A DNA stretch of 64,000 nt, taken from contig CAVOID010000009.1 of assembly GCA_963695875.1 (NCBI GenBank), positions 64,001-128,000 on the forward strand, in the 5' to 3' direction. The stretch is from an uncultured delta proteobacterium. Its GTDB lineage: Bacteria > Desulfobacterota > Syntrophia > Syntrophales > UBA2185. The first letter of the stretch is position 1; each line of letters starts with the position of its first letter. Below, piece after piece: positions 1 through 64,000 of the stretch. The notes below the pieces were generated by a model. It was given only the letters and a program-made list of their open reading frames with translations. It made no database searches and was not told the origin of the DNA. The translations under genes and the position numbers were made by a program.

Positions 1-615
1 GGCCTGATCTTAGATCTTAGAAATAATCCCGGCGGTTTATTGAATCAGGCAATAGGAGTCACTGACATCTTTCTGAAATCAGGAATCATTGTTTCCACCA
101 AAGGAAGGACAAAAAGCATGGAATCCCAATCGGTTGCAAAAGACGATGGTGATGAACCAAAGTGCCCTATGGTTGTTCTGGTTAATGAAGGTACCGCCAG
201 TGCTTCTGAGATTGTATCCGGAGCACTTCAAGATAACGGGAGAGCTTTGGTGATCGGCACCCAAACTTTCGGAAAAGGGTCCGTACAAACAGTAATTCCT
301 CTGGAAGAAGGATCTGCCCTGAAACTGACCACAGCAAAATATTACACACCAAATGGACGATCAATACAAGCTGAAGGAATAAAACCAGATATCATTGTAA
401 AATATATCAGACCCTCTGAAGACAGGGAATTAACGGACGAATTTATCAGGGAGCGGGACCTGAAGGGTCACATAAAGTCAAAAAAAGAACAGGAAACGAA
501 TACTGAAGAATCTTTAAGAAGAGAGCAGGACATTTTAATACAGGACAATCAGCTGAAAAGTGCCATAGATATCATCAAAAGTTGGGATATTATGAAAAAG
601 AACTTGAAAAGCTGA
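1..615 (+). CDS. ctpA: Carboxy-terminal processing protease, S41 family (5' truncated by window edge)
   Basis: Frame open from base 1 (GLILDLRNNPGG); catalytic motifs TASASEI and TFGKGSVQ; KLTTAKYYTPNGRSIQ. Confidence 0.93.
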   Translation, partial: GLILDLRNNPGGLLNQAIGVTDIFLKSGIIVSTKGRTKSMESQSVAKDDGDEPKCPMVVLVNEGTASASEIVSGALQDNGRALVIGTQTFGKGSVQTVIPLEEGSALKLTTAKYYTPNGRSIQAEGIKPDIIVKYIRPSEDRELTDEFIRERDLKGHIKSKKEQETNTEESLRREQDILIQDNQLKSAIDIIKSWDIMKKNLKS

Positions 616-640
616 CTTGTAACATAATCCTTGTAAGCCA

Positions 641-1523
641 ATGATAAGAATGGCGGGAAAAGGAGGGTGGGCAGGGTTTGTAATAATTTTATCAGTTATC
701 AGAGCTGTTTTTATGCTTTATATTCATAAAGCTTCGTACCGAGAGGTGACAGAACAAAAGCATTCTCTAAAAAAGAAACAGCGGAACGTTCTAAAAGAAG
801 CTCCCGTAAGTGTTTTGTCTGAAAAGAATGAAACAGATATAACAGTCCATAACGATAAAATAACCTCCGCAAGAAAAAGGAGCACCATTGTAATAGATGA
901 CGTCGATTATGATCTATCGCCATTGCATGAACTTTTTACAATAGATGCCCTTCCAACCTTTGCCATCCTCCTTGGCTATGCACATTCCGTAGACGCCGTA
1001 AATATTTTACGTAGTTCGAAGAGAGAAATCCTTATACACCTATCAATGGAACCGTATAATCACCCGGATGAACAAACTGACGTGCGGAGCTATCTTGTTG
1101 TGTATGAGCGATCATCAAATCAGAAAAGCGTCGGAATAAGATATTGATGCAATTATTTATGCCTCTAATATACAGTGGGTTCTAAGTTCATGGAGTATGA
1201 TTCGAAACCAACTGTTGTATTTACTCACCTTAGAGAAAGAAATTTTTATTATAGACAGCCGAACAAGTGAGCTTGTACGGGCCCGGAAGTTGCAAGAAAC
1301 CTAAACTGCGCTTTATCTTGAGAAAGGTATTCGTTGACTATAACCATGATTAGATGACAACTTCTCAAAATCTGTCAAATTTCATCAGCAGGGGGTCCCT
1401 TCAAAAATTAGAAGTCTAACAATGATCGGATGTCCTTATGCGGAAATTATTGACACGTTGTGAAGAGACCTTACCTACTCTGCTGATGGCACTGATGTCA
1501 TGCCTGCATCCTCTTCACTTTAG
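641..1523 (+). pseudogene. Degenerate divergent polysaccharide deacetylase (YibQ/DUF610-like)
   Basis: Eroded family motifs across several frames: IVIDDVD, PTFAIL, ILIHLSMEP, GSKFME, IDSRT, RKVFVD; stops and frameshifts after ~1080; usual position downstream of ctpA. Confidence 0.75.
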
Positions 1524-1603
1524 TGAGTTACAAGGCTGTTAACGATCAACCGTTCAGTATCAGTTATGCGGAGTTCTTGCTGACAGAAGATCGGGCGGCA
1601 CAA

Positions 1604-3118
1604 ATGAATAATATGAGGAACAAATTGAACAAGAAATGTTTGATGATCATAATTTTATGGTTTCTTACCGGGTGCGTGTTTTATCCGGCCAAGGGGAAAG
1701 ATATGGCTGTCCTGATGGGGAAAGAGATGCCATCATCCGACTCGACATATCATTACTCTCTCGGCGTTTTGCGCATTCTTGATGAAAATCTTGATGAAGC
1801 CATAAATGAATATGAAAAAGCCTTGAGTTATGATCCTCAATCTCCATACCTTACATCGGAACTTATATCCCTTTACATTGAAAAAGGCGAGATACAAAAG
1901 GCCATCACACTTAGTAAAAAAACTCTGATTAACAACCCAGGCAATATAAATGCCCACCTTCTCCTGGGCGGGCTGTACCTGAATATGAAAGATTATAAAA
2001 ATGCCATTGATGAATACGAGAGAGTAATTAAGATCGATCCAAGAAATACAGTTTCCTATTTATATCTCGGCACCATCTATGCGGAAAACAAAAACTATGG
2101 AAAGGCCTTCCAGGCCTTTAATAATCTGATCAGTATCAATCCCGACCATCTCATGGGTAATTATTACCTAGCCAAAATGTTAACTGAAATGAAACGCTAC
2201 GAAGATGCAGAACAACGCTTCAAAAAGACGCTTGTCATAAAACCTACCTTTGAGCCAGCACTAATCGATTTAGGACTTTTATATCTTGAAAAAGGTAAGC
2301 ATGACCAGGCTATTGATGAATTTTCTACTTTACTAAGAAATAATCCTAATGATCACAGGGCCAGATATTTGCTGGCCTCAACGTTTGAAGATAAGAAGGA
2401 GCACAATAAGGCTATTGAAGAATTTAAGATGATCCCGGTGGATTCAGAACTTTACGGATACGCACGGATTAATATAGGAACGATTCTGAAAAAGGGGGGC
2501 AGGATTGATGAGGCAATAGAATTAATGAAAACGGCCATTCATAACAATAAGAAGATGCCCGGCCTTTACGTTTATCTTTCCTCCCTTTATGAGGAAAGCA
2601 AAAAACTTTCATCCACTGAAGAAATATTAAAAGAAGGACTCCTAGTATCGCCACAGAGCATTGACCTGCATTATAGTCTTGGTGTTCTTTATGAAAAGAC
2701 GAACCGTTTTGAGGAGAGCATTAATGAAATGGAGTTAGTTTTGAAAATCGACCCCGATAACGCAGAAGCTCTTAATTTCATAGGTTATACGTTTGCCGAA
2801 AAGGGCATACATCTTGACGAAGCAGAGAAGATGATTAAGAAAGCTCTCTATTTGAAACCAGGCAATGGCTATATGATTGACAGCCTTGGCTGGGTATATT
2901 TTAGACAAAGTAGAACTGATCTGGCTATAAAATATCTAAAAGAGGCATTCACCATTACACCAAACGACGCAACTATTGCCGAACACTTAGGTGATGCCTA
3001 TAGAAAGGCAGGCAGAGTCACTGAGGCAATTGAAATATACAAACGGGCATTGAAATTGAATCCCAATAATAATCTGCAAAAAAAGATAGATGAACTCATA
3101 AAAGAAAAAAGACCGTGA
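1604..3118 (+). CDS. Multi-TPR lipoprotein
   Basis: Lipobox-like FLTGC, many TPR repeats, C-terminal ALNFIGY...DSLGWVYF...EHLGD signature; start uncertain (1523/1604/1613). Confidence 0.85.
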   Translation: MNNMRNKLNKKCLMIIILWFLTGCVFYPAKGKDMAVLMGKEMPSSDSTYHYSLGVLRILDENLDEAINEYEKALSYDPQSPYLTSELISLYIEKGEIQKAITLSKKTLINNPGNINAHLLLGGLYLNMKDYKNAIDEYERVIKIDPRNTVSYLYLGTIYAENKNYGKAFQAFNNLISINPDHLMGNYYLAKMLTEMKRYEDAEQRFKKTLVIKPTFEPALIDLGLLYLEKGKHDQAIDEFSTLLRNNPNDHRARYLLASTFEDKKEHNKAIEEFKMIPVDSELYGYARINIGTILKKGGRIDEAIELMKTAIHNNKKMPGLYVYLSSLYEESKKLSSTEEILKEGLLVSPQSIDLHYSLGVLYEKTNRFEESINEMELVLKIDPDNAEALNFIGYTFAEKGIHLDEAEKMIKKALYLKPGNGYMIDSLGWVYFRQSRTDLAIKYLKEAFTITPNDATIAEHLGDAYRKAGRVTEAIEIYKRALKLNPNNNLQKKIDELIKEKRP

Positions 3119-3930
3119 TGATTAAGATATTGCCATCCATTTTTTTCGTCCTATCATTTTTTTTTATTTTTCCAGGATGTAGCATAAAGCAAACGTTACT
3201 ATTTAACAAATTCTCAAAAGATGACTTACCCTCTCCTCATGTAATCCTGGAAGAGGTTGACCGGGATGATCACCGCAAAAACACGCTGAAAGCCATTGCA
3301 CATGTTGAAGTGAATACTTCTGAGGGGAGATACCCGCTGAAAGTTGCCGTGATGCTGAAAAGACCATCCTCACTGAGATTAGAGGTAATACCTTTCATAG
3401 GCTCACCGAATCTCCTCTTAACTGTTCATGAAAAGTTGTTGAAGGTTTTTCTGCCACAGAAAGGTGAATTTTACATTGGGCAGGCGACGACAAAAAATTT
3501 GGGACGTTTCTTACCTATCTTTACTAAGGGACTTCAGGTAGAAGACATCACGTCTATCCTCCTCGGTACACATTCTAATATAATAGGAAAAGCTATTACT
3601 CTGAATGGTTCTGCCGAAGACGACCTTTATCACATTGACGTACTATCTGAAAACAGAAAAATTCTCTCCATATGGATAGATATGGAATACCATATGGTAA
3701 TGGTCGAATCATTTGCCCGTGATAGCTCCCGACTCTATAGCGCCAGATATATGGAGCACAACAGCATTGGAAGTGTAACCATGCCCCAGAAGGTTATGAT
3801 TGTAACGGGAGATGACGATAATGAAAACATTATAATTCGTTACTCCGATATGGAGGTAGCAACAGGGATTGATGTAACTCAGTTTGATCTTCAACCACCT
3901 CCTGGCATCAGACCTGTTTATCTGGACTGA
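3115..3930 (+). CDS. LolB-like / DUF4292-like lipoprotein
   Basis: Signal peptide ending IFPGC, KRPSSLRLE and MPQKVMI beta-rich pattern; overlaps the TPR gene stop. Confidence 0.6.
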   Translation: MMIKILPSIFFVLSFFFIFPGCSIKQTLLFNKFSKDDLPSPHVILEEVDRDDHRKNTLKAIAHVEVNTSEGRYPLKVAVMLKRPSSLRLEVIPFIGSPNLLLTVHEKLLKVFLPQKGEFYIGQATTKNLGRFLPIFTKGLQVEDITSILLGTHSNIIGKAITLNGSAEDDLYHIDVLSENRKILSIWIDMEYHMVMVESFARDSSRLYSARYMEHNSIGSVTMPQKVMIVTGDDDNENIIIRYSDMEVATGIDVTQFDLQPPPGIRPVYLD

Positions 3931-3975
3931 TACATTAAGAAACTACAAGAGGTATGAAGAACTCGTTCTAATCTG

Positions 3976-4785
3976 TCACTTTATTTCAACTAACTTTTCC
4001 CTTGCTATTCTTGCCTGGTTGGTGTTGGGGTAATTCTTTATTATCTGCTGAAGAATCAGTCTCGCACTTGACTTGTCACCGAGATTTAGAAAAGAGAATC
4101 CCTGTTTTAACAAAGCATACGGAACCTTATTACCCTTTGGGTAGTTTTTGACCACTTTTTCATATTCTACGATAGCCTTTTCATATTTATTATCAAAATA
4201 ATAACACTCCCCTATCCAGAATTGAGCATTATCGGAATATTCTGTGTCAGGATACTGCTTCAGAAAATTTTGAAACTCCACCCTGGCTTTTTCATACTTT
4301 CCTTCCTTAAAAGTTTCATAGGCTAATGCATATATTGATTCCTTGTCCGTTTTCCCTTTCACGGCATTTTTTGTGGCGATCCTTCCTGTTTTATCACTCT
4401 CAGAGTGGTTCTCCTTTTTTCCAATATCGAGAAAGTTTTCTATAAAATTTATCTTAAATGATACATTATCCAGCTTTTCTCTTATTTCCTTCAGTACTGA
4501 GATGTCCTTTTTTAATCCTTCAGTAATCCCTTTCAAGCTCTGGATGCTGTCTTTCATTTCATTGATATTGGCATTGATTTCAGCCTGACTTTTTCGTAAA
4601 GCGGCTGTCGATTCATTCAGCTTTTCAACATCCTTTCGGACACCTGTATTATCCTCTTTTAAAGTCAGGACTTTCCGATCGATATCTCCCTGAACCCGCC
4701 GAAGATCACCTGTTGAGGCACATCCCGCAGTGAATGTGAAATACGCGAGCAACAGCAAGGGTACATATTTTTTCAATCGTTCCAT
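3976..4785 (-). CDS. cpoB: Tol-Pal system protein YbgF/CpoB
   Basis: N-terminal coiled coil, C-terminal TPR with NAQFWIGECYY and ALLKQG; directly after pal. Confidence 0.92.
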   Translation of the reverse strand: MERLKKYVPLLLLAYFTFTAGCASTGDLRRVQGDIDRKVLTLKEDNTGVRKDVEKLNESTAALRKSQAEINANINEMKDSIQSLKGITEGLKKDISVLKEIREKLDNVSFKINFIENFLDIGKKENHSESDKTGRIATKNAVKGKTDKESIYALAYETFKEGKYEKARVEFQNFLKQYPDTEYSDNAQFWIGECYYFDNKYEKAIVEYEKVVKNYPKGNKVPYALLKQGFSFLNLGDKSSARLILQQIIKNYPNTNQARIAREKLVEIK

Positions 4786-4800
4786 CTCCCAATCATGTCG

Positions 4801-5361
4801 CTATTTCTTAGGCGTCACGACAAAATGGTCTCTCCTGTTTTTTGCCCAAGCTTCTTCGTTGTGTCCCGGATCCAAGGGTCTTTCCTTACCATAACTTATC
4901 GTTTTTAACCTTTTCCCATCAATCCCAAGTTCAACAAGATATTTCATGGCTTCCTTTGCGCGTCTTTCGCCAAGCGCAAGGTTGTACTCAGTCGTTCCTC
5001 TTTCATCACAATTTCCTTCAATGAGCACATCATAATTCTTGTTTTTAGTGAGCCAATCTGCGAGCTGTTTAAGAATGTCCCTGGCTTCAGTCCTGAGATT
5101 GAATTTATCAAATTCAAACTGAATATCTTTAAACGCGATTTCCTCTTTTGCGGAAACCGCCTTCTCTTGCGTTGCTTCTGTCTCAACACCTGTCTTCATT
5201 TCCGCTTCTTTTGAGGGAGGTTCTTCTTTCTTAACGGCTTTCTCTTCAGTGGAGACCGCCTGTTCTTTTACAAGCGACTTTTTGGCACATCCGGTCATAA
5301 ACATAATCGAAAGGCACAGTACTAAACCAATTATCCCTAATATTTTAAAATTCCTTTTCAT
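4801..5361 (-). CDS. pal: Peptidoglycan-associated lipoprotein Pal
   Basis: Lipobox MTGC, IEGNCDERGTTEYNLALGERRA, ISYGKERP, AWAKNRR; AGGAG RBS before ATG 5361. Confidence 0.96.
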   Translation of the reverse strand: MKRNFKILGIIGLVLCLSIMFMTGCAKKSLVKEQAVSTEEKAVKKEEPPSKEAEMKTGVETEATQEKAVSAKEEIAFKDIQFEFDKFNLRTEARDILKQLADWLTKNKNYDVLIEGNCDERGTTEYNLALGERRAKEAMKYLVELGIDGKRLKTISYGKERPLDPGHNEEAWAKNRRDHFVVTPKK

Positions 5362-5627
5362 TATGCTATCTCCTTTCTCAATTGGTTGAAAATCGGGTAT
5401 TACTAATTTAAAACCTTCTAAACCACAAACCAACTCAAAGGTCAATCACAAAAATTCCAAGTTTTACTTTTTTGCATTCACAACAAATAGTTACATTTCC
5501 ACGCACATAGTTACATCAGAGTCTCTTATAATAAAGATTAATTCTGAAGAGAGGATTTACTGCATGACAAGTCATTATTTTCAGAAAGACCGGCTCATCA
5601 GTTTGCAAGAGATCTTTTTTGTCATGC

Positions 5628-6968
5628 TCATTTCTTCCTAGGTGACCAGGAGGGGCTGATACAGCCACTGACATTTTCATACAATATCCTCATGTTTGAT
5701 CCATTTGCATTCATTACATAAATTCTATGTTTACCGTTTCCCCTTGAACTGAATACCAAATATCTACCATCCGGAGACCACGAAGGGGATTCATGGTTCA
5801 TGTTGTCAAAAGTGAGTTGCAACGGATTGCTGCCATCCTCATTGACAGAAAATATTTGGAAGCGGCTGTTAATCAACCCTTCATAAGCAATTCTGTCACC
5901 CCTTGGCGACCAGGATGGAGACGTATTATAATTTCCATCGTAAGTAAGTCTTTTAACATTGTTCCCGTCGGCATCCATTATGTATATTTGAGGCGAACCG
6001 GAACGATTCGAAACAAAAGCAATTTTCCGGTTATCAGGTGACCAGGTAGGGGAGACATCGATGGCAAAATTCTTGGTGAGACGCTTAAGATTCCTATTAT
6101 TGATATCCATAATATAAAGATTTTCATTGCCATCCTTGCTTAGGGTTAACAATAGCTTTTTGCCATCATTCGACCAGGAACCAGACAGATTGATCCCTTC
6201 AAAACCTGCAACCTTCTCAGCCTTTGCACTATTAATGGCTTTTATATAGAGATCAGGATTTCCATCCTTATAAGATGTAAATGAAATATATTTACCGTCA
6301 GGTGACCAGCGTGGCGACAGGGTCAGAGACTGGTGATTAGTAACTCTGGCGAGATCGGTCCCATCGAAGTTGATGGTATAGATACTTGAAGTTTGGCCCT
6401 TCTTCAGTACAAACGCAATCTTTGTGTCAAATACACCTTTATCCCCTGTCAGAGCATAAAGAATTTCACCTGCAAACTTGCGCACCATTTCGCTCTTGTC
6501 CTCAATCGTTCCAGTGTATCGTTTGGCGGTGATTACTTCTCCCTTTATTACATCATAAAGACGAAATTCGGTAACAAGTTCCTTGCCGCTATATAGGTAA
6601 GAACCTTTTACCAGGTATTCTGCTCCAATGGCAGTCCAGTCAGCAAACCTGATACCCTCCGCCGTTGAACCAGTCTGTTTTTGATTTTCAAGAAAAGCAT
6701 TTTTGCTTATTATGTTAAAGAATCCTGTCATATTCAGATATTTTGCTAGGTTATCGGAAAACCAGATTGAGAGGTCGAGTTGACGACTTTCCTCACCCGC
6801 TCTCTTAAAATCTGTGATGGCAATGGGAAATTTTTGAAAGGCAGGAGAATTGATGTCTATATACACCTTGCCGAAGGCGCTGAAGTCCGCACATAGTAGG
6901 ATGAGTAATATATACACCGAGCACACAATCAATTTTAAAAAACATCTGCTGATTCTATCGTTGTGCAT
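5628..6968 (-). CDS. tolB: Tol-Pal beta-propeller protein TolB
   Basis: TolB N-domain plus repeated P-x-WSPDG propeller blades; operon context. Confidence 0.96.
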   Translation of the reverse strand: MHNDRISRCFLKLIVCSVYILLILLCADFSAFGKVYIDINSPAFQKFPIAITDFKRAGEESRQLDLSIWFSDNLAKYLNMTGFFNIISKNAFLENQKQTGSTAEGIRFADWTAIGAEYLVKGSYLYSGKELVTEFRLYDVIKGEVITAKRYTGTIEDKSEMVRKFAGEILYALTGDKGVFDTKIAFVLKKGQTSSIYTINFDGTDLARVTNHQSLTLSPRWSPDGKYISFTSYKDGNPDLYIKAINSAKAEKVAGFEGINLSGSWSNDGKKLLLTLSKDGNENLYIMDINNRNLKRLTKNFAIDVSPTWSPDNRKIAFVSNRSGSPQIYIMDADGNNVKRLTYDGNYNTSPSWSPRGDRIAYEGLINSRFQIFSVNEDGSNPLQLTFDNMNHESPSWSPDGRYLVFSSRGNGKHRIYVMNANGSNMRILYENVSGCISPSWSPRKK

Positions 6969-7011
6969 AATTGTAATAAAAAACCCTTTATTTACAGTTC
7001 TTCAAATTTTT

Positions 7012-7725
7012 TTATCTGAATTCCGATGAATGGAACCTGATGCCCACAGCGATGCTGTTATCTTTAATCCATTGTGGCAGAGGAGGAAAAGGACTTGCTT
7101 TTTTTATAGCCTTCATTGCTGATTCATCAAAATATCGATTACCCGAATGTTTTTCAAAGCTCATATCTGCCACAGCACCATTCTTTAGTATCCTCGCCTG
7201 GATAATGGCTTCGATATTTGCCTTTGGTAATATACCCTGAGGTAATGCCCATTTCCCCTTGATTCTGGACCAGATTGATGTGTAATACGCGTTCATCTCT
7301 CCACCAGATTCCGCATTATCCATCCGGTCTGATTGTGCTTGCGAATTAGGCGCACTTGCCGAAGAACCCACCTTCTTTCTAATATCATCGATTGCTCTAT
7401 CAACATTACTACTCTGTTTTTTTTTAACATCAATTCTTTTAATCGGGACAGATGAAATGGTATCAATGCGCTTTTTCAAAACGGAAGAATGATCATTGGG
7501 AATTGTTTCACTGATTGATCTCGAAAACGCTGTTGCCGCTTTTTGCGCTTGTAAAAATTCAGAGGAACCAATCAGATTCACGGAATAAACAGGACCGAAG
7601 GTCCAGCTTGGAGAGGGAAGCGAAGGTGAAAAGAAAATAATAGTCAGCACAATGGTATGAATTAATAGAGATATAAAAATCATCCTATTGAAGCTGATAT
7701 CATTGCCATCTTGCTCCTGTATCAT
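7012..7725 (-). CDS. tolA: TolA/TonB-family energy transducer
   Basis: N-terminal TM with SLLIH motif, C-terminal SGNRYFDESAMKAIKKASPFPPLP; between tolR and tolB. Confidence 0.8.
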   Translation of the reverse strand: MIQEQDGNDISFNRMIFISLLIHTIVLTIIFFSPSLPSPSWTFGPVYSVNLIGSSEFLQAQKAATAFSRSISETIPNDHSSVLKKRIDTISSVPIKRIDVKKKQSSNVDRAIDDIRKKVGSSASAPNSQAQSDRMDNAESGGEMNAYYTSIWSRIKGKWALPQGILPKANIEAIIQARILKNGAVADMSFEKHSGNRYFDESAMKAIKKASPFPPLPQWIKDNSIAVGIRFHSSEFR

Positions 7726-7745
7726 CCTGCATCATCCTGGATATG

Positions 7746-8169
7746 TCATCTTGATTCATTTGGTGGTTCTGTGATCATCCCCAGTCTATCAACACCGGCT
7801 TTTCTAACTGCGGACATCACTTCAACCACAAACCCATAAGGAACATTCTTGTCAGCCCGCATAAAAACTTCTCTATCAATCCTGTTGGCAAATATACTTT
7901 CCAGTTTTGCACCGAGATCAGTAATAGATGTCTTATTCTTGTTTATATATATCTCTTTTCCACTGTTAATCGTCAGTATAAGTTTTTCCTCTGTCACATC
8001 AATACTCTTAGACTTAACACGGGGAAGATTTACATCTATACCCATCTGAAGCATCGGGGCTGTTACCATAAATATTATCAATAAGCACCAGAACGACATC
8101 GACAAGAGGGGTGACATTGATATCGGCTATAAGCTTGCTTTCATTATTACGTTTTCTTCCGGATCTCAT
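7746..8169 (-). CDS. tolR: TolR (single frameshift near 8085, probably sequencing error)
   Basis: ATG 8169 gives MRSGRK...ADINVTPLVDVVLV, continuing in another frame as LLIIFMVTAPM...RADKNVPYG. Confidence 0.93.
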
Positions 8170-8176
8170 AAATGCT

Positions 8177-8926
8177 CTATTTTTTCACATAGTATCGTTC
8201 AATGATATTTAATACTTCGGAAGCAAAGTTGTCCATTTCCATGGAGATATTCTTGACCGTATTGAGGTAATAGTTATAAAAAATGACAGCCGGTATGGCA
8301 GCGGCAAGACCTGCAGCCGTAGCTATAAGCGCCTCGGAAATGCCCGGTGCTACAACTGCCAGGGTTGCTGAGCCTCTTGTACCTATGCCCCTGAATGTAT
8401 CCATAATACCCCAGACTGTTCCAAACAGACCGATAAATGGTGATGCACTTCCCGTTGTTGCCAAGAATCCGAGAGTACTTTCAAGTTTTGTTGTCTCAGA
8501 GCTGCATGCCCTATTTAAGGCTCTCTCGACATTATCTATACCTTTCATCTCCAGTTGAGGCAGAGATGATTCATCTGTTTCTTTAGCTGATGTTGACCCC
8601 CTAATAGCCTTTGTTATCTTGACCAGTTCCGCGTAGCCGGCCTGAAATACTTCGGCAATACACGAGTGTTTGTATTTTTTGGCTTCAGGAAAAATATCAG
8701 AGATCTTATTACTCTTCATATAGACATCTAAGAACATATCATTTTCCCTTTTTACTTTTTTAATTTTTCTATATTTCATAAAAATTATAGCCCATGAAAC
8801 CACAGAAAAAAAGAGCAGCAACAACAGAACAAATTTCACCATCAATCCCGCATCCAGGATCATGTTAAGAAGACTCCCATGGAAATGTCCTCCAAGGCTC
8901 CCAGTAACAGAAGATATCTCTTTCAC
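8177..8926 (-). CDS. tolQ: TolQ
   Basis: LATTGSASPFIGLFGTVWGIM and VAPGISEALIATAAGL motifs. Confidence 0.96.
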   Translation of the reverse strand: MKEISSVTGSLGGHFHGSLLNMILDAGLMVKFVLLLLLFFSVVSWAIIFMKYRKIKKVKRENDMFLDVYMKSNKISDIFPEAKKYKHSCIAEVFQAGYAELVKITKAIRGSTSAKETDESSLPQLEMKGIDNVERALNRACSSETTKLESTLGFLATTGSASPFIGLFGTVWGIMDTFRGIGTRGSATLAVVAPGISEALIATAAGLAAAIPAVIFYNYYLNTVKNISMEMDNFASEVLNIIERYYVKK

Positions 8927-8965
8927 TTTATTTCTCCTAAATTAATCATTAACGGAATTAACTGC

Positions 8966-9173
8966 AACGGCTCTGTAAGAATTCGACATGCTGTATTTGC
9001 GTTTCATTCTTCCCTGTATCAAATACGGCGCAGGCTCTGCAGTGCATGGTCTATATACGCTTCATTCCCCTGGTGAGTTTATCCTGAGTCTGTCAAAGGA
9101 GACAACTTGCTTCTGGACTATTTACGAAGCCGTCTTTTTTTACCTGAATTTGCGACTTTTTACAAGGTCATTA
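8966..9173. repeat. Degenerate MITE/REP-like composite element
   Basis: Imperfect terminal inverted repeats 8966-8985 / 9115-9134 (13/20); a related end at 9154-9173 whose reverse complement matches 21166-21185 at 16/20. Confidence 0.55.
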
Positions 9174-9290
9174 GCTGTAATGGAAAAAAGCAGTCTTGTC
9201 AATAGATTTACGATAAAGACTTTGCAAGAGGGTCCTCGAGAACAATCAACTTTTGAAGGACATAATTAACAGAATATAGAACGGCGAGAA

Positions 9291-10217
9291 TCATAACATA
9301 AGTTCCGGTGTAAAAGTCACAACGTTATCGATGATGGGCGAATCACAAAAAATCATTGCTAATCTATCCACACCGAGCGCAATCCCTGCTGATTCCGGCA
9401 TGGCAATATTATCCTGTAAAAAATGTTCCGGTATCGGATAAACCGATTTGCCGATTGAACGGCGATATTCCTGAACCTTTTTAAATCGTATATGATGCTC
9501 ATCCATATCAATAAGTTCAGAACACGCATTGGCTATCTCTTTCCCTCCTATGTATAACTCAAATCGCTCAGCCACAGCGGGCTCTTCTTTTTTGGCCTTT
9601 GCAAGGGCGGATCCCGATACTGGATAGTCATAGATAAAGGTGGGTTGTTCTAAACCCAGATGAGATTCGATATAGCAGACCATGATCTCGTCGAAGCTGC
9701 TCTCTTTCACAGCTTCTTCCATCGGAACCGGTGCATAACGGGTAAAAGTCTCTCTGACTGATACACTCTTCCACGGCCTTTGCAACCTTATTTTTTTACC
9801 CTGGTAGTGAATCACATCTTCATGACCAAGATTATTGGCTATAGAGATAATTAACTCTTCACACTCCTCCATCAGCAGACGATAGTCCATACCCCGGCAA
9901 TACCACTCCAACATGGTAAATTCAGGAAGATGACATGAACCTCGTTCCCCTTCACGGAAACATTTGCAGATTTGAAATATCCTTGGATAACCTACTGCAA
10001 GCAGTCGCTTCATATATAGTTCGGGAGATGTATGCAAGAACCAACCGCCACAGGAAATTGCGTCTATATGTTGTTCCGGGATTGGTGCCGGAATTAAATT
10101 GGGGGTTTCTACTTCCAGATAATCCTTGTTGACAAAAAAATCCCGTATGGCCCGTAGCATTCTGGCGCGCATCCATAAGGTATCTGATTGCTTTAACAGA
10201 TTTCCGCTATCTTCCAT
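9291..10217 (-). CDS. epmA: EF-P lysine aminoacylase EpmA (GenX/PoxA)
   Basis: LHTSPELYMKRLL, CFREGE..HLPEFTMLEWY, ERFELY, GIALGVDRL; adjacent to efp. Confidence 0.95.
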   Translation of the reverse strand: MEDSGNLLKQSDTLWMRARMLRAIRDFFVNKDYLEVETPNLIPAPIPEQHIDAISCGGWFLHTSPELYMKRLLAVGYPRIFQICKCFREGERGSCHLPEFTMLEWYCRGMDYRLLMEECEELIISIANNLGHEDVIHYQGKKIRLQRPWKSVSVRETFTRYAPVPMEEAVKESSFDEIMVCYIESHLGLEQPTFIYDYPVSGSALAKAKKEEPAVAERFELYIGGKEIANACSELIDMDEHHIRFKKVQEYRRSIGKSVYPIPEHFLQDNIAMPESAGIALGVDRLAMIFCDSPIIDNVVTFTPELML

Positions 10218-10224
10218 CAATAGT

Positions 10225-10788
10225 TCAGTCCTTGACTCTTGTGAGATATTCACCACTCCGTGTATCAACCCTGATCTTCTCCCCTTCTTCTACAAAAGGC
10301 GGAACCTGAATTTGATAGCCTGTTTGCAGGATCACTGGTTTCGTTTTACCCGACACAGAATCGCCCTTAGCCCATGGTTCAGCTTTCACTATAACCAGGT
10401 CGACAAAATTTGGTAGGCTAACTTCCAGAGGCTTATCCTCGAAAAAGAGTATTTCCACTTCCAAATTATCGATCAAGAAATTTTTTGCCTCCCCAACTTG
10501 ACTTTTAGTGAGAAAAAACTGTTCGTAATTTTCATTATCCATGAAGCAGTATTTTCCCTCTTCTTCATACAGGTACTGCATTTTTTTTTGCTGGAGATCC
10601 GCCGGCTCAAAGGTGTCGGCCGACCTGAATGTTCGCTCAAACTGTGCTCCCGTAATCATATTCCGCAATTTTGAACGATACAAGGCCTGGCCTTTCCCGG
10701 GTTTTACAAAGTTAAATTCGGTAACGATATAGGGTTCGTTGTCAAGTTTAATCCTTAACCCCTTCTTCAAATCACTTGCGCTATACAT
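10225..10788 (-). CDS. efp: Elongation factor P
   Basis: VKPGKGQA loop with modifiable Lys; VDTRSGEY C-terminus. Confidence 0.98.
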   Translation of the reverse strand: MYSASDLKKGLRIKLDNEPYIVTEFNFVKPGKGQALYRSKLRNMITGAQFERTFRSADTFEPADLQQKKMQYLYEEEGKYCFMDNENYEQFFLTKSQVGEAKNFLIDNLEVEILFFEDKPLEVSLPNFVDLVIVKAEPWAKGDSVSGKTKPVILQTGYQIQVPPFVEEGEKIRVDTRSGEYLTRVKD

Positions 10789-10823
10789 GTTAAATTCGCT
10801 CCTTTCATCCTGATCCTGGTTCC

Positions 10824-11933
10824 TTAATTTGCTTCATCTCTCTTGTCAAAAAAATGTTCATCCGTTTCAAATCTTTCTGCAGGAAACAAGGAAAACGGAT
10901 GAAGAGGAAATTTACCTTTGCCCTCGGGAACATCATACACATACTGCGGTATACAAAGACCTGATATATTTCTCCATAATTTTTCCATGATACCTATCCC
11001 TGACAATATGTCTGTACGAAAATGATCCGTACCTTTTACCGGATCGCAATGAAACAAGTAATACGGTCTGACGGAAATCCGTTGAAGTCCGTAAAGCAGA
11101 TTACGCATCGTTTCATAGTTATCATTGATACCTCTAAGCAAAACAGATTGATTTGAGACAGGAACTCCTACTGCCAGCAGCATTTCGCAAGCACGCTCTG
11201 CCTCCGGAGTAATTTCGTTCGGGTGATTGAATTGGGTATTGAACCAAAGTGGACGGTATTTACGCAACATGGAACATAATTGTCGAGTAATTCGCATTGG
11301 CATGACCACTGGGATACGGCTTCCTATACGCAACACCTCTACATGGGGAATAGAACGCAAAGACCGAAGAAACCATTCAAGGGTGCTTTCCTCCATAGTC
11401 AGAGGATCACCGCCTGAAACGATAACTTCACGAATATGCGATGTTTGGGAAATATAATCAATCATGCGCCGGAGGTATCCTTTATTATATTCCGTCGCAT
11501 TAATCTTCCACATTCGCTTGCGATTGCAATGCCGACAGTATGTTGCACAGATATTTGTAATGACCGCAACACAACGATCAGGATAACGATGCACCAGGCC
11601 CGAAACGGGCATGTCCCGTTCTTCTTCGAGGGGATCGGTTACACCACCCAGTGAAAAATTTGTCTCCTTCTGATCGGGAAAACACTGAAGACGAATGGGA
11701 TCATTTTCATCAGCTGCATTCATTAAGGAAAAATAATACGGAGTTATGCTAAAAGGATAATATCTGGCAACGGTTCTGCATTCTTCGAGTTCCGCTGGAG
11801 CCACATTGAAGCATCCGGCCAATTGAGTAATGGTTTGTATCCGGTTATTATATTGCCACTTCCAATCAAACCAGTCTTTCTGTGATACGCCTGCCCATGA
11901 TCTGATAGATGTGGTATGCTTTATTGATTCCAT
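10824..11933 (-). CDS. epmB: KamA-family radical SAM lysine 2,3-aminomutase (EpmB role by context)
   Basis: HRYPDR, CATYCRHC, SGGDPL, NQSVLLRGIND, PYYLF; upstream of efp-epmA. Confidence 0.88.
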   Translation of the reverse strand: MESIKHTTSIRSWAGVSQKDWFDWKWQYNNRIQTITQLAGCFNVAPAELEECRTVARYYPFSITPYYFSLMNAADENDPIRLQCFPDQKETNFSLGGVTDPLEEERDMPVSGLVHRYPDRCVAVITNICATYCRHCNRKRMWKINATEYNKGYLRRMIDYISQTSHIREVIVSGGDPLTMEESTLEWFLRSLRSIPHVEVLRIGSRIPVVMPMRITRQLCSMLRKYRPLWFNTQFNHPNEITPEAERACEMLLAVGVPVSNQSVLLRGINDNYETMRNLLYGLQRISVRPYYLFHCDPVKGTDHFRTDILSGIGIMEKLWRNISGLCIPQYVYDVPEGKGKFPLHPFSLFPAERFETDEHFFDKRDEAN

Positions 11934-12606
11934 AGTCTGAGAGATTTTTTAAACGGGATTTTAAAAAAAGTTGATTTCTATAATAAAATTTATAAATCAA
12001 GGCATTATATATTACAAATTAGAACTTAAAAATTTCTTAATGACAAATAAATGCTTAGAAATCAGATCTCAAATAAAATGTTGCTTTCCTTTAGCATTAT
12101 ACTTTATATAAAAGAATAGGAAAATAAATTATTATTGAATAACTTAATCGATGAGAAGAGCATATACAAGACCTCGCCTGAACGAACAATACTCCAAAAT
12201 TTAATTGATTTCGGTTACGAATTTAGCCCATTGTTTCATAATCATTATGGAAATGTTCAATTACCAGGATAACCTGCCCTTTGATGAGAAAGCTTTGAAT
12301 GGAGATTATTAAGAGGTCTTAGCAGGGCTGAGGAAATGATCGGGGCACTTCTTAGACGTTGCATAATGAAACAGAATAGGCAATAATCTGTCTTTAATAA
12401 GGCTGGAGCGCGCAAGTTTCAAAAAGAATATGCCCATACCGGCTTGAAACAATTTTTTATGCGCAAGAGTATTCGTATGTGAATTATTTTTACCATGACG
12501 TTTGACTGAGAGGTATGGCCCTGTTAACCGGAAACCTCATTTGTTTCATCATCAAAAATTCAATTGTATGTCATAACGAAAAATAGTTTCTGTATCAAAG
12601 GAGATT

Positions 12607-13761
12607 GTGTCTATGAAATCAATATCGAAAGATGATCTGAAATCATTGATGAACAAGCAGAAAGGGCCTTGCATTTCATTGTTTATGCCCACTCATCGCG
12701 CAGGCGCTGAAATTCAGCAAAATCAAATCAGACTCAGAAATTTGCTTCGTGATGCTGAGGAAAAATTACTGGCGAGCGGCCTTCGTCCCGCAGAATCAAA
12801 GACATTGCTTGAACATGCTTCTGGACTCTTAGGTAATGTCATTTTCTGGCGACAGCAGAGCGACGGCCTTGCCGTATTTCTATCCGCTGATGTATTTAGA
12901 TACTACTGTCTGCCGATACATTTTGATGAATTGATAGTCGTCGCTGACCGTTTTCACGTTAAGCCTCTTCTGCCGGTACTCAGCGGTGATGGGCGCTTCT
13001 ATATTTTGACCCTTAGCCAAAAGGGAAGCCGTCTTTATGAAGGTACAAAGCAGAGCATCAGAGAAATTGAACTTGAAACGATCCCCAAAAGTCTTGCCGA
13101 AGCTCTTCAGTATGATGATCTGGAAAAACAAATCCGCGTCCATAGAGGAACGGCAAGGGGCGGTGAACGCGGATCAATGCTTTCGGGGGGCGGAGCAGAA
13201 CTGGATGATGCAAAGGAAAACATTTTAAAATATTTCCGACAGATCGACAAGGGATTACATGATCTGCTGAAAGATGAACGAATACCTCTGGTGCTGGCCG
13301 GTGTCGATTATCTCTTCCCGATTTATAGAGAAGCAAATACGTATCCTCATCTTATGGATGAAGGAATTACCGGAAATCCCAAGGGAATAAGTGCAGAACA
13401 TCTGCATAAACAGGCATTGGAGATCGTAAGACCACATTTTCAAAAGGCTGAACATGACGCTATCGCCCAGTACAGACAGTCTTCCGGTACAGGATTGACT
13501 TCCAATGATATTAAAGAAATTGTCCAGGCCGCATATCATGGACGGATTGCTCGCTCTTTGTCACCACAGGTCATCAGCAATGGGGGTTTTTTGATCCGGA
13601 ATGGAATGAAGTGCAATTACACGAATAAAATGACACCAGGTAGCGAGGGCCTTTTGGATTTCTCCGCAATCCAGACGTTCTTAAATGGTGGCAATGTTTT
13701 TTCGCTTCCTCGAGAAAAAATGCCGGATGATACACCGATAGCGGCAGTGTTTCGTTATTGA
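12607..13761 (+). CDS. Bacterial archaeo-eukaryotic release factor (baeRF family 3/7-like) protein
   Basis: PCISLFMPTHR, FWRQQSDGLAVF, RFHVKPLLP, PLVLAGV, C-terminal AAVFRY; compensating indels ~13550/13625. Confidence 0.8.
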   Translation: MSMKSISKDDLKSLMNKQKGPCISLFMPTHRAGAEIQQNQIRLRNLLRDAEEKLLASGLRPAESKTLLEHASGLLGNVIFWRQQSDGLAVFLSADVFRYYCLPIHFDELIVVADRFHVKPLLPVLSGDGRFYILTLSQKGSRLYEGTKQSIREIELETIPKSLAEALQYDDLEKQIRVHRGTARGGERGSMLSGGGAELDDAKENILKYFRQIDKGLHDLLKDERIPLVLAGVDYLFPIYREANTYPHLMDEGITGNPKGISAEHLHKQALEIVRPHFQKAEHDAIAQYRQSSGTGLTSNDIKEIVQAAYHGRIARSLSPQVISNGGFLIRNGMKCNYTNKMTPGSEGLLDFSAIQTFLNGGNVFSLPREKMPDDTPIAAVFRY

Positions 13762-13805
13762 AAAGGATACATAACTTATCCACCTATCTATAAGAAATCG
13801 CTTGT

Positions 13806-14777
13806 ATGGATTTGCAGAGACGCAAACTAAATGTAGCACGACTTTCAGTGCTGTCAAATACTGCTCTTGTCGTTATGAAGCTCGCTGTCGGGCTGATGAT
13901 CGGTTCAGTATCGATAATGTCTGAAGCAATCCATTCCGGAGTCGACCTTCTGGCTGCCATTATTGCCACATTCTCCGTCAAGCACATCCGGTCTCCCTGC
14001 CGATTCCAGACATCCATTTGGTCATGGAAAGGTTGAAAATATTTCCGGTACCATCGAGGCAGTGCTGATTTTTCTCGCAGCCATTTGGATTATCTATGAG
14101 GCCACAAAAAAACTTTTGAATCCGGAGCCTATTGAATACGTCAGTTGGGGCGTCGGCGTGATGTTAATTTCCACTGTGGTCAATATAATCGTATCGCAAA
14201 TGCTCTTCAAGGTCGCCAAAGAAACCGATTCCATAGCCCTGGAGGCTGACGCCTGGCATTTGCGAACGGATGTTTATACCTCCACGGTGTCATGGTAAGC
14301 CTTGCGCTGATCTGGATAGGTCATCATATTACACCTGACCCCAATATCCATTGGCTGGACCCGGTCGCTGCGATCGGGGTTGCAGTTCTTATATTAGGCA
14401 CCGCTTACAGATTGACAGTTCAGTCGGGCCGGGATCTGATGGACGTGACACTTCCTGCGGAAGAAGAGGCATGGATACGCACACTGATTATGACACACCA
14501 GCCTGTCATACACGGGTTTCATCAATTGCGCACACGTAAGGCCGGAAATTTCCGCTTTGTCGACTTCCATATTAAGGTCGAGCCACACATGTCTGTCGAG
14601 GAATCTCACAGAATCACCGATGAGTTATCAGAAAGCATTGAAACGCACTTCCCCAAAACGAGTGTCACCGTTCACACCGAACCCTGTGACGGCAACTGCG
14701 TCGGTTATTGTCTGACCGGATGTCTCCTGACCGAAAAGGAGCGGAAGAGTGTGATGCAAAAAAACCGGCGAATTTAA
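13806..14777 (+). CDS. Cation diffusion facilitator (FieF-like); frameshifts near 13980 and 14285
   Basis: SEAIHSGVD, HPFGHGKVE, ADAWHLRTD, LRTRKAG, SHRITD, HTEP. Confidence 0.92.
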
Positions 14778-14851
14778 TACATCTGCTTTGAATGTTCAGA
14801 TATCAAAATCGCTGACAGAATCTTACATGATGCAGAAGCCATTCAGTTTTC

Positions 14852-15836
14852 TTAACCCTTGTAAATAAACCTTTCGAACAACTTATGAAAAGGAGTCCAG
14901 CGAGAATCATCTATCACTGGAATCTTCGATGAATTCCTGAAAGGCATTAACCTTTGCATCGAGATCGTCAATGTGATGTACGATCAATGCCTCCAGAGTC
15001 TTCGGACGTTTCGGTGAACCAAATTCATGAGTGCCATGATGACTCAGCACGAGATGGCGGAGTTCCATGGCCAAGTGCTCCGGAAAATCTTCTAGAGCGG
15101 CAATTTTGGTATCCAGCATCTCTATACCGATCACGATATGCCCGATGAGTCTGCCCTGATCGCTATAATCAAAAATACTGTCATAGGAATATTCATAAAT
15201 CTTCCCTATGTCATGGAGAATCCCGCCCGTTATCAGAAGGTCCCTGTTGATGCCCTCATAGTGTGTAGTGAGCTGATCAAGCAGGCGAATCACCGAGAGG
15301 GTGTGTTCGAGGAGGCCTCCAATATACACATGATGAAAACCTTTTGCAGCAGGGGCCTTTTTAAACAGGGCTGCTATCTTCTCGTCGTGGAAAAATAAAT
15401 GCAGCAATGTCTTCAGGCATGGGGTCTCGATCTGCTCGATAAAGGCCATGAGGTCTGCGAACATCACATCGATGTCTCCTTTTGCAACAGGTAAATATTC
15501 GGCCAGATCTATGTCAGCATCATCAACTTTCCTGAGACCCGTTATGGAAATTTGAACGGTATTTTTAAAACTGACGACTCCCCCATGAGCCTGGATTACA
15601 TCCCCCTTGTTAAACTGTTTATCCCATTCGATCGCATTTTCCCATATCTTGCCGTCGACCTCGCCTGTTTTATCCTTGAGACGAATGTTCAGATACGGGG
15701 CTCCCTTCTGAGAGAAAGCCATGTTTTTCTCCGTAACAAGAAATGAACCATTGATTTTCTCGCCAGGCTTTATATCCTTGATATAGATAGTTTTCATTTT
15801 CATAAATAAATCCGCCTTTTCTTTATTGCTATTCAT
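14852..15836 (-). CDS. yhaM: OB-fold/HD-domain 3'-5' exoribonuclease YhaM/Cbf1 family (frameshift near 14910)
   Basis: LKDKTGEVDGKIW OB fold; PAAKGFHH, GGLLEHT, LHDIGK, SHHG; C-terminus DSRWTPFHKLFERFIYKG in shifted frame. Confidence 0.88.
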
Positions 15837-17751
15837 TTATTTTTCTCTCAAGATACGATGGTCACCCGCCCTGATGGTTAGCTTTGTTATATCAAAGTAT
15901 TCCATCAACGGTATGACGAATTTTCTCGAAAGACCCGTCAACTCTTTGAAGCTTGCCGGTGTCGCCTTGCCGTCTCTCAAAAGGAGGTTTTTATAATTTT
16001 CTCTGAGTCTGAGTAATACGTCTCTGTGAAAGTAAAGGTCTTCATTAATTTTTATCAAAGAACCTTCCTTTAGCATTACATTAATGACGCTTTCGGTCAG
16101 GTTCTTCCGGTCTGCAAATTTTTCCATGAGTTGCTTTACCGTAGGAGGGGTAAGCCCTGCCCCGGTATAGATTCCGGAAATTTCGACACGCAGATCCTCC
16201 AGTTCTCCCTTCAAATCGACCGAGTGCCCCGAGATGCGAAGATTTTCCCTATCAACAACTATTTCCCTCCTATTTTCAAGATCTCTGACAGCCATATTGA
16301 AAAGCCTTGGACTGATTAATTGCCCTATTATATTCCTCAACTCTCCTTTTGATATACCCTCTTTTAGGGGATATCTTTCGTGGTATGCCTGCATTTCAAG
16401 AAGAATCTGCCTCTGTAGATTCTGATAAACTGGAAAAGATATAACCTTGGATTCATCAACGTCTATAATAACAGCCTGTCCTTTTGAATGCATCGATTTA
16501 AACATGTTCTTAAGGAGATTTTGATGAATTCCCGACCTCATCACAAGCTGAAGGAGGTCAATGCCTTCAATGCCGGATCTCTTAATAATGACTGCAACTC
16601 TTTCGGAATCACTACCACTATAGAGCAGATCAAATTCATGCAGTATCTTTTCAGAATTCCTTTTATGTTTTCTGGCAGGAAGAGGGTCGATAATTAGCCC
16701 TCCTCCAATTGTCGTAACAGGCGAGTAGCTCCTGATGACAAACCTATCTCTCGCCATTGCAGCAATGGGAGACGCAAGAATAATCTGTGCATAGCCCTTG
16801 CTCCCGGGTTCCATCTCTTCACTATCGAGGAGTATCATTCTACCTATGACTTCATTTGTCCCCACATGAAACCGTGCCAGATTCCTGTTCTTCAATTTTT
16901 TGGTGTTATTTGATAAATATTCAATGTACAGATCAAGGCGACTTGATGGCTTAAGCGTTTGAGGCCTGGCAAGGACATCTCCTCTCACTATAGTCGCCTT
17001 TTCGACCCCCTGCAGATTTATGGCCGTCCTCTGGCCAGCCTCAGCAATCGTTGCACTCTGATTATGGATTTGAATACCCCGAACCTTCGCGGTAACTCCC
17101 TGTGGCAATATTTCCACATCTTCGCCCAGTCTTATATCTCCGGAAATCAGGGTCCCCGTAACGACCGTCCCGAATCCTTTCATGGTAAACACCCTGTCGA
17201 CAGGCAACCGGAAAAGACCTGCATCTGATTCTCTTTCTATTTCAGATGCCGCACTATCCAGTGCATCCAGTAAGTCTTTAATGCCCGCACCTGTCACTGA
17301 AGAAACCGGGACAACAGGAGATGATTCCAGAAATGTTCCCTTTAAAAATTTATGAATATCCTCTGTCACAAGATCGAGCCATTCCTTATCTACCATGTCA
17401 ATCTTCGTGAGGGCAACTATGCCCCTTTGTAATCCCGAGGAGCGAGCATATATGGAGATGTTCCCGGGTCTGGGGCATGACACCCTCATCTGCCGCTATC
17501 ACAAGAATCACCATATCGATACCGGCAGCTCCGGACACCATATTCTTTATGAATCTTTCATGCCCGGGTACGTCCACTATGCCGAATGTCTGACCGCTTG
17601 GTAAGGTTAGAGAGGCAAAACCAAGCTCAATGCTGATCCCCCTCTCCTTCTCTTCTTTGAGCCTGTCCGTATCAATACCGGTGAGAGCCTTGATAAGGGC
17701 TGTCTTCCCATGATCAACGTGGCCGGCTGTACCAATGATGATATGTTTCAT
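15837..17751 (-). CDS. selB: Selenocysteine-specific elongation factor SelB (frameshift near 17430)
   Basis: [35 protein letters not shown]-terminal winged helix with [15 protein letters not shown]. Confidence 0.96.
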
Positions 17752-17920
17752 GCGGTCTAAATAACAAACTAACTGGTGTTTAACAATAGAAAAATCCCAT
17801 CTTTTTGTATTTTTGCCCATTTGTTGGCTGCAGATGATATGCTAGATTAATGCACTTTTTTCTTGAAAAGTTTAGACTGAACTTGATAGCAAGAAGTGGT
17901 TTAAAAGGATTATGCTTTTC

Positions 17921-18358
17921 ATGCGTATACTTGGTCTTGATTACGGCAGTAAAAGAATCGGGGTCGCAGTTTGTGATGAGTTGGGAATCACTGCCCAGGG
18001 TCTTGCCACCATCACCAGAAAAAATAGAAGGCAGGATCTCGAAGAGATCGCCAGATTTATAAGGACATATGTTGTGGAAAAAATTGTAATAGGCTACCCG
18101 ATAAAACTTGACGGCACTGAGGGTATCCAATGTGAAAAAATCAACAAATTTGCACAGCTTTTGGAATCCACATTCTCCCTTCCTGTTATCAAATGGGATG
18201 AAACCCTTACGACAAAAGAGGCAGAAGAAATACTCATCCGGTCTAATATGCGCAGGGAACGAAGAAAGACTGTGGTTGATAAACTTGCTGCCTGTTTGAT
18301 TCTTCAGGGATATCTGGACTCTCAGGGGCGTTATGAAAAAGAAAAAAATCGTTCATAA
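17921..18358 (+). CDS. ruvX: RuvX/YqgF pre-16S rRNA nuclease
   Basis: ILGLDYGSKRIGVA, WDETLTT, VDKLAACLILQGYLD. Confidence 0.93.
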   Translation: MRILGLDYGSKRIGVAVCDELGITAQGLATITRKNRRQDLEEIARFIRTYVVEKIVIGYPIKLDGTEGIQCEKINKFAQLLESTFSLPVIKWDETLTTKEAEEILIRSNMRRERRKTVVDKLAACLILQGYLDSQGRYEKEKNRS

Positions 18359-19356
18359 ATATAAAAGGAGCCTTGCCGTTTTTACGACGGCTCTGGTGCT
18401 TTCAATTTTTTTGGCAATAGTACACTATGCCATCAGCCCGGTAGACAATCGAAATGAGATCGTTACAGTCGACATTCCAAAAGGTACCAGTTTCCTCCAA
18501 TCAGTTGACAACCTCGAAAAAGCTGGTTTAATAAAATACAAATATCTATTTTACCTGCTGGTGGTTTCAAGAAATGCACAGGGCCATATCAGAGCAGGCG
18601 AATATGAACTGACAACCTCGATGTCCCCGATGGAAATCATCAACAAACTGGTGAAGGGTGACATCAAATCATATTTAGTTACCATCCCCGAGGATATCAC
18701 GGTTCGTGAAATAGCTTCACGTCTGGCCTCTTTTAAATTAGTCGAGGAAAAGGTTTTTTTATCCCTGTCTTCAGATGCAAAATTCCTTGCCTCTTTAGGT
18801 ATAGAAGGTGCCAGTGCGGAAGGATATCTCTATCCGGACACATACCGATTAGACAGATCGATGAGTCGCGAAGGATATAATGAAGATTATGGTGAATCAA
18901 TTCTGGAAAATGTTTACCCCGGAGATGCAAAAAAGGGCGGAGGACCTTCGCATGACAATACCCCAGGTTATAACACTGGCCTCTATAATCGGAAAAGAAT
19001 CTGGATATAAGGATGAAAAACGCCTGATTTCAGCTGTATTTCGCAATCGACTGAAAAAGGGGATGAAACTGCAAAGCGATCCTACTGCCGTTTATGATCT
19101 CAATAATTTTACTGGAAATATAACGAAAAAACATCTGATGAGAGATGCACCTCATAATACATATCGTATCAGTGGATTACCTCCCGGCCCTATCGCAAAC
19201 CCCGCCATCGATTCACTTCATGCAGCCCTTTACCCTGCACCCGTCAATTATCTGTATTTTGTGTCTAATAATGATGGCTCCCACCAATTTTCATCCAACC
19301 TCTCGGCTCACAACAAAGCGGTTTTAAATTATCAAATTAAAAGAAAAAAAGAGTGA
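18333..19356 (+). CDS. mltG: Endolytic transglycosylase MltG (frameshift near 18865)
   Basis: [42 protein letters not shown]. Confidence 0.93.
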
Positions 19357-19364
19357 TTTTTTTC

Positions 19365-19426
19365 TTGACAAACAAATTTTCCCTCCTTATAGTTAACCAC
19401 AGTGGAGCAAAGTGGATTATTGTGGA
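19365..19426 (+). promoter_or_regulatory. sigma70 promoter of the dcw operon with three MraZ-type direct repeats
   Basis: TTGACA 19365-19370, 17 bp, TATAGT 19388-19393; GTGGA at 19402, 19412, 19422 (10-bp period). Confidence 0.85.
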
Positions 19427-19436
19427 GGGAATTCTC

Positions 19437-19883
19437 GTGTCCGTCTTTAGGGGTCAGTATTATCATTCCATAGACGACAAAGGCCGGATCATCTTTCCCG
19501 CAAAGCTGCGGGAAGTCTTCGCCGAAAAATACGACAACAGACTGGTTATAACAAATTGGGAAAGTTACCTGATGGTCTTTCCCTATGATGAATGGCGGAT
19601 CATAGAGGAGAAGGTCAGTCATCAATCCCTATTAAGAAAAGAAGTCAGGGCATTTCAACGCTTCTTCATGTCTGGTGCCGTGGATTGCTCTTTTGACAAT
19701 CAGGGACGAATTCTAATTCCTCCCAACCTGAGAGAATACGCAGCCCTTGAGAAAGACATCGTTCTGGCAGGTATGATTAAAGTCATAGAGATATGGAGCA
19801 AAGAACGTTTCGATGATGAGATGAAGAAAGCTGCAAGTGACGTCGACAGTTTCAGTAAATATATGGCGGATTTAGGAATATAA
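19437..19883 (+). CDS. mraZ: Transcriptional repressor MraZ
   Basis: [14 protein letters not shown] and DNQGRILIP motifs; GTG start after GGAGG. Confidence 0.96.
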
Positions 19884-19898
19884 GCAAAGGCCTATGGC

Positions 19899-20838
19899 AT
19901 GTGCTCTTTTCATACACCGGTCATGCAGAGAGAGGTTATTGAGTCCCTTCGCTTCCGACCGGGGGGTATATACGTGGATGGAACCGTCGGAGGGGGCGGA
20001 CATGCCTTCGAGATTCTCCGGGAGACCTCTCCCGATGGCTTATTGATAGGTATCGATGTCGATGATGACGCGCTCCGTGAATCGGAAGAACGATTAGAGC
20101 CCTTTGGTAACAGGAAGATCCTCGTAAAGGGTAATTTTGCAGATATCAATACAATCTTAGACAATTTAAACATCAAGGGAGTTGATGGCATCCTCCTTGA
20201 TTTGGGGGTTTCTTCCTATCAGCTGAAAACAGCGGACAGGGGCTTCAGTTTTTCTCTGAATGCTACCCTTGATATGCGAATGGATCAGAGCCATGGAACT
20301 GAGTGCTTACGATATTATCAATACTTTCCCAGAAAAAGAATTAGTAAGGATCATTAAAGACTATGGCGAGGAGATCATGGCGGAAAGGATTGTAAAGTCG
20401 ATATCTGCTCGAAGGAAGGTGATCCCCGATCAAGACAACGGCTGACCTTGCCGATATTATTGTCAGGGCATTACCCTCTAGATTCAAACCCAAAAAAATT
20501 CACCCCGCAACCAGAACCTTCCAGGCAATCAGGATATACGTCAATAGTGAGCTTTTGAATCTCTATAACGCCATAGATCGCGGCGTTGATGTACTCAACA
20601 AGTCCGGGCGCTTTTCTATTATATCATTTCATTCCCTGGAAGACAGAATTAGTAAAAAATTGCTTCCGCTCATGGGAAAAAGGATGCAATTGTCTTCCGG
20701 ATATCCCCATATGCACCTGTCATAGAAAAGCCAAATTGAAGGTATTGACAAAAAAACCTTTAACGCCCGCGAGCTTCTGAAATTGAATCTAATCCGAAGG
20801 CAAGAAGTGCCAAACTAAGAACAGCAGAGAGGATTTAA
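19899..20838 (+). CDS. rsmH: 16S rRNA m4C methyltransferase RsmH (several frameshifts)
   Basis: HTPVM, DGTVGGGGH, DLGVSSYQL, LDMRMD, HPATRTFQAIRI, SFHSLED, NPKARSAKLR in shifting frames. Confidence 0.95.
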
Positions 20839-20841
20839 TCA

Positions 20842-21199
20842 GTGCAGTCAGAAGAAGTTATTCATGGCAATGTATGCGAAGGTGAGGAGAAAGCGTCTAC
20901 CGAATTAAAATATTCACCTTTTATCTTTGTCACCTTAGTGCTCATGGCGGTGGCCCTTGTTTATGTATGGTCACATATCCGCATGACTGAGCTGGAATAC
21001 AAGGTTGCCGAGGAAATGAGCATAAAGGAAAGCCTCATGGAGGAACAGCGGAAGTTGAAAGTTGAAATTGCAACTTTGAAATCGCCCCAAGCGACTTGAG
21101 GCAATCGCAAAAGAGAAATTGCAGATGTCATATCCTACGAGGGATCAGGTTATAATACTTAAAAATGATGACCTCGTAAAAAATAATAGTACCGATTGA
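20842..21199 (+). CDS. ftsL: Cell division protein FtsL (frameshift near 21090; end approximate)
   Basis: Single TM, coiled coil, LKSP / RLEAIAKEKLQM; between rsmH and ftsI. Confidence 0.85.
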
Positions 21200-21220
21200 A
21201 TATGATCAGGAAATACTATT

Positions 21221-23215
21221 ATGGCCGGTGAATCAAAAAAATGGCTGAGATTCAGGATTGTTACGCTTCTGGTATTTTTCCTGGTGCTTTTTGTCGCCCT
21301 TATATCGAGGGCGTTCCAGATTCAGGTACTTTCCGGCAAAATGTTGAAAACCCTTGCAGAAAGGCAGCATATAAAGACACTGCAGATTGAACCGGAAAGA
21401 GGCATTATATTCGATCGCAACGGTGAGAAGCTCGCTGCGAGCACCATGGCAAATTCTGTCTATGCTGATCCGTCAAAAATAAGTAATCCCGCCGACGTTG
21501 CGCAAAAATTAGCTCCAATCCTGAACATCGATAAAGTCACCATATTAAGAAAACTTTCGGGGTCAAAAAATTTCTGCTGGCTGGCGAGAAAAATACCCCC
21601 TGATCAGGCAAGCAAAGTAGAAGCCCTGAATATCGACAGCGTCTTTTTAATCAAGGAGCCAAAACGCTTCTATCCAAATGGAGAACTGGCCGGCCGACTT
21701 ATCGGATTTGTGGGGTTAGACTATACCGGTCTTGAAGGGCTGGAGTTAAAATACGATAACTATTTAAAGGCAACCCCGGAAAAATTGACCTGGGCTCGGG
21801 ATGCCAGAGGAAATCGATTATATTCGATGACTGAAAAGCCTGTCAATCAACAGGAAGAAGGATATAATCTCATTTTGACAATTGACAGCCGCATCCAGCA
21901 TATCGTTGAATCAAATTTAACGGAAGCAATTACGGCTAAAGGTGCAAAGGGCGGTTTCATCATCGTCATGGATCCCAAGACCGGCGAAATTCTTGCCCTG
22001 GCTGATCAACCGGGGTTCGATCCAAACAAATTTTCAAGCTACAATATCGGAAGGGGAAAAAACAAGGTTATCACTGATTCCTTCGATCCAGGCTCAACCT
22101 TTAAGCCTTTTCTCGCAGCGGCGGCCCTTGAAGAAGGTATCGTCAAAGAAACCGAAAGGTTTAATTGCGAAAATGGTCAATACAAAGTGGCAAACAGGGT
22201 GTTCCATGAGGCACAAAGAAAAAAGTATGGATATCTTACTTTTCACGACATTCTAAAATATTCGAGCAATATTGGATGCGTAAAGGTCTCTGAAAAGCTT
22301 AAAAAAGAACGATTTTATCACTATATTACACAATTCGGGTTCGGCTCAAAAACGGGAATCGATCTTCCCGGCGAGGTCAGCGGACTCCTGAGATCACCAC
22401 AAAACTGGACAAGGGTTGATGCATCAACCATTGCCTTTGGCCAGGGCGTCTCTGTCACAGCTATTCAGCTAATCACCGCGCTTTCTGCCATAGCAAACAA
22501 TGGTCTGCTGATGAAGCCTCATATAGTAGGTGCGGTAGTTGACAAACAAGGACAAATTATTAAAAAATTTTCACCGACCCCGGTAAGGCAGGTAATATCG
22601 CCGAAAACAGCGAAGAGACTCACTGCAATCCTGAAAGATGTGGTCGGAGATGATGATGGAACCGGTAATAAAGCGCAAATTGCCAACGTTGCCGTAGCAG
22701 GTAAAACAGGCACTTCTCAAAAACTCGATTCTGTGAGGAAGGTCTATTCTTCCGAAAGAGTTCGTACCTCCTTCATGGGATTTTTCCCCGCCGACGATCC
22801 ACAGATTGCCATTCTGGTTACCCTCGATGAACCACAGAGGGACAAGTGGGGCGGAATAGCTGCGGCACCCGTTTTTAAAAAAATTGGTGAACAGATATTG
22901 ACATGTTTCAAAACTGATATTAAGGAAGGCCCTTCCCCCGTTTTTGAAGAAGAAAAAAAGGGCAGTATTAAATTAAAGCTTGTGTCTGTGCCTCAAATAA
23001 TAAGCCGTCATGCCGATATGGAAAAAGACATGGATGAGCCGGGCATGCCGGATTTCAGAGGAATGACCATGAGAGATGTTTTGAAGAAGGCAAGGGAAAA
23101 GAATATTGACATTAAAATAATAGGGAGTGGCTGGGCAGTCAGCCAGGAGCCTAAGCCCAGTGCACCTCTGCGTAACCAGCGGCTCTGTGCTGTTTCTTTC
23201 AGCTCAGGCAATTGA
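21221..23215 (+). CDS. ftsI: Penicillin-binding protein 3 with C-terminal PASTA domain
   Basis: STFK, SSN and KTGT transpeptidase motifs; MPDFRGM PASTA. Confidence 0.95.
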   Translation: MAGESKKWLRFRIVTLLVFFLVLFVALISRAFQIQVLSGKMLKTLAERQHIKTLQIEPERGIIFDRNGEKLAASTMANSVYADPSKISNPADVAQKLAPILNIDKVTILRKLSGSKNFCWLARKIPPDQASKVEALNIDSVFLIKEPKRFYPNGELAGRLIGFVGLDYTGLEGLELKYDNYLKATPEKLTWARDARGNRLYSMTEKPVNQQEEGYNLILTIDSRIQHIVESNLTEAITAKGAKGGFIIVMDPKTGEILALADQPGFDPNKFSSYNIGRGKNKVITDSFDPGSTFKPFLAAAALEEGIVKETERFNCENGQYKVANRVFHEAQRKKYGYLTFHDILKYSSNIGCVKVSEKLKKERFYHYITQFGFGSKTGIDLPGEVSGLLRSPQNWTRVDASTIAFGQGVSVTAIQLITALSAIANNGLLMKPHIVGAVVDKQGQIIKKFSPTPVRQVISPKTAKRLTAILKDVVGDDDGTGNKAQIANVAVAGKTGTSQKLDSVRKVYSSERVRTSFMGFFPADDPQIAILVTLDEPQRDKWGGIAAAPVFKKIGEQILTCFKTDIKEGPSPVFEEEKKGSIKLKLVSVPQIISRHADMEKDMDEPGMPDFRGMTMRDVLKKAREKNIDIKIIGSGWAVSQEPKPSAPLRNQRLCAVSFSSGN

Positions 23216-23224
23216 GGAACCAAT

Positions 23225-24767
23225 GTGCAAATACAGGCTGTTATAAAGGATATAGATATACTCCAGGTCATCCGGAAACCTGGAAGGAGAAGTCTCAGCC
23301 ATTTGCTATGATTCAAGAAACTGTGAAAAAAACGGCCTTTTTGTGGCTGTCCGCGGATTAAAGTATGATGGTCACGATTATATTCCGGAAGCAGTTGCCC
23401 GCGGTGCGAGATTCATCGTTCACGAGAAGGATTACAAACCCCCGCCCGATATTGTTTCTATAAGGGTTCCCGATAGCCGCCGGATACTCGGTATCCTTGG
23501 AAAAAATTTTTACAACGACCCTTCTTCACACCTATGTCTTATAGGCGTTACAGGAACAAACGGAAAGACAACAGTGACATTCTTGCTTGAATCCATTCTT
23601 AAAGCAGCGGGATTCAACGTTGGAGTATTGGGAACAGTTAATTACCGGTTTAGGGCTAATGTACTGCCTGCCCCGAATACGACGCCTGAGTCATATGAAT
23701 TGCAAAAGATACTGAGAATAATGGTTGACGAAGGAATAACTCATGTAGTTATGGAAGTTTCTTCTCACGCAATTGATTTAAGAAGGGTCGATGATTGTTC
23801 CTTCGACATGGGAATTTTCACGAACTTCTCCCAGGATCATCTTGATTACCATAAGACATTGGAAAATTATTTTCAGGCGAAGAAACGCTTCTTCGAGGAA
23901 ATACTCCCTGCCTCCAAGAAGCAGCGGGGACAAACAATGATCATAAACGGTGATGACCCATGGGGACAAAGGCTCCTGAGAGAAATCAGAACGAAGCTCT
24001 CATTAAGAACATTCGGCATGGAGAACCCCTGCGATGCTACCGTGGGCGAGTATACACTTTCTACAGAAGGGATAAGGGCAGATATAAATATGGAAAACAG
24101 GAGTTTCACCATATCCTCCCCCCTGATCGGAAAATTTAACCTTTATAATATATTGGCCGCAGTTGCAGCATCTGCTTCACTCAATATCCACGAGGAATCC
24201 ATTCAGACAGGCATTCAGAACCTAAGTAATGTCCCGGGACGCTTGGAAAAGGTGAGCGACGCCGGCGAGCCTGATGTTTTTGTCGACTATGCGCATACCG
24301 AAGACGCCCTTGTTCGCGTATTGCAGAATTTATCTGCATTCAAAAAAGGAAAAATCATCACTGTTTTTGGGTGCGGCGGCGACAGAGATCGCGGGAAAAG
24401 ACCCCTGATGGGAATCGCTGCGACAGCATGGAGCGATTTGACTATTCTAACTTCAGACAACCCCAGAACGGAGGAACCGCTTTCCATAATAAGAGAAATA
24501 GAAAGAGGCATAAGCAAAGATTCCGTTAAAAAGCTTCTTCCTGAAGAACTTGGAAATAGTACAAATGAAAAAAGCTATGTTGTGATTCCCGAACGGAAAA
24601 AGGCCATAGAAACGGCTGTTGCCCTTGCCGCTATGTCGGACATCGTCCTGATCGCGGGAAAGGGTCACGAAAATTACCAGATCATCGGAGACAGACGGAT
24701 TGCCTTTGATGACAAACTGGTTGCCAAAGAAGCCTTGACGGCTAAGCAACACAGGAAAGCATCTTGA
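23225..24767 (+). CDS. murE: UDP-MurNAc-tripeptide synthetase MurE (frameshift near 23270)
   Basis: GVTGTNGKTT, MEVSSH, DYAHT, DNPR (meso-DAP type), AGKGHE; N-terminus from GTG 23225 joins YDSR frame. Confidence 0.96.
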
Positions 24768-26220
24768 AAGAAGAACCAGCATACCCGATTTTCCACGGCG
24801 CGGAGATTTTAAAGGCCACCGGGGGGAACATAATCAGCGGCGCAATTGAAAAGATATTTCACGGCGTATCTACGGATACACGACAGATACAAAGGGGCAG
24901 CCTGTTTATCCCCCTGAAAGGGGAAAAATTTAACGGTCATGATTTTATTGCCGATGCCGTAAAAGCCGGCGCCGCAGGTTTTCTGATCCAGAAGGGTTCG
25001 GAAGATAAGATGCCGTCCCGGAATGAAGACACGCTTATCATCGGTGTAGTGGATACCCTGAAAGCGCTTGGCGATATAGCCAATTTCTGGCGCAAGAATT
25101 GCAACGCAACTATTGTGGCAGTAACAGGAAGTTCAGGAAAAACAACCACAAAGGAAATGATTGCAACCATTGCCGGACTGACAAAAAAAGTTAGCAAGGC
25201 CAGGGGGAATTATAATAATCTGATCGGCCTGCCGCTGTCCATCCTCCGGATAGATGAAGGGCATGAAGTTGCCATCCTGGAAATGGGCACAAACGCGCCG
25301 GGAGAGATCGGCAGGCTGACCCGCATCGCCGAACCGGACATCGGGCTCATAACCAATATTGGTCCCGCTCACCTGGAAGGTTTAAAATCCCTTGATATGG
25401 TGCGGGACGAAAAATGCGATCTTTTTCGCAATATGGCGGAAACCGGGGTTGCCATAATAAATATTGACGACAAGAAATTACAGATCTCAGATACGGATTG
25501 GAGAGGGAAAAAGCTAACCTTCGGGTTCAGCAAAAATGCCGATGTCTCGGCAGGTAACATTGAGACAAGTGGAAGAGAGGGGGCAGGCTTTACCATCAAA
25601 ATAGGTGAGTTCAGACAGGATATTAAAATGTCCACAGTAGGGAGTCATAATATTTATAATGCCCTTGCTGCCGCTGCATCTTCATGGGCGCTGGGTATAG
25701 AATACCAGACGATCTGTCAGGGATTAACGGCATTTCAGCCCATCTCCGGACGTATGGAGATCCACTGGCTGAATAACGGAGCATTCATTATTAATGATAC
25801 ATACAATGCCAACCCTGCGTCGTTTCGTGCCGCCCTTGAGACACTGAAGAATTTAAAAGGAGATCATGGCAGCACGGTAATCATGGGTGACATGCTGGAG
25901 CTTGGGAGACCGGGCGGAAGAAGTTGCATGAAGGTATCGGGAGTCTAATGGCAGACACTGAGGTGGGCACCATTTTCCTCAGAGGAAGGCTCTCCCCGGC
26001 GACGGCAGCGGGGGCGTTAAAAAAAAATATGTCAAAGGATCAAATAATTTTTTTTGAAAAACCCGAGGAAATCTTATCCCGTTTATCTTCCTATGTGGAG
26101 AAGGGTGACTGGATTCTCGTCAAGGGATCAAGACAGACAAAAATGGAAGACACCGTTCGGAAGATCATCGAACTATTTGGCACGGAAGAAGATCAAGAAA
26201 GAGATAAAAAGGAATTATAA
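24764..26220 (+). CDS. murF: MurF (frameshift near 25910)
   Basis: TGSSGKTTTKE, NNLIGLP, NDTYNANP, GDMLELG, LVKGSR. Confidence 0.96.
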
Positions 26221-27301
26221 ATGATCTATCATCTCTTATACCCACTCCATACTACATATTCCTATTTCAATGTATTCCGGTATATTACTTTCCGGACAAT
26301 CTACGCTACGGTTACTGCACTCGTAATCTGTTTTGTTATCGGTCCCTGGTTGATCAGAAAACTTCAGTCCCTGCAAATCGGCCAGACTATCAGGGATGAC
26401 GGCCCCAATACCCACCTTGCAAAAAAGGGAACACCGACGATGGGTGGGATCCTCATCATTTTTGCCGTTGTCATCTCCACCCTCCTTTGGGCCAACCTGA
26501 CCATCGATTATGTCTGGCTTGTCATAATGGTTATCGTCGGTTTCGGACTCATAGGATTCACGGATGACTACAGAAAACTGACCAGCCAGAGCAGCCGGGG
26601 AATTCCGGGAAAAGTCAGGCTGCTCGGGGAAATCGCCATAGCCCTCTTTGTCAGCGTTATACTCTATATCAAACCGGGTTTTACTTCCAATGTAACGATT
26701 CCCTTTTTCAAAACTGCACTTCCCGATCTGGGATGGGGGTATATCATACTTTCGACTTTCATAATTGTCGGCGCTGCCAATGCCGTAAACCTGACAGATG
26801 GTCTGGACGGCCTCGCCATCGGTCCGGCTATAACATGTTTCATGACGTATCTCTTCTTTGCCTATTTTGCGGGCAATATTAGAATAGCCAGTTACTTGCA
26901 GATCCCCTATGTCGCGGGAACAGGAGAGCTTGCCATAATCTGTGGCGCTACCGTGGGGGCCGGCCTTGGTTTTCTCTGGTACAACGCCTACCCGGCCCAG
27001 GTATTTATGGGAGACGTGGGTTCTCTTTCCTTAGGCGCTGCCCTCGGAACTTTAGCGATCGCAACAAAGCAGGAAATCCTTCTTGCCATTGTTGGCGGTA
27101 TATTTGTGACTGGAGACCTTTTCGGTCATTTTTCAGGTGGGCTGGTTCAAGATGTCCAACGGCAAGCGCATCTTCAGGATGGCGCCGATCCACCATCATT
27201 TTGAGCTCAAAGGATGGGCTGAACCGAAAGTCATTGTCCGGTTCTGGATAATTTCCATTCTTCTGGCCCTTTTGGCAATCAGTACCCTAAAACTGAGGTA
27301 G
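26221..27301 (+). CDS. mraY: MraY (frameshift near 27110)
   Basis: [34 protein letters not shown] in shifted frame, stop 27299-27301. Confidence 0.97.
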
Positions 27302-27311
27302 AATAATCTTT

Positions 27312-28658
27312 ATGGAACTTTCAGGAAAACGTATACTGGTTATCGGGCTAGGAAAGACAGGAATCGCCTCAGCCCGGTTCCTGGCGGGGAAAGGCGCCAA
27401 TGTCGCCGTCACCGATGAGAAACCTCAAACGGAATTGAAAGGCGTTATCCGTGAGCTTGGCAATGCGTACGCAAATTTAGAATTCCGCAAGTATGCCCCT
27501 GACAGCCTGTCACGAGTGGATTTAATCATTCCCTCCCCCGGTGTACCACCCTCCAATATTCTACTTGCAGAAGCTGTTAATAAGAAAATACCTATCCTGA
27601 GTGAGATTGAAGTCGCCTACAGATTCTTAAAGATGCCCATGATTGCCATTACCGGTACCAATGGAAAGACAACCACAACCACCTTGATAGGAAATATTCT
27701 TAAAAAAGGAGGGAAAAAGGTCTTCGTAGGAGGCAACATTGGAAATCCTCTTATCGGTTACGTTGAAGGGAATCAAGATGACGATTATGCTGTCGTCGAG
27801 GTAAGCAGTTTCCAGTTGCAGTGGATTCAACATTTCCACCCTTTTATATCTATTCTCCTTAACACCACCTGCGACCATGTCGATTATCACGGGTCCTTTG
27901 AGGCATATCGGATGGCCAAAGAAAGGATATTTGAGAATCAGGGGGAATCTGATCTTACCATCCTTAATGCAGATGAACCAAGATCATCCGTCCTCGCAAG
28001 AAATATGGTCTCGCAAGTCCAGTTTTTCAGTTCTTCGACTACGGTACAGAGGGGCATATTTCTCGAAGACAACGCGCTGGTCCATATTACCACACAAGGT
28101 GAAAGAGAAGAGTATCCGCTCGACATGATTAAGATACCGGGTTTGCATAATATTGAAAATGTCATGGCCTCAATAATGGCCGCAAGGTATTGCGGATGCC
28201 CTCCTGCGAGTATTGTCAGTGCTGTAGAGGATTTCAAGGGAATACCTCACAGAATAGAATTTACGGACGAAAAAAACGGTGTGGCATTCTACGACGATTC
28301 TAAAGGAACTAACGTGGGCGCAGTGATACGCGCACTGGAAACATTTGCCAAACCCATCATTTTGCTCATGGGAGGAAGGGATAAGGAGGGTGACTTTGAA
28401 ACCCTGAGGCCCCTTGTCAGGGCAAAGGTAAAAGAGCTGGTTCTTTTTGGTGAGGCGAGGAACAGAATAAATGACCTGATTGGCGGGGTGGTCAAAACTT
28501 CAAAGGTAACAACGCTCAAAGAGGCGATAGAGGTGGCTTATCGGCATTCGTCAGCGGGGGATGTTGTCCTGCTTTCTCCCGGATGCGCAAGCTTTGATGA
28601 GTTTTCAGACTATAAAGAACGGGGAAGATTCTTTAAAGATGCGGTCAAAAATCTCTAA
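27312..28658 (+). CDS. murD: MurD
   Basis: GTNGKTTT, EVSSFQL, DDSKGTN, LSPGCASFD. Confidence 0.97.
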   Translation: MELSGKRILVIGLGKTGIASARFLAGKGANVAVTDEKPQTELKGVIRELGNAYANLEFRKYAPDSLSRVDLIIPSPGVPPSNILLAEAVNKKIPILSEIEVAYRFLKMPMIAITGTNGKTTTTTLIGNILKKGGKKVFVGGNIGNPLIGYVEGNQDDDYAVVEVSSFQLQWIQHFHPFISILLNTTCDHVDYHGSFEAYRMAKERIFENQGESDLTILNADEPRSSVLARNMVSQVQFFSSSTTVQRGIFLEDNALVHITTQGEREEYPLDMIKIPGLHNIENVMASIMAARYCGCPPASIVSAVEDFKGIPHRIEFTDEKNGVAFYDDSKGTNVGAVIRALETFAKPIILLMGGRDKEGDFETLRPLVRAKVKELVLFGEARNRINDLIGGVVKTSKVTTLKEAIEVAYRHSSAGDVVLLSPGCASFDEFSDYKERGRFFKDAVKNL

Positions 28659-29766
28659 ATTTTTCAAACAACCTCCGGCAGAGAAAAGGTTGGATATTAT
28701 CATCCTCCTCGTGACATTGATTCTTGTCACCATAGGCACCGTAATGATCTACAGCTCAAGTTCTATAATTGCCATGAAGAGGTTTAACGACGGACAGTAC
28801 TTTCTAAAAAAACAGATATTCTTCGTGCTTCTTGGATTGGGTATTATGGTCCTGATAACGAAGATTCCTTACGAACTGTTGAAAAAATTCGCTTATCCCG
28901 GAATTGTTTTATCGGTTATTCTTCTTACCCTTCTCCTGATACCACATGTCGGGATCCGGGCCGGAGGCGCCACCAGGTGGCTTAAACTGGGTTTTTTTTC
29001 ATTCCAGGTTACCGAAGTGGTCAAGGTCTCAGTGATACTTTTTCTTGCGTATTTTTTAACAAAAAAAAATAACGACATAACAGATTTTAAGCATGCAGTC
29101 CTGGTTCCCCTGACAGTCACACTGCTCATTGTTGGCCTGATTATTCTGGAACCGGATTTTGGGACGGCTGTCATCATAACCGTCATCATGATGTTGATGT
29201 TCTATCTGTCCGGATGCAGATTGCTGCATCTTGCAGGCATCGTAGCTCTCTTCGTCCCCGTTGGTGTCTGGCTGCTCCTGCACAAGAGCTATCGCCTCGC
29301 ACGGCTGATGAGTTTCCTTGATCCCTGGAAGGATCCTCAGCATTCAGGATTCCAAATCATTCAGTCCCTTCTTTCCTTCGGTTCAGGCGGTACGTTCGGC
29401 GTAGGGATAGGAGATGGTATGCAAAAACTTTTTTATCTCCCCGAACCGCATACAGACTTTATCCTGTCGATCATTGCCGAAGAGAGTGGTTTCATCGGTG
29501 TGCTCATCGTCATTTTCCTCTTTGCTATTCTGATTGTAAGAGGGTTCATGGTTTCTTTCAGGGCCCCGGATCTTTTCAGCACACTTCTGGCCGCAGGATT
29601 GACCATGCTGATCGCTCTCGAAGCATTCATCAACATTGCCGGTGTTATGGGCTTAATTCCACTCAAGGGCCTGGCACTTCCACTTGTCAGTTATGGCGGT
29701 ACATCGTTGATTATGTCCTTGTCAGTGGTGGGTATACTCCTGAATATCTCCTCCTATGAAAAATAA
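28639..29766 (+). CDS. ftsW: SEDS protein FtsW
   Basis: GATRW, EPDFG, YLPEPHTDFI, SYGGTS. Confidence 0.95.
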   Translation: MRSKISKFFKQPPAEKRLDIIILLVTLILVTIGTVMIYSSSSIIAMKRFNDGQYFLKKQIFFVLLGLGIMVLITKIPYELLKKFAYPGIVLSVILLTLLLIPHVGIRAGGATRWLKLGFFSFQVTEVVKVSVILFLAYFLTKKNNDITDFKHAVLVPLTVTLLIVGLIILEPDFGTAVIITVIMMLMFYLSGCRLLHLAGIVALFVPVGVWLLLHKSYRLARLMSFLDPWKDPQHSGFQIIQSLLSFGSGGTFGVGIGDGMQKLFYLPEPHTDFILSIIAEESGFIGVLIVIFLFAILIVRGFMVSFRAPDLFSTLLAAGLTMLIALEAFINIAGVMGLIPLKGLALPLVSYGGTSLIMSLSVVGILLNISSYEK

Positions 29767-29785
29767 ACAGAAGTAGAGACGGGAT

Positions 29786-30863
29786 ATGAAAGTTATTATA
29801 GCTGGTGGAGGAACGGGAGGGCACCTTTTTCCTGGAATTGCCATCGCGGAGGAATTCTTAAAAAGGGATCAGAATAATAGCATCCTTTTCATAGGAACAG
29901 AGAGAGGGCTGGAAAGAAGAATACTGGGGGATATGGGATTTGATCTTAACACCCTTGATGTGGAAGGAATTAAAGGAAAGGGCCTGATGAAAGCTATTAG
30001 TGCGTCACTGAAGATTCCAGGAAGCCTGGTCCAGTCGTACAGGCTGATCCGTGAGTATTGTCCGGACATCGTGATTGGAGTGGGAGGTTATTCTTCCGGT
30101 CCGGCAGTGATGGCGGCACACTTCATGGGCATCAAAACGGCCATCGCAGAACAAAACGCCCTGCCGGGCATCACCAACAGGATTCTCGGAAAGTTTGTTG
30201 ACAGGATATTTTTGACCTTCTCTGAAACAAAAAAGTGGTTCCCGGGTAATAAGGCTATCACTTCCGGAAACCCTGTCAGAGCAGCTTTTTTTACAGGAGC
30301 ACAGGAATCGAAGAGGAGCGCAGGCAAGTTTACCTTGCTGATTTTCGGTGGGAGCCAGGGCGCCCACAGCATAAATACGGCTGTCCTGAATGCCCTTCCA
30401 TACCTGGAAGGAATTAAAGCTAAATTGAAGATAATCCATCAGACAGGCAGCATAGACCTGAATATCTGTATCTGAGACTTACCAATCGTACAGGATTGAT
30501 GCAGAGGTTCTGCCCTTTATCACGGATATGGCACGAGCCTATAGAAACTCTGATTTACTTATTTGCAGGGCAGGCGCTACATCAATCGCCGAGGTCACTG
30601 CCTGCGGAAAAGCGGCCATCCTGATCCCTTTTCCCTATGCCACGAATGACCACCAGACAAAGAACGCTGAGGCATTGGTAAGAGCTGGGGCAGCCGTATT
30701 AATACGGGAAGCAGACCTCGACGGTAAAAAACTGGCCGAGGTCATCGATCATTTTTACCACCACCCGGAAATGATAAGTGAGATGGAGTTAAAATCGGCC
30801 AGCCTTGGCAATGAAAAGGCAGCCTCTAATATTGTAGATATTTGTATGGAGATGGTTACATAA
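29786..30863 (+). CDS. murG: MurG (frameshift near 30460)
   Basis: GGGTGGH, EQNALPG, GGSQGA, RAGATSIAE, DHQTKNA. Confidence 0.96.
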
Positions 30864-30889
30864 AAAATTTGTAAATTTTCGTAGATTTA

Positions 30890-30936
30890 ATACAAGATAT
30901 AGTATATAGGGACATTTAGTATACAATATACAGTAA
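30890..30936. promoter_or_regulatory. Tandem NrdR-box-like sites upstream of murC
   Basis: ATACAAGATATAGTAT (30890-30905) and ATACAATATACAGTAA (30921-30936), 31 bp apart; consensus acaCwAtATaTwGtgt. Confidence 0.65.
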
Positions 30937-30982
30937 AAGCGATCATAGTAGGAAGTTTTGTCAGGCTGAGTCGGGTGAGGAA

Positions 30983-32383
30983 ATGAAGGACGGCAACAGA
31001 AGAGACACCATGCGCAGAAAGATTAAACGTATCCATTTCGTCGGGATAGGCGGTATCGGCATGAGTGGCATAGCGGAAGTACTTCTCAACCTGGGTTACA
31101 CGATCAGCGGATCAGACCTGAGCCAATCAGATCTCACGCAGAGGCTTGCTTCACTGGGTGCAAGAATTTATACAGGCCACCATGCCTCCAATCTCGGCGA
31201 CACGGATGTGGTCGTTACTTCAACAGCTGTTAAAACCGACAACCCGGAGGTATTGGAAGCACACAGAAGGAACATACCCGTAATACCTCGTGCCGAAATG
31301 CTGGCGGAGCTGCTAAAAATGAAGTTTTCCATCGCCGTATCGGGAAGCCACGGTAAAACAACTACAACCTCAATGGTGGCAACGGTCCTCGCGTCCGGAG
31401 GTCTCGATCCCACCATGGTGATCGGGGGCAAACTGGCAAGCATCGGCAGCAACGCAAAACTGGGAGACGGAGAGGTTATTGTGGCAGAGGCCGATGAAAG
31501 CGACGGCTCATTTCTTAAACTGTCTCCATCCTTAGCCGTGATTACTAATATCGACCTTGAGCACCTTGATCATTACAGGGATATTGAAGACATCAAAGAT
31601 GCTTTCTTACAGTTCGCAAACATCGTTCCCTTTTATGGTTCCACGATAATCTGCCTTGATGATGAAAACGCAAAAGCGATCCTTCCAAACATAAAGAGAA
31701 AAACCGTGACATACGGTCTTCACCCGCCTGCGGACTACAGGGCGAGCGAGATATCATTCTCCGGGCATTCTTCCAGTTTTACCGTCCACTATAAAGAGGA
31801 AGCCCTCGGAACTGTGACACTCAACGTACCGGGCCTTTTCAATGTTTATAATTCCCTGGCAGCAATCGCGGTGGCCCGCGAATTAGATATGGATTTTCCG
31901 GCCATCAAAGAAGGCCTGAAGATTTTTACCGGTGTTCAGCGGAGGTTGGAGGTTAAAGGAAAGGTCAACGGGATTACCATCGTAGATGATTACGGTCATC
32001 ACCCAACCGAGATCAGTGAAACACTGAAAGCGGCAAAACAGGTATGGAAGGAAAAAATTATCGTTGTATTCCAACCCCATCGCTATACCCGGACAAAGGC
32101 CCTTTTTAACGAATTTCTTACAGCTTTCCCCAACGCGGATGAACTGATTGTGACTGACATCTACGCGGCTAGTGAAGCTCCTATAAATGGGATAAATGCC
32201 GAGAGCCTCTGTGAAGGGATACGCGGTCGCGGTCACAACAACGTTATCTATATGCATACCTTTGACGACATTGTAGATCACCTTCTTTCCATTGCAAAAC
32301 CCACGGACGTTATTATCACACAAGGGGCTGGAAATGTATGGAAGATCGGTGAGGAATTCTTGAAAAGGGCCTCACAGAAGTGA
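30983..32383 (+). CDS. murC: MurC (alternative start 31010)
   Basis: [38 protein letters not shown]. Confidence 0.97.
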
Positions 32384-32402
32384 GGGTATCGAGGAAGACC
32401 GT

Positions 32403-33332
32403 ATGCTTAAGGACAGCACGCTCCGCGAAAAGTTAAGAGATATTGTTTCCGGTAAGGTGTTGTTCAATGAACCTATGTCCCGCCACACGTCAATCGGAGT
32501 AGGCGGGACGGCTGATGCATTGGTTTCTCCGGAAACCATGGAAGAATTAAGACAGACTATCACCTGTCTTAGACATTCTAAAATACCCTTCATTCCCGTC
32601 GGCAACGGAACAAATCTAATAGTGCGGGACGGCGGTTACAGAGGTGTTATAATTTCCACTAAAGGTCTCAATAATATAACTTTGACTCAAAGAAGTGCCC
32701 AGCAGGTGTCAATCCAGACGGGAGCAGGCGCTGCGCTTTCCGAGATTGTTCGCCTGACTGAAGAAGAATCTCTGACAGGCATGGAATTTTGTGCCGGTAT
32801 CCCCGGCAGCGTGGGAGGGGCGGTTAAAATGAATGCCGGTGCTTATGGCAGAGAAATTAAGGACATCGTTGAAACAATCGAATTGATGGATAAAAGCGGA
32901 GAAATCCGGGAATTAAAAAAAAACTCTCTAAAATTTGAATACAGGAATCTTGATCTGCCGGAGAGTACAATTATTACGGGTGCGTCGTTCCTCCTGACGA
33001 AGGGGACAAAGGAAAAAATTTGGGGGAGGATAAATGAAATTCTTGGAATGCGGAAGAATAAGCACCCCCTTGAATTTCGTAACTCAGGTTCCATATTCAA
33101 AAACCCCAAGGGAGGTGTCCCGGCCGGTCAAATCATTGATGAAATAGGGCTTAAGGGCAATCAGATAGGCAGTGCAAAAATATCAGAAAAACATGGAAAC
33201 TTCATCGTAAACCTGGGACAGGCAAAAGCAAGCGATATTATTGCGCTGATAAACATGGTTAAGAAAAAGGTTAAGGACGAACGCGGCATTATCCTGGAAG
33301 CAGAGGTTCGAATCATTGGGGAAGAAATATGA
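32403..33332 (+). CDS. murB: MurB
   Basis: GNGTNL, GIPGSVGGAVKMNAG, GSIFKNP, HGNFIVN. Confidence 0.96.
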   Translation: MLKDSTLREKLRDIVSGKVLFNEPMSRHTSIGVGGTADALVSPETMEELRQTITCLRHSKIPFIPVGNGTNLIVRDGGYRGVIISTKGLNNITLTQRSAQQVSIQTGAGAALSEIVRLTEEESLTGMEFCAGIPGSVGGAVKMNAGAYGREIKDIVETIELMDKSGEIRELKKNSLKFEYRNLDLPESTIITGASFLLTKGTKEKIWGRINEILGMRKNKHPLEFRNSGSIFKNPKGGVPAGQIIDEIGLKGNQIGSAKISEKHGNFIVNLGQAKASDIIALINMVKKKVKDERGIILEAEVRIIGEEI

Positions 33333-34171
33333 AAAATCCCTTTAAATCGAAACTGGAAACACGGAAACACAGGCTGAAAAGACGTTCAAAGCAATTTATC
33401 CAAGAGATGTTGCATACAACTCTGTTGATAGGCGTTATTTTGACAATTACATCAGTGATGATCTTTGCTTACAATTTCATAATAACTTCCCCGTACTTTC
33501 AGATTAAAGAAACTGTTGTCCAGGGCTGCAAAGAACTTACGGAAAAAGAAGTCCTTTCACTGGCCGCAATCAGGCCATCTCAAAGTCTCCTGGCAATTAA
33601 TCCGGCTGCAATCGCCCGCAGAATAGAAGCAAATCCATGGGTCAAACAAGTTTTAATAGGGAAGGAGCTTCCCAACCGTTTGATTATAGAGGTACACGAA
33701 AGAACGGCGGTGGCCTTAGTTAAAAGTGATAACGGCATCAGCCTGCTGGATCTCGATGGGGTTACCTTTAAAAAGCTCGAAAACAGTGACGAAGCCGATA
33801 TCCCGGTGCTGAACGGATGTTATTCGGAGAGCAGCGATTCTGTGCTTTTTGCAAAATCCCTTGAACTCCTCCAATATCTTTCAACTGCGAAAGAGTTCCC
33901 GACTATAAAGAACATCTCTGAAATTCACGGTCACGATATATTCGGGCTTTCTCTTTTTACTGACAGCGGGCTGTGCATCCGGTTAGGCTTTGACAGTTAT
34001 GAAAATAAATTTAAACGACTGGCCACCGTTATGGCCGACCTGGAAAGAAGGAACATGAAATTGGGATTTTTGCTTATCGACCTTAACGATCCCGCTAAAA
34101 TTACTGTGCAGAAAAGAAATGTGCTAGGTCCCATGATACCGGCAGGTTCAAAGAAAAAATATAGAACATGA
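33329..34171 (+). CDS. ftsQ: FtsQ/DivIB
   Basis: Single TM, POTRA (NPWV...PNRL), between murB and ftsA. Confidence 0.88.
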   Translation: MKNPFKSKLETRKHRLKRRSKQFIQEMLHTTLLIGVILTITSVMIFAYNFIITSPYFQIKETVVQGCKELTEKEVLSLAAIRPSQSLLAINPAAIARRIEANPWVKQVLIGKELPNRLIIEVHERTAVALVKSDNGISLLDLDGVTFKKLENSDEADIPVLNGCYSESSDSVLFAKSLELLQYLSTAKEFPTIKNISEIHGHDIFGLSLFTDSGLCIRLGFDSYENKFKRLATVMADLERRNMKLGFLLIDLNDPAKITVQKRNVLGPMIPAGSKKKYRT

Positions 34172-34224
34172 CATCCAGGATAACAGCTATGGTCCTAATG
34201 TAAATGAGGAAAGGTAAGTTAAGG

Positions 34225-35451
34225 ATGGCAAAGAAAGCACACGTAATTGTCGGCCTCGATTTAGGCACTACAAAAACCTGTGCCATAGTGGCTGAAATTA
34301 CGGATACGGGCATCGACATTATCGGGATAGGCTCCCATCCTTCGGAAGGTTTGAGAAAGGGCGTTGTAGTTAATATTGAAAGCACGGTAGAGGCAATCAG
34401 AAAGGCCGTTGAAGAAGCTGAACACATGTCAGGCTGTGAAATAAGCTCTGTACATGTGGGCATTGCCGGAGGGCACATAAAAGGACAAAACAGTCTCGGT
34501 ATCGTGGCCGTTAAAGGTCGCGAGGTTGATGAGGAAGATGTGCAGAGGGCGATTGAAGCATCAAAAGCCATCGCAATTCCCCTGGACAGGGAGATTTTGC
34601 ACACCCTGCCGCAGAATTATGTGGTTGACGACCAGAACGGCATCAGAGACCCGATCGGAATGTCCGGCGTTCGGCTTGAAGCTAAGGTACATATCGTAAC
34701 CGGTTCTGTTACGTCCGTACAGAATATTGTGAAATCGGTCAACCGCGTTGGACTGGAAATAGAAGACATTGTCCTTGAACAGCTTGCATCGAGTGAAGCG
34801 GTGCTTAGTGCCGATGAAAAGGATTTGGGAGTGGTCCTCTTGGACATCGGCGGCGGAACTACGGATATCGCTGTTTTTTCTGATGGAAGTATAAAGCATA
34901 CCGCCGTACTGCCGGTAGGGGGCAATTACGTCACAAGTGATATTGCAACCGGATTGAGAACACCTCTTACAGAAGCGGAAAAGATCAAAATAAAGTACGG
35001 ATGTTCCTTCACTTCTATGATACCGAAGGATGAGATCATAGAGGTTCCCAGTGTGGGCGGACGAGAACCGAGAGAAGTTACCCGTCAGATTCTCGGCAGG
35101 ATTATTGAGCCTCGGACCGAGGAGATCCTGAATTTGGCTTACAAGGAAATTATTAAATCAGGTTACGAAGACATTCTTGCTGCCGGTGTAGTTTTAACCG
35201 GAGGGACCTCCATCATGGAAGGAATCACAGAGTTGGCAGAGCACGTTTTTAATATGCCTGTAAGAAGGGGCTGTCCGACAGGAGTAGGAGGGTTGACAGA
35301 TGTAGTGAACTCTCCCATGTACGCAACAGGTGTGGGACTTGTTATTTATGGAAGTAAAACTCTATCCAAAGATACCCTGAGAAAGGCTGAAACAAATATA
35401 TTCAGCAAAACAACAAATAAAATTAAAAAATGGTTTTTAGAATTCTTTTAA
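34225..35451 (+). CDS. ftsA: FtsA (alternative start 34204)
   Basis: GLDLGT, DIGGGTT, VLTGG, YATGVGL. Confidence 0.97.
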   Translation: MAKKAHVIVGLDLGTTKTCAIVAEITDTGIDIIGIGSHPSEGLRKGVVVNIESTVEAIRKAVEEAEHMSGCEISSVHVGIAGGHIKGQNSLGIVAVKGREVDEEDVQRAIEASKAIAIPLDREILHTLPQNYVVDDQNGIRDPIGMSGVRLEAKVHIVTGSVTSVQNIVKSVNRVGLEIEDIVLEQLASSEAVLSADEKDLGVVLLDIGGGTTDIAVFSDGSIKHTAVLPVGGNYVTSDIATGLRTPLTEAEKIKIKYGCSFTSMIPKDEIIEVPSVGGREPREVTRQILGRIIEPRTEEILNLAYKEIIKSGYEDILAAGVVLTGGTSIMEGITELAEHVFNMPVRRGCPTGVGGLTDVVNSPMYATGVGLVIYGSKTLSKDTLRKAETNIFSKTTNKIKKWFLEFF

Positions 35452-35466
35452 AGAGGAGGTAGGGTC

Positions 35467-36615
35467 ATGTTTCAATTGATGGAGCCAGATACAATGAATT
35501 CGGCGAAGATTAAGGTAATCGGCATAGGAGGTGCGGGAGGCAATGCAGTGAACACCATGATTGCATGCAGCCTTAAAGGTGTCGACTTCATCGCGGCAAA
35601 TACAGACGCCCAAGCCTTAGGAGCATCCATTTCGCCCATCAAGATTCAGATCGGCGCTGAGGTCACCAAGGGACTAGGAGCCGGTTCAGATCCTGACGTA
35701 GGAAGAAGGTCGGCCATTGAAACAAAAGATCTATTAAGGGAGACCCTCGACAGGGCGGATATGGTCTTTATCACCGCCGGCCTGGGTGGCGGTACGGGTA
35801 CCGGTGGCGCACCCATAGTGGCAGAAATCGCCAAAGAACTCGGAATCCTCACCGTTGCCGTTGTTACAAAACCCTTCCTCTTTGAAGGCAAAAAAAGGAA
35901 TACGCAGGCGGAAGAAGGCATTACAGAATTGAGAAAGATTGTGGATACCCTCATCGTTGTTCCCAACCAAAGACTTCTCAGCCTGGGGGGGAAAAATCTT
36001 TCACTTCTGGAAGCCTTCAAGAAAGCGGATGATATTTTGTACCATGCTGTAAAGGGAATCTCTGATCTAATCATGATTCCCGGTCTGATCAACCTCGACT
36101 TCGCCGATGTAAAAACTATCATGTCTGAGATGGGAATGGCGCTAATGGGAACTGGAATTGCGAGAGGTGATAACAGGGCAGTGGAAGCCGCCCAGAAGGC
36201 AATATCTTCTCCGCTGCTTGAAGACAATACCATCCAGGGTGCTCACGGCATCCTTCTTAATATCACAGGAGGTGCCGACATGACTCTTTTTGAAATCAAT
36301 GAGGCATCATCTTTAATTCAGTCGGAAGCCCATGAGGATGCGAATATAATCTTCGGAACTGTCGTAGATGAGAATATGGGAGACGAAATACGTATCACCG
36401 TCATAGCAACGGGCTTCGAGGCAGAAAAACATAAGCCGGTGATGAAAAATGTCTCGCGCATGGGATCTCATAAAAGAGAGGATCTCTCCATGCCCGCCTA
36501 TCTGAGGCATGAAAAACCCATTGAGAATGTCAACGTGGTCAAAATGGGAATAGTCGATGACATAGATCATCTCGATCTTGAGATACCGACATTTCTGAGA
36601 AGACAGGCAGATTGA
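35467..36615 (+). CDS. ftsZ: FtsZ
   Basis: GGGTGTG tubulin signature; C-terminal [12 protein letters not shown]. Confidence 0.99.
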
Positions 36616-36642
36616 AGGAGAAGACTTCTAATCCGTAATTGC

Positions 36643-36791
36643 AGAATCCTGAAAAATTAAGCTCGCTGCATTCATTTAGCGAGGTGAAAATACGAAATTC
36701 TAAACAATATCAAAAATCAAAAGGATCAAAGCATTTAGATTTTCAATTTTTTGAATTTGTTTAGGATTTAGAAATTAGGATTTTGGATTCT
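36643..36791. repeat. AT-rich long-hairpin element built of ~7-bp units
   Basis: Ends AGAATCC / GGATTCT; inner arms AAATTCTAAACAA (36695-36707) / TTGTTTAGGATTT (36757-36769). Confidence 0.6.
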
Positions 36792-38496
36792 ATGTCCTGG
36801 AAACTTGAAAGAAAATATAATGATTTCTTAGCTGATGAAGACAGGACATCAGAAAAAGATCTGGGGAGAACTGCTCACAGTATGTCTTGCTTACCCGAGT
36901 TACTATCGAACAGGGATGTCTAACCTTGGGCTGCATACCATTTATTCATTGATAAACCATCAATCATCGTATCTTTGCGAACGAGCCTTTCTTCCCGAAC
37001 CCGGGGATGAAGCTTTATTCACTCTGGGATCAATCCCCCTCTTCAGCCTGGAGTCACAGAAGCCCCTCACCGAATTCGACATCATCGCTTTCTCAATCCC
37101 CTTTGAAAACGATTATCCCAACATTTTGAAAATGTTGACCATGGCGGGGATTGCCCTTTCTGCCCGGGAGAGAAGGGAAACGGAGCCATTAATCATCGGC
37201 GGCGGCGTTTCAGCAACCCTGAATCCGGAACCGCTGGCGGATTTTTTTGACCTTTTTTTACTGGGAGAGGGAGAAGAAGTTCTACCGGAATTTCTCACTC
37301 TCTTCGAAGATCACCGCCGACTCGGCCTCAACCGGAGTGAACTCCTCTTTCGCGTTCAGAAAGAGACAGAGGGAGCTTACGTTCCAAAGTATTATAAGGT
37401 AAATTACAAGGCAGACCATCTCATAGAAAATATTGAACCCGTAGATGCCTCATTCCCCGAAAAGATAAAGACAAGGCATATCTCAGACATCAACACCTTC
37501 ACGACCGATCAATGTATCAGCGCCCACATCGCGGAATTCAAGGAAGTATTTTTAACTGAAATAAGCCGCGGATGTCAGCGCGGATGCCGCTTTTGCGCGG
37601 CAGGATTCTTATATCGACCCGCAAGATTCAGAAACTTGGCGACACTCGAGTCATCATTTAACCGGGGAATAGAGGGGCAAAAAAAGATCGGGCTCCTTGG
37701 CACGGCGGTTTCCGATCATCCGGACCTGCATGCCCTTTGCCGTTATATTATTAATCATAAGGGTAATGTGGCTATCGGCTCGTTCAGACTGGATCGACTT
37801 GACAGCGAATTGGTTTCCCTGCTTCAAGAATTGCATGTCGAGACTTTGTCTCTGGCGCCGGAGGCAGGCAGCCAGCGTCTAAGAAATGTCATCCACAAGG
37901 GTATAACAGATGAAGACATCATGAACGCTGTTGGATTGCTCATTAAACATGGAATTGTCAATATCAGGCTTTATTTCATGGTCGGCCTGCCTACCGAAAC
38001 GGATGGAGATATTGAGGCCATCATTGATCTGATCAAAAAGATAAAACATCATGCCATGAAATTATCGGCGGGAAAAAGAAGGTTCAAAAGAATTACCCTT
38101 AGCATCAATCAGTTCATCCCCAAACCCGCTACACCTTTTCAGTGGCATCCCCTGGAAGAAATTAATATAGTAAGAAAGAAGCTGAGAAAAATTGATAGTA
38201 CCCTGCGCAAGGAACCGTCCGTGAAGGTTATTCACGATCTCCCGAAATGGAACTACATACAGGCGCTGTTTTCCCTCGGTGACAGAAAGGTCAGCGAGAT
38301 ACTTCTCTCAGCTCATAATAATAACGGCAACTGGCCGAAGGCTTTTAAAGAAGTAAACGTGAATCCGGACTTCTACGTCTATCGTTACAAGAATACTGAT
38401 GAGATACTGCCGTGGGACTTTATTGACCACGGAATCAGCAAACAGTACCTCATTGCACAGTACAAGAAAGCTATGGAAAACGGTACGCACCTGTAA
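36792..38496 (+). CDS. Radical SAM protein with N-terminal B12-binding-like domain (frameshift near 36840)
   Basis: YPSYYRTGMSNLG, CERAFLP, NPEPLADF, GCQRGCRFC, APEAGSQRLR, LPWDFID; ATG 36792 (MSWKLERKY...) joins the ORF by one indel. Confidence 0.88.
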
Positions 38497-38593
38497 GGAA
38501 AACAATATGAAAAAACTTTCTATTCCGATTCCTGGTTCGTCAGCAGTGTATCTGGTCGGAGAAAATGTAATTCACAACCTCTGTAAACTGTGA

Positions 38594-39304
38594 ATGAGTT
38601 TTAAGAGTGGCTTTATGAAAAGGTTGTTTTTATACATCATTTGCGCTACCTGTTTTTTTTACACATCGTCATCAGGTGCACATGATAAATCTTCAGGCTG
38701 GTTAGACAAGGGCGTGGCACTAGTAATGGAGGGTAAGTATAATGAGGCAATAAAAGCCTTTGACAAAGCTATAGAGCTGAATCCCAGAGATGCAGTTGCT
38801 TACAATAACAGGGGAGCCGCCTATGGGCAAATAGGAAACTACAAGCAACAGATCGATGACTCCAATAAAGCCATTGAGTTAAATCCTAAAGACGCTGTGG
38901 CCTATAATAACCGTGGAGTTGCTTACGGGGAGCTGGGCAGCTATGAACAGGAAATTGAAGATTGCAGTAAAGCCATCGAGATCAATCCCAATCTGGCTGT
39001 TGCTTACTACCACAGGGGAATTGCCTATTATAAATTAGGCAACCGTAAACAAGCTGCAAAGGATAAAAACAAAGCTTATGCGCTGAATCCAAAAAGATCC
39101 TGGGGTAAGGTAGAGATCATGACATCTGAATCAATTGCACCGTCAAATGATGAAAGCAAAATCAAAGTAATCGGAAATCGTGACAGTAAGCGTTATCATC
39201 TTCCGGGAATGATGTACTATGACAAGGTCAAGGCCTATCACCGCGTTATATTCAACTCGGAAAAAGAAGCAATAAAGGCTGGATATCATAAGGCCAGCCA
39301 ATAA
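38594..39304 (+). CDS. Secreted TPR protein with C-terminal Ada-metal-binding-like domain
   Basis: Signal-like N-terminus, repeated KAIELNPxDAVAYNNRG, C-terminal GNRDSKRYHLPG...SEKEAIKAGY. Confidence 0.75.
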   Translation: MSFKSGFMKRLFLYIICATCFFYTSSSGAHDKSSGWLDKGVALVMEGKYNEAIKAFDKAIELNPRDAVAYNNRGAAYGQIGNYKQQIDDSNKAIELNPKDAVAYNNRGVAYGELGSYEQEIEDCSKAIEINPNLAVAYYHRGIAYYKLGNRKQAAKDKNKAYALNPKRSWGKVEIMTSESIAPSNDESKIKVIGNRDSKRYHLPGMMYYDKVKAYHRVIFNSEKEAIKAGYHKASQ

Positions 39305-39364
39305 TTAAATAGGCATTTTGCTCGGACTTACAGCTATCGTGCTGCTTACTTATAGGTCAATGCG

Positions 39365-40150
39365 ATGAACACCTTCAAGATTTCCACATACAACGTAAAT
39401 TCTATCAGATCGCGGCTTCACATCATCATTCCATGGCTTAAAAAAAATCGTCCTGATGTCCTTTGCATGCAGGAAACTAAGGTTGAAGACGGGAAATTTC
39501 CGGTCATTGAGTTTGAGGATGCCGGCTATCACATAATTTTTAAAGGAGAAAAACGTTATAATGGTGTGGCGGTTGCATCCCTGGAAAAACCAAAGGAAGT
39601 CTCTTTCGGCCTTGACGACGGCGGCCCTCCCGATAAGGACCGTCTGATCAAAGGTGTATTTTCAGGAATACCTGTATTGAATACCTATGTCCCCCAGGGG
39701 CATGACCGGGAAAGTCCGCAGTTTGCATACAAACTCAACTGGTTCAAGCGCCTAAGGACGTTTCTGGAAAAATCACATTCCTCCGATAAGCCGTTAATCT
39801 GGTGCGGCGATCTCAACGTGGCGCCGGAAGCCATAGACGTGCATAATCCCAAACGGCTGCTGGGCCATGTCTGTTTCACACCGGAGGTATGGGAGGCATT
39901 TGCTCTGGTAAAGTCATGGGGATTCACCGATCTTTTCAGAAAATTCCACCCCGGTGAAGCCGGCTACTATACATTCTTCGACTACCGTGTGCCAAAATCC
40001 GTTGAAAGAGGTCTGGGATGGCGGGTCGACCATATCCTCGCGACACTACCCCTGGCTGCAAAATCGGCAAACTGCTCAATCGATATGAACACAAGGCAAG
40101 CCGAGAAACCATCCGATCATACTTTGCTTGTCGCCGAATTCAAGCTATGA
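39365..40150 (+). CDS. xth: Exodeoxyribonuclease III
   Basis: YNVNSIR, QETK, YNGVA, GDLNVA, GWRVDHI, PSDH. Confidence 0.96.
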
Positions 40151-40167
40151 CTAAGGAGAGAAGATAA

Positions 40168-40704
40168 ATGAAGGACAATGTTGAAATCCTGGAAAAAAAC
40201 GAAGAGATCGCCCGAAAATTCCAAAAGATCGAAGACAATATTCCCTCCTTCCTCAATGTGAAAGACCTGTTTGAAAAACTTATCATCCAGATCCAGGAGG
40301 AATTCACTATTCCGTTTGTATGGATTTCTATCGTCAATGAACGCGATTTATCAAGCCTGGTTCAGGCGCTGAAATCCTCACAAATTCTGAAGGAACGTTT
40401 AAACATCATAGAACGGAGCACGTTCTTAAATCTCGTCGCAAACAGCACGAAGCCCATGCTCGCCAATAATCACCTGCAATCTTTTTATAAACTCCTGCCG
40501 CTCAAAAGGAAATATTTTATCAAGTCCGTTGCCGTTGCCCCTATAACCCTCAACAACGAGATTATCGGCAGCATAAATTACGGGGATTCCTCCAGCCTCC
40601 GCTACCAGCCGGGTATGGACACATGCCTGCTTGAAAAAATGGTCTCGAATATATCCGCCCGCCTGTCAGGCATCATGACGGCTTCCAAGCAAAAGACGAA
40701 ATAA
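40168..40704 (+). CDS. DUF484 / GAF-like protein
   Basis: ENEEI-like N-terminus; SVAVAPI...GSINYGD..RYQPGMDTCLL. Confidence 0.7.
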   Translation: MKDNVEILEKNEEIARKFQKIEDNIPSFLNVKDLFEKLIIQIQEEFTIPFVWISIVNERDLSSLVQALKSSQILKERLNIIERSTFLNLVANSTKPMLANNHLQSFYKLLPLKRKYFIKSVAVAPITLNNEIIGSINYGDSSSLRYQPGMDTCLLEKMVSNISARLSGIMTASKQKTK

Positions 40705-40722
40705 GCAGAGCTGATCGATACC

Positions 40723-43063
40723 TTACTCATCCATCACACCCTTTAACAGCGGGGAAATGCCGTCATGGACAAAAGCCTCTATTTCATCGGCATCATCCAT
40801 CGAAAGCACGCGCGTCAGATCCTCCTTTGACTGCACCTGTTCTACGTTCCTGATCAGATGCTTGATAACCGGCACTGAAGGTGCATTCATGCTCAATTGG
40901 TCTATGCCCATCCCCATGTATAGGTAAGCACATTTGGGATTTGCTGCTGCTTCACCACAAATAACTACAGGCTTATCTTGTCTATTACAAACTGAAGCAA
41001 TCTCCAAAATAGTGGCTATCACGGCAGGATGGAGGGGGTTATATATCGGCGCTACCTTTTGATTATTTCTATCCACAGCCAGCACAAACTGGACCAAATC
41101 ATTTGTCCCGACACTGACAAAATCGGCATACCGAAGCAGCTTTTCCAAAATAACGACGGCTGCCGGCACCTCAAGAAGGATTCCTACTTTGATTGTATCA
41201 TTAAACGGAATGCGCCTTCTCCCGTAAACGCACCTTTTCTTCGTTTAAGATTGAATGAATATCTTTCATTTCTCTGACTGAGGATATCATGGGGAACAGT
41301 ACCTTTAAAGAGCCGAAGGGTGATGCCCTTAAAATGGCCCGTATCTGCTCCCTGAAAACATCTCTAAGCTCGAGGGACACCCGGATGGACCTCCAGCCCA
41401 GATAGGGGTTATCCTCTCTGGGATAATCCAGGTAGGACAGAAATTTGTCGCCACCCACGTCGAGTGTACGAATGGTGACTTCCTTCCCTTTGGCCGCCTC
41501 AAGAATCCGCTTGTACAGATCTACCTGCTCATCCTCAGAGGGAAAGCGCTCCCTTACCAGAAAGGGAAATTCTGTTCTGTAAAGGCCGATATGATCAGCC
41601 CCATATTTTTCAACTAGTTCAAAGTCGGATAAAAGTCCGATATTCGCACCAAGCTTGACTTCAAAACCATCCCGCGTCTGAGGCTTCAAGTGTTTTAGGA
41701 TTTCAAGTCTTCCGACCTGCCTTGACTTTTCATCTTCAAGCCGCCGATATTCCCGGATGATGATTTCCGACGGGTTATGGAAGATAAGACCTGATGTGCC
41801 GTCGACAATTAATAAATCATTCTCCTGAATCTCCCTGAACATCACCCTGGAAATAATGACCATAGGTATTTCAAAGGACCTTGCCAGAATTGCCACATGG
41901 GATGTTTCACCGCCTTTTGATAAGATAATGCCCTTAAGGTTCTCCTGCCTGAGCATGATCAGCTCACCGGGAGAAATGCTTGATGCAATTATGATAGTCT
42001 TTCTTGCAAATCTCCTGGGTTCATCATCTTCAAGACCGAGGAGATTTTTTAATATACGTCTCCCGACATTTTCGATATCGGAGCCCCTGTCCCGCAGATA
42101 GTGATCCTCTATTTTGGAAAAGACCCTTACATAGTCTAAAATGACCTCTTTTAAGGCATATTCTGCAGCGTACCTCTGTTTGATATAATTAATCACTTTG
42201 TTTTTCAGACCGCTATCACGGATATACATAAGGTACGTATGGAAGATATCTTCATCTCCGGAGGAGAGCTCGGATTTTACGTCATTGCACAGCCGCTCGA
42301 TCTGCGCTTCGGACCGTTTCAGGGCATTTTCAAGCCTGCTTATCTCATGATCCACATCATCGGCTTCATGAAAATATACATCGGAAAATCCGATTGAATC
42401 CCTAAGATAATGGGTGTGACCATCCCCGAATCCTGCAGACACAGGTATCCCTTTCAAGAGTTCCTTCTTTACTACTCTGGATGCCGTTTCTCTTCGTGAG
42501 CCTAAAAACCACTTCGATGTCTCGTCCGTTTTTTCGGTCTTATTTTTCATGTCTCTCAAAAGATTCGCATAGGCCGCCTCACTTGCTATCTGGGATGAGA
42601 TCATTGAAAATACGGAAATATCCAATTCGCCTATAGCAGTTTCCTCCACAGTCTGAATAACTAAAACTCCAAGGGCTTCACCATGATAAACAAGCGGAAG
42701 CCCCAGGAAACTATGGTACTTTTCTTCGCCGCTGCCTGCGAAATACTTGTATCTAGGATGACGCGCCGGATTTTTTACAAATACAGGCCTCATCTCCTCG
42801 ATGACGAGCCCGGTCAAGCCTTCGTTGAGATTCATGTATATCTTTCCTACCATTTCCTCGCTCAAACCAACTGTAGCAACGAGTGACAGACATTTCCTGT
42901 CTTTATCGAATACATAGATGGAACAAACATCAACGCAAAATTTTTCGGCAATAAGCCTGACAATTTTTCGAAGCGTCTCTGACGGACCGCTAGAACCGGT
43001 GATGATCCTCCCCACATCTTCGATTATAGATATGCCTCTCTCTTTAAACGCTTGTTTACTCAT
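40723..43063 (-). CDS. ptsP: GAF-domain PEP-protein phosphotransferase (EI-Ntr), frameshift near 41210
   Basis: N-terminal GAF, phospho-His motif GGETSHVAILARS, GLYRTEF, RTLDVGGDK, SVGTNDLVQ, CGEAA. Confidence 0.94.
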
Positions 43064-43593
43064 ATTTCAGATATCCATACATTCTTTTTTTGGCCATCAT
43101 CTCACGCCATTCTTTGAAAGCTAGCATGGGTAAAGGCATTTAACAATTACTTTTGACTGGCTCTGCTATAGTTATTGAAAGACAGGGAGTCATTGCCTTA
43201 TGCACTTGAAGGTTCCTGATAACAGTCGATAGTAATCTTCAAATTTATCGTCCAAGAAAGAAAAGACAACTCACATCCCGGTCAATACACTCTTCTTTAT
43301 TTATCGGCATTAAATTCTTCCGATCCGTCCCTTTACCCATCTTTTCCAGTTTACCAATCCGGTAGTGCAATTCAGCAAGCTCTTTTAAAATCCGGCATCT
43401 CGCAAAACTTTCTTCTCCCATCATGCAAACCTCAAGAACATAAAAAATTTTTCGACAAACCACAAACAGCAATCCACCTGTAAATTTTAAGTGACTGAAT
43501 CTGACGGCATCGATCTTATTTGCAGACACTTTGTATCAGGATTTTAAGCAGAAACTGCAGGTGAAATTTCGCCGTGACGTTTATTAGCATCAC

Positions 43594-43779
43594 TCAAGAA
43601 TTGCCTTTAAAATACCGTATGATAGTATTATAAAGAACTAAATCGTCGCTCTCTAATCTATATAGTTCATCTAAATTACCTTTAAAAAATTTATTATTAG
43701 CAGATAAAATTGAAGCTTCAAGAAAAATCGATGACTCCTTGTCCTTATTCAAAAACGTTTTATCAGCTTCCTGTCTCAC
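43594..43779 (-). CDS. Small hypothetical protein
   Basis: GTG start with AGGAG 5 nt upstream; 61 aa; no recognisable motif. Confidence 0.35.
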   Translation of the reverse strand: MRQEADKTFLNKDKESSIFLEASILSANNKFFKGNLDELYRLESDDLVLYNTIIRYFKGNS

Positions 43780-44114
43780 GACTGCTCCTGTCTCTTAGTA
43801 TTCGCCTTATCCAGTTATGTGGAAGAAATTCCGACAACCATCAGATATTACTTTTTATGAATTTTATTTATATTAGATCAATTAAACTCTTTAATCAATA
43901 CGAATAGATTATATGTAAAATACGAGGTAAAACCTTGTATTGTAATAATATGAAATGTACCGTTGATAGCACAGGATTTCCCCGTCAGTAATATATTTAT
44001 GCAAGGAAAGCCCCGTGTATTATGCTCTCGGTTAATCAAGCAATCCTTTACCCTAAGGATAATTCGTGATACAAAAATTTAAAATAATTACGGAAAGGGC
44101 AATCAGCCGAAATA

Positions 44115-46195
44115 ATGAAGCGTCGCCACTCGAAGCGATTTACTAAAAATAAGTTTCACAGAAATCCTAAATCCCGCGATCATGCAAGATTACAGGCAGA
44201 CGCTGAACCGGTGCTGAAAGGGATCTTTGCAAAAATCGGAAAGCCCGTCTCGGCACCATTTGCCCCGGACATTTTTCAGCTTCGCGCACTGGAAGCCATC
44301 AGAAGGACTGATTGTCTCGTGGTTGCACCTACAGGTGCCGGGAAAACATGGATCGCCGAGCAGGCGATTCTGTCCGTCTTCAGCAGGGGCGGACGATGCT
44401 GGTATGCCTCTCCTCTGAAGGCACTGACCAATGCCAAATGGGTCGAATTCGGACTCCAGTTTGAAAGCCGGAATGTCGGCATCCTGACAGGCGACACCAA
44501 GGAAAACACCGATGCACCCATCATCGTCGGCACGACGGAAATCCTGAGAAACCAGCTCTATGATGTCATGCACCGCGGGGACGACCTGAATTGTGATCTT
44601 GTCATTCTCGATGAGGCACATTTTCTGGGAGATGACGACAGGGGCGTTGTGTGGGAGGAAGTCATGATCTACCTCCCTGTCAGGATAAATCTCCTCTTGC
44701 TGTCAGCCACCATCGGCAACGGCGATGAGATCGCCCAATGGCTTTCCACCATACGGGGAAAGGAATGCGTTGTCATTAGAGAAGAAAAGAGGCCGGTCCC
44801 TCTGTATCCCCTGTTTCTCCATCCCTCCGGGAGAATCATGCCGTACCTGGAAAAGAAAAGGCTTTTCAGGAAGATCAGCGAATTCCTCGATGAAAAACAG
44901 AACAGGAGACCATATCGCGGGAAGCCCCCTCATTTTGGGGAAATAATCAGAATTTTGGGGAAATTTCAGCTTCTGCCGGCCATCTTTTTCCTTAAATCAC
45001 GATCGGAGTGCGATGCTGCGCTGAAAACCTGCGGGAGGTTATCGGACATTGGACAAGACGATTCTTTTCATTATACCCTGGAAGAACTCATCTCCCGTTT
45101 CCCTTATCTGAAAAACCATAAACAGCTTCATTACCTTACAGACTCAAGGGTGGCCTCCCATCACGCGGGACAGCTCCCTTCCTGGAAATTTCTCGTGGAG
45201 ACAATGATGAAAAGGGGACATCTCCGCGCCATCTTCGCCACGTCCACCGTCGCGGCCGGCGTAAATTTCCCCGCAAGAACCATTGTCCTGTTCAACTCGG
45301 ATCTCTTCAACGGCCGCGAATTCAACCCTTTGACAGGGTACGGAATTTCATCAAATGACGGGAAGGGCCGGGAGGCGCGGCCAGGACAATATCGGCTTCA
45401 TGCTGGTGGTTCCCGGCAGGTTCATGGATATCCTGCATATCAGGCGTCTTCTCTTCAAGAGACCTGAAGATATTCTGAGCCAGATAAAGAATGATTTTTC
45501 CATGGTACTGAATCTCCTTTTATCCCAAACGCCGGAGGATATCAGGAGAATCTTCGAAAATTGCCTCGCGATGTATCAGCACACCCACAGAAAAAAGGGA
45601 GAATACGCGCAGACTGACAGCTCTGACCTGTGGGAAGATTTTCAGAGGCATCTGAATTTTCTCAAGGAAGAAGGATTCGTCGACGAAAATAATCGGCTTA
45701 CGGAAAACGGCTTCTGGGCATCCAAGTTGAGGCTGGATCAACCCCTGCTCATCGCCGAATGTCATAAAGCAGCAGTCTTTCCCGACCGATGATGAAAAAC
45801 TTCTGGCAGCAGTCATTGCCCCTTTTGTCTACGATGGCGATCAGAATATAAAAATGACCGAGCAAAAAACTCTCGCGAAAACTGATCCGGCTGTTACAAC
45901 CGGGTAATCACGACATTAAGGCCGCTCTCTGAACGTATGAAGGCCGCCGGATTTTCCTGTATCCCCACTCTACCTGTGGACATCTTCAGTGATTTATGAT
46001 TGGGCAAGAGGCGTTGACTGGGATGAAATCATCGAAACCGCAGGGATTTCTGACGGAGACATGGCAATGCTGGTTCTCCGAACCGCCGATAACTTACGGC
46101 AGATCACATCCCTGAAAGAAACACATCCTGAAATGGCGGAACTTGCTTTCAAGGCAAGAGAATCAATTCTGCGAGAACCGGTTATTTTCGAATAA
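44115..46195 (+). CDS. Ski2/HelY-like DExH-box RNA helicase (several frameshifts in the 3' half)
   Basis: APTGAGKT, SPLKALTN, TTEILRN, DEAH, SAT, HHAG, GRAGRRG. Confidence 0.9.
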
Positions 46196-46250
46196 AGGGA
46201 AATTCTTCCCCAAAATCCAACATTATTTTCAAACCATTAAAAAATGCTAT

Positions 46251-46325
46251 TGCCATTTTAAAAAGCTCTACTCCTGTCATTTCGAAAAACATCACTCCTG
46301 TCATTTAGACCGGAGGGAGAAATCT
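46251..46325. repeat. 24-bp-period tandem repeat ending in a REP-like half element
   Basis: TGYCATTT at 46251, 46275, 46299; ACTCCTGTCATTT exact at 46270 and 46294. Confidence 0.55.
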
Positions 46326-46441
46326 TGAAACTGGCATGAAGTAATTGTTTTTCCAAAAGCCTCATATATTTGTTGCTTGACTTTTTCGTCAACAATAGGA
46401 TAAAAGGCACGATTCTTAAACAATTTCTTTTACACCTCAAC

Positions 46442-46517
46442 GTCCCCATCGTCTAGAGGCCTAGGACACCGGCCTTTCACGCCGGTAACCGGGGTTCGAA
46501 TCCCCGTGGGGACGCCA
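46442..46517 (+). tRNA. tRNA-Glu (TTC)
   Basis: 76 nt; acceptor GTCCCCA/TGGGGAC, anticodon arm CCGGC-CTTTCAC-GCCGG, GGTTCGAATCC T-loop, encoded CCA. Confidence 0.98.
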
Positions 46518-46845
46518 AGTAATGAATACAATTATTCATAAGTTTTTTCTTTAACCCATTTTACATTGGTATCCGATAAGACCCCACCATATACCCCACC
46601 AAGAAGATATAAATTGATAAATATTACAAACAGCGTCATGATAAATTTTTGCGCAGATGATCAGGTGCTATCCATGCCACCCCTCCTTCCTGAAATCGAT
46701 TAAACTGCCTTTATCGCGGGCATGCCTCCCTAGTAATATCAATGAACGGCCCTTATGTACCCCTTCCTTACTTTCAACAAGCTCTCACATGCGTATCAGT
46801 GGAAACCGAACAGCGATAATTGCCATATATAATAAGAAAATTTTC

Positions 46846-46932
46846 TTGACATTCAAAAAACCTGCCCTTATATTTCCCTAACGGAACGGCAATATATTAT
46901 CAATAAAGCATTACGGTAACGTTACTTGTAAC
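46846..46932 (+). promoter_or_regulatory. sigma70 promoter plus downstream palindromic operator
   Basis: TTGACA 46846-46851, 17 bp, TATATT 46869-46874; GGTAACGTTACTTGTAAC 46915-46932 just before the RBS. Confidence 0.7.
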
Positions 46933-46946
46933 ATGGGAGTGTTCTT

Positions 46947-47363
46947 ATGGGAACGGGAAAAGAGCGGATTCGCAGATGGCGCGAACGAAATAAGACAGAG
47001 GGCAGGCAATCTGTCACAATTGTCATCTCTAAAAAGGCATATTATGTTCTAAGTAAAGAAAAAGAAAAGACAGGTGACAATTATGGTACCATAGTAGAAA
47101 AGGCACTCCTGAACATGAAAAGACATCCGTCTTTGATGGGTAACGTTACAAGTAACGTGTCGGGTAGTGTCGAAAGCAACGCGATTGTTCCGACTGTAAC
47201 TGTTACGACTAAGAAGCTCATTGATGAAGGCGATTACCCCACCAGCATAAATCATTCTCGATCCAGGAATGAAGGAATCATTTTCGACGGCGCAGAAACG
47301 CGGAATTATGGTTTTTTCACGCGTATTTTAAAAAATTCCAGAAGGAAACTCTTCATACGTTGA
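46947..47363 (+). CDS. Hypothetical, putative DNA-binding protein (basic helix plus RHH-like segment)
   Basis: KERIRRWRERNK then strand QSVTIVIS and two helices; GGGAG RBS and strong promoter. Confidence 0.6.
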   Translation: MGTGKERIRRWRERNKTEGRQSVTIVISKKAYYVLSKEKEKTGDNYGTIVEKALLNMKRHPSLMGNVTSNVSGSVESNAIVPTVTVTTKKLIDEGDYPTSINHSRSRNEGIIFDGAETRNYGFFTRILKNSRRKLFIR

Positions 47364-47439
47364 GGCACGTGTAAAACACAGCATGAGGGCAATCCTTGAC
47401 CCACCTGAGGTCTGTGACGCCCCCTTCTTGAAGACCTTG

Positions 47440-47979
47440 TCAGAATTTGGTCCGCGTTAATTTGATCACAGAATCTGATTTTTTCTCCCCCTTTTCATAA
47501 AGTGACCAAGTTTGAGTGATACTGTCTTTGCTGTCAAAAGAAATTTTGAGAGAGTGCATATGAGTTTCCTTTACCGAGGCAAGGTTTGGATACTTTTCGG
47601 AAAGGACAAACATCATATTGGTCTCACCGTGGTTCATGAGTTCCATACGAGGTTGGTTTCCCAGCGAGCAGTAGTGGGTCATGGTTAATTTGCCGTTGAA
47701 ATCATAATAAACCGTGACCATCTCATGGGGAAGTCCGACAAAGAGTCTCTCAAGGATGGCGCTTCCAGCCGAGGTAAGTTCATAAGTGGCCTTGATTGTC
47801 TGCGGTCCTTTTCCCATATCAGTTGTCCCTTGCCAAACACCAACGAGCTCTTTCATCTTTTCAAAGTCTCTGGAATGGGTAACGGCGTCCACCTTGTACT
47901 CTCCGGCTTCGCTCATCCAGACATGACTTAAAGGCACAATCAATCCCAGTATCAAAACAATCAAAAGAAATCTTTTCAT
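47440..47979 (-). CDS. Exported uncharacterised beta-rich protein
   Basis: Signal peptide; LVGVWQG, HEMVTVY, THYCSLGNQPRM; AGGAGG RBS. Confidence 0.75.
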   Translation of the reverse strand: MKRFLLIVLILGLIVPLSHVWMSEAGEYKVDAVTHSRDFEKMKELVGVWQGTTDMGKGPQTIKATYELTSAGSAILERLFVGLPHEMVTVYYDFNGKLTMTHYCSLGNQPRMELMNHGETNMMFVLSEKYPNLASVKETHMHSLKISFDSKDSITQTWSLYEKGEKKSDSVIKLTRTKF

Positions 47980-48366
47980 CCTTATTCTCCTCCTTGTTTT
48001 TAATGAAGTCCCCGGAGGAATATTGAGAATATCAATCCTTCCTCCTTAATTATCCTATTAAAGAAACACACTGGTTGTTTGCAATAGTGGATAGCCTGAT
48101 ATTCGATTTCTAAATCCTTTAGAGAATAATCAGGGAATGGAGAATAGACATACTGGATCATAGGAGTGCGCTACATCTGACAGAAAGTTGTATGAAAAGC
48201 CAAAACTCGGTTTGCAATTTGTCGGGTAGGAGCCTACCGTAGGCATATACTACTAAACGTTTTAAAAAGTCTATATGTTACTGATTATAGAATCGTCGAC
48301 AAGCTTTTGATCAATCATATGGATTTTGCTGCCTTCTTATTTCCGTTCAGCAACTATGGACCATAT

Positions 48367-49323
48367 TCATACAAACCTGATTGCCAGTCTTTCGCAATGG
48401 GGTGCGCAGTATCCGCACAGGATACATAGTTCGTGGTCAACTTTCGCCTTCCCATCCATCAATGAGAGGGCCTGGTTATCACAATGTGCCAGGCATTCGC
48501 CGCAGCCGATACATACTATTTCCAATATGTTTAGCCGCTTAGTATTAAGAGAAGTCTTCTGCGACAATTCTTCACTTATGGAAAGGCCGGAAGCAAAGCG
48601 GACATTCCATTCAACCTCAAGCGGCGTTACCATACCCACCGCGACGGCATCTATCGCGCTCTGATCGAAAATAAATTGGAAAGCCTTCTCCCGTTCGGAG
48701 ACAAAATTTCCCCCAGCCAGGGATTTCATCGCATAGATAAACTTGCCCGCGGAATGAGCTTCCTGTATGACATGAAGCATTTCGTCGGCTGTCCCGTCTA
48801 TAATACCCATCCCTTTCATATTTATGAGCGGGTGAATGACATCAATTTCAGGGTGACGAGCCGCATCACGGACGCTTTGTATGGTATGCGAACTTATGCC
48901 TACCATCCCAATGAGTCCTTTTTGACGCGCTGTGACAAGAGCATCGAGAGTCGGCCCCCACAGTTCCTCTGTAAAAGGAGTACGTGCGCAATGGCACAGC
49001 ATTATATCTATCGTCTCACGACCAAGTTCCTTCAACGCAATCGCGATATGCTTTTCAGCTATGTCTCGATCTTTCTGGGCGTGCGTCTTTGTGGCTATGG
49101 TCACTATCCCCTTCCAACCTTTGAGTCCGCGGACAATGTGCTCATACGTACGGTACATAGTAGCGGTGTCAATAAAATTGATCCCGCTCTCAACGGCCGA
49201 CCGTACCACTTCGGCTCCCTGTTGCGGGGAAAGAGTGCGTTGAAGAGGGCCCATCGGCAGCGCACCCAAACCCAGGCGGGTGACAGACCTGCCCAATTTC
49301 GGTATGTAGCGGGTTTCAAGCAT
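48367..49323 (-). CDS. Aldo/keto reductase with C-terminal 2x[4Fe-4S] ferredoxin domain
   Basis: GINFIDTATMY, IATK, GISSH, AMKSLAGG; CIGCGECLAHC and CILCGYCAPHC; start MLETRY at 49323. Confidence 0.92.
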   Translation of the reverse strand: MLETRYIPKLGRSVTRLGLGALPMGPLQRTLSPQQGAEVVRSAVESGINFIDTATMYRTYEHIVRGLKGWKGIVTIATKTHAQKDRDIAEKHIAIALKELGRETIDIMLCHCARTPFTEELWGPTLDALVTARQKGLIGMVGISSHTIQSVRDAARHPEIDVIHPLINMKGMGIIDGTADEMLHVIQEAHSAGKFIYAMKSLAGGNFVSEREKAFQFIFDQSAIDAVAVGMVTPLEVEWNVRFASGLSISEELSQKTSLNTKRLNILEIVCIGCGECLAHCDNQALSLMDGKAKVDHELCILCGYCAPHCERLAIRFV

Positions 49324-49340
49324 ATGTATCACTCTTCGAT

Positions 49341-49458
49341 TTGAAGCTCTCCGCAGTAAGCTGCGGAGAATCTTCGATCCACAAGGAATAATATTGTTCC
49401 CCATTCGCTCGCTTACCCCGCAGCAAGCTACGGAGAATGCGCTCGCTGCCGGATTCAA
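49341..49458. repeat. REP/MITE-like element with two related hairpins
   Basis: TCTCCGCAG-TAAG-CTGCGGAGA (49348-49369), second copy CCCCGCAG-CAAG-CTACGGAG (~49416-49435); ends TTGAA / TTCAA. Confidence 0.65.
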
Positions 49459-49750
49459 GATATCGTTTCAATACAAACCTGTAACTCTTTGGATACCATC
49501 CTGCATTGATTCGAGCAAACCGGTTTCTCCCGGTACTTCATTTTGATGTTTGTTTTAACGGCATTTAAAATCTTGCATACTTATCAGAATTCGTCAATTG
49601 AAGAGTTCAGGGCGCAAATTTTTCGAAGGCAGAATAAAATTTAAAATCGGTAGAATCAAAAAACTGAGATATACATTGTACCAGGCGCAGTGATATTATA
49701 TTGATCTGATCAGAGATAAAGATGCGTCAAAAAAAATAGGAGGACATGCG

Positions 49751-51316
49751 ATGCGTAGTACCATTATCATAGTAGGGGCCGGTCTCGCAGGTATGGTCGC
49801 AGCATATGTAGCTCAGCAAGGTGGAGCTGATGTGGTATTGGTAGACAGGGGACCAACCGGGATTGGAACCAACTCGTCTCTTGCAAACGGAGTTTTTGCC
49901 GGGCCAACTCATCACTATGGTATTAATGCATATGTACAGGATACACTAGAGACGGGGAGGCATATTAACAGCCAATCTGTCGTGAGGCTTGTCGCGCAAG
50001 AAGCTCCAGGCGCTTTTAAGTTCCTCCGTTCATTAGGCCTCGTCCTCAGGGAAACCTCTAACCACCATATTGTAGAATCCCCATTGCCAGGTGTCATCCC
50101 CGGGATCATACTGATGAAGAAGCTATCTGAAACCCTGAAAAGTCTGGAAAGGATACGTATCATAAAGGGCTTCTATGTAACTGAGATTCTGGTCAGAGAA
50201 AACCAGGCTCGCGGCGTAAAAGGCATCAACGGAAAAGGGGAAGAGATTTCAATCCCATCCCCGGCTGTTGTGCTGGCCGCAGGAGGCGCAGGGGCTATTT
50301 ATCTGAGAAACGACAATCAGAAGAAAATACTGGGACAAGGGTATTATTTGGCTGCCAAAACCGGCCTTCATTTATGGGACATGGAGTTCGTTCAGTTCTA
50401 TCCCCTGGTGATTGCCGAACCCGGTCTGCCTCAAATGCTTGTCTATCCACCTTACCCGGTTGAAGCAAGACTCATCAATGCATCCGGTGAAGACATAATA
50501 GGAAAATACAATCTTGGCGATATTAACAGAGCGATCAGAAAAAAAAGGGATGAAATTTCCGCGTTGCTTTTCGAAGAGAGTCAGATTGGTCCTATATATA
50601 TGGATTTTCGTGATGTCCCCGGGCCTTCATGGGAAACCCATCCTCTCAGCCTTCTGAAGAGAATAAGGTTTGATTTCCGTTCAAAACGCGTTGCCGTAGC
50701 ACCCGCCGCTCATTTTTTTATGGGGGGTGTGCGTACGGATAACAATGGACAGACTGATATAAAAGGCCTCTTCGCGTGCGGAGAAGTAGTTTGGGGGCTT
50801 CACGGCGCAAATAGAATGGGTGGAAACGCCCTTACAGAATGTGTGGCAACCGGCAGTATTGCAGGCAGGCACGCCGCACAGTACTGCCGAAACTTTCCGG
50901 TGGATTCTTTGCATCGTGAAGAGATTACGAAAGCTTCAGTTCCCCGGCGGCCGCCGTCAAAGGTTGATTTCAGAGGGCTACTAAGAATTACAAGAGAGAT
51001 CGCCTGGAATTATGCGGGAGTTGTACGATCTGAGGCATGCATGCAAGAAGGCATTGCAAAAGTTGCTGAGGCAAAGGGGCGATTTAGGGAAATGATCCCA
51101 AATAATCCGGCAGAAAGAATTCTCATGGAGGATCTGATGAGCGCTCTTTTTACGCTCGAAGCGATACTTGCAGCAAGTCTGGGCAGACAGGAAAGTCGTG
51201 GAAGCTTTATTCACAAGGATTTCCCTGATGAAGATAATGTCAACTGGCGCAAAAATTCTTGTCTGCGGTATTCTCCGGAAGAAGGAAGTTTTAGTGTAGA
51301 CTATTATGCGGGTTAG
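49751..51316 (+). CDS. FAD-dependent oxidoreductase, SdhA/FrdA/NadB superfamily
   Basis: GAGLAG, DMEFVQF, HFFMGG, GLHGANRMGGNAL, RQESRG. Confidence 0.9.
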   Translation: MRSTIIIVGAGLAGMVAAYVAQQGGADVVLVDRGPTGIGTNSSLANGVFAGPTHHYGINAYVQDTLETGRHINSQSVVRLVAQEAPGAFKFLRSLGLVLRETSNHHIVESPLPGVIPGIILMKKLSETLKSLERIRIIKGFYVTEILVRENQARGVKGINGKGEEISIPSPAVVLAAGGAGAIYLRNDNQKKILGQGYYLAAKTGLHLWDMEFVQFYPLVIAEPGLPQMLVYPPYPVEARLINASGEDIIGKYNLGDINRAIRKKRDEISALLFEESQIGPIYMDFRDVPGPSWETHPLSLLKRIRFDFRSKRVAVAPAAHFFMGGVRTDNNGQTDIKGLFACGEVVWGLHGANRMGGNALTECVATGSIAGRHAAQYCRNFPVDSLHREEITKASVPRRPPSKVDFRGLLRITREIAWNYAGVVRSEACMQEGIAKVAEAKGRFREMIPNNPAERILMEDLMSALFTLEAILAASLGRQESRGSFIHKDFPDEDNVNWRKNSCLRYSPEEGSFSVDYYAG

Positions 51317-51340
51317 CTAGGGACATGAATACCGCTGTCG

Positions 51341-51754
51341 TTATTTAATTTTTCCGGTACCCGACATGCTCAACGAGCCATGCTTGACTCCCTTGAGAGC
51401 TTTTAAGGTATCGGCAAGTTTGCTGACCTTCCCGTAATTTCCTTTTACGGCCACGATCTCCAGGCAGTTATGATGATCCAGATGAATATGCTGTGATGAT
51501 TGTATAATGTCCTGATGATCGTGCTGGACGTCAATAATTTTATTCAAGAGGTCCCGCTGATGATGGTCATAGATGAAGGTTATCGCGCCTGCGACTTCCC
51601 GGTCTTCTTCCAACTCTTTCTTCAGCAATTCCTGGCGGATCAAATCGCGAATGGCTTCCGACCGGTTTGTGTATTTTCGCCTCTTGATAAGGTTGTCGAA
51701 ATTGGCAAGCAAGGCCTTTTCCAAGGAGATCCCGAATCTGATTATGTCAGACAT
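51341..51754 (-). CDS. nikR: Nickel-responsive regulator NikR
   Basis: RFGISL RHH strand, NRSEAIRDLIR, YDHH, HIHLDHHNCLE. Confidence 0.96.
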   Translation of the reverse strand: MSDIIRFGISLEKALLANFDNLIKRRKYTNRSEAIRDLIRQELLKKELEEDREVAGAITFIYDHHQRDLLNKIIDVQHDHQDIIQSSQHIHLDHHNCLEIVAVKGNYGKVSKLADTLKALKGVKHGSLSMSGTGKIK

Positions 51755-51765
51755 ATCTTACTCCG

Positions 51766-51848
51766 GTGTTGTTCATGGCTTATTCGTAATACATCCATGT
51801 CGGCCTGTCAAACGGTACTTGTATGACCATCAGTGCACACCATAACAT
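51766..51848. promoter_or_regulatory. Two candidate NikR operators in the nikR leader
   Basis: GTGTTG-N15-TAATAC (51766-51792) and GTATGA-N16-TAACAT (51821-51848) flanking a minus-strand TTGACA (51806-51811). Confidence 0.45.
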
Positions 51849-51995
51849 TATTTCAACCGGCAGCCATTTTACTCTAAAGTATAATTCCTTAGTTTTCAAC
51901 GTCTAAATGTTACCCGTGGCAGCTTAAAGATGCGGGTTTTCATTGGTATAAAGAGGATAAATTGCGCATCAAACCTTATTTTATCCTTTTTATAA

Positions 51996-52063
51996 GTAGC
52001 TTATACCTACCATTGCACTACTATTTTATCATCATTGCCTTACATCGATAAGCACACTAATCT
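51996..52063 (+). promoter_or_regulatory. Shared activator-type promoter, copy 1 (usp-usp-bfr)
   Basis: GTAG-N7-CTACC 51996-52011, TTGCCT 52035-52040, 17 bp, TAATCT 52058-52063. Confidence 0.7.
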
Positions 52064-52142
52064 GCGACCAGAAGATTATTCCAAGGCATTTCGCATGATA
52101 AAATATGTTCTGGAAAAATTACTTTAACTAAAGAAGATAATT

Positions 52143-52595
52143 ATGTTTGTCCCAAAACGTATTCTTGTTCCGACGGACTTTTCCAATTACGCATCATACG
52201 CGCTGAAGCATGCCATTGATATTGCCAAACAGTATCAAGCGGAGATACACCTGCTTCACGTGATTGATGAGAAAATACAGCAGTGTCTCGTCGATTACTG
52301 CCTCAGCGATGCCATAATGGAGCAAATTGCGAAGGAAAGTGTAAAGACGTCTACTGAAAAACTCCAGCAGGAGGCACTCCGCGTGACTGATGCCAATCCG
52401 GGCGTGGAGATTTCCTACAATGTAAGGCAGGGGGTCCCCTATGAGGAGATCATGAACGAGCAGGAGGAGAAAAAAATAGATTTGATTGTGATTGCCTCCC
52501 ACGGCAAGACGGGAAGCCTGAAACATCTCATGGGCAGTGTTGCCGAAAAGGTTTTAAACGGAGCCAAGTCTCAGGTTCTCCTGGTCAAAAGTTGA
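52143..52595 (+). CDS. Universal stress protein
   Basis: ILVPTDFS, LLHV, DLIVIASHG, MGSVAEKV. Confidence 0.95.
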   Translation: MFVPKRILVPTDFSNYASYALKHAIDIAKQYQAEIHLLHVIDEKIQQCLVDYCLSDAIMEQIAKESVKTSTEKLQQEALRVTDANPGVEISYNVRQGVPYEEIMNEQEEKKIDLIVIASHGKTGSLKHLMGSVAEKVLNGAKSQVLLVKS

Positions 52596-52657
52596 AGGAT
52601 ATTTTAATTTCAGGAAAATAAAGATAGGCGCATACAAAATAAAAAAAGGGAAACGTT

Positions 52658-53110
52658 ATGTTTGAGCCTAAAAATATTTTAGTGCCGACGGATTTTTCCG
52701 CCTATGCTGACAAGGCGCTGAGAATAGCTGTCGAGATCGCAAAAAAGTATAACGCAAAGATTTACCTTCTGCATGTCATCAGTGAAGTATTGTATGAGTG
52801 CGGTGTTGATTATTGTCTGAGTAACGCGGATTTGCTGGAGATAGAACAGGTGAGTATGAAAACTTCTACAGATAAACTGCAGGAAGAAGTTAAGAGAATT
52901 AAAGCCTCTTCTGAAGGGTTAGATATAATCTTCGATATAAAGAGGGGGCACCCTTATGAGACGATATTAAACGAACAGGATGACAAAAAGATAGATCTGA
53001 TTGTGATTGCATCACACGGAAGAACCGGGCTCATGAAGCATCTCATCGGCAGTGTTGCCGAAAGGGTTTTAAGGGGAGCCAAGTGTAATGTCCTATTGGT
53101 TAAAAGTTGA
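52658..53110 (+). CDS. Universal stress protein (tandem paralog)
   Basis: ILVPTDFS, DLIVIASHGRTG, IGSVAERV. Confidence 0.95.
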   Translation: MFEPKNILVPTDFSAYADKALRIAVEIAKKYNAKIYLLHVISEVLYECGVDYCLSNADLLEIEQVSMKTSTDKLQEEVKRIKASSEGLDIIFDIKRGHPYETILNEQDDKKIDLIVIASHGRTGLMKHLIGSVAERVLRGAKCNVLLVKS

Positions 53111-53155
53111 CAAGCAGTTTGGGGATCATATCCGATGAAGCTGCCGGCATATCGA

Positions 53156-53220
53156 GGATTCAGGGAGTCAAGGATTCAACGGAATGGTTCAAAGATTTGA
53201 ACCCTCGAATACTGGAATCC
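53156..53220. repeat. Octamer-unit inverted repeat
   Basis: GGATTCAG-GGAGTCAA-GGATTCAA facing TTGAACCC-TCGAATAC-TGGAATCC. Confidence 0.6.
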
Positions 53221-53281
53221 TTTTTGTAACTGAATGTGAGAAGAACCTAAATTAATCTAAACTAAGTAAGAGGAGGTAATC

Positions 53282-53740
53282 ATGAGCAAGAAAGTCATAG
53301 ATTTATTAAACGCTGCGCGATCAAGAGAACTTACCGCTATCCTGCAGTATATGAACCAGCATTACGAATTGGAAGATAAAGACTTTGGCAAGCTCGCAAA
53401 AAAAATGAAAGAAATTGCCATCCAGGAAATGAAACATGCTGAAGCACTGGCTGAAAGGATTCTGTTTTTGAAAGGGACCCCCAATTACAAGCCCGATGCG
53501 GAAGTAGTGAAGGGGCAGGATATTACGGCCATGCTGGTTACAGATACGAAGCTGGAAAACTATGCCATCAAAATGTACAATGAGGCCTCCGCGATCTGTG
53601 CCGCCGAGAATGACCAGATCTCCAAAAATCTCTTTGAAAAACTTCTGGGTGAAGAGGAAGACCATCTCAACTTCTTTGAGAATACCGGAGAGCACGTGGA
53701 AAAACTTGGTGCGGCTTACGTGGCAACCTTGGCTGATTAA
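53282..53740 (+). CDS. bfr: Bacterioferritin
   Basis: ELTAILQY, EMKH (heme Met present), EEEDH di-iron ligands. Confidence 0.88.
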   Translation: MSKKVIDLLNAARSRELTAILQYMNQHYELEDKDFGKLAKKMKEIAIQEMKHAEALAERILFLKGTPNYKPDAEVVKGQDITAMLVTDTKLENYAIKMYNEASAICAAENDQISKNLFEKLLGEEEDHLNFFENTGEHVEKLGAAYVATLAD

Positions 53741-53783
53741 TCACGAAGTTCTATCAGTTGATATCCGAAATAATCTATCTACG

Positions 53784-53822
53784 GAGTATATTCTGTGGCT
53801 ATAAAAGCCACAGGGTATACTC
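53784..53822 (+). terminator. 17-bp hairpin after bfr, probable terminator
   Basis: GAGTATATTCTGTGGCT / AGCCACAGGGTATACTC, fully paired with two G-U pairs, followed by a T-rich run. Confidence 0.65.
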
Positions 53823-53912
53823 TTATATCTCTTCTTTGTCTGTACCAAGAAATGACAGAGAATCATTAAAATATAATGTAGAAGAGGAAACTCTTATCAA
53901 ACGGAGAAATTC

Positions 53913-55541
53913 ATGGAATTCAATGTCGTTATCGGCGGAGAGGCGGGACAGGGTGTTTTTTCTGTTGAACTGGAACTCACAGAAATCCTGTCAAAACTCA
54001 ATTATTATTTTTTCGCCACCAAGAACTACATGTCCAGGATCCGGGGCGGACACAACTTCCACATGGTCCGCATAGCCGAGCAGCCCGTCCATGCCCTGAG
54101 CGGCGGAAAGTGGGACATGGTCATCGCCCTCGACAATGAGACGGACAAGCGGCATAAACCGAACCTCCATGAAAAAGGCATCTATCTTTCCCGGGATCTG
54201 ACGAAAGAGGTTGAAAAAGAGGCCCGTGAAAAATTCAAGGACGTCAAAACCGCCAATTCGATACTGGTTGGTATTGTTCTTTCCGTCATCGGTGTAAGTC
54301 CCGAAAAAACGGCAGAGGCCGCCGAATCTGCAAACGCCCCATACCTGAAGAACGGCTTCGATCTCGCTTCCCGGTGGAAACTTGCAGGCGCCTTCCCTGT
54401 TTCACCCAGGGCGGGGGACCATTGTAAATTCGACGGAAATCAGGCTATCACCCTCGGTTCCCTCCTGGGCGGCTGTCAGTTCATGGCCGGTTACCCAATG
54501 ACGCCGGCTACTTCCATCATGCACTACTTCGCTGAGGCCGCCCAGGAGATGCCGGTACATTTTGAGCAGGCCGAGGATGAGATCTCGGCCATCAACATGG
54601 CCCTGGGTGCATCCTATGCTGGCGTCCGGTCGATGGCGGCCACCTCCGGCGGCGGTTTCGCGCTCATGCAGGAAGGGGTGTCACTGGCAGGCATGACGGA
54701 AACGCCTGTCGTCATCATCGTAGCCCAGCGGCCCGGCCCGGCCACAGGGCTTCCCACCCGGACAGAACAGGGGGATCTCAACTTTGTCCTCCATGCCGGC
54801 CACGGAGAATTCCCCCGGATTATTTTCGCCCCCGGCTCCATCGATGAAACCATCGCTCTCGCCCAAAAGAGCTTCGAACTGGCCGACCGTTATCAGATCC
54901 CTGTTTTTCTCATGACGGATCAGTATTTTGCCGACTCCGTCCATATTATCGAGGATGATATCACGACGGAAGCCCGGAGACGCGAATACAGCATCTTCGA
55001 CAATACCTACAAGAGGTACCGTCTGACGGAGAACGGGATTTCACCGTTAACTTTCCCCGGCCTTTCCGACGCGCTGGTCAAGCTAGATTCCGATGAGCAC
55101 GACGAAGAGGGGAAAATCACGGAGGACCTGAACCTGAGGATCAGGATGGTGGACAAACGCCTGAAGAAATTCGATCTCCTGCGGAAAGATGCCGTACCGC
55201 CCACATTATACGGTGACGCGAAAGCGGCGTCGATAATTCTGTGCTGGGGTTCCAACAAGCTCATTGTGCAAGAAGCCGTGGAAAGGCTTACAGGCGAGGG
55301 GATCAGGACCGGCGCTCTCCATTTCGGACAGGTTTACCCTCTGACGGCGGAAATGATCACACCCTACGGGCTGGAATCGAAGAAGCTTATTTGCGTGGAA
55401 AATAATGCGAGAGGCCAGTTCGCCGGTCTTTTGAAACGGGAATTGGGGCTTAACGTGGCTCATCCGGTGCTGAAATACGACGGTGAATGTTTCACCGTGG
55501 AAGAACTCTATCGGACATTGAAAGACTTAGTACAAAAATAG
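53913..55541 (+). CDS. korA: 2-oxoacid:ferredoxin oxidoreductase alpha subunit (gamma-alpha fusion)
   Basis: GGEAGQG, SRIRGGHN, YPMTPAT, QAEDE, TSGGG, QRPGPATGLPT. Confidence 0.92.
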   Translation: MEFNVVIGGEAGQGVFSVELELTEILSKLNYYFFATKNYMSRIRGGHNFHMVRIAEQPVHALSGGKWDMVIALDNETDKRHKPNLHEKGIYLSRDLTKEVEKEAREKFKDVKTANSILVGIVLSVIGVSPEKTAEAAESANAPYLKNGFDLASRWKLAGAFPVSPRAGDHCKFDGNQAITLGSLLGGCQFMAGYPMTPATSIMHYFAEAAQEMPVHFEQAEDEISAINMALGASYAGVRSMAATSGGGFALMQEGVSLAGMTETPVVIIVAQRPGPATGLPTRTEQGDLNFVLHAGHGEFPRIIFAPGSIDETIALAQKSFELADRYQIPVFLMTDQYFADSVHIIEDDITTEARRREYSIFDNTYKRYRLTENGISPLTFPGLSDALVKLDSDEHDEEGKITEDLNLRIRMVDKRLKKFDLLRKDAVPPTLYGDAKAASIILCWGSNKLIVQEAVERLTGEGIRTGALHFGQVYPLTAEMITPYGLESKKLICVENNARGQFAGLLKRELGLNVAHPVLKYDGECFTVEELYRTLKDLVQK

Positions 55542-55667
55542 AATCAGAGGGCTGTCCAAAGCTGGCGGGATGCTGGGGGTGGTCCTGTAGTCGTGAAAGT
55601 CCCTCTGAGATCGTCCGTTTGACTAAAGGGAGACTGAAAGGAATGCACTTCTCAGAGGAGTTGAAAC

Positions 55668-56494
55668 ATGATGGCAAGAACCGATACCGCCTGGTGTCCC
55701 GGCTGCGGCAATTTTCCCATCCGGGACGTTCTGGAAAAAGCCTTACAGGAACTCCCTGTTCCCAAGAAAGACATCGTCCTCACATCGGGTATCGGGCAGG
55801 CCGCCAAGATGCCCCATTACCTGGATGTGAATTTTTTCAACGGGCTCCACGGCCGCGTCCCTGCCGCTTGCCGTCGGGATCAAGCTGGCCAGGCCGGACC
55901 TCACTGTCATTACATACTCCGGTGACGGCTGCAACTACGGCGAAGGAGGAAATCATTTCATCCACACCATACGAAGGCGTTTGGATATCACGATATTGAC
56001 CTCCAATAACCAGGTCTACGGCCTGACCAAGGGGCAAAGCTCTCCCACGACTGACTTCTCCGTGAAGAATGACCTGGCCCCACAGGGAAATCAGAACATC
56101 CCCTTGAACCCTGTCGCCCTGGCCATCAGCCATGGGAGCCCCCTTCGTGGCCCGTGGTTTTGCCGGTGAAAGGGAGCACCTGAAGGAACTGATCAAGGAA
56201 GCCATCCTCTTCAAGGGGACAGCTCTCGTGGATATCCTTTCACCCTGTGTCACCTTCAACAAGATCGATACCTACCAGTGGTACAAAGAAAGGGCCTTCA
56301 AGCTGGAGCATCCGCTGACAGACCGTTATGAAGCACTGAGGATGGCCGATCTCTGGGGCGATAAGATCCCCATCGGAGTCATATACCGGGATGAAAAAAT
56401 GGCATTGCGGGAAGTGAAGAATATTTTCCGGGAGCAGTTAACGGAAGAGGATATTGCGTGCCAGCTCAAGATGAGATGTGTCATGATGAGATGA
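55668..56494 (+). CDS. korB: 2-oxoacid:ferredoxin oxidoreductase beta subunit (frameshifts near 55860 and 56130)
   Basis: [40 protein letters not shown]. Confidence 0.92.
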
Positions 56495-56576
56495 CAGCGT
56501 TTCCATCTACATATTCTATTTCGTCTGATCCGTTGGTTCAAATCCAATGCAAATCCGGTGTGATACCCTCCCTTAT

Positions 56577-56645
56577 GGTAGTTTTTACCTACCAATCAGC
56601 TTACAATTAATCACTGTTGTTTTAACCCCCTCCGTCACCTAGTGT
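56577..56645 (+). promoter_or_regulatory. Shared activator-type promoter, copy 2 (wrbA operon)
   Basis: Perfect GGTAG-N7-CTACC 56577-56593, TTGTTT 56617-56622, 17 bp, TAGTGT 56640-56645. Confidence 0.65.
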
Positions 56646-56741
56646 TTTAAATCAGTATACACGAATGAAGGTGTATGCCGTCAATATCAGAAATGATTTC
56701 AACACGGAAAAATATATCACGCAATCGAGGGGAGGCATACC

Positions 56742-57359
56742 ATGAAGGTTCTGATTGTATACTATTCCATGTACGGCCATATTCACCGGATGGCGGAAGC
56801 CGTGGCGGAAGGTGCAAAGGGGGTTAAAGGTGCTGATGTTTCCATGTATCGTGTCCCCGAGACGCTCACCGAAGAAGCTCTGAAAAAAATGGGCGCCCTC
56901 GAGGCCCAGAAAAGTTTTGCCCATGTCCCTGTCTGCAAGGTTGACGATCTCGCTTCGGCGGACGCGATAATCTTCGGCACACCGACGCGATTCGGCAATA
57001 TGTGCGGGCAGATGCGCCAGTTCCTCGACGCGACCGGAGGCCTGTGGGTCAAAGGCGCCCTTGTCGGAAAGGTAGGAAGCGTCTTCGCAAGCAGCGCAAC
57101 CCAGCACGGCGGCCAGGAATCCACGATTCTCACTTTCCACACCTTTTTACTGCATCAAGGCATGATCATTGCCGGCCTGCCCTATGCCTTTGAAGGACAA
57201 ATGCGCATCGACGAGATCACGGGCGGTTCCCCATACGGGGCATCCACGATTGCCGGGACCAAAGGCGACCGCATGCCCAGCGAAAACGAACTGAATGCAG
57301 CCCGGTTCCAGGGCAAATTCGTGGCGGAGATCGCGGCGAAACTTTCCCGTCAGGCGTAG
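56742..57359 (+). CDS. wrbA: NAD(P)H:quinone oxidoreductase WrbA
   Basis: [30 protein letters not shown]. Confidence 0.97.
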
Positions 57360-57374
57360 AGGAATAAAGGAGGG

Positions 57375-57596
57375 ATGGAAATGGATCACTCCTCAGTAGA
57401 TGAGGCATGGCAAAGATTACAGGCCCGCATCGAGCAACTGCTTCATCCCATGTTCAGAATTATTCTGATCCTCGACGTCTTTGAGCATGCCTATTACATC
57501 GATTACAAAAATGACCGGGCTAAATTTGTCGATGCGTTCTGGAACATCATAAACTGGAGCAAAGCAGGCAAGAGGCTGGAAGAGTTATTGAGCTGA
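57375..57596 (+). pseudogene. C-terminal fragment of Fe/Mn superoxide dismutase behind an unrelated N-terminus
   Basis: [30 protein letters not shown]-terminal metal-ligand domain absent. Confidence 0.85.
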
Positions 57597-57632
57597 GTGG
57601 AGTATAACCATACCAATTTTCAGTTAGCAGCC

Positions 57633-59753
57633 ATGACAAAAAAAGGGCCCAATATAAAGTATAGTTTTGATCTCCGTGGGCAGGCGGAAAAAAGAATACC
57701 CAATTCAATGGAGAGCTTAGCGGATATGTCTGTTCTCGAAGTCCGGAAGATTGTTCACGAGCTGCATGTTCACCAGATAGAGTTGGAAATGCAGAATGAT
57801 GAATTGCGTAAGACGCAGATGGAGCTTACGGAATCACACCACAAGTATACCGACCTTTACGATTTCGCCCCCGTCGGGTATTTCACATTAGACAAAAAGG
57901 GTCATATCATCGAGACGAATGTGACGGGTGCCGCCTTACTCGGCTCAGAAAAGCGATCTCTCATCAGACAGCCTTTCCATCGTTTTATCATGCCCGGCCA
58001 TTTCAGTATCTTCCAGTCCCATCTCCAGATGACCATTGAGATTAAAAGCAAGCAGACCTGCAAACTGAAGCTCACCCGGAAGGACGGGAGTATGTTCGAT
58101 GCGCTGATCGATACCACAGCGGTGACGGATGGCGGCGGTAATTTTGATCACTACCGGTCTTCGGTAACCGACATCACGGATATCACTAAGGCAGAGGAGT
58201 CTCTGATAAGAGCCCATGCAGAGATGGAGGAACGGGTCAGGGAGCGTACTGCTCAACTCGATATGGCAAACAGAGAAGCACAGAGACATTCCCAATTATT
58301 GGATTTGGCAAATGACGCTATCCTGATTTGCGACCTGTACGGCAACATAACGTACTGGAATAAAGGTGCGGAAAAACTTTACGGATGGTCGAGAAATGAG
58401 GCGATAGGGCAAAATATTCTAAGCCTGTTGCAGACGGAACCCTTGCTGAAATCGAAAGACATACGTGAGAGATTTTTCCGCGATGGTTATTGGGAAGGAG
58501 AACGTTTACACACAAAGAAGGACGGCAGAAAAGTAACGGTGCACAGCCGCTGGACATTACAGCGCGATGACAAGAAGAAGCCTGTTGCTTTCTCGGAGAT
58601 CAACCGCGATATTACCGAACTCAAGCGAAAGGAAAAAGAGCTTCACGACACAGCCTTATACTCCCGCAGACTTATTGAGGCAAGCCTCGACCCCCTCGTC
58701 ACAATCAGTGCCAGGGGCAAGATTATGGATGTGAACAAAGCTGCGGAAGATGCTACGGGTATACCGAGAAAGAGGCTCATCGGAAGCGATTTCTCCGATT
58801 ATTTCACCGACCCGGAGAAAGCAAGAGCAGGGTACGAAATGGTATTTTCGCAGGGCTTCGTTAAAGACTACCCTCTGGCCATCCGCCATACATCAGGCCG
58901 GACGATGGAGGTCCTGTATAACGCAACGACCTATAAAAATGATGCAGGAGAGGTGGTGGGCGTTTTTGCAGCCGCCCGCGACATTACCGAACTCAGAACA
59001 GCGCAGAAAGCCTTACAGGAATCCCATGACGATTTGGAGCGCCGGGTTGCGGAACGGACAGCCAAACTTGAAGCTGTAAACAAGGAACTGGAAAGCTTCA
59101 GCTACTCTGTCTCCCACGACCTCCGCGCCCCCCTGCGTGCCATTGACGGCTACGCACGCATGATCCTCAAAAAACAAGGGGATAAATTCGATGAAGACAC
59201 ACTCTCTAAATTTAATGTAATAAGATCGAGTGCGCATATGATGGGCCAGCTTATCGACGATCTCCTGACCTTTTCCCGCCTTGGCAGGAAGGAGATTTCC
59301 ATGTCGAAGCTGGACATGCATGCTCTTATCAATGATGTATGGAAAGAACTGCGCATCATCAATCCGGACAGGAACATGTTCCTGACTCTTCAAGGCCTTC
59401 CTTCCGGATATGGAGACAGGTCACTCGTTAAACAGGTGTATTCCAACCTTCTGGGGAACGCCGTCAAATTTACCAAATACCGGGAGGCCGCATATATCGA
59501 AGCAGGTGGATACACAGATGGAAACGAGGGCGTCTATTACATTAAAGACAATGGTGTCGGCTTCGACATGACGTACTATGATAAGTTGTTCGGCGTGTTT
59601 CAGCGTCTTCACAGCACCGATGATTTTGAGGGCACAGGTGTCGGCCTGGCGACTGTCCAGCGCATCATACGCAGGCATGGCGGGCGCGTATGGGCGGAAG
59701 GCGGAACGGACAGGGGCGCGACCTTCTATTTTACACTACGCGGAAAGGAGTAA
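57633..59753 (+). CDS. Cytoplasmic multi-PAS sensor histidine kinase
   Basis: HELHVHQIELEMQN coil, three PAS/PAC units, SVSHDLRAPL H-box, NAVKF, DNGVG, GTGVGL. Confidence 0.95.
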   Translation: MTKKGPNIKYSFDLRGQAEKRIPNSMESLADMSVLEVRKIVHELHVHQIELEMQNDELRKTQMELTESHHKYTDLYDFAPVGYFTLDKKGHIIETNVTGAALLGSEKRSLIRQPFHRFIMPGHFSIFQSHLQMTIEIKSKQTCKLKLTRKDGSMFDALIDTTAVTDGGGNFDHYRSSVTDITDITKAEESLIRAHAEMEERVRERTAQLDMANREAQRHSQLLDLANDAILICDLYGNITYWNKGAEKLYGWSRNEAIGQNILSLLQTEPLLKSKDIRERFFRDGYWEGERLHTKKDGRKVTVHSRWTLQRDDKKKPVAFSEINRDITELKRKEKELHDTALYSRRLIEASLDPLVTISARGKIMDVNKAAEDATGIPRKRLIGSDFSDYFTDPEKARAGYEMVFSQGFVKDYPLAIRHTSGRTMEVLYNATTYKNDAGEVVGVFAAARDITELRTAQKALQESHDDLERRVAERTAKLEAVNKELESFSYSVSHDLRAPLRAIDGYARMILKKQGDKFDEDTLSKFNVIRSSAHMMGQLIDDLLTFSRLGRKEISMSKLDMHALINDVWKELRIINPDRNMFLTLQGLPSGYGDRSLVKQVYSNLLGNAVKFTKYREAAYIEAGGYTDGNEGVYYIKDNGVGFDMTYYDKLFGVFQRLHSTDDFEGTGVGLATVQRIIRRHGGRVWAEGGTDRGATFYFTLRGKE

Positions 59754-59762
59754 ATTGTTATT

Positions 59763-60206
59763 ATGGATGGAGTTGATATTCTCGTCATTGAAGATAATCG
59801 TCACGATGTTGAGATGATTCTCGAAACCATTAGTGAGCAAGATATCAGTGATACCGTTCATGTCATAAATGATGGTGCGGAAGCAATCGACTATTTTTTC
59901 GGCCCGCAAGGATGCGTCGAGGATGTTTCCTGTCATCTTCCCAAATTGATACTGCTCGATTTAAAACTTCCCAAAGTCAGCGGCCTTGAGGTTCTGAAAA
60001 GCATCAGATCCGATGAACGGACAAGGTATATCCCGACTGTCGTTTTTACTTCATCCAATGAAGCGCGGGACAGAATAGAAAGCTACCTGCTTGGGGCCAA
60101 CAGTTATATTGTAAAGCCCATGGATGCTGATAAATTTTCACGTTTTGTCGCGGAGATCGGATCATACTGGGTATTTATGAACAAATCAACCTACGACGGT
60201 GCATAG
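59763..60206 (+). CDS. Single-domain response regulator (Rcp1-like)
   Basis: IEDN, LLDLKLP, FTSS, GANSYIVKP. Confidence 0.94.
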   Translation: MDGVDILVIEDNRHDVEMILETISEQDISDTVHVINDGAEAIDYFFGPQGCVEDVSCHLPKLILLDLKLPKVSGLEVLKSIRSDERTRYIPTVVFTSSNEARDRIESYLLGANSYIVKPMDADKFSRFVAEIGSYWVFMNKSTYDGA

Positions 60207-60255
60207 ACTCGTACAATGAAGATTCAATTCCCGGGAGAGGATGGAGGCTAATACC

Positions 60256-61497
60256 ATGAGCAAGGAATTAAGAATATTGATTCTTGAGGATGTTCCTACG
60301 GATGCCGAATTGATGGAAGACGAACTTAAAGAGTCAGGCATGACCTTCATATCGAAGCGCGTCGCCGCAAGAACGGCTTTTATCAACGCGATTAATGGCT
60401 TTTGCCCGGACATTATCCTTTCAGATTATTCCCTGCCTTCATTTGACGGTCAGTCCGCATTAAAGATTGCCATGGAAAAATGCCCCGATACTCCCTTCAT
60501 TTTTGTTTCCGGGGCGTTGGGTGAAGAAATGGCGATTGAACTGCTCAAAAAGGGAGCAACCGATTATGTCTTGAAAAATAGGCTGTCACGCCTCGGGCCC
60601 GCCGTTTCCCGGGCACTGAACGAGGTCGAAGAACGGAACGAGCGAAAACGTTTTGAAGATGCACTGAAGGAATCGGAGGTAAGATACAGGACAATTTTTG
60701 AAAACACGGGAACGGCGACTATTATAATCGATGAAGATACAACGATCATTCTTGCCAACAGACAGTTTGAAAGACTGTCCGGTTTTTCAAGGTCTGAGAT
60801 TGAGGGCAAAAAAAACTGGACGGAATTTGTTATTAAAGATGATCTGGTAAAAGTAAACGACCTCAAGCAGCCATGGAGGAAGCATTTCAAACTGCCGTCG
60901 GACGGCTATGAATTCAGTCTTACCGGCAGGCAGGGGAACATACGAAATGTTCTGGCGAATATTGCGCTGATGCCGTCAACGAAGAGAACCGTCATGTCCC
61001 TTCTGGACATCACAGAACGGAAAGCGGCCGAGGAAGCCCTGAAAAAAAGGGAACAGGAACTTGAGTTAAAATCACAAAGTCTTCAGGAGGCCAATACGGC
61101 ATTAAAGGTCCTGCTGAAACATAGGGAAGAAGATAAGACCACTCTGGAAGAGCAAGTGCTGGCCAATGTTAAGAAGCTAGTTCTGCCCTACCTGGAAAAA
61201 TTAAAGAATCTTAAGTTAGATAAAAACCAGCTGGTCCATGTGGAGATCATAGAGGCGCATCTGAACGACATTATTTCACCATTTTTGCGCAATCTGACCT
61301 CGGCATACCTCAACCTGACACCCAGGGAAATTGAAGTAGCCAGCCTGGTCAAGGAAGGTAAGACGACAAAAGAAATAACCGAGCTGCTTAACATATCGGC
61401 AACAGCGGTGGACTTCCACAGAAAAAACCTTCGTTCAAAATTTGGCATAAAGAGCAAAAAAACAAATCTCAGGTCATATCTAACGTCCGTCTCTTGA
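60256..61497 (+). CDS. REC-PAS-LuxR response regulator
   Basis: LILED, SDYSLP receiver; PAS; C-terminal LTPREIEVASLVKEGKTTKEI...VDFHRKNLR HTH; GGAGG before ATG 60256. Confidence 0.94.
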   Translation: MSKELRILILEDVPTDAELMEDELKESGMTFISKRVAARTAFINAINGFCPDIILSDYSLPSFDGQSALKIAMEKCPDTPFIFVSGALGEEMAIELLKKGATDYVLKNRLSRLGPAVSRALNEVEERNERKRFEDALKESEVRYRTIFENTGTATIIIDEDTTIILANRQFERLSGFSRSEIEGKKNWTEFVIKDDLVKVNDLKQPWRKHFKLPSDGYEFSLTGRQGNIRNVLANIALMPSTKRTVMSLLDITERKAAEEALKKREQELELKSQSLQEANTALKVLLKHREEDKTTLEEQVLANVKKLVLPYLEKLKNLKLDKNQLVHVEIIEAHLNDIISPFLRNLTSAYLNLTPREIEVASLVKEGKTTKEITELLNISATAVDFHRKNLRSKFGIKSKKTNLRSYLTSVS

Positions 61498-61499
61498 TA

Positions 61500-61567
61500 G
61501 GAGATTATACCTACCATTGAGCTGTCATTTTATCCTCATTGCTCCGCCCCAATGAGCACACTAGTAT
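61500..61567 (+). promoter_or_regulatory. Shared activator-type promoter, copy 3 (second pal)
   Basis: GGAG-N7-CTACC 61500-61515, TTGCTC 61539-61544, 17 bp, TAGTAT 61562-61567; 45/59 ungapped identity to copy 1. Confidence 0.7.
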
Positions 61568-61767
61568 TCTAATTGGATAAATGAAATACATTACATATTA
61601 TGGCAGTATGCATTCAATCGCACACCATTCCGCTCAGCAGAAGGGGGATATTAGTGTGATTGATTGTTATTTTCAAAAATCTTAATCGACAAACGGGGAT
61701 TATGTTGCTTTAAGCATAGCGCTGGTGACTCCACCGAATAAGAAATGAAGGAAGAAAGGAGAGAAAA

Positions 61768-62385
61768 ATGAGAAGACAGAAATTTTTTATGACATTAGTT
61801 TTGGCAGCCATTCTTCTTGTATTTATTCTGCCCATAGGATGTGCAAAAAAAGCTGTCACGAAAGAGGAGGCCGTGGAAAAACAGGCGCCCGCACAACCTA
61901 CGGAAACAGCCAAGGAAAAGGAGCTGGAGGACGCTTTGGCTAAGGAGAAGGCAAAAGAAAGAGCTGCGGAAGAACAGTTGGCGAGGGAGCAGGCCGGTGA
62001 AGAGGCGGCTGCTGTGGAGGCGGCTGCTAATGCGGCAAGAGAAGCATCACAGTTTGAAGACATCCATTTTGCCTTTGACCGTTTTGACCTGAGGCCCGAT
62101 GCAAGAGAGATCTTAGATATGCACGCAAAGTGGCTTAAGGCACATCCCGAATATGTTGTGCGTATAGAGGGAAATTGTGATGACCGGGGTACGGTAGAAT
62201 ACAACCTCGCCCTTGGTGATAGACGGGCGAAGACTGCCATGACATACTTGGTCGATCTCGGCATTAATAAAGCAAGAATTAGCACGATAAGCTACGGGAA
62301 GGAGCAACCTCTTGATCCGGAGCATAATGAAGAGGCCTGGGCAAAGAATAGAAGAGATCATTTCGTCGTGACAAAGAAAAAATGA
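61768..62385 (+). CDS. pal: Second peptidoglycan-associated lipoprotein Pal
   Basis: Lipobox PIGC, IEGNCDDRGTVEYNLALGDRRA, ISYGKE, AWAKNRR. Confidence 0.93.
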   Translation: MRRQKFFMTLVLAAILLVFILPIGCAKKAVTKEEAVEKQAPAQPTETAKEKELEDALAKEKAKERAAEEQLAREQAGEEAAAVEAAANAAREASQFEDIHFAFDRFDLRPDAREILDMHAKWLKAHPEYVVRIEGNCDDRGTVEYNLALGDRRAKTAMTYLVDLGINKARISTISYGKEQPLDPEHNEEAWAKNRRDHFVVTKKK

Positions 62386-62398
62386 AAATCTCCCTTTT

Positions 62399-62441
62399 CG
62401 CCCTTCACTTCTTCCCATACTATTGTAAGGTGTGAAGGGCG
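62399..62441. terminator. Inverted repeat between convergent pal and NUDIX genes
   Basis: CGCCCTTCAC 62399-62408 / GTGAAGGGCG 62432-62441. Confidence 0.5.
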
Positions 62442-62445
62442 GAAT

Positions 62446-62925
62446 TTACGGGGTAGAGAGGATCGTTTCGAGCTCCTCCAGCAGGCCGATCTGGCCTTTC
62501 AGGATTTTTTCTTTGGCAGTGTTCAGCGAAAACCAGCCGGCTCGGTCTATTTCCGGGTATTCCCGCTCGACGCCTGAATGCGGCGGCCATTCCATGGAGA
62601 AGTAATTGCTCCTCACAGCCGAGGCATCCAAGTCTCCTTCGAGTGCCCACGCATACACGAGCTTGCCGCCCGGCTGTCTGACCGGCGTGAGTGTTACAAA
62701 TCGTCCATCCACTTTAAAACCCGTCTCCTCATCAAATTCCCTCATGGCGGCGGAAAGTGGTTCTTCTTCGGGTCCGATCTCCCCTTTGGGGATGGACCAT
62801 ACCCCGATATCCTTGTTAGCCCCGAACGGGCCGCCCGGATGAACAAGAAATACCTCCAGGACGCCATCATGATACCGATACAGCAGTATTCCCGCGCTTT
62901 TCTTTTCCACCTTTCGATTCCCCAA
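62446..62925 (-). CDS. NUDIX hydrolase
   Basis: LVHPGGP, WSIPKGE...AAMREFDEETG Nudix box, EWPP.SG...PEIDR. Confidence 0.93.
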   Translation of the reverse strand: MGNRKVEKKSAGILLYRYHDGVLEVFLVHPGGPFGANKDIGVWSIPKGEIGPEEEPLSAAMREFDEETGFKVDGRFVTLTPVRQPGGKLVYAWALEGDLDASAVRSNYFSMEWPPHSGVEREYPEIDRAGWFSLNTAKEKILKGQIGLLEELETILSTP

Positions 62926-63075
62926 TATCTCCTGCTTGTATGATAAGAGTATTTATTCCGCGGCAATCCGTGCAACCCTTGCAAGTATCAGAGCCGGTTA
63001 TATTAAGGCGCATGCCTATGATTCAATGGTTTTCATGGCCTGTTTTAACTTTTGTCTTGGCTGCAAAGTAGGTGC

Positions 63076-64000
63076 TTAACGTATTTTGCCTCTCGCCAGA
63101 GAAGCGAAAATGCCGCCGAAGCACAGAAGGCAGAGGATTATCAGCGAGCTGTGCATGCTTACCATGAACGAGGGATATTCCTCGGGTGTGATGGGGGCAT
63201 CTCCGATATGAAGTGTAAAAACCAGCATGACGATCCCCATGCTCAGCATCTGCCCCGTAAGCCGCATTGTGGCAAGTGTTCCGGATGCGACACCATAAAA
63301 CCGGTCTTCTACGGAACTCATTATGGCATTTGTGTTCGGTGATGAGAAGAGCGCGAAGCCAAGCCCCAGTATAAAAAGGACAGCGACAATGAAGAGAATG
63401 GATGCCCGGTTGTTAAGGAGGATCAAGAGTCCCAGGCCGAGGGCGGTGAGACTCATGCCTATCGAGGCGACAATCCGCGGCTCAATCCGGTCGGAAAGCC
63501 TCCCGGCAAAGGGTGAGAAAAAGGCCTGTATGACCGGCTGTACAACAAGGATCAAGCCGGAATGGAGCGGGCTGAATCCTTTGATATATTGCAGGTAGAG
63601 GCTAAGCAGAAAGGACACGGCGAAAGTGGCGCTATAATTGATCAGTGCCGCCAGGTTGGAGAAGACGAAGGCCGAATTATGGCGAAACAAAGTGATATCG
63701 AGAAGAGGATTCAGGACCTTCCTTTCCCGTAGCATGAATGTAATAATCAGGATAAGACCAATGATGATAAGCCAGATCCCGGGGGGTCGCGTGAGGGAAG
63801 ATATTCCATACATGATTGCTGCAAGCGCGCCCATGTAAAGGAAGGCACCCTTATAGTCGAAACGCTCATTTCTTGCCACGGCCCATTCTCCCCTAATCTT
63901 CCACAGGACGAGGACCAGAATGATGGCGCCGAGGGGAACATTGATCAGGAATATACTCCGCCAGCCAAAATGCTCGGTCAGGAACCCGCCCAAAAAGGGC
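63076..64000 (-). CDS. MFS transporter, DHA2/EmrB-like (5' part outside window)
   Basis: GWRSIFLINVP, AGRLSDR, FSSPNTNAIM; multiple TM segments. Confidence 0.92.
   Translation of the reverse strand, partial: PFLGGFLTEHFGWRSIFLINVPLGAIILVLVLWKIRGEWAVARNERFDYKGAFLYMGALAAIMYGISSLTRPPGIWLIIIGLILIITFMLRERKVLNPLLDITLFRHNSAFVFSNLAALINYSATFAVSFLLSLYLQYIKGFSPLHSGLILVVQPVIQAFFSPFAGRLSDRIEPRIVASIGMSLTALGLGLLILLNNRASILFIVAVLFILGLGFALFSSPNTNAIMSSVEDRFYGVASGTLATMRLTGQMLSMGIVMLVFTLHIGDAPITPEEYPSFMVSMHSSLIILCLLCFGGIFASLARGKIR

Follow-up and report, generated by a model that had tools for sequence, protein, structure and literature searches.

A conserved pair of NrdR-type boxes in the murG-murC gap of a Syntrophales division and cell wall gene cluster

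Gene context of the murG-murC gap

The window, by which we mean the whole 64-kb stretch of DNA that was analyzed (G000:C9:64001-128000), belongs to a 2.86-Mb MAG (G000) of an uncultured, oxygen-avoiding member of the Syntrophales that is assembled in 16 contigs and is 82.6% complete. NCBIfam matches gave the gene order murD, ftsW, murG, murC, murB, ftsQ, ftsA and ftsZ in the window, and a B12-binding radical-SAM gene follows ftsZ (Table 1). As the sequence-only reading had stated, an otherwise tightly packed operon is interrupted by a long, AT-rich gap: murG and murC lie 119 bp apart, as against -4 to 32 bp at the remaining junctions from ftsW to ftsZ, and the first 73 nt of the gap have a GC content of 20.5% versus 46% in the dcw genes. 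The order from murG through the gap, murC, murB, ftsQ, ftsA and ftsZ to the radical-SAM gene was the same in all seven of the box-bearing genomes that were sampled. In Syntrophales that lack the boxes the gap was mostly 26-71 bp long, and the longer gaps among them measured 351 bp (L034), 138 bp (L036) and 107 bp (L035). The terminator scan called no terminator between murG and murC, nor past ftsZ. The murG gene itself changes frame near 30465-30475, and this break is probably an assembly error and not the mark of a pseudogene, because nrdR and nrdD of the same genome carry the same kind of break.

Table 1. Features of the murG-murC region (window coordinates) and paired sites elsewhere in G000 (genome coordinates)
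Feature	Position	Strand	Description
murG	29786..30863	+	TIGR01133 on both pieces; two frames, 29786-30475 and 30528-30863
murG-murC gap	30864..30982	+	119 bp, 31% GC
Upstream block	30876..30889	+	Conserved; T-tract and -35-like TAGATT (30882-30887)
NrdR-type box 1	30890..30905	.	ATACAAGATATAGTAT, 16 bp
Candidate -10 region	30903..30910	+	TATATA (30903-30908) or TATAGG (30905-30910)
Linker	30906..30920	.	15 bp between the boxes; fixed length, variable sequence
NrdR-type box 2	30921..30936	.	ATACAATATACAGTAA, 16 bp
Leader	30937..30982	+	Variable; ribosome-binding site GGTGAGG (30974-30980)
Presumed regulated unit murC-murB-ftsQ-ftsA-ftsZ	30983..36615	+	NCBIfam matches; junctions -4 to 32 bp
murC	30983-32383	+	NCBIfam
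murB	32403-33332	+	NCBIfam
ftsQ	33329-34171	+	NCBIfam
ftsA	34204-35451	+	NCBIfam
ftsZ	35467-36615	+	NCBIfam
B12-binding radical-SAM gene	36835-38496		TIGR03960; 219-bp gap after ftsZ
Deacetylase operator (putative)	G000:C4:95848-95895 (L177)		Strong pair, 32 bp; overlaps TTGACA-17-TATTAG
Small-ORF operator (putative)	G000:C5:114968-115257 (L231, L232)		Pair, 31 bp
PilZ operator (putative)	G000:C11:268602-268648 (L147)		Precedes a PilZ-domain protein
Sugar-transferase operator (putative)	G000:C1:32149-32195 (L207)		Precedes a PF02397 sugar transferase

The paired boxes and their conservation

The gap holds two NrdR-type boxes whose sequences, positions and start-to-start distance of 31 bp are exactly those of the sequence-only reading. 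Both are palindromes with C and G nine bases apart. Measured against the Rodionov-Gelfand consensus quoted in that reading, which is reportedly acaCwAtATaTwGtgt, box 1 matched at 13 and box 2 at 12 of the 16 positions; the left half-site of box 2 is perfect and its right half is mismatched at position 11. The loose tandem pattern CWANATANNG-N21-CWANATANNG had a single match in the window, at the murG-murC gap, and matched in none of 100 dinucleotide shuffles of the window. The genes 3' of the pair (murC, murB, ftsQ, ftsA and ftsZ) are not an RNR operon, which does not bear on the question of binding.

For comparison, murC loci were fetched from 30 relatives, with the family genome G015 giving a split hit and no locus. 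All 21 loci from the same family, which span seven genera and MurC identities down to 80%, had the pair at its spacing of 31-32 bp, so the retention of both boxes and their spacing in the murG-murC gap of relatives, which the sequence-only reading had proposed checking, was very strong. In other families of the order the pair was found at one of nine loci (G028). Among 80 further Syntrophales loci, two of which had too little upstream DNA to judge, 20 carried the pair, with consensus scores of at least 23 in the carriers and at most 19 in the others. The pair is also present in two Syntrophales lineages outside the family. Most relatives have the boxes 31 bp apart, the spacing being 32 bp in L026, L027 and L093. 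The boxes of G028 and its relatives, ACACCAGATATGGTAT and ATACAATATAAAGTGT, are unlike those of the window and closer to the general consensus quoted above. In a quick MurC tree of 78 rows, which excludes three loci with fewer than 400 translated amino acids, the family is a clade whose 18 rows all have boxes, and the two other box-bearing lineages fall in a polytomy. Related genomes are not independent, and what the family shares may be a single module inherited from its ancestor.

The footprint was taken from an alignment of 24 unique sequences. Ten of the 16 columns of box 1 were invariant (mean entropy 0.20) and seven of the 16 columns of box 2 (0.39), compared with two of 15 in the linker (1.05), none of 46 in the leader, which also contains indels (1.65), and three of 74 in the last 74 nt of murG (1.07). 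Five of the 14 columns of the upstream block were invariant as well. Within the boxes, C4, A6, A8, T9 and G13 were invariant in both boxes in 24 of 24 sequences and T11 was invariant in box 1; all six of these positions are likewise invariant in the nrdD matrix described below. At position 11, box 2 has C or A and never T in all relatives, in contrast to the nrdD boxes, which always have T there, so this box may be a weak binding site.

NrdR, ribonucleotide reductase and the nrdD operator of the host

NrdR, a repressor with a zinc ribbon and an ATP cone, is a sensor of dATP and ATP. The host does encode it, a point on which the sequence-only reading had made its proposal depend: G000 has a single copy of nrdR (TIGR00244, 160.5 bits, C4:156801-157242), which is frameshifted in the assembly by a one-base frame break at C4:157150-157163, and nrdR was identified as a single stop-free match in 38 of 40 relatives, the two relatives that miss it being genomes that are 82% and 85% complete. 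The nrdD gene also changes frame once in the assembly, at G000:C8:140300-140350. The breaks in nrdR, nrdD and murG are most likely assembly indels rather than signs of pseudogenes, because all three are essential-type genes and nrdR is unbroken in those 38 relatives. A profile search found NrdR and NrdD, and no other ATP-cone protein, in G000. Class III nrdD is the only RNR that was found, and no large subunit of a class I or class II RNR was detected in this 82.6% complete genome. The translated N-terminus of the host NrdR carries D15 and R17, which the available text of PMC9110341 describes as the box-reading residues of Streptomyces coelicolor NrdR.

The nrdD promoter of G000 contains two canonical boxes, TATCAATATATAGTAG and CCCCAATATGTTGGGT, 31 bp apart, with TATCAATATATAGTAG occupying the spacer of TTGATT-17-TATCAT. 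The resulting layout of -35, box, -10, box was seen in the nrdD promoters of 28 of 30 relatives, and of the two loci outside the 28 one is cut by a contig end and one is ambiguous in register.

A candidate promoter in the gap

The conservation of the flanks is limited to the side upstream of box 1, which fits a promoter on the plus strand. There, T30882, G30884 and A30885 are invariant and the hexamer TAGATT is conserved as TRGATT in relatives; by analogy with TTGATT-17-TATCAT at nrdD, we read TAGATT as a putative -35 element. Immediately after box 1 a TATA is conserved, in which T30905, A30906 and T30907 are invariant. A 17-bp spacer from TAGATT leads to TATAGG as the -10; at the small-ORF promoter TATACT starts with the final three bases of the box, and this analogy would instead point to TATATA. 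Under either choice the arrangement is that of nrdD, box 1 occupying the spacer and box 2 lying over the region where transcription would be expected to start. The -10-like hexamers named in the sequence-only reading do exist, TATAGT at 30898-30903 and TACAAT at 30922-30927, but they are not the best-conserved candidates, and TACAAT is lost in two genera (g2 and g5).

A scan with the sigma-70 consensus called no promoter in the gap and placed its only calls within the 3' end of murG. TAGATT fits the -35 consensus at three of six positions and the candidate -10 is without the final T. The internal promoter in the murG-murC gap is accordingly a putative one. An RNA element was also considered for the gap and rejected: no Rfam match was obtained there at E values up to 1 (a spurious lncRNA match fell outside the gap), and the fold was no better than that of shuffled sequences (z +0.73).

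Matrix scoring of the genome

A matrix restricted to nrdD was built from 30 unique boxes in the nrdD promoters of 28 relatives. The likeness of the murC-gap boxes to nrd boxes, which the sequence-only reading had suggested scoring in this way, came out as weak to moderate, in that box 1 scored 9.7 bits and box 2 scored 5.0 bits, and all 30 training boxes scored higher than either (12-24 bits). At a loose threshold and spacings of 18-45, the murC-gap pair ranked eighth of ten pairs genome-wide with this matrix. Five of the ten lie at 31-32 bp: one at nrdD, one in the murC gap and three, all strong, at other places. Genome-wide, over 61 other spacings, three pairs that match the murC pair in quality were found, or about 0.05 per spacing.

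The reciprocal matrix was derived from 17 murC-box sites in relatives, those of G000 being excluded, and was scanned over G000. It ranked the murC pair first, followed by the pair at C5:114968 and then by those at C4:95848 and C1:32149; the C5:114968 pair had been missed by the nrdD matrix and the latter two were found by both matrices. With a matrix pooled from all of the conserved operators, six pairs in G000 scored at least 30, all of them at 31-32 bp, and the rest scored at most 25 at scattered spacings; this matrix contains the murC boxes and is circular for the murC pair.

Other paired sites and specificity across genomes

G000 has six paired sites in total. Downstream of the pair at C4:95848 lie a PF04748 divergent polysaccharide deacetylase, which bears a Tat-like signal, and then an HDOD/HD gene; this pair was kept in eight of eight orthologous loci (L177-L184), one of them from another family. 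The pair at C5:114968 precedes an ORF of 61 residues with a C-terminal membrane helix that is convergent with a neighbor read as mreB-like from its N-terminal translation alone. In the orthologous loci, which include L233-L236, it was found in four of four, those of G001, G009 and G012 among them, and G031 has a 30-bp variant. Box 2 of this pair shares the C at position 11 with box 2 of murC. G004 and G009 have similar small membrane ORFs that also carry operators (L253, L254). The PilZ and sugar-transferase pairs are the two highest-scoring outside nrdD. As conserved members of a regulon both were rejected: among 30 loci the PilZ pair was present in G000 and as a degraded copy in G001 only, and among 24 loci the sugar-transferase pair was present in G000 and G002 only, which makes the two pairs specific to a species or genus. 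Judged from the distribution of sites, nrdD and murC form the family-wide core of the predicted regulon, and its periphery varies.

To gauge specificity, the loose tandem pattern was run over ten whole genomes with a gap of 21 or 22 bases, and a reversed-pattern control gave no matches in any of the ten. The nrdD promoter and the murC gap were the only two sites in the closed chromosome of G007 and in G003. Five sites each were returned for G004 and G009, which have in common sites at nrdD, the murC gap, a deacetylase gene and a small ORF; the fifth is a coding site in G004 and a further promoter-like site in G009. A single site was found in G035 and in G027, in both cases at nrdD and in G027 reported on both strands. 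There were two in G033, one at nrdD and one within a coding frame, and none in G028, whose own boxes break the strict pattern, or in G030 and G025. The second match of G033 is a tandem match in its dcw cluster (L259:3255-3295, corresponding to G033:C1:19255-19295) that lies inside a coding frame of 662 aa, and it is probably due to chance. The frame around this oddly placed match was read as ftsI from its translation, and G033 is a genome without the murC-gap operator.

Discussion

The box pair in the murG-murC gap is real and far from chance. A chance resemblance without function is very unlikely: about 0.05-0.15 pairs this good would be expected per genome at 30-32 bp, which is small and yet not negligible post hoc, but the boxes are clearly better conserved than the coding sequence next to them in seven genera and two further lineages, and no shuffle of the window produced a match. 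What the pair resembles is the tandem operator known from RNR genes, such as nrdAB, nrdHIEF and nrdDG of Escherichia coli, nrdRJ and nrdAB of S. coelicolor, and nrdAB, nrdJ and nrdDG of Pseudomonas aeruginosa. Like these, and like the nrdD promoter of G000, which is itself an operator of this kind, the murC gap has two 16-bp palindromic boxes 31 bp, or about three helical turns, apart. It is unlike them in its target, murC-murB-ftsQ-ftsA-ftsZ, in the mismatch at position 11 of box 2 and in its weak promoter hexamers. RNR operators overlap the promoter and transcription start and have conserved G-C pairs at positions 4 and 13 of the box, according to the available text of PMC9110341 and 10.1101/2025.03.28.645925; inverting these two pairs costs approximately 50-fold in binding, as given in that of PMC9110341.

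We consider it probable, on the strength of the motif, its spacing and its conservation, that the boxes form an operator by which NrdR controls an internal promoter serving murC-murB-ftsQ-ftsA-ftsZ, while noting that we infer NrdR binding, the promoter and the sign of regulation at the murC gap. The sequence-only reading had arrived at the same NrdR-controlled internal promoter, and it is supported in silico, all of the in-silico tests that it proposed coming out in its favor, one of them weakly. An unexceptional AT-rich promoter inside the dcw cluster, or another regulator's site, that merely resembles NrdR boxes would account for the poor scores on the nrdD-only matrix, for the TATA-like words that are common to AT-rich promoters, and for outer positions (ATAC...GTAT) that differ from those of the nrdD boxes of the family (TATC..., CCCC...GGGT). 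Such a site seems unlikely to us, since invariance falls on the positions of the NrdR motif and not on those of promoter hexamers, the spacing of 31-32 bp is held while the sequence of the linker changes, and in two genomes the sole other tandem match is the nrdD promoter; moreover, the outer A-A-C...G-T-T positions fit the general consensus better than do the nrdD boxes of the family.

A different possibility is that NrdR does bind here but in another role, whether as a roadblock to read-through from murG, as a buffer that titrates free NrdR, or as an activator site. Speaking for such a role are the fact that the sigma-70 consensus scan called no canonical promoter in the gap, the systematic imperfection of box 2, the lack of a called terminator between murG and murC, by which read-through would be available to block, and the positive action at topA of P. 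aeruginosa described in the available text of PMC4409342. Set against these points, the position of the conserved T-tract and -35-like block relative to box 1 is nearly that seen at nrdD and three further pairs of G000, and a site acting purely as a roadblock or decoy would have no need of such a block, so that we give this alternative a low probability too.

If the boxes are an operator on an internal promoter, that promoter would add transcription of murC-murB-ftsQ-ftsA-ftsZ to the read-through from the upstream dcw genes, which would supply a basal level. Following what the available text of PMC9110341 reports, namely that NrdR loaded with ATP only forms an oligomer unable to bind DNA and that dATP rising upon falling DNA synthesis gives a dATP/ATP tetramer which sits on two boxes about three turns apart and blocks RNA polymerase, we envisage that when DNA synthesis slows and dATP rises the NrdR tetramer carrying dATP/ATP would occupy both boxes, three helical turns apart. 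The bound tetramer would cover the spacer and -10 together with the start region and would shut the promoter at the same time as that of nrdD. Conversely, ATP-only NrdR would leave the DNA, and the expression of RNR and of the late genes for wall and division would increase in concert at times of dNTP demand. We speculate that the fixed mismatch in box 2 lowers affinity and that the murC promoter would therefore respond at a different threshold.

Transcriptional control within dcw clusters is itself familiar. Internal promoters feed late division genes, as with the ftsQ, ftsA and ftsZ promoters of E. coli, and the supply of FtsZ is tied to replication or DNA damage through DnaA, CtrA and GcrA in Caulobacter and through the SOS inhibitors SulA and YneA. 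The arrangement proposed here would be like these known controls in providing an extra promoter for late division genes and in coupling division to the state of the chromosome; to our knowledge, none of them uses NrdR or the dATP/ATP ratio as a signal. MraZ, which is encoded at the head of dcw clusters and acts at the first promoter through direct G-rich repeats, is likewise a transcription factor on the dcw cluster, but the murC-gap site, unlike that of MraZ, is internal, palindromic and AT-rich and has the NrdR motif.

Sites of NrdR type outside RNR operons have been described at topA in Pseudomonas and dnaA in Shewanella, and the murC-gap site is like these in its location. As set out in the available text of PMC4409342, every gene described before that paper as regulated by NrdR encoded an RNR, and topA, with a single box, was then added as a target. 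The available text of 10.1101/2025.03.28.645925 describes single boxes at non-RNR genes such as dnaA and topA, and in E. coli and P. aeruginosa it places pairs at integer helical turns only at RNR operons, with no non-RNR gene having more than one box. The murC gap departs from the single-box cases in having a full conserved pair at a non-RNR operon. A full-text literature search, with subscription-only papers (including a 2005 Trends in Genetics paper) and RegPrecise outside its scope, found no description of NrdR sites in a dcw cluster, and in its available text PMC4898720 has FtsZ only in an interaction-network list. The remark in the sequence-only reading that no link between NrdR and division was known to it agrees with this search and with the available text of PMC4409342 and 10.1101/2025.03.28.645925.

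A broader and more tentative proposal, which we regard as possible without holding it to be the likelier case, is that NrdR in this family is no longer RNR-specific and has become a small cell-cycle regulator reading the dATP/ATP balance, which would co-control nrdD, murC-murB-ftsQAZ, the PF04748 deacetylase, a secreted protein, and at least one small membrane protein, with the imperfection of box 2 tuning the murC promoter to an earlier release than nrdD. If this were true, small membrane proteins under NrdR, one of them beside mreB, might modulate division or elongation.

NrdR has been described as an RNR-specific repressor, and a full pair of its boxes in a division and cell wall cluster departs from that description. 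NrdR regulons can evidently expand, with six pairs in G000, which bears both on regulon prediction and on proposals to target NrdR. How division is matched to replication in bacteria without the known checkpoint systems becomes, at this locus, a question that can be tested with 60 bp of DNA and one small protein. If the operator reading is correct, there would be a direct transcriptional wire from the status of DNA precursors to FtsZ, FtsA, FtsQ and early peptidoglycan synthesis, and from the evidence of their genomes these bacteria probably link their output of division proteins to how DNA synthesis is proceeding.

Follow-up and report, generated by a model that had tools for sequence, protein, structure and literature searches.

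A recurrent CTACCAT operator-promoter in a Syntrophales genome and its probable activation by a REC-PAS-LuxR response regulator

RpoS and SigB general stress regulons contain usp, ferritin-like, wrbA, pfpI/yhbO, sodC, cfa and ytxH genes together with glycogen enzymes; the DosR regulon, which is induced by hypoxia or NO, is enriched in usp genes and is autoregulated. NarL sites are of the 7-2-7 type, with inverted heptamers 2 bp apart, while the Pho box, whose consensus CTGTCAT resembles, consists of 11-bp direct repeats at the -35 region read by a winged-helix protein. According to passages of PMC10853779, the NarL residues K188, V189 and K192 touch bases. At ComA promoters of Bacillus subtilis an inverted repeat lies upstream of a direct repeat with an 11-bp period, the latter beside a weak -35 hexamer, and the contacts of the ComA dimers are with the alpha and sigma subunits, the model borrowed here (passages of PMC4797271).

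The window, a 64,000-nt stretch of a Syntrophales genome, contains three copies of a 76-bp element built of four half-sites of 7 bp each, CTACCAT. The half-sites form an inverted pair with a 7-bp gap followed by two direct copies with a period of 11 bp; the direct copies end in the TTG of a -35 hexamer, after which come 17 bp and a TAnnnT hexamer. The features of the window are as follows.

43867..43942, - strand: variant element with half-site CTCGTAT (4/7 to CTACCAT), lying before a 94-aa ORF and a ptsP-like gene
51991..52066, + strand: element copy 1 (score 77; predicted start ~52070); left half 51993-51999, CTACCAT 52007-52013, further halves 52018-52024 and 52029-52035; -35 TTGCCT 52035-52040; -10 TAATCT 52058-52063
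52143-52595, + strand: usp, behind copy 1
52658-53110, + strand: usp, behind copy 1
53282-53740, + strand: bacterioferritin-like gene (TIGR00754, 99 bits, below the 125.55 cut-off)
53783-53823: 18-pair hairpin 3' of the bacterioferritin-like gene
56573..56648, + strand: element copy 2, upstream of wrbA and the signalling operon (score 57; predicted start ~56652); ATGGTAG 56575-56581, CTACCAA 56589-56595; -35 TTGTTT 56617-56622; -10 TAGTGT 56640-56645
56742..57359, + strand: wrbA, NAD(P)H:quinone oxidoreductase type IV, family score above cut-off
57375..57596, + strand: Fe/Mn superoxide dismutase remnant that keeps only the C-terminal part
57597..59753, + strand: histidine kinase with three PAS domains, HisKA (H507) and HATPase
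59763..60206, + strand: single-domain response regulator (D66), originally labelled Rcp1-like
60241..61497, + strand: REC-PAS-helical hairpin-LuxR HTH protein, 418 aa, the proposed activator
61495..61570, + strand: element copy 3, from the LuxR stop codon on (score 61.8 at offset 0; predicted start ~61574); ATAGGAG 61497-61503, CTACCAT 61511-61517; -35 TTGCTC 61539-61544; -10 TAGTAT 61562-61567
61542..61667, + strand: junction without the ~1.5 kb that carries degP in relatives
61768..62385, + strand: pal (OmpA family), now the first gene past copy 3

The leaders of usp-usp-bfr, wrbA and the second pal align without gaps, and the originally stated identity of 45/59 between copies 1 and 3 was reproduced (copies 1 and 2, 33/59; copies 2 and 3, 35/59). 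The (G)GTAG-N7-CTACC dyad ascribed to all three is perfect at the wrbA copy, the best dyad among them, but the left half of copy 3 reads GGAG rather than GTAG and is damaged, being one base shorter than in two congeneric genomes. What had been described as an A/T-rich ATC block is in fact the two further half-sites with their 11-bp period. A generic promoter scan recovered none of the three window sites, as expected for weak hexamers. The dyad of copy 2 could form a hairpin of 6-7 bp, and a structured RNA, whether a 3'-end hairpin or a leader, would also lead one to expect compensating left and right changes; folding z-scores of the three copies are nevertheless -0.1, -0.8 and -0.1 with no shared fold, no Rfam match was obtained at them, neither direct-repeat covariation nor a -10 hexamer at constant spacing is a trait of RNA, and many copies sit between divergent genes, upstream of their own promoter, so that an RNA element is extremely unlikely.

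A matrix scan of this Syntrophales genome finds 27 copies of the element, and the candidate regulon, first proposed from three promoters, comprises about 25 genome-wide. With the three-seed matrix 19 further places score at least 19.5, where the maximum in 5.7 Mb of order-4 Markov sequence is 18.5; with the 27-site matrix the maximum in the same sequence is 5.4 as compared to leave-one-out scores of 18-80, and the motif is therefore not a random occurrence. All 27 sites are intergenic (background 20%), 26/27 have a same-strand gene ahead of them (background 54%), and TA stands precisely 17 bp past the -35 hexamer in 24/27 (other spacings, 0-4), which upholds the exact spacing first read from three copies. 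A class-agnostic scan of 1024 NNNNNAT half-sites places CTACCAT at the top with 18 sites (median 0). Genes behind many of the sites are usp, bfr, wrbA, pfpI, sodC, cfa, hcp, qNor, glgP and ytxH; the sites at 135160/135184 of contig C9 are common to divergent promoters. A strict pattern gave 1 match when applied to 300 further genomes from the phylum, so in those searched no CTACCAT regulon turned up beyond Syntrophales. In a search of largely open-access literature no description of the motif or the family was found, and the term LuxR is absent from passages of a survey of Desulfovibrio regulators (PMC3333781).

The REC-PAS-LuxR protein is one of ten paralogs. Its REC domain (D62) is covered by NF047466 (LvrB-like) over residues 8-146 with an E-value of 1.8e-44, at 152 bits and thus below the cut-off of 500; its GerE HTH scores 51 bits against PF00196 (cut-off 23.5), which 58/58 aligned members match. 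A model of the HTH compares to DegU, NarL and DosR with Z of 9.2-9.5 (NarL, Z 9.4, rmsd 2.0 over 62 residues); the recognition helix spans residues 386-396, in which T388, D391, F392 and K395 align with NarL S185, K188, V189 and K192. For the full-length protein a single-sequence model reached a pLDDT of 47.9, too poor for use, and Foldseek gave zero matches at E <=0.001. For the helical hairpin (query 1-66) only generic helical matches were obtained (Z <=6.8), a HisKA-type Pfam match is absent among the 25 families listed, and its assignment as a DHp-like dimer domain is unsupported by structure or Pfam comparison.

Presence of the LuxR gene and of sites was compared in 41 relatives (18 with both, 1 and 3 discordant, 19 with neither) and in 151 genomes of the order (14 with both, 4 and 8 discordant, 125 with neither); the motif thus co-occurs with regulator orthologs, although part of this is trivial because the site adjacent to the gene itself is counted. 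One genome (G037) has the LuxR gene and no site that could be found. Four others (G004, G005, G012 and G451; 82-100% complete, fragmented) have 1-3 sites while a gene with the matching helix was not found, which would fit a real activated promoter whose main reader is another protein, of the NarL type encoded on contig C8 or of the OmpR/PhoB type, with the LuxR gene merely adjacent. That NarL gene (G000:C8:219412-220065) has an element copy in front of it and tracks the element across genomes, being present in 14/21 site-bearing genomes (one broken copy) and in 2/20 without sites; furthermore, the 11-bp direct repeats beside the -35 hexamer resemble a Pho box in their period, if not in the inverted half or the link to the LuxR helix, and copy 3 contains CTGTCAT. 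The NarL orthologue is, however, absent from 7/21 site-bearing genomes and the LuxR orthologue from 3/21, and another reader would leave unexplained why 99 LuxR-family genes carry differing half-sites in the same register that change with the helix. This alternative is considered quite unlikely.

Further evidence on the reader comes from the ends of related genes. Among 331 Desulfobacterota family members a TTG at +44 from the stop codon is found in 99 (next best offset, 18), and each gene-end element has its own half-site; in the remaining 232/331 the TTG is missing from the exact register, some being shifted by 1-37 bp. When halves of one element are compared, the left half agrees with the mirror image of half 1 at 5.08/7 positions (3.40 for halves from different elements), and half 2 agrees with half 1 at 3.81 (2.84; n=37); 0/5000 permutations reach these signals, which are confined to spacer 7 and period 11. 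The same trends hold in 29 held-out elements (mirror, 5.10 vs 3.06; repeat, 4.21 vs 2.73), and among spacers 3-11 the symmetry peaks at spacer 7 (5.1/7; rest <=2.5). It is proposed that about one-third of LuxR-subfamily genes hold a putative cognate operator-promoter at their stop codon; the variant element of the window is probably read by another paralog.

Of the protein columns, F392, T388 and K395 show the strongest link with the half-site (partial Mantel r=0.43, against <=0.29 for random columns); they are equivalent to NarL V189, S185 and K192. Given the helix, held-out elements are predicted at 5.45/10; prediction from the nearest relative gives 4.10 (p=0.002), and random columns reach 4.79 at best. 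Phenylalanine at helix position 7 goes with C in 48/51 cases and other residues in 0/19; K, N or E at helix position 10 goes with C, A or G at base 4 in 23/28, 25/34 and 20/20 half-sites, respectively. A further rule, that G at helix position 3 specifies A at base 5, failed (2/15). The recognition code may still reflect ancestry, because independent-pair tests on trees (the 70-row tree being a quick build) are underpowered, with 1-4 supported pairs and none significant.

Taken with co-occurrence, these paralog-specific gene-end elements and their covariation with the helix support the original proposal that the adjacent REC-PAS-LuxR protein is the activator. The element is likely a sigma-70 promoter activated by this protein, with a probability of roughly 0.8, since its helix type goes with CTACCAT. 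The inverted pair would be centred near -67 and the direct pair near -43.5, merging into the -35 TTG; by analogy with ComA, one dimer at the inverted pair may recruit RNA polymerase through the alpha-CTD, and a second at the direct pair may act beside sigma. On perceiving a putative signal, the kinase with its three PAS domains would pass phosphate to the REC domain, the single-domain regulator serving as a possible relay or sink. The activator would then drive some 25 promoters in front of genes for oxidative, nitrosative and general stress, together with a second REC-PAS-kinase/NarL pair and its own operon, the last as positive feedback. This putative feedback layout is conserved around the kinase-RR-LuxR operon, judging from gene order: of 17 related loci whose upstream sequence extends 4 kb or more, 9 have a site before the operon, with wrbA or usp as the first gene behind it in most, and 8 show none within 4-6 kb upstream. 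In L089, a 203-aa homologue of the superoxide dismutase remnant sits before the kinase. The third site does precede pal here, as originally described, but in relatives its target is degP with pal second; degP has been deleted in this genome.

Binding by the same protein could also mean repression, or autoregulation by the gene-end copy through roadblock or looping, with the next gene not driven. The last half-site overlaps the -35 TTG, and a same-strand downstream gene is not clearly enriched behind gene-end elements (56/81 vs 141/210 for genes without an element; 36/42 vs 106/149 in a second count, p=0.07); in genus g6 the gene-end copy is often without TTG or -10 while its half-sites are still present. 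The weak -35 and -10 hexamers at constant distance from the operator, a layout of inverted and direct repeats shared with the activator ComA (passages of PMC4797271) and the 26/27 dispersed copies that face a gene all argue against this reading, which is held to be unlikely.

The dispersed copies could also have arisen mainly through mobility or duplication of a promoter, or from a recombination-prone repeat, that spread together with gene modules, the regulon-like content being secondary. The original description of conserved blocks with variable spacers holds for the blocks, but the 17-bp spacers, like the 7-bp ones, are more alike than shuffled (17-bp, 0.36 vs 0.27; 0/500 shuffles reach this). 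Two dispersed site groups, upstream of G000:C8+159710 and in one orthologous g6 group, retain relics of the last codons of the regulator; the sites C7-13238 and C11+135919 are identical at 28/30 upstream bases, and the gene past the LuxR-adjacent copy differs between lineages. Spacer likeness and LuxR 3'-end relics together indicate that duplication had a share. The best element pairs are nonetheless identical at 53-68/76 positions with flanks near background, one pair excepted; across the 25 copies neither flank departs much from background and likeness ends at the -10, the relic exceeds the 99th percentile in only 1/26 dispersed copies of this genome, and three half-sites changing together with the helix need selection for binding. 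Duplication is compatible with function, so this account fails only as the sole explanation, in which role it is very unlikely. Derivation of all dispersed copies from the LuxR tail is unsupported (mean upstream identity 15.7 vs 15.4 null; 86 sites).

There is about an even chance that the Desulfobacterota LuxR subfamily is a cassette of sensors, helix and operator-promoter at the stop codon with a readable code, that its regulons grow by tail copying, and that the Syntrophales member replaces RpoS/SigB. Three or four helix residues would set the half-site across the subfamily, most paralogs having one or few sites and the window paralog a large regulon. If true, each gene would document its own binding site, giving hundreds of natural protein-DNA pairs in which F or non-F at the V189 position picks C or T and K, N or E at the K192 position picks C, A or G; copying of a gene tail plus promoter before other genes would provide a concrete route of regulon expansion from one promoter. 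A family with its own operators would make the LuxR/NarL helix code testable by single substitutions, enable regulon prediction for uncultured Desulfobacterota and supply orthogonal activator-promoter pairs for engineering. For the general stress response of syntrophic anaerobes, a candidate master regulator, its site and ~25 target promoters are offered here.

Compared with known systems, the protein shares its REC domain family with LvrB of Leptospira, whose output is a kinase rather than the LuxR HTH present here (PMC13269768). The gene content of the sites is like that of RpoS/SigB regulons; neither factor was found among the four sigma-70 factors (RpoD, one ECF, RpoH and FliA) of this genome, which is 82.6% complete, and stress control here seems to rest on an activator instead. 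Like DosR of Mycobacterium tuberculosis, as described in passages of PMC2275270, the regulator is a LuxR-family response regulator that would control tens of genes, and some divergent promoters have sites in common; the DosR motif TTSGGGACTWWAGTCCCSAA in that source is, however, not matched by the 27-site consensus, and phylum and sensors differ, with no heme GAF sensor seen here. The HTH fold, the covarying residues at helix-9 positions and a direct pair near -43.5, the NarL position at yeaR (passages of PMC10853779), are shared with NarL of Escherichia coli. In place of 7-2-7, the arrangement here is 7-7-7 plus direct repeats. As at ComA promoters (passages of PMC4797271), a LuxR/NarL-type HTH, inverted and direct repeats beside a weak -35, a housekeeping sigma factor and a more degenerate direct repeat whose nearer half is better kept are found together; the half-site is CTACCAT and the inverted spacer 7 bp, where ComA has TTGCGG and 4 bp, all four halves here are contiguous, the protein, one of ten paralogs, carries PAS and a helical hairpin between REC and HTH, and, unlike ComA with its quorum genes, this system has a site at the regulator's own stop codon and stress genes as its predicted targets.

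The REC-PAS-LuxR HTH protein of the window (418 aa, hereafter the window LuxR) is considered, with a probability of about 0.8, the most likely reader of an activator-dependent promoter class and a general-stress-type regulon, which are apparently undescribed so far; no published description of motif or family was found in a search that stops short of RegPrecise, subscription journals and the PMC3333781 supplements. The three leaders ahead of usp-usp-bfr, the wrbA operon and the second pal lie where the original prediction placed them; re-extracted, they align without gaps, and the claimed identity of copies 1 and 3 (45/59) was reproduced. The window corresponds to C9:64001-128000 of the source genome (G000). 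A matrix from these three seeds, scanned over that genome, finds 19 additional places scoring at least 19.5, so the regulon reaches far beyond three sites. Iteration yields 27 sites with scores over 30, the next-best place having 18.6 and leave-one-out scores being 18-80; the maximum in 5.7 Mb of order-4 Markov sequence is 5.4 for the 27-site matrix and 18.5 for the seed matrix. With gene context judged by simple ORF calls rather than annotation, 27/27 sites are intergenic (background 20%) and 26/27 have a same-strand gene ahead (background 54%). The predicted 17-bp distance from -35 to -10 holds in 24/27 sites, where TA lies exactly 17 bp past the TTG hexamer; the final T of the -10 is also present in 19.

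The consensus order is ATRGTAG, 7 bp, CTACCAT, 4 bp, CTWCYAT, 4 bp, TCMYYAT, 17 bp and TAnnnT, the last T of TCMYYAT being the first base of the -35 TTG. If transcription starts 7 bp past the -10, the centres would be near -67 for the inverted pair and near -43.5 for the direct one. Scanned by geometry only, the genome yields 14 elements, compared with 0-6 when any of eight wrong geometries is used; TA stands at 17 bp in 13/14 (background 7.8%), and CTACCAT ranks first among 1024 half-sites. At C9 135160/135184 (C-numbers are contigs of G000) two divergent promoters share a single dyad. RNA structure received no support for the element. A variant with half-site CTCGTAT (window 43867-43942, -) lies ahead of an ORF of 94 aa and a ptsP-like gene with a GAF domain; another paralog may control a small regulon made up of this variant and similar ones at C9-217897, C5+203393 and C3-101724.

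The target survey covered 61 + 58 proteins picked from 103 ORFs of 20 fetched regions, plus window proteins. Downstream of the sites are three usp genes, a bacterioferritin-like gene, wrbA, pfpI, sodC and cfa; hcp with hemerythrin, and a quinol NO reductase with hemerythrin and usp; glucan phosphorylase, a glycogen-synthase-like gene with a sugar transferase, ytxH and DUF1499; flavin reductase plus nitroreductase, rhodanese, glyoxalase-type genes and two ABC transporters; single REC proteins, and a REC-PAS-HisKA_3 kinase with a NarL-type regulator; and several small ORFs with no assigned family. This content resembles that of RpoS and SigB regulons; the sigma-70 factors of G000 (82.6% complete) number four, namely RpoD, one ECF, RpoH and FliA. 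Two small ORFs that resemble each other (77 and 66 aa; C9 136651-136884, C4 167726-167926) and two likewise similar membrane proteins of 113-116 aa (C4 113663-114013, C5 57404-57745), all without a Pfam match, are each the first gene after a copy. At C5 203393-204390 a transposase-like ORF on the opposite strand, 44 bp past an element copy, may have separated that copy from its target. An 18-pair hairpin between the bfr and oxidoreductase genes (window 53783-53823, +) is probably the end of the usp-usp-bfr transcript.

Between wrbA and the LuxR gene, successive genes lie 15, 0, 9 and 34 bp apart, and these gaps hold no terminator-like site; if this is one transcript, the site ahead of it would give positive feedback. 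An element lies upstream of the operon in 9 of the 17 related loci for which 4 kb or more of upstream sequence is available, the first gene being wrbA in some and usp in others. The kinase at C8 220037-221542 (L162:2038-3543, -) has an element copy upstream and the NarL-type regulator downstream, and its REC shares 77% identity with the REC of the window LuxR; together, kinase and regulator would give the same phosphorelay a second output branch. At the third promoter, 12 related loci carry a 470-500 aa ORF directly after the LuxR gene (in locus L076 read, from motif recognition, as a putative DegP/HtrA); in 10 of them pal follows. About 1.5 kb is missing from the window at that junction, and the nearest copy elsewhere in G000 is only 51% identical; pal is thus a derived first target of copy 3.

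Conservation in blocks with variable spacers, proposed as a mark of binding sites rather than recent duplication, stands in part: among 25 copies (two variant-looking ones put aside by eye) likeness stops at the -10, but the 17-bp spacer is itself more alike than expected (identity 0.36 vs 0.27 shuffled). LuxR codons for L-R-S-Y have survived in exact register at the C8+159710 copy (score 13.6; 1 in 10,000, from 9673 background windows), and likewise at one group of orthologous sites in g6, a genus of relatives; hence at least some targets were recruited by copying the LuxR tail with its promoter, although such a relic exceeds the 99th percentile in only 1/26 dispersed G000 copies. The elements at C7 13163-13238 (-) and C11 135919-135994 (+) agree in 68/76 bases and 28/30 upstream bases ahead of different genes, a putative recent promoter duplication.

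The expected co-occurrence of motif and regulator orthologs was found. Among 41 relatives, 18 have both pattern and close orthologue, 1 the orthologue alone, 3 the pattern alone and 19 neither; the same classes number 14, 4, 8 and 125 in 151 genomes of the order, and 7, 4, 5 and 123 in the order outside the own family. In these counts kin genomes are non-independent and the gene's own adjacent site counts as pattern. Of the discordant genomes inspected, G438, G009 and G035 have the helix, G379, G404 and G446 a site near the gene, and G406 and G416 single pattern matches each; no helix matching the window LuxR was found in site-bearing G004, G005, G012 and G451, and the element search found no site in G037, which has the orthologue. 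The C8 NarL gene, in 14/21 site-bearing genomes and 2/20 others, fits the sites less well than the window LuxR. In the phylum, the strict pattern occurs in 1/300 other genomes and the protein family in 53/201.

G000 has 14 LuxR-HTH genes, ten in the window-LuxR subfamily. Copy 3 begins at the window LuxR stop codon (score 61.8); the C11 and C8 paralogs have variant elements that start at their stop codons and score 11.0 and 11.4, those of the C7 and C15 paralogs are weaker, and another lies 24 bp past the C5 paralog. TTG falls at +44, in reading-frame register, in 51/161 members from Syntrophales and other Desulfobacterota (next offset 11), and in 99/331 of an enlarged set from which 7 partial, broken or short matches were left out (next offset 18). 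Once proteins >85% identical are removed, 37 elements are left; in these the left half is a mirror image of half 1 (the first CTACCAT-type half-site) at 5.08/7, vs 3.40 between different elements, and half 2 repeats it at 3.81 vs 2.84 (each 0/5000 permutations), a signal confined to spacer 7 and period 11; the likeness of half 3 is weaker (21/5000). With overall identity removed, recognition-helix residues F392, T388 and K395 are the protein columns most strongly linked to the half-site, and four helix positions reach r=0.43 (random column sets <=0.29). By alignment the three correspond to NarL V189, S185 and K192; PMC10853779 gives K188, V189 and K192 of NarL as base-contacting.

The geometry recurs in 29 held-out elements, which come from metagenomes and other families (left half 5.10 vs 3.06; half 2 4.21 vs 2.73). 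Here prediction of the half-site from the helix reaches 5.45/10, vs 4.10 for the nearest relative (16 better, 5 worse; p=0.002), 4.41 for the global consensus and <=4.79 for random columns. In a set of 70 elements, C accompanies F at helix position 7 in 48/51 and non-F in 0/19, and position 10 pairs with base 4 as K/C in 23/28, N/A in 25/34 and E/G in 20/20 half-sites. CTACCAT is paired with [T/N]AVDFHRKN helices at three separate tree places, where branching is not resolved; formal independent-pair tests on trees gave no significance with only 1-4 supported pairs, so that shared ancestry is a less probable, though still possible, cause. Gene-end elements show no clear enrichment of a same-strand downstream gene (56/81 vs 141/210; other count 36/42 vs 106/149, p=0.07) and their -35 or -10 is often decayed in g6; some may therefore serve another role or none. 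At loci L108, L187, L189, L196, L201 and L215 paralogs are often tandem, one's gene-end element lying ahead of or near the next, which could produce activation cascades. The family-wide surprise is genes with a putative operator of their own at the stop codon, together with a code that appears readable.

Other features of the window are as follows.
46442-46514, +, tRNA gene (Rfam RF00005, 61.7 bits)
55668-56494, +, 2-oxoacid:ferredoxin oxidoreductase beta subunit, broken over three frames
44115-45792, helicase, apparently split
15837-17820, selB-like, apparently split
40723-43063, ptsP-like, apparently split
10225-11933 and 9291-10268, -, clustered efp, epmB-like and epmA-like genes, identified by sequence reading alone
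The split genes suggest indel errors in the assembly, and a sequencing error could thus explain why the left half of copy 3 is one base short.

In the model of the C-terminal 138 residues of the window LuxR (pLDDT 89), a long helix and a hairpin lead into a LuxR HTH, which matches DegU, NarL and DosR at Z 9.2-9.5; it is conjectured that the hairpin sets the spacing of two HTHs for the 7-bp spacer. The regulon resembles DosR-type stress regulons in working, with no membership among them. According to PMC4797271, B. subtilis ComA promoters have an inverted repeat, then an 11-bp-period direct repeat adjoining a poor -35, a layout in common with the element; by this analogy the element would work much as these promoters do, yet it belongs outside their class.
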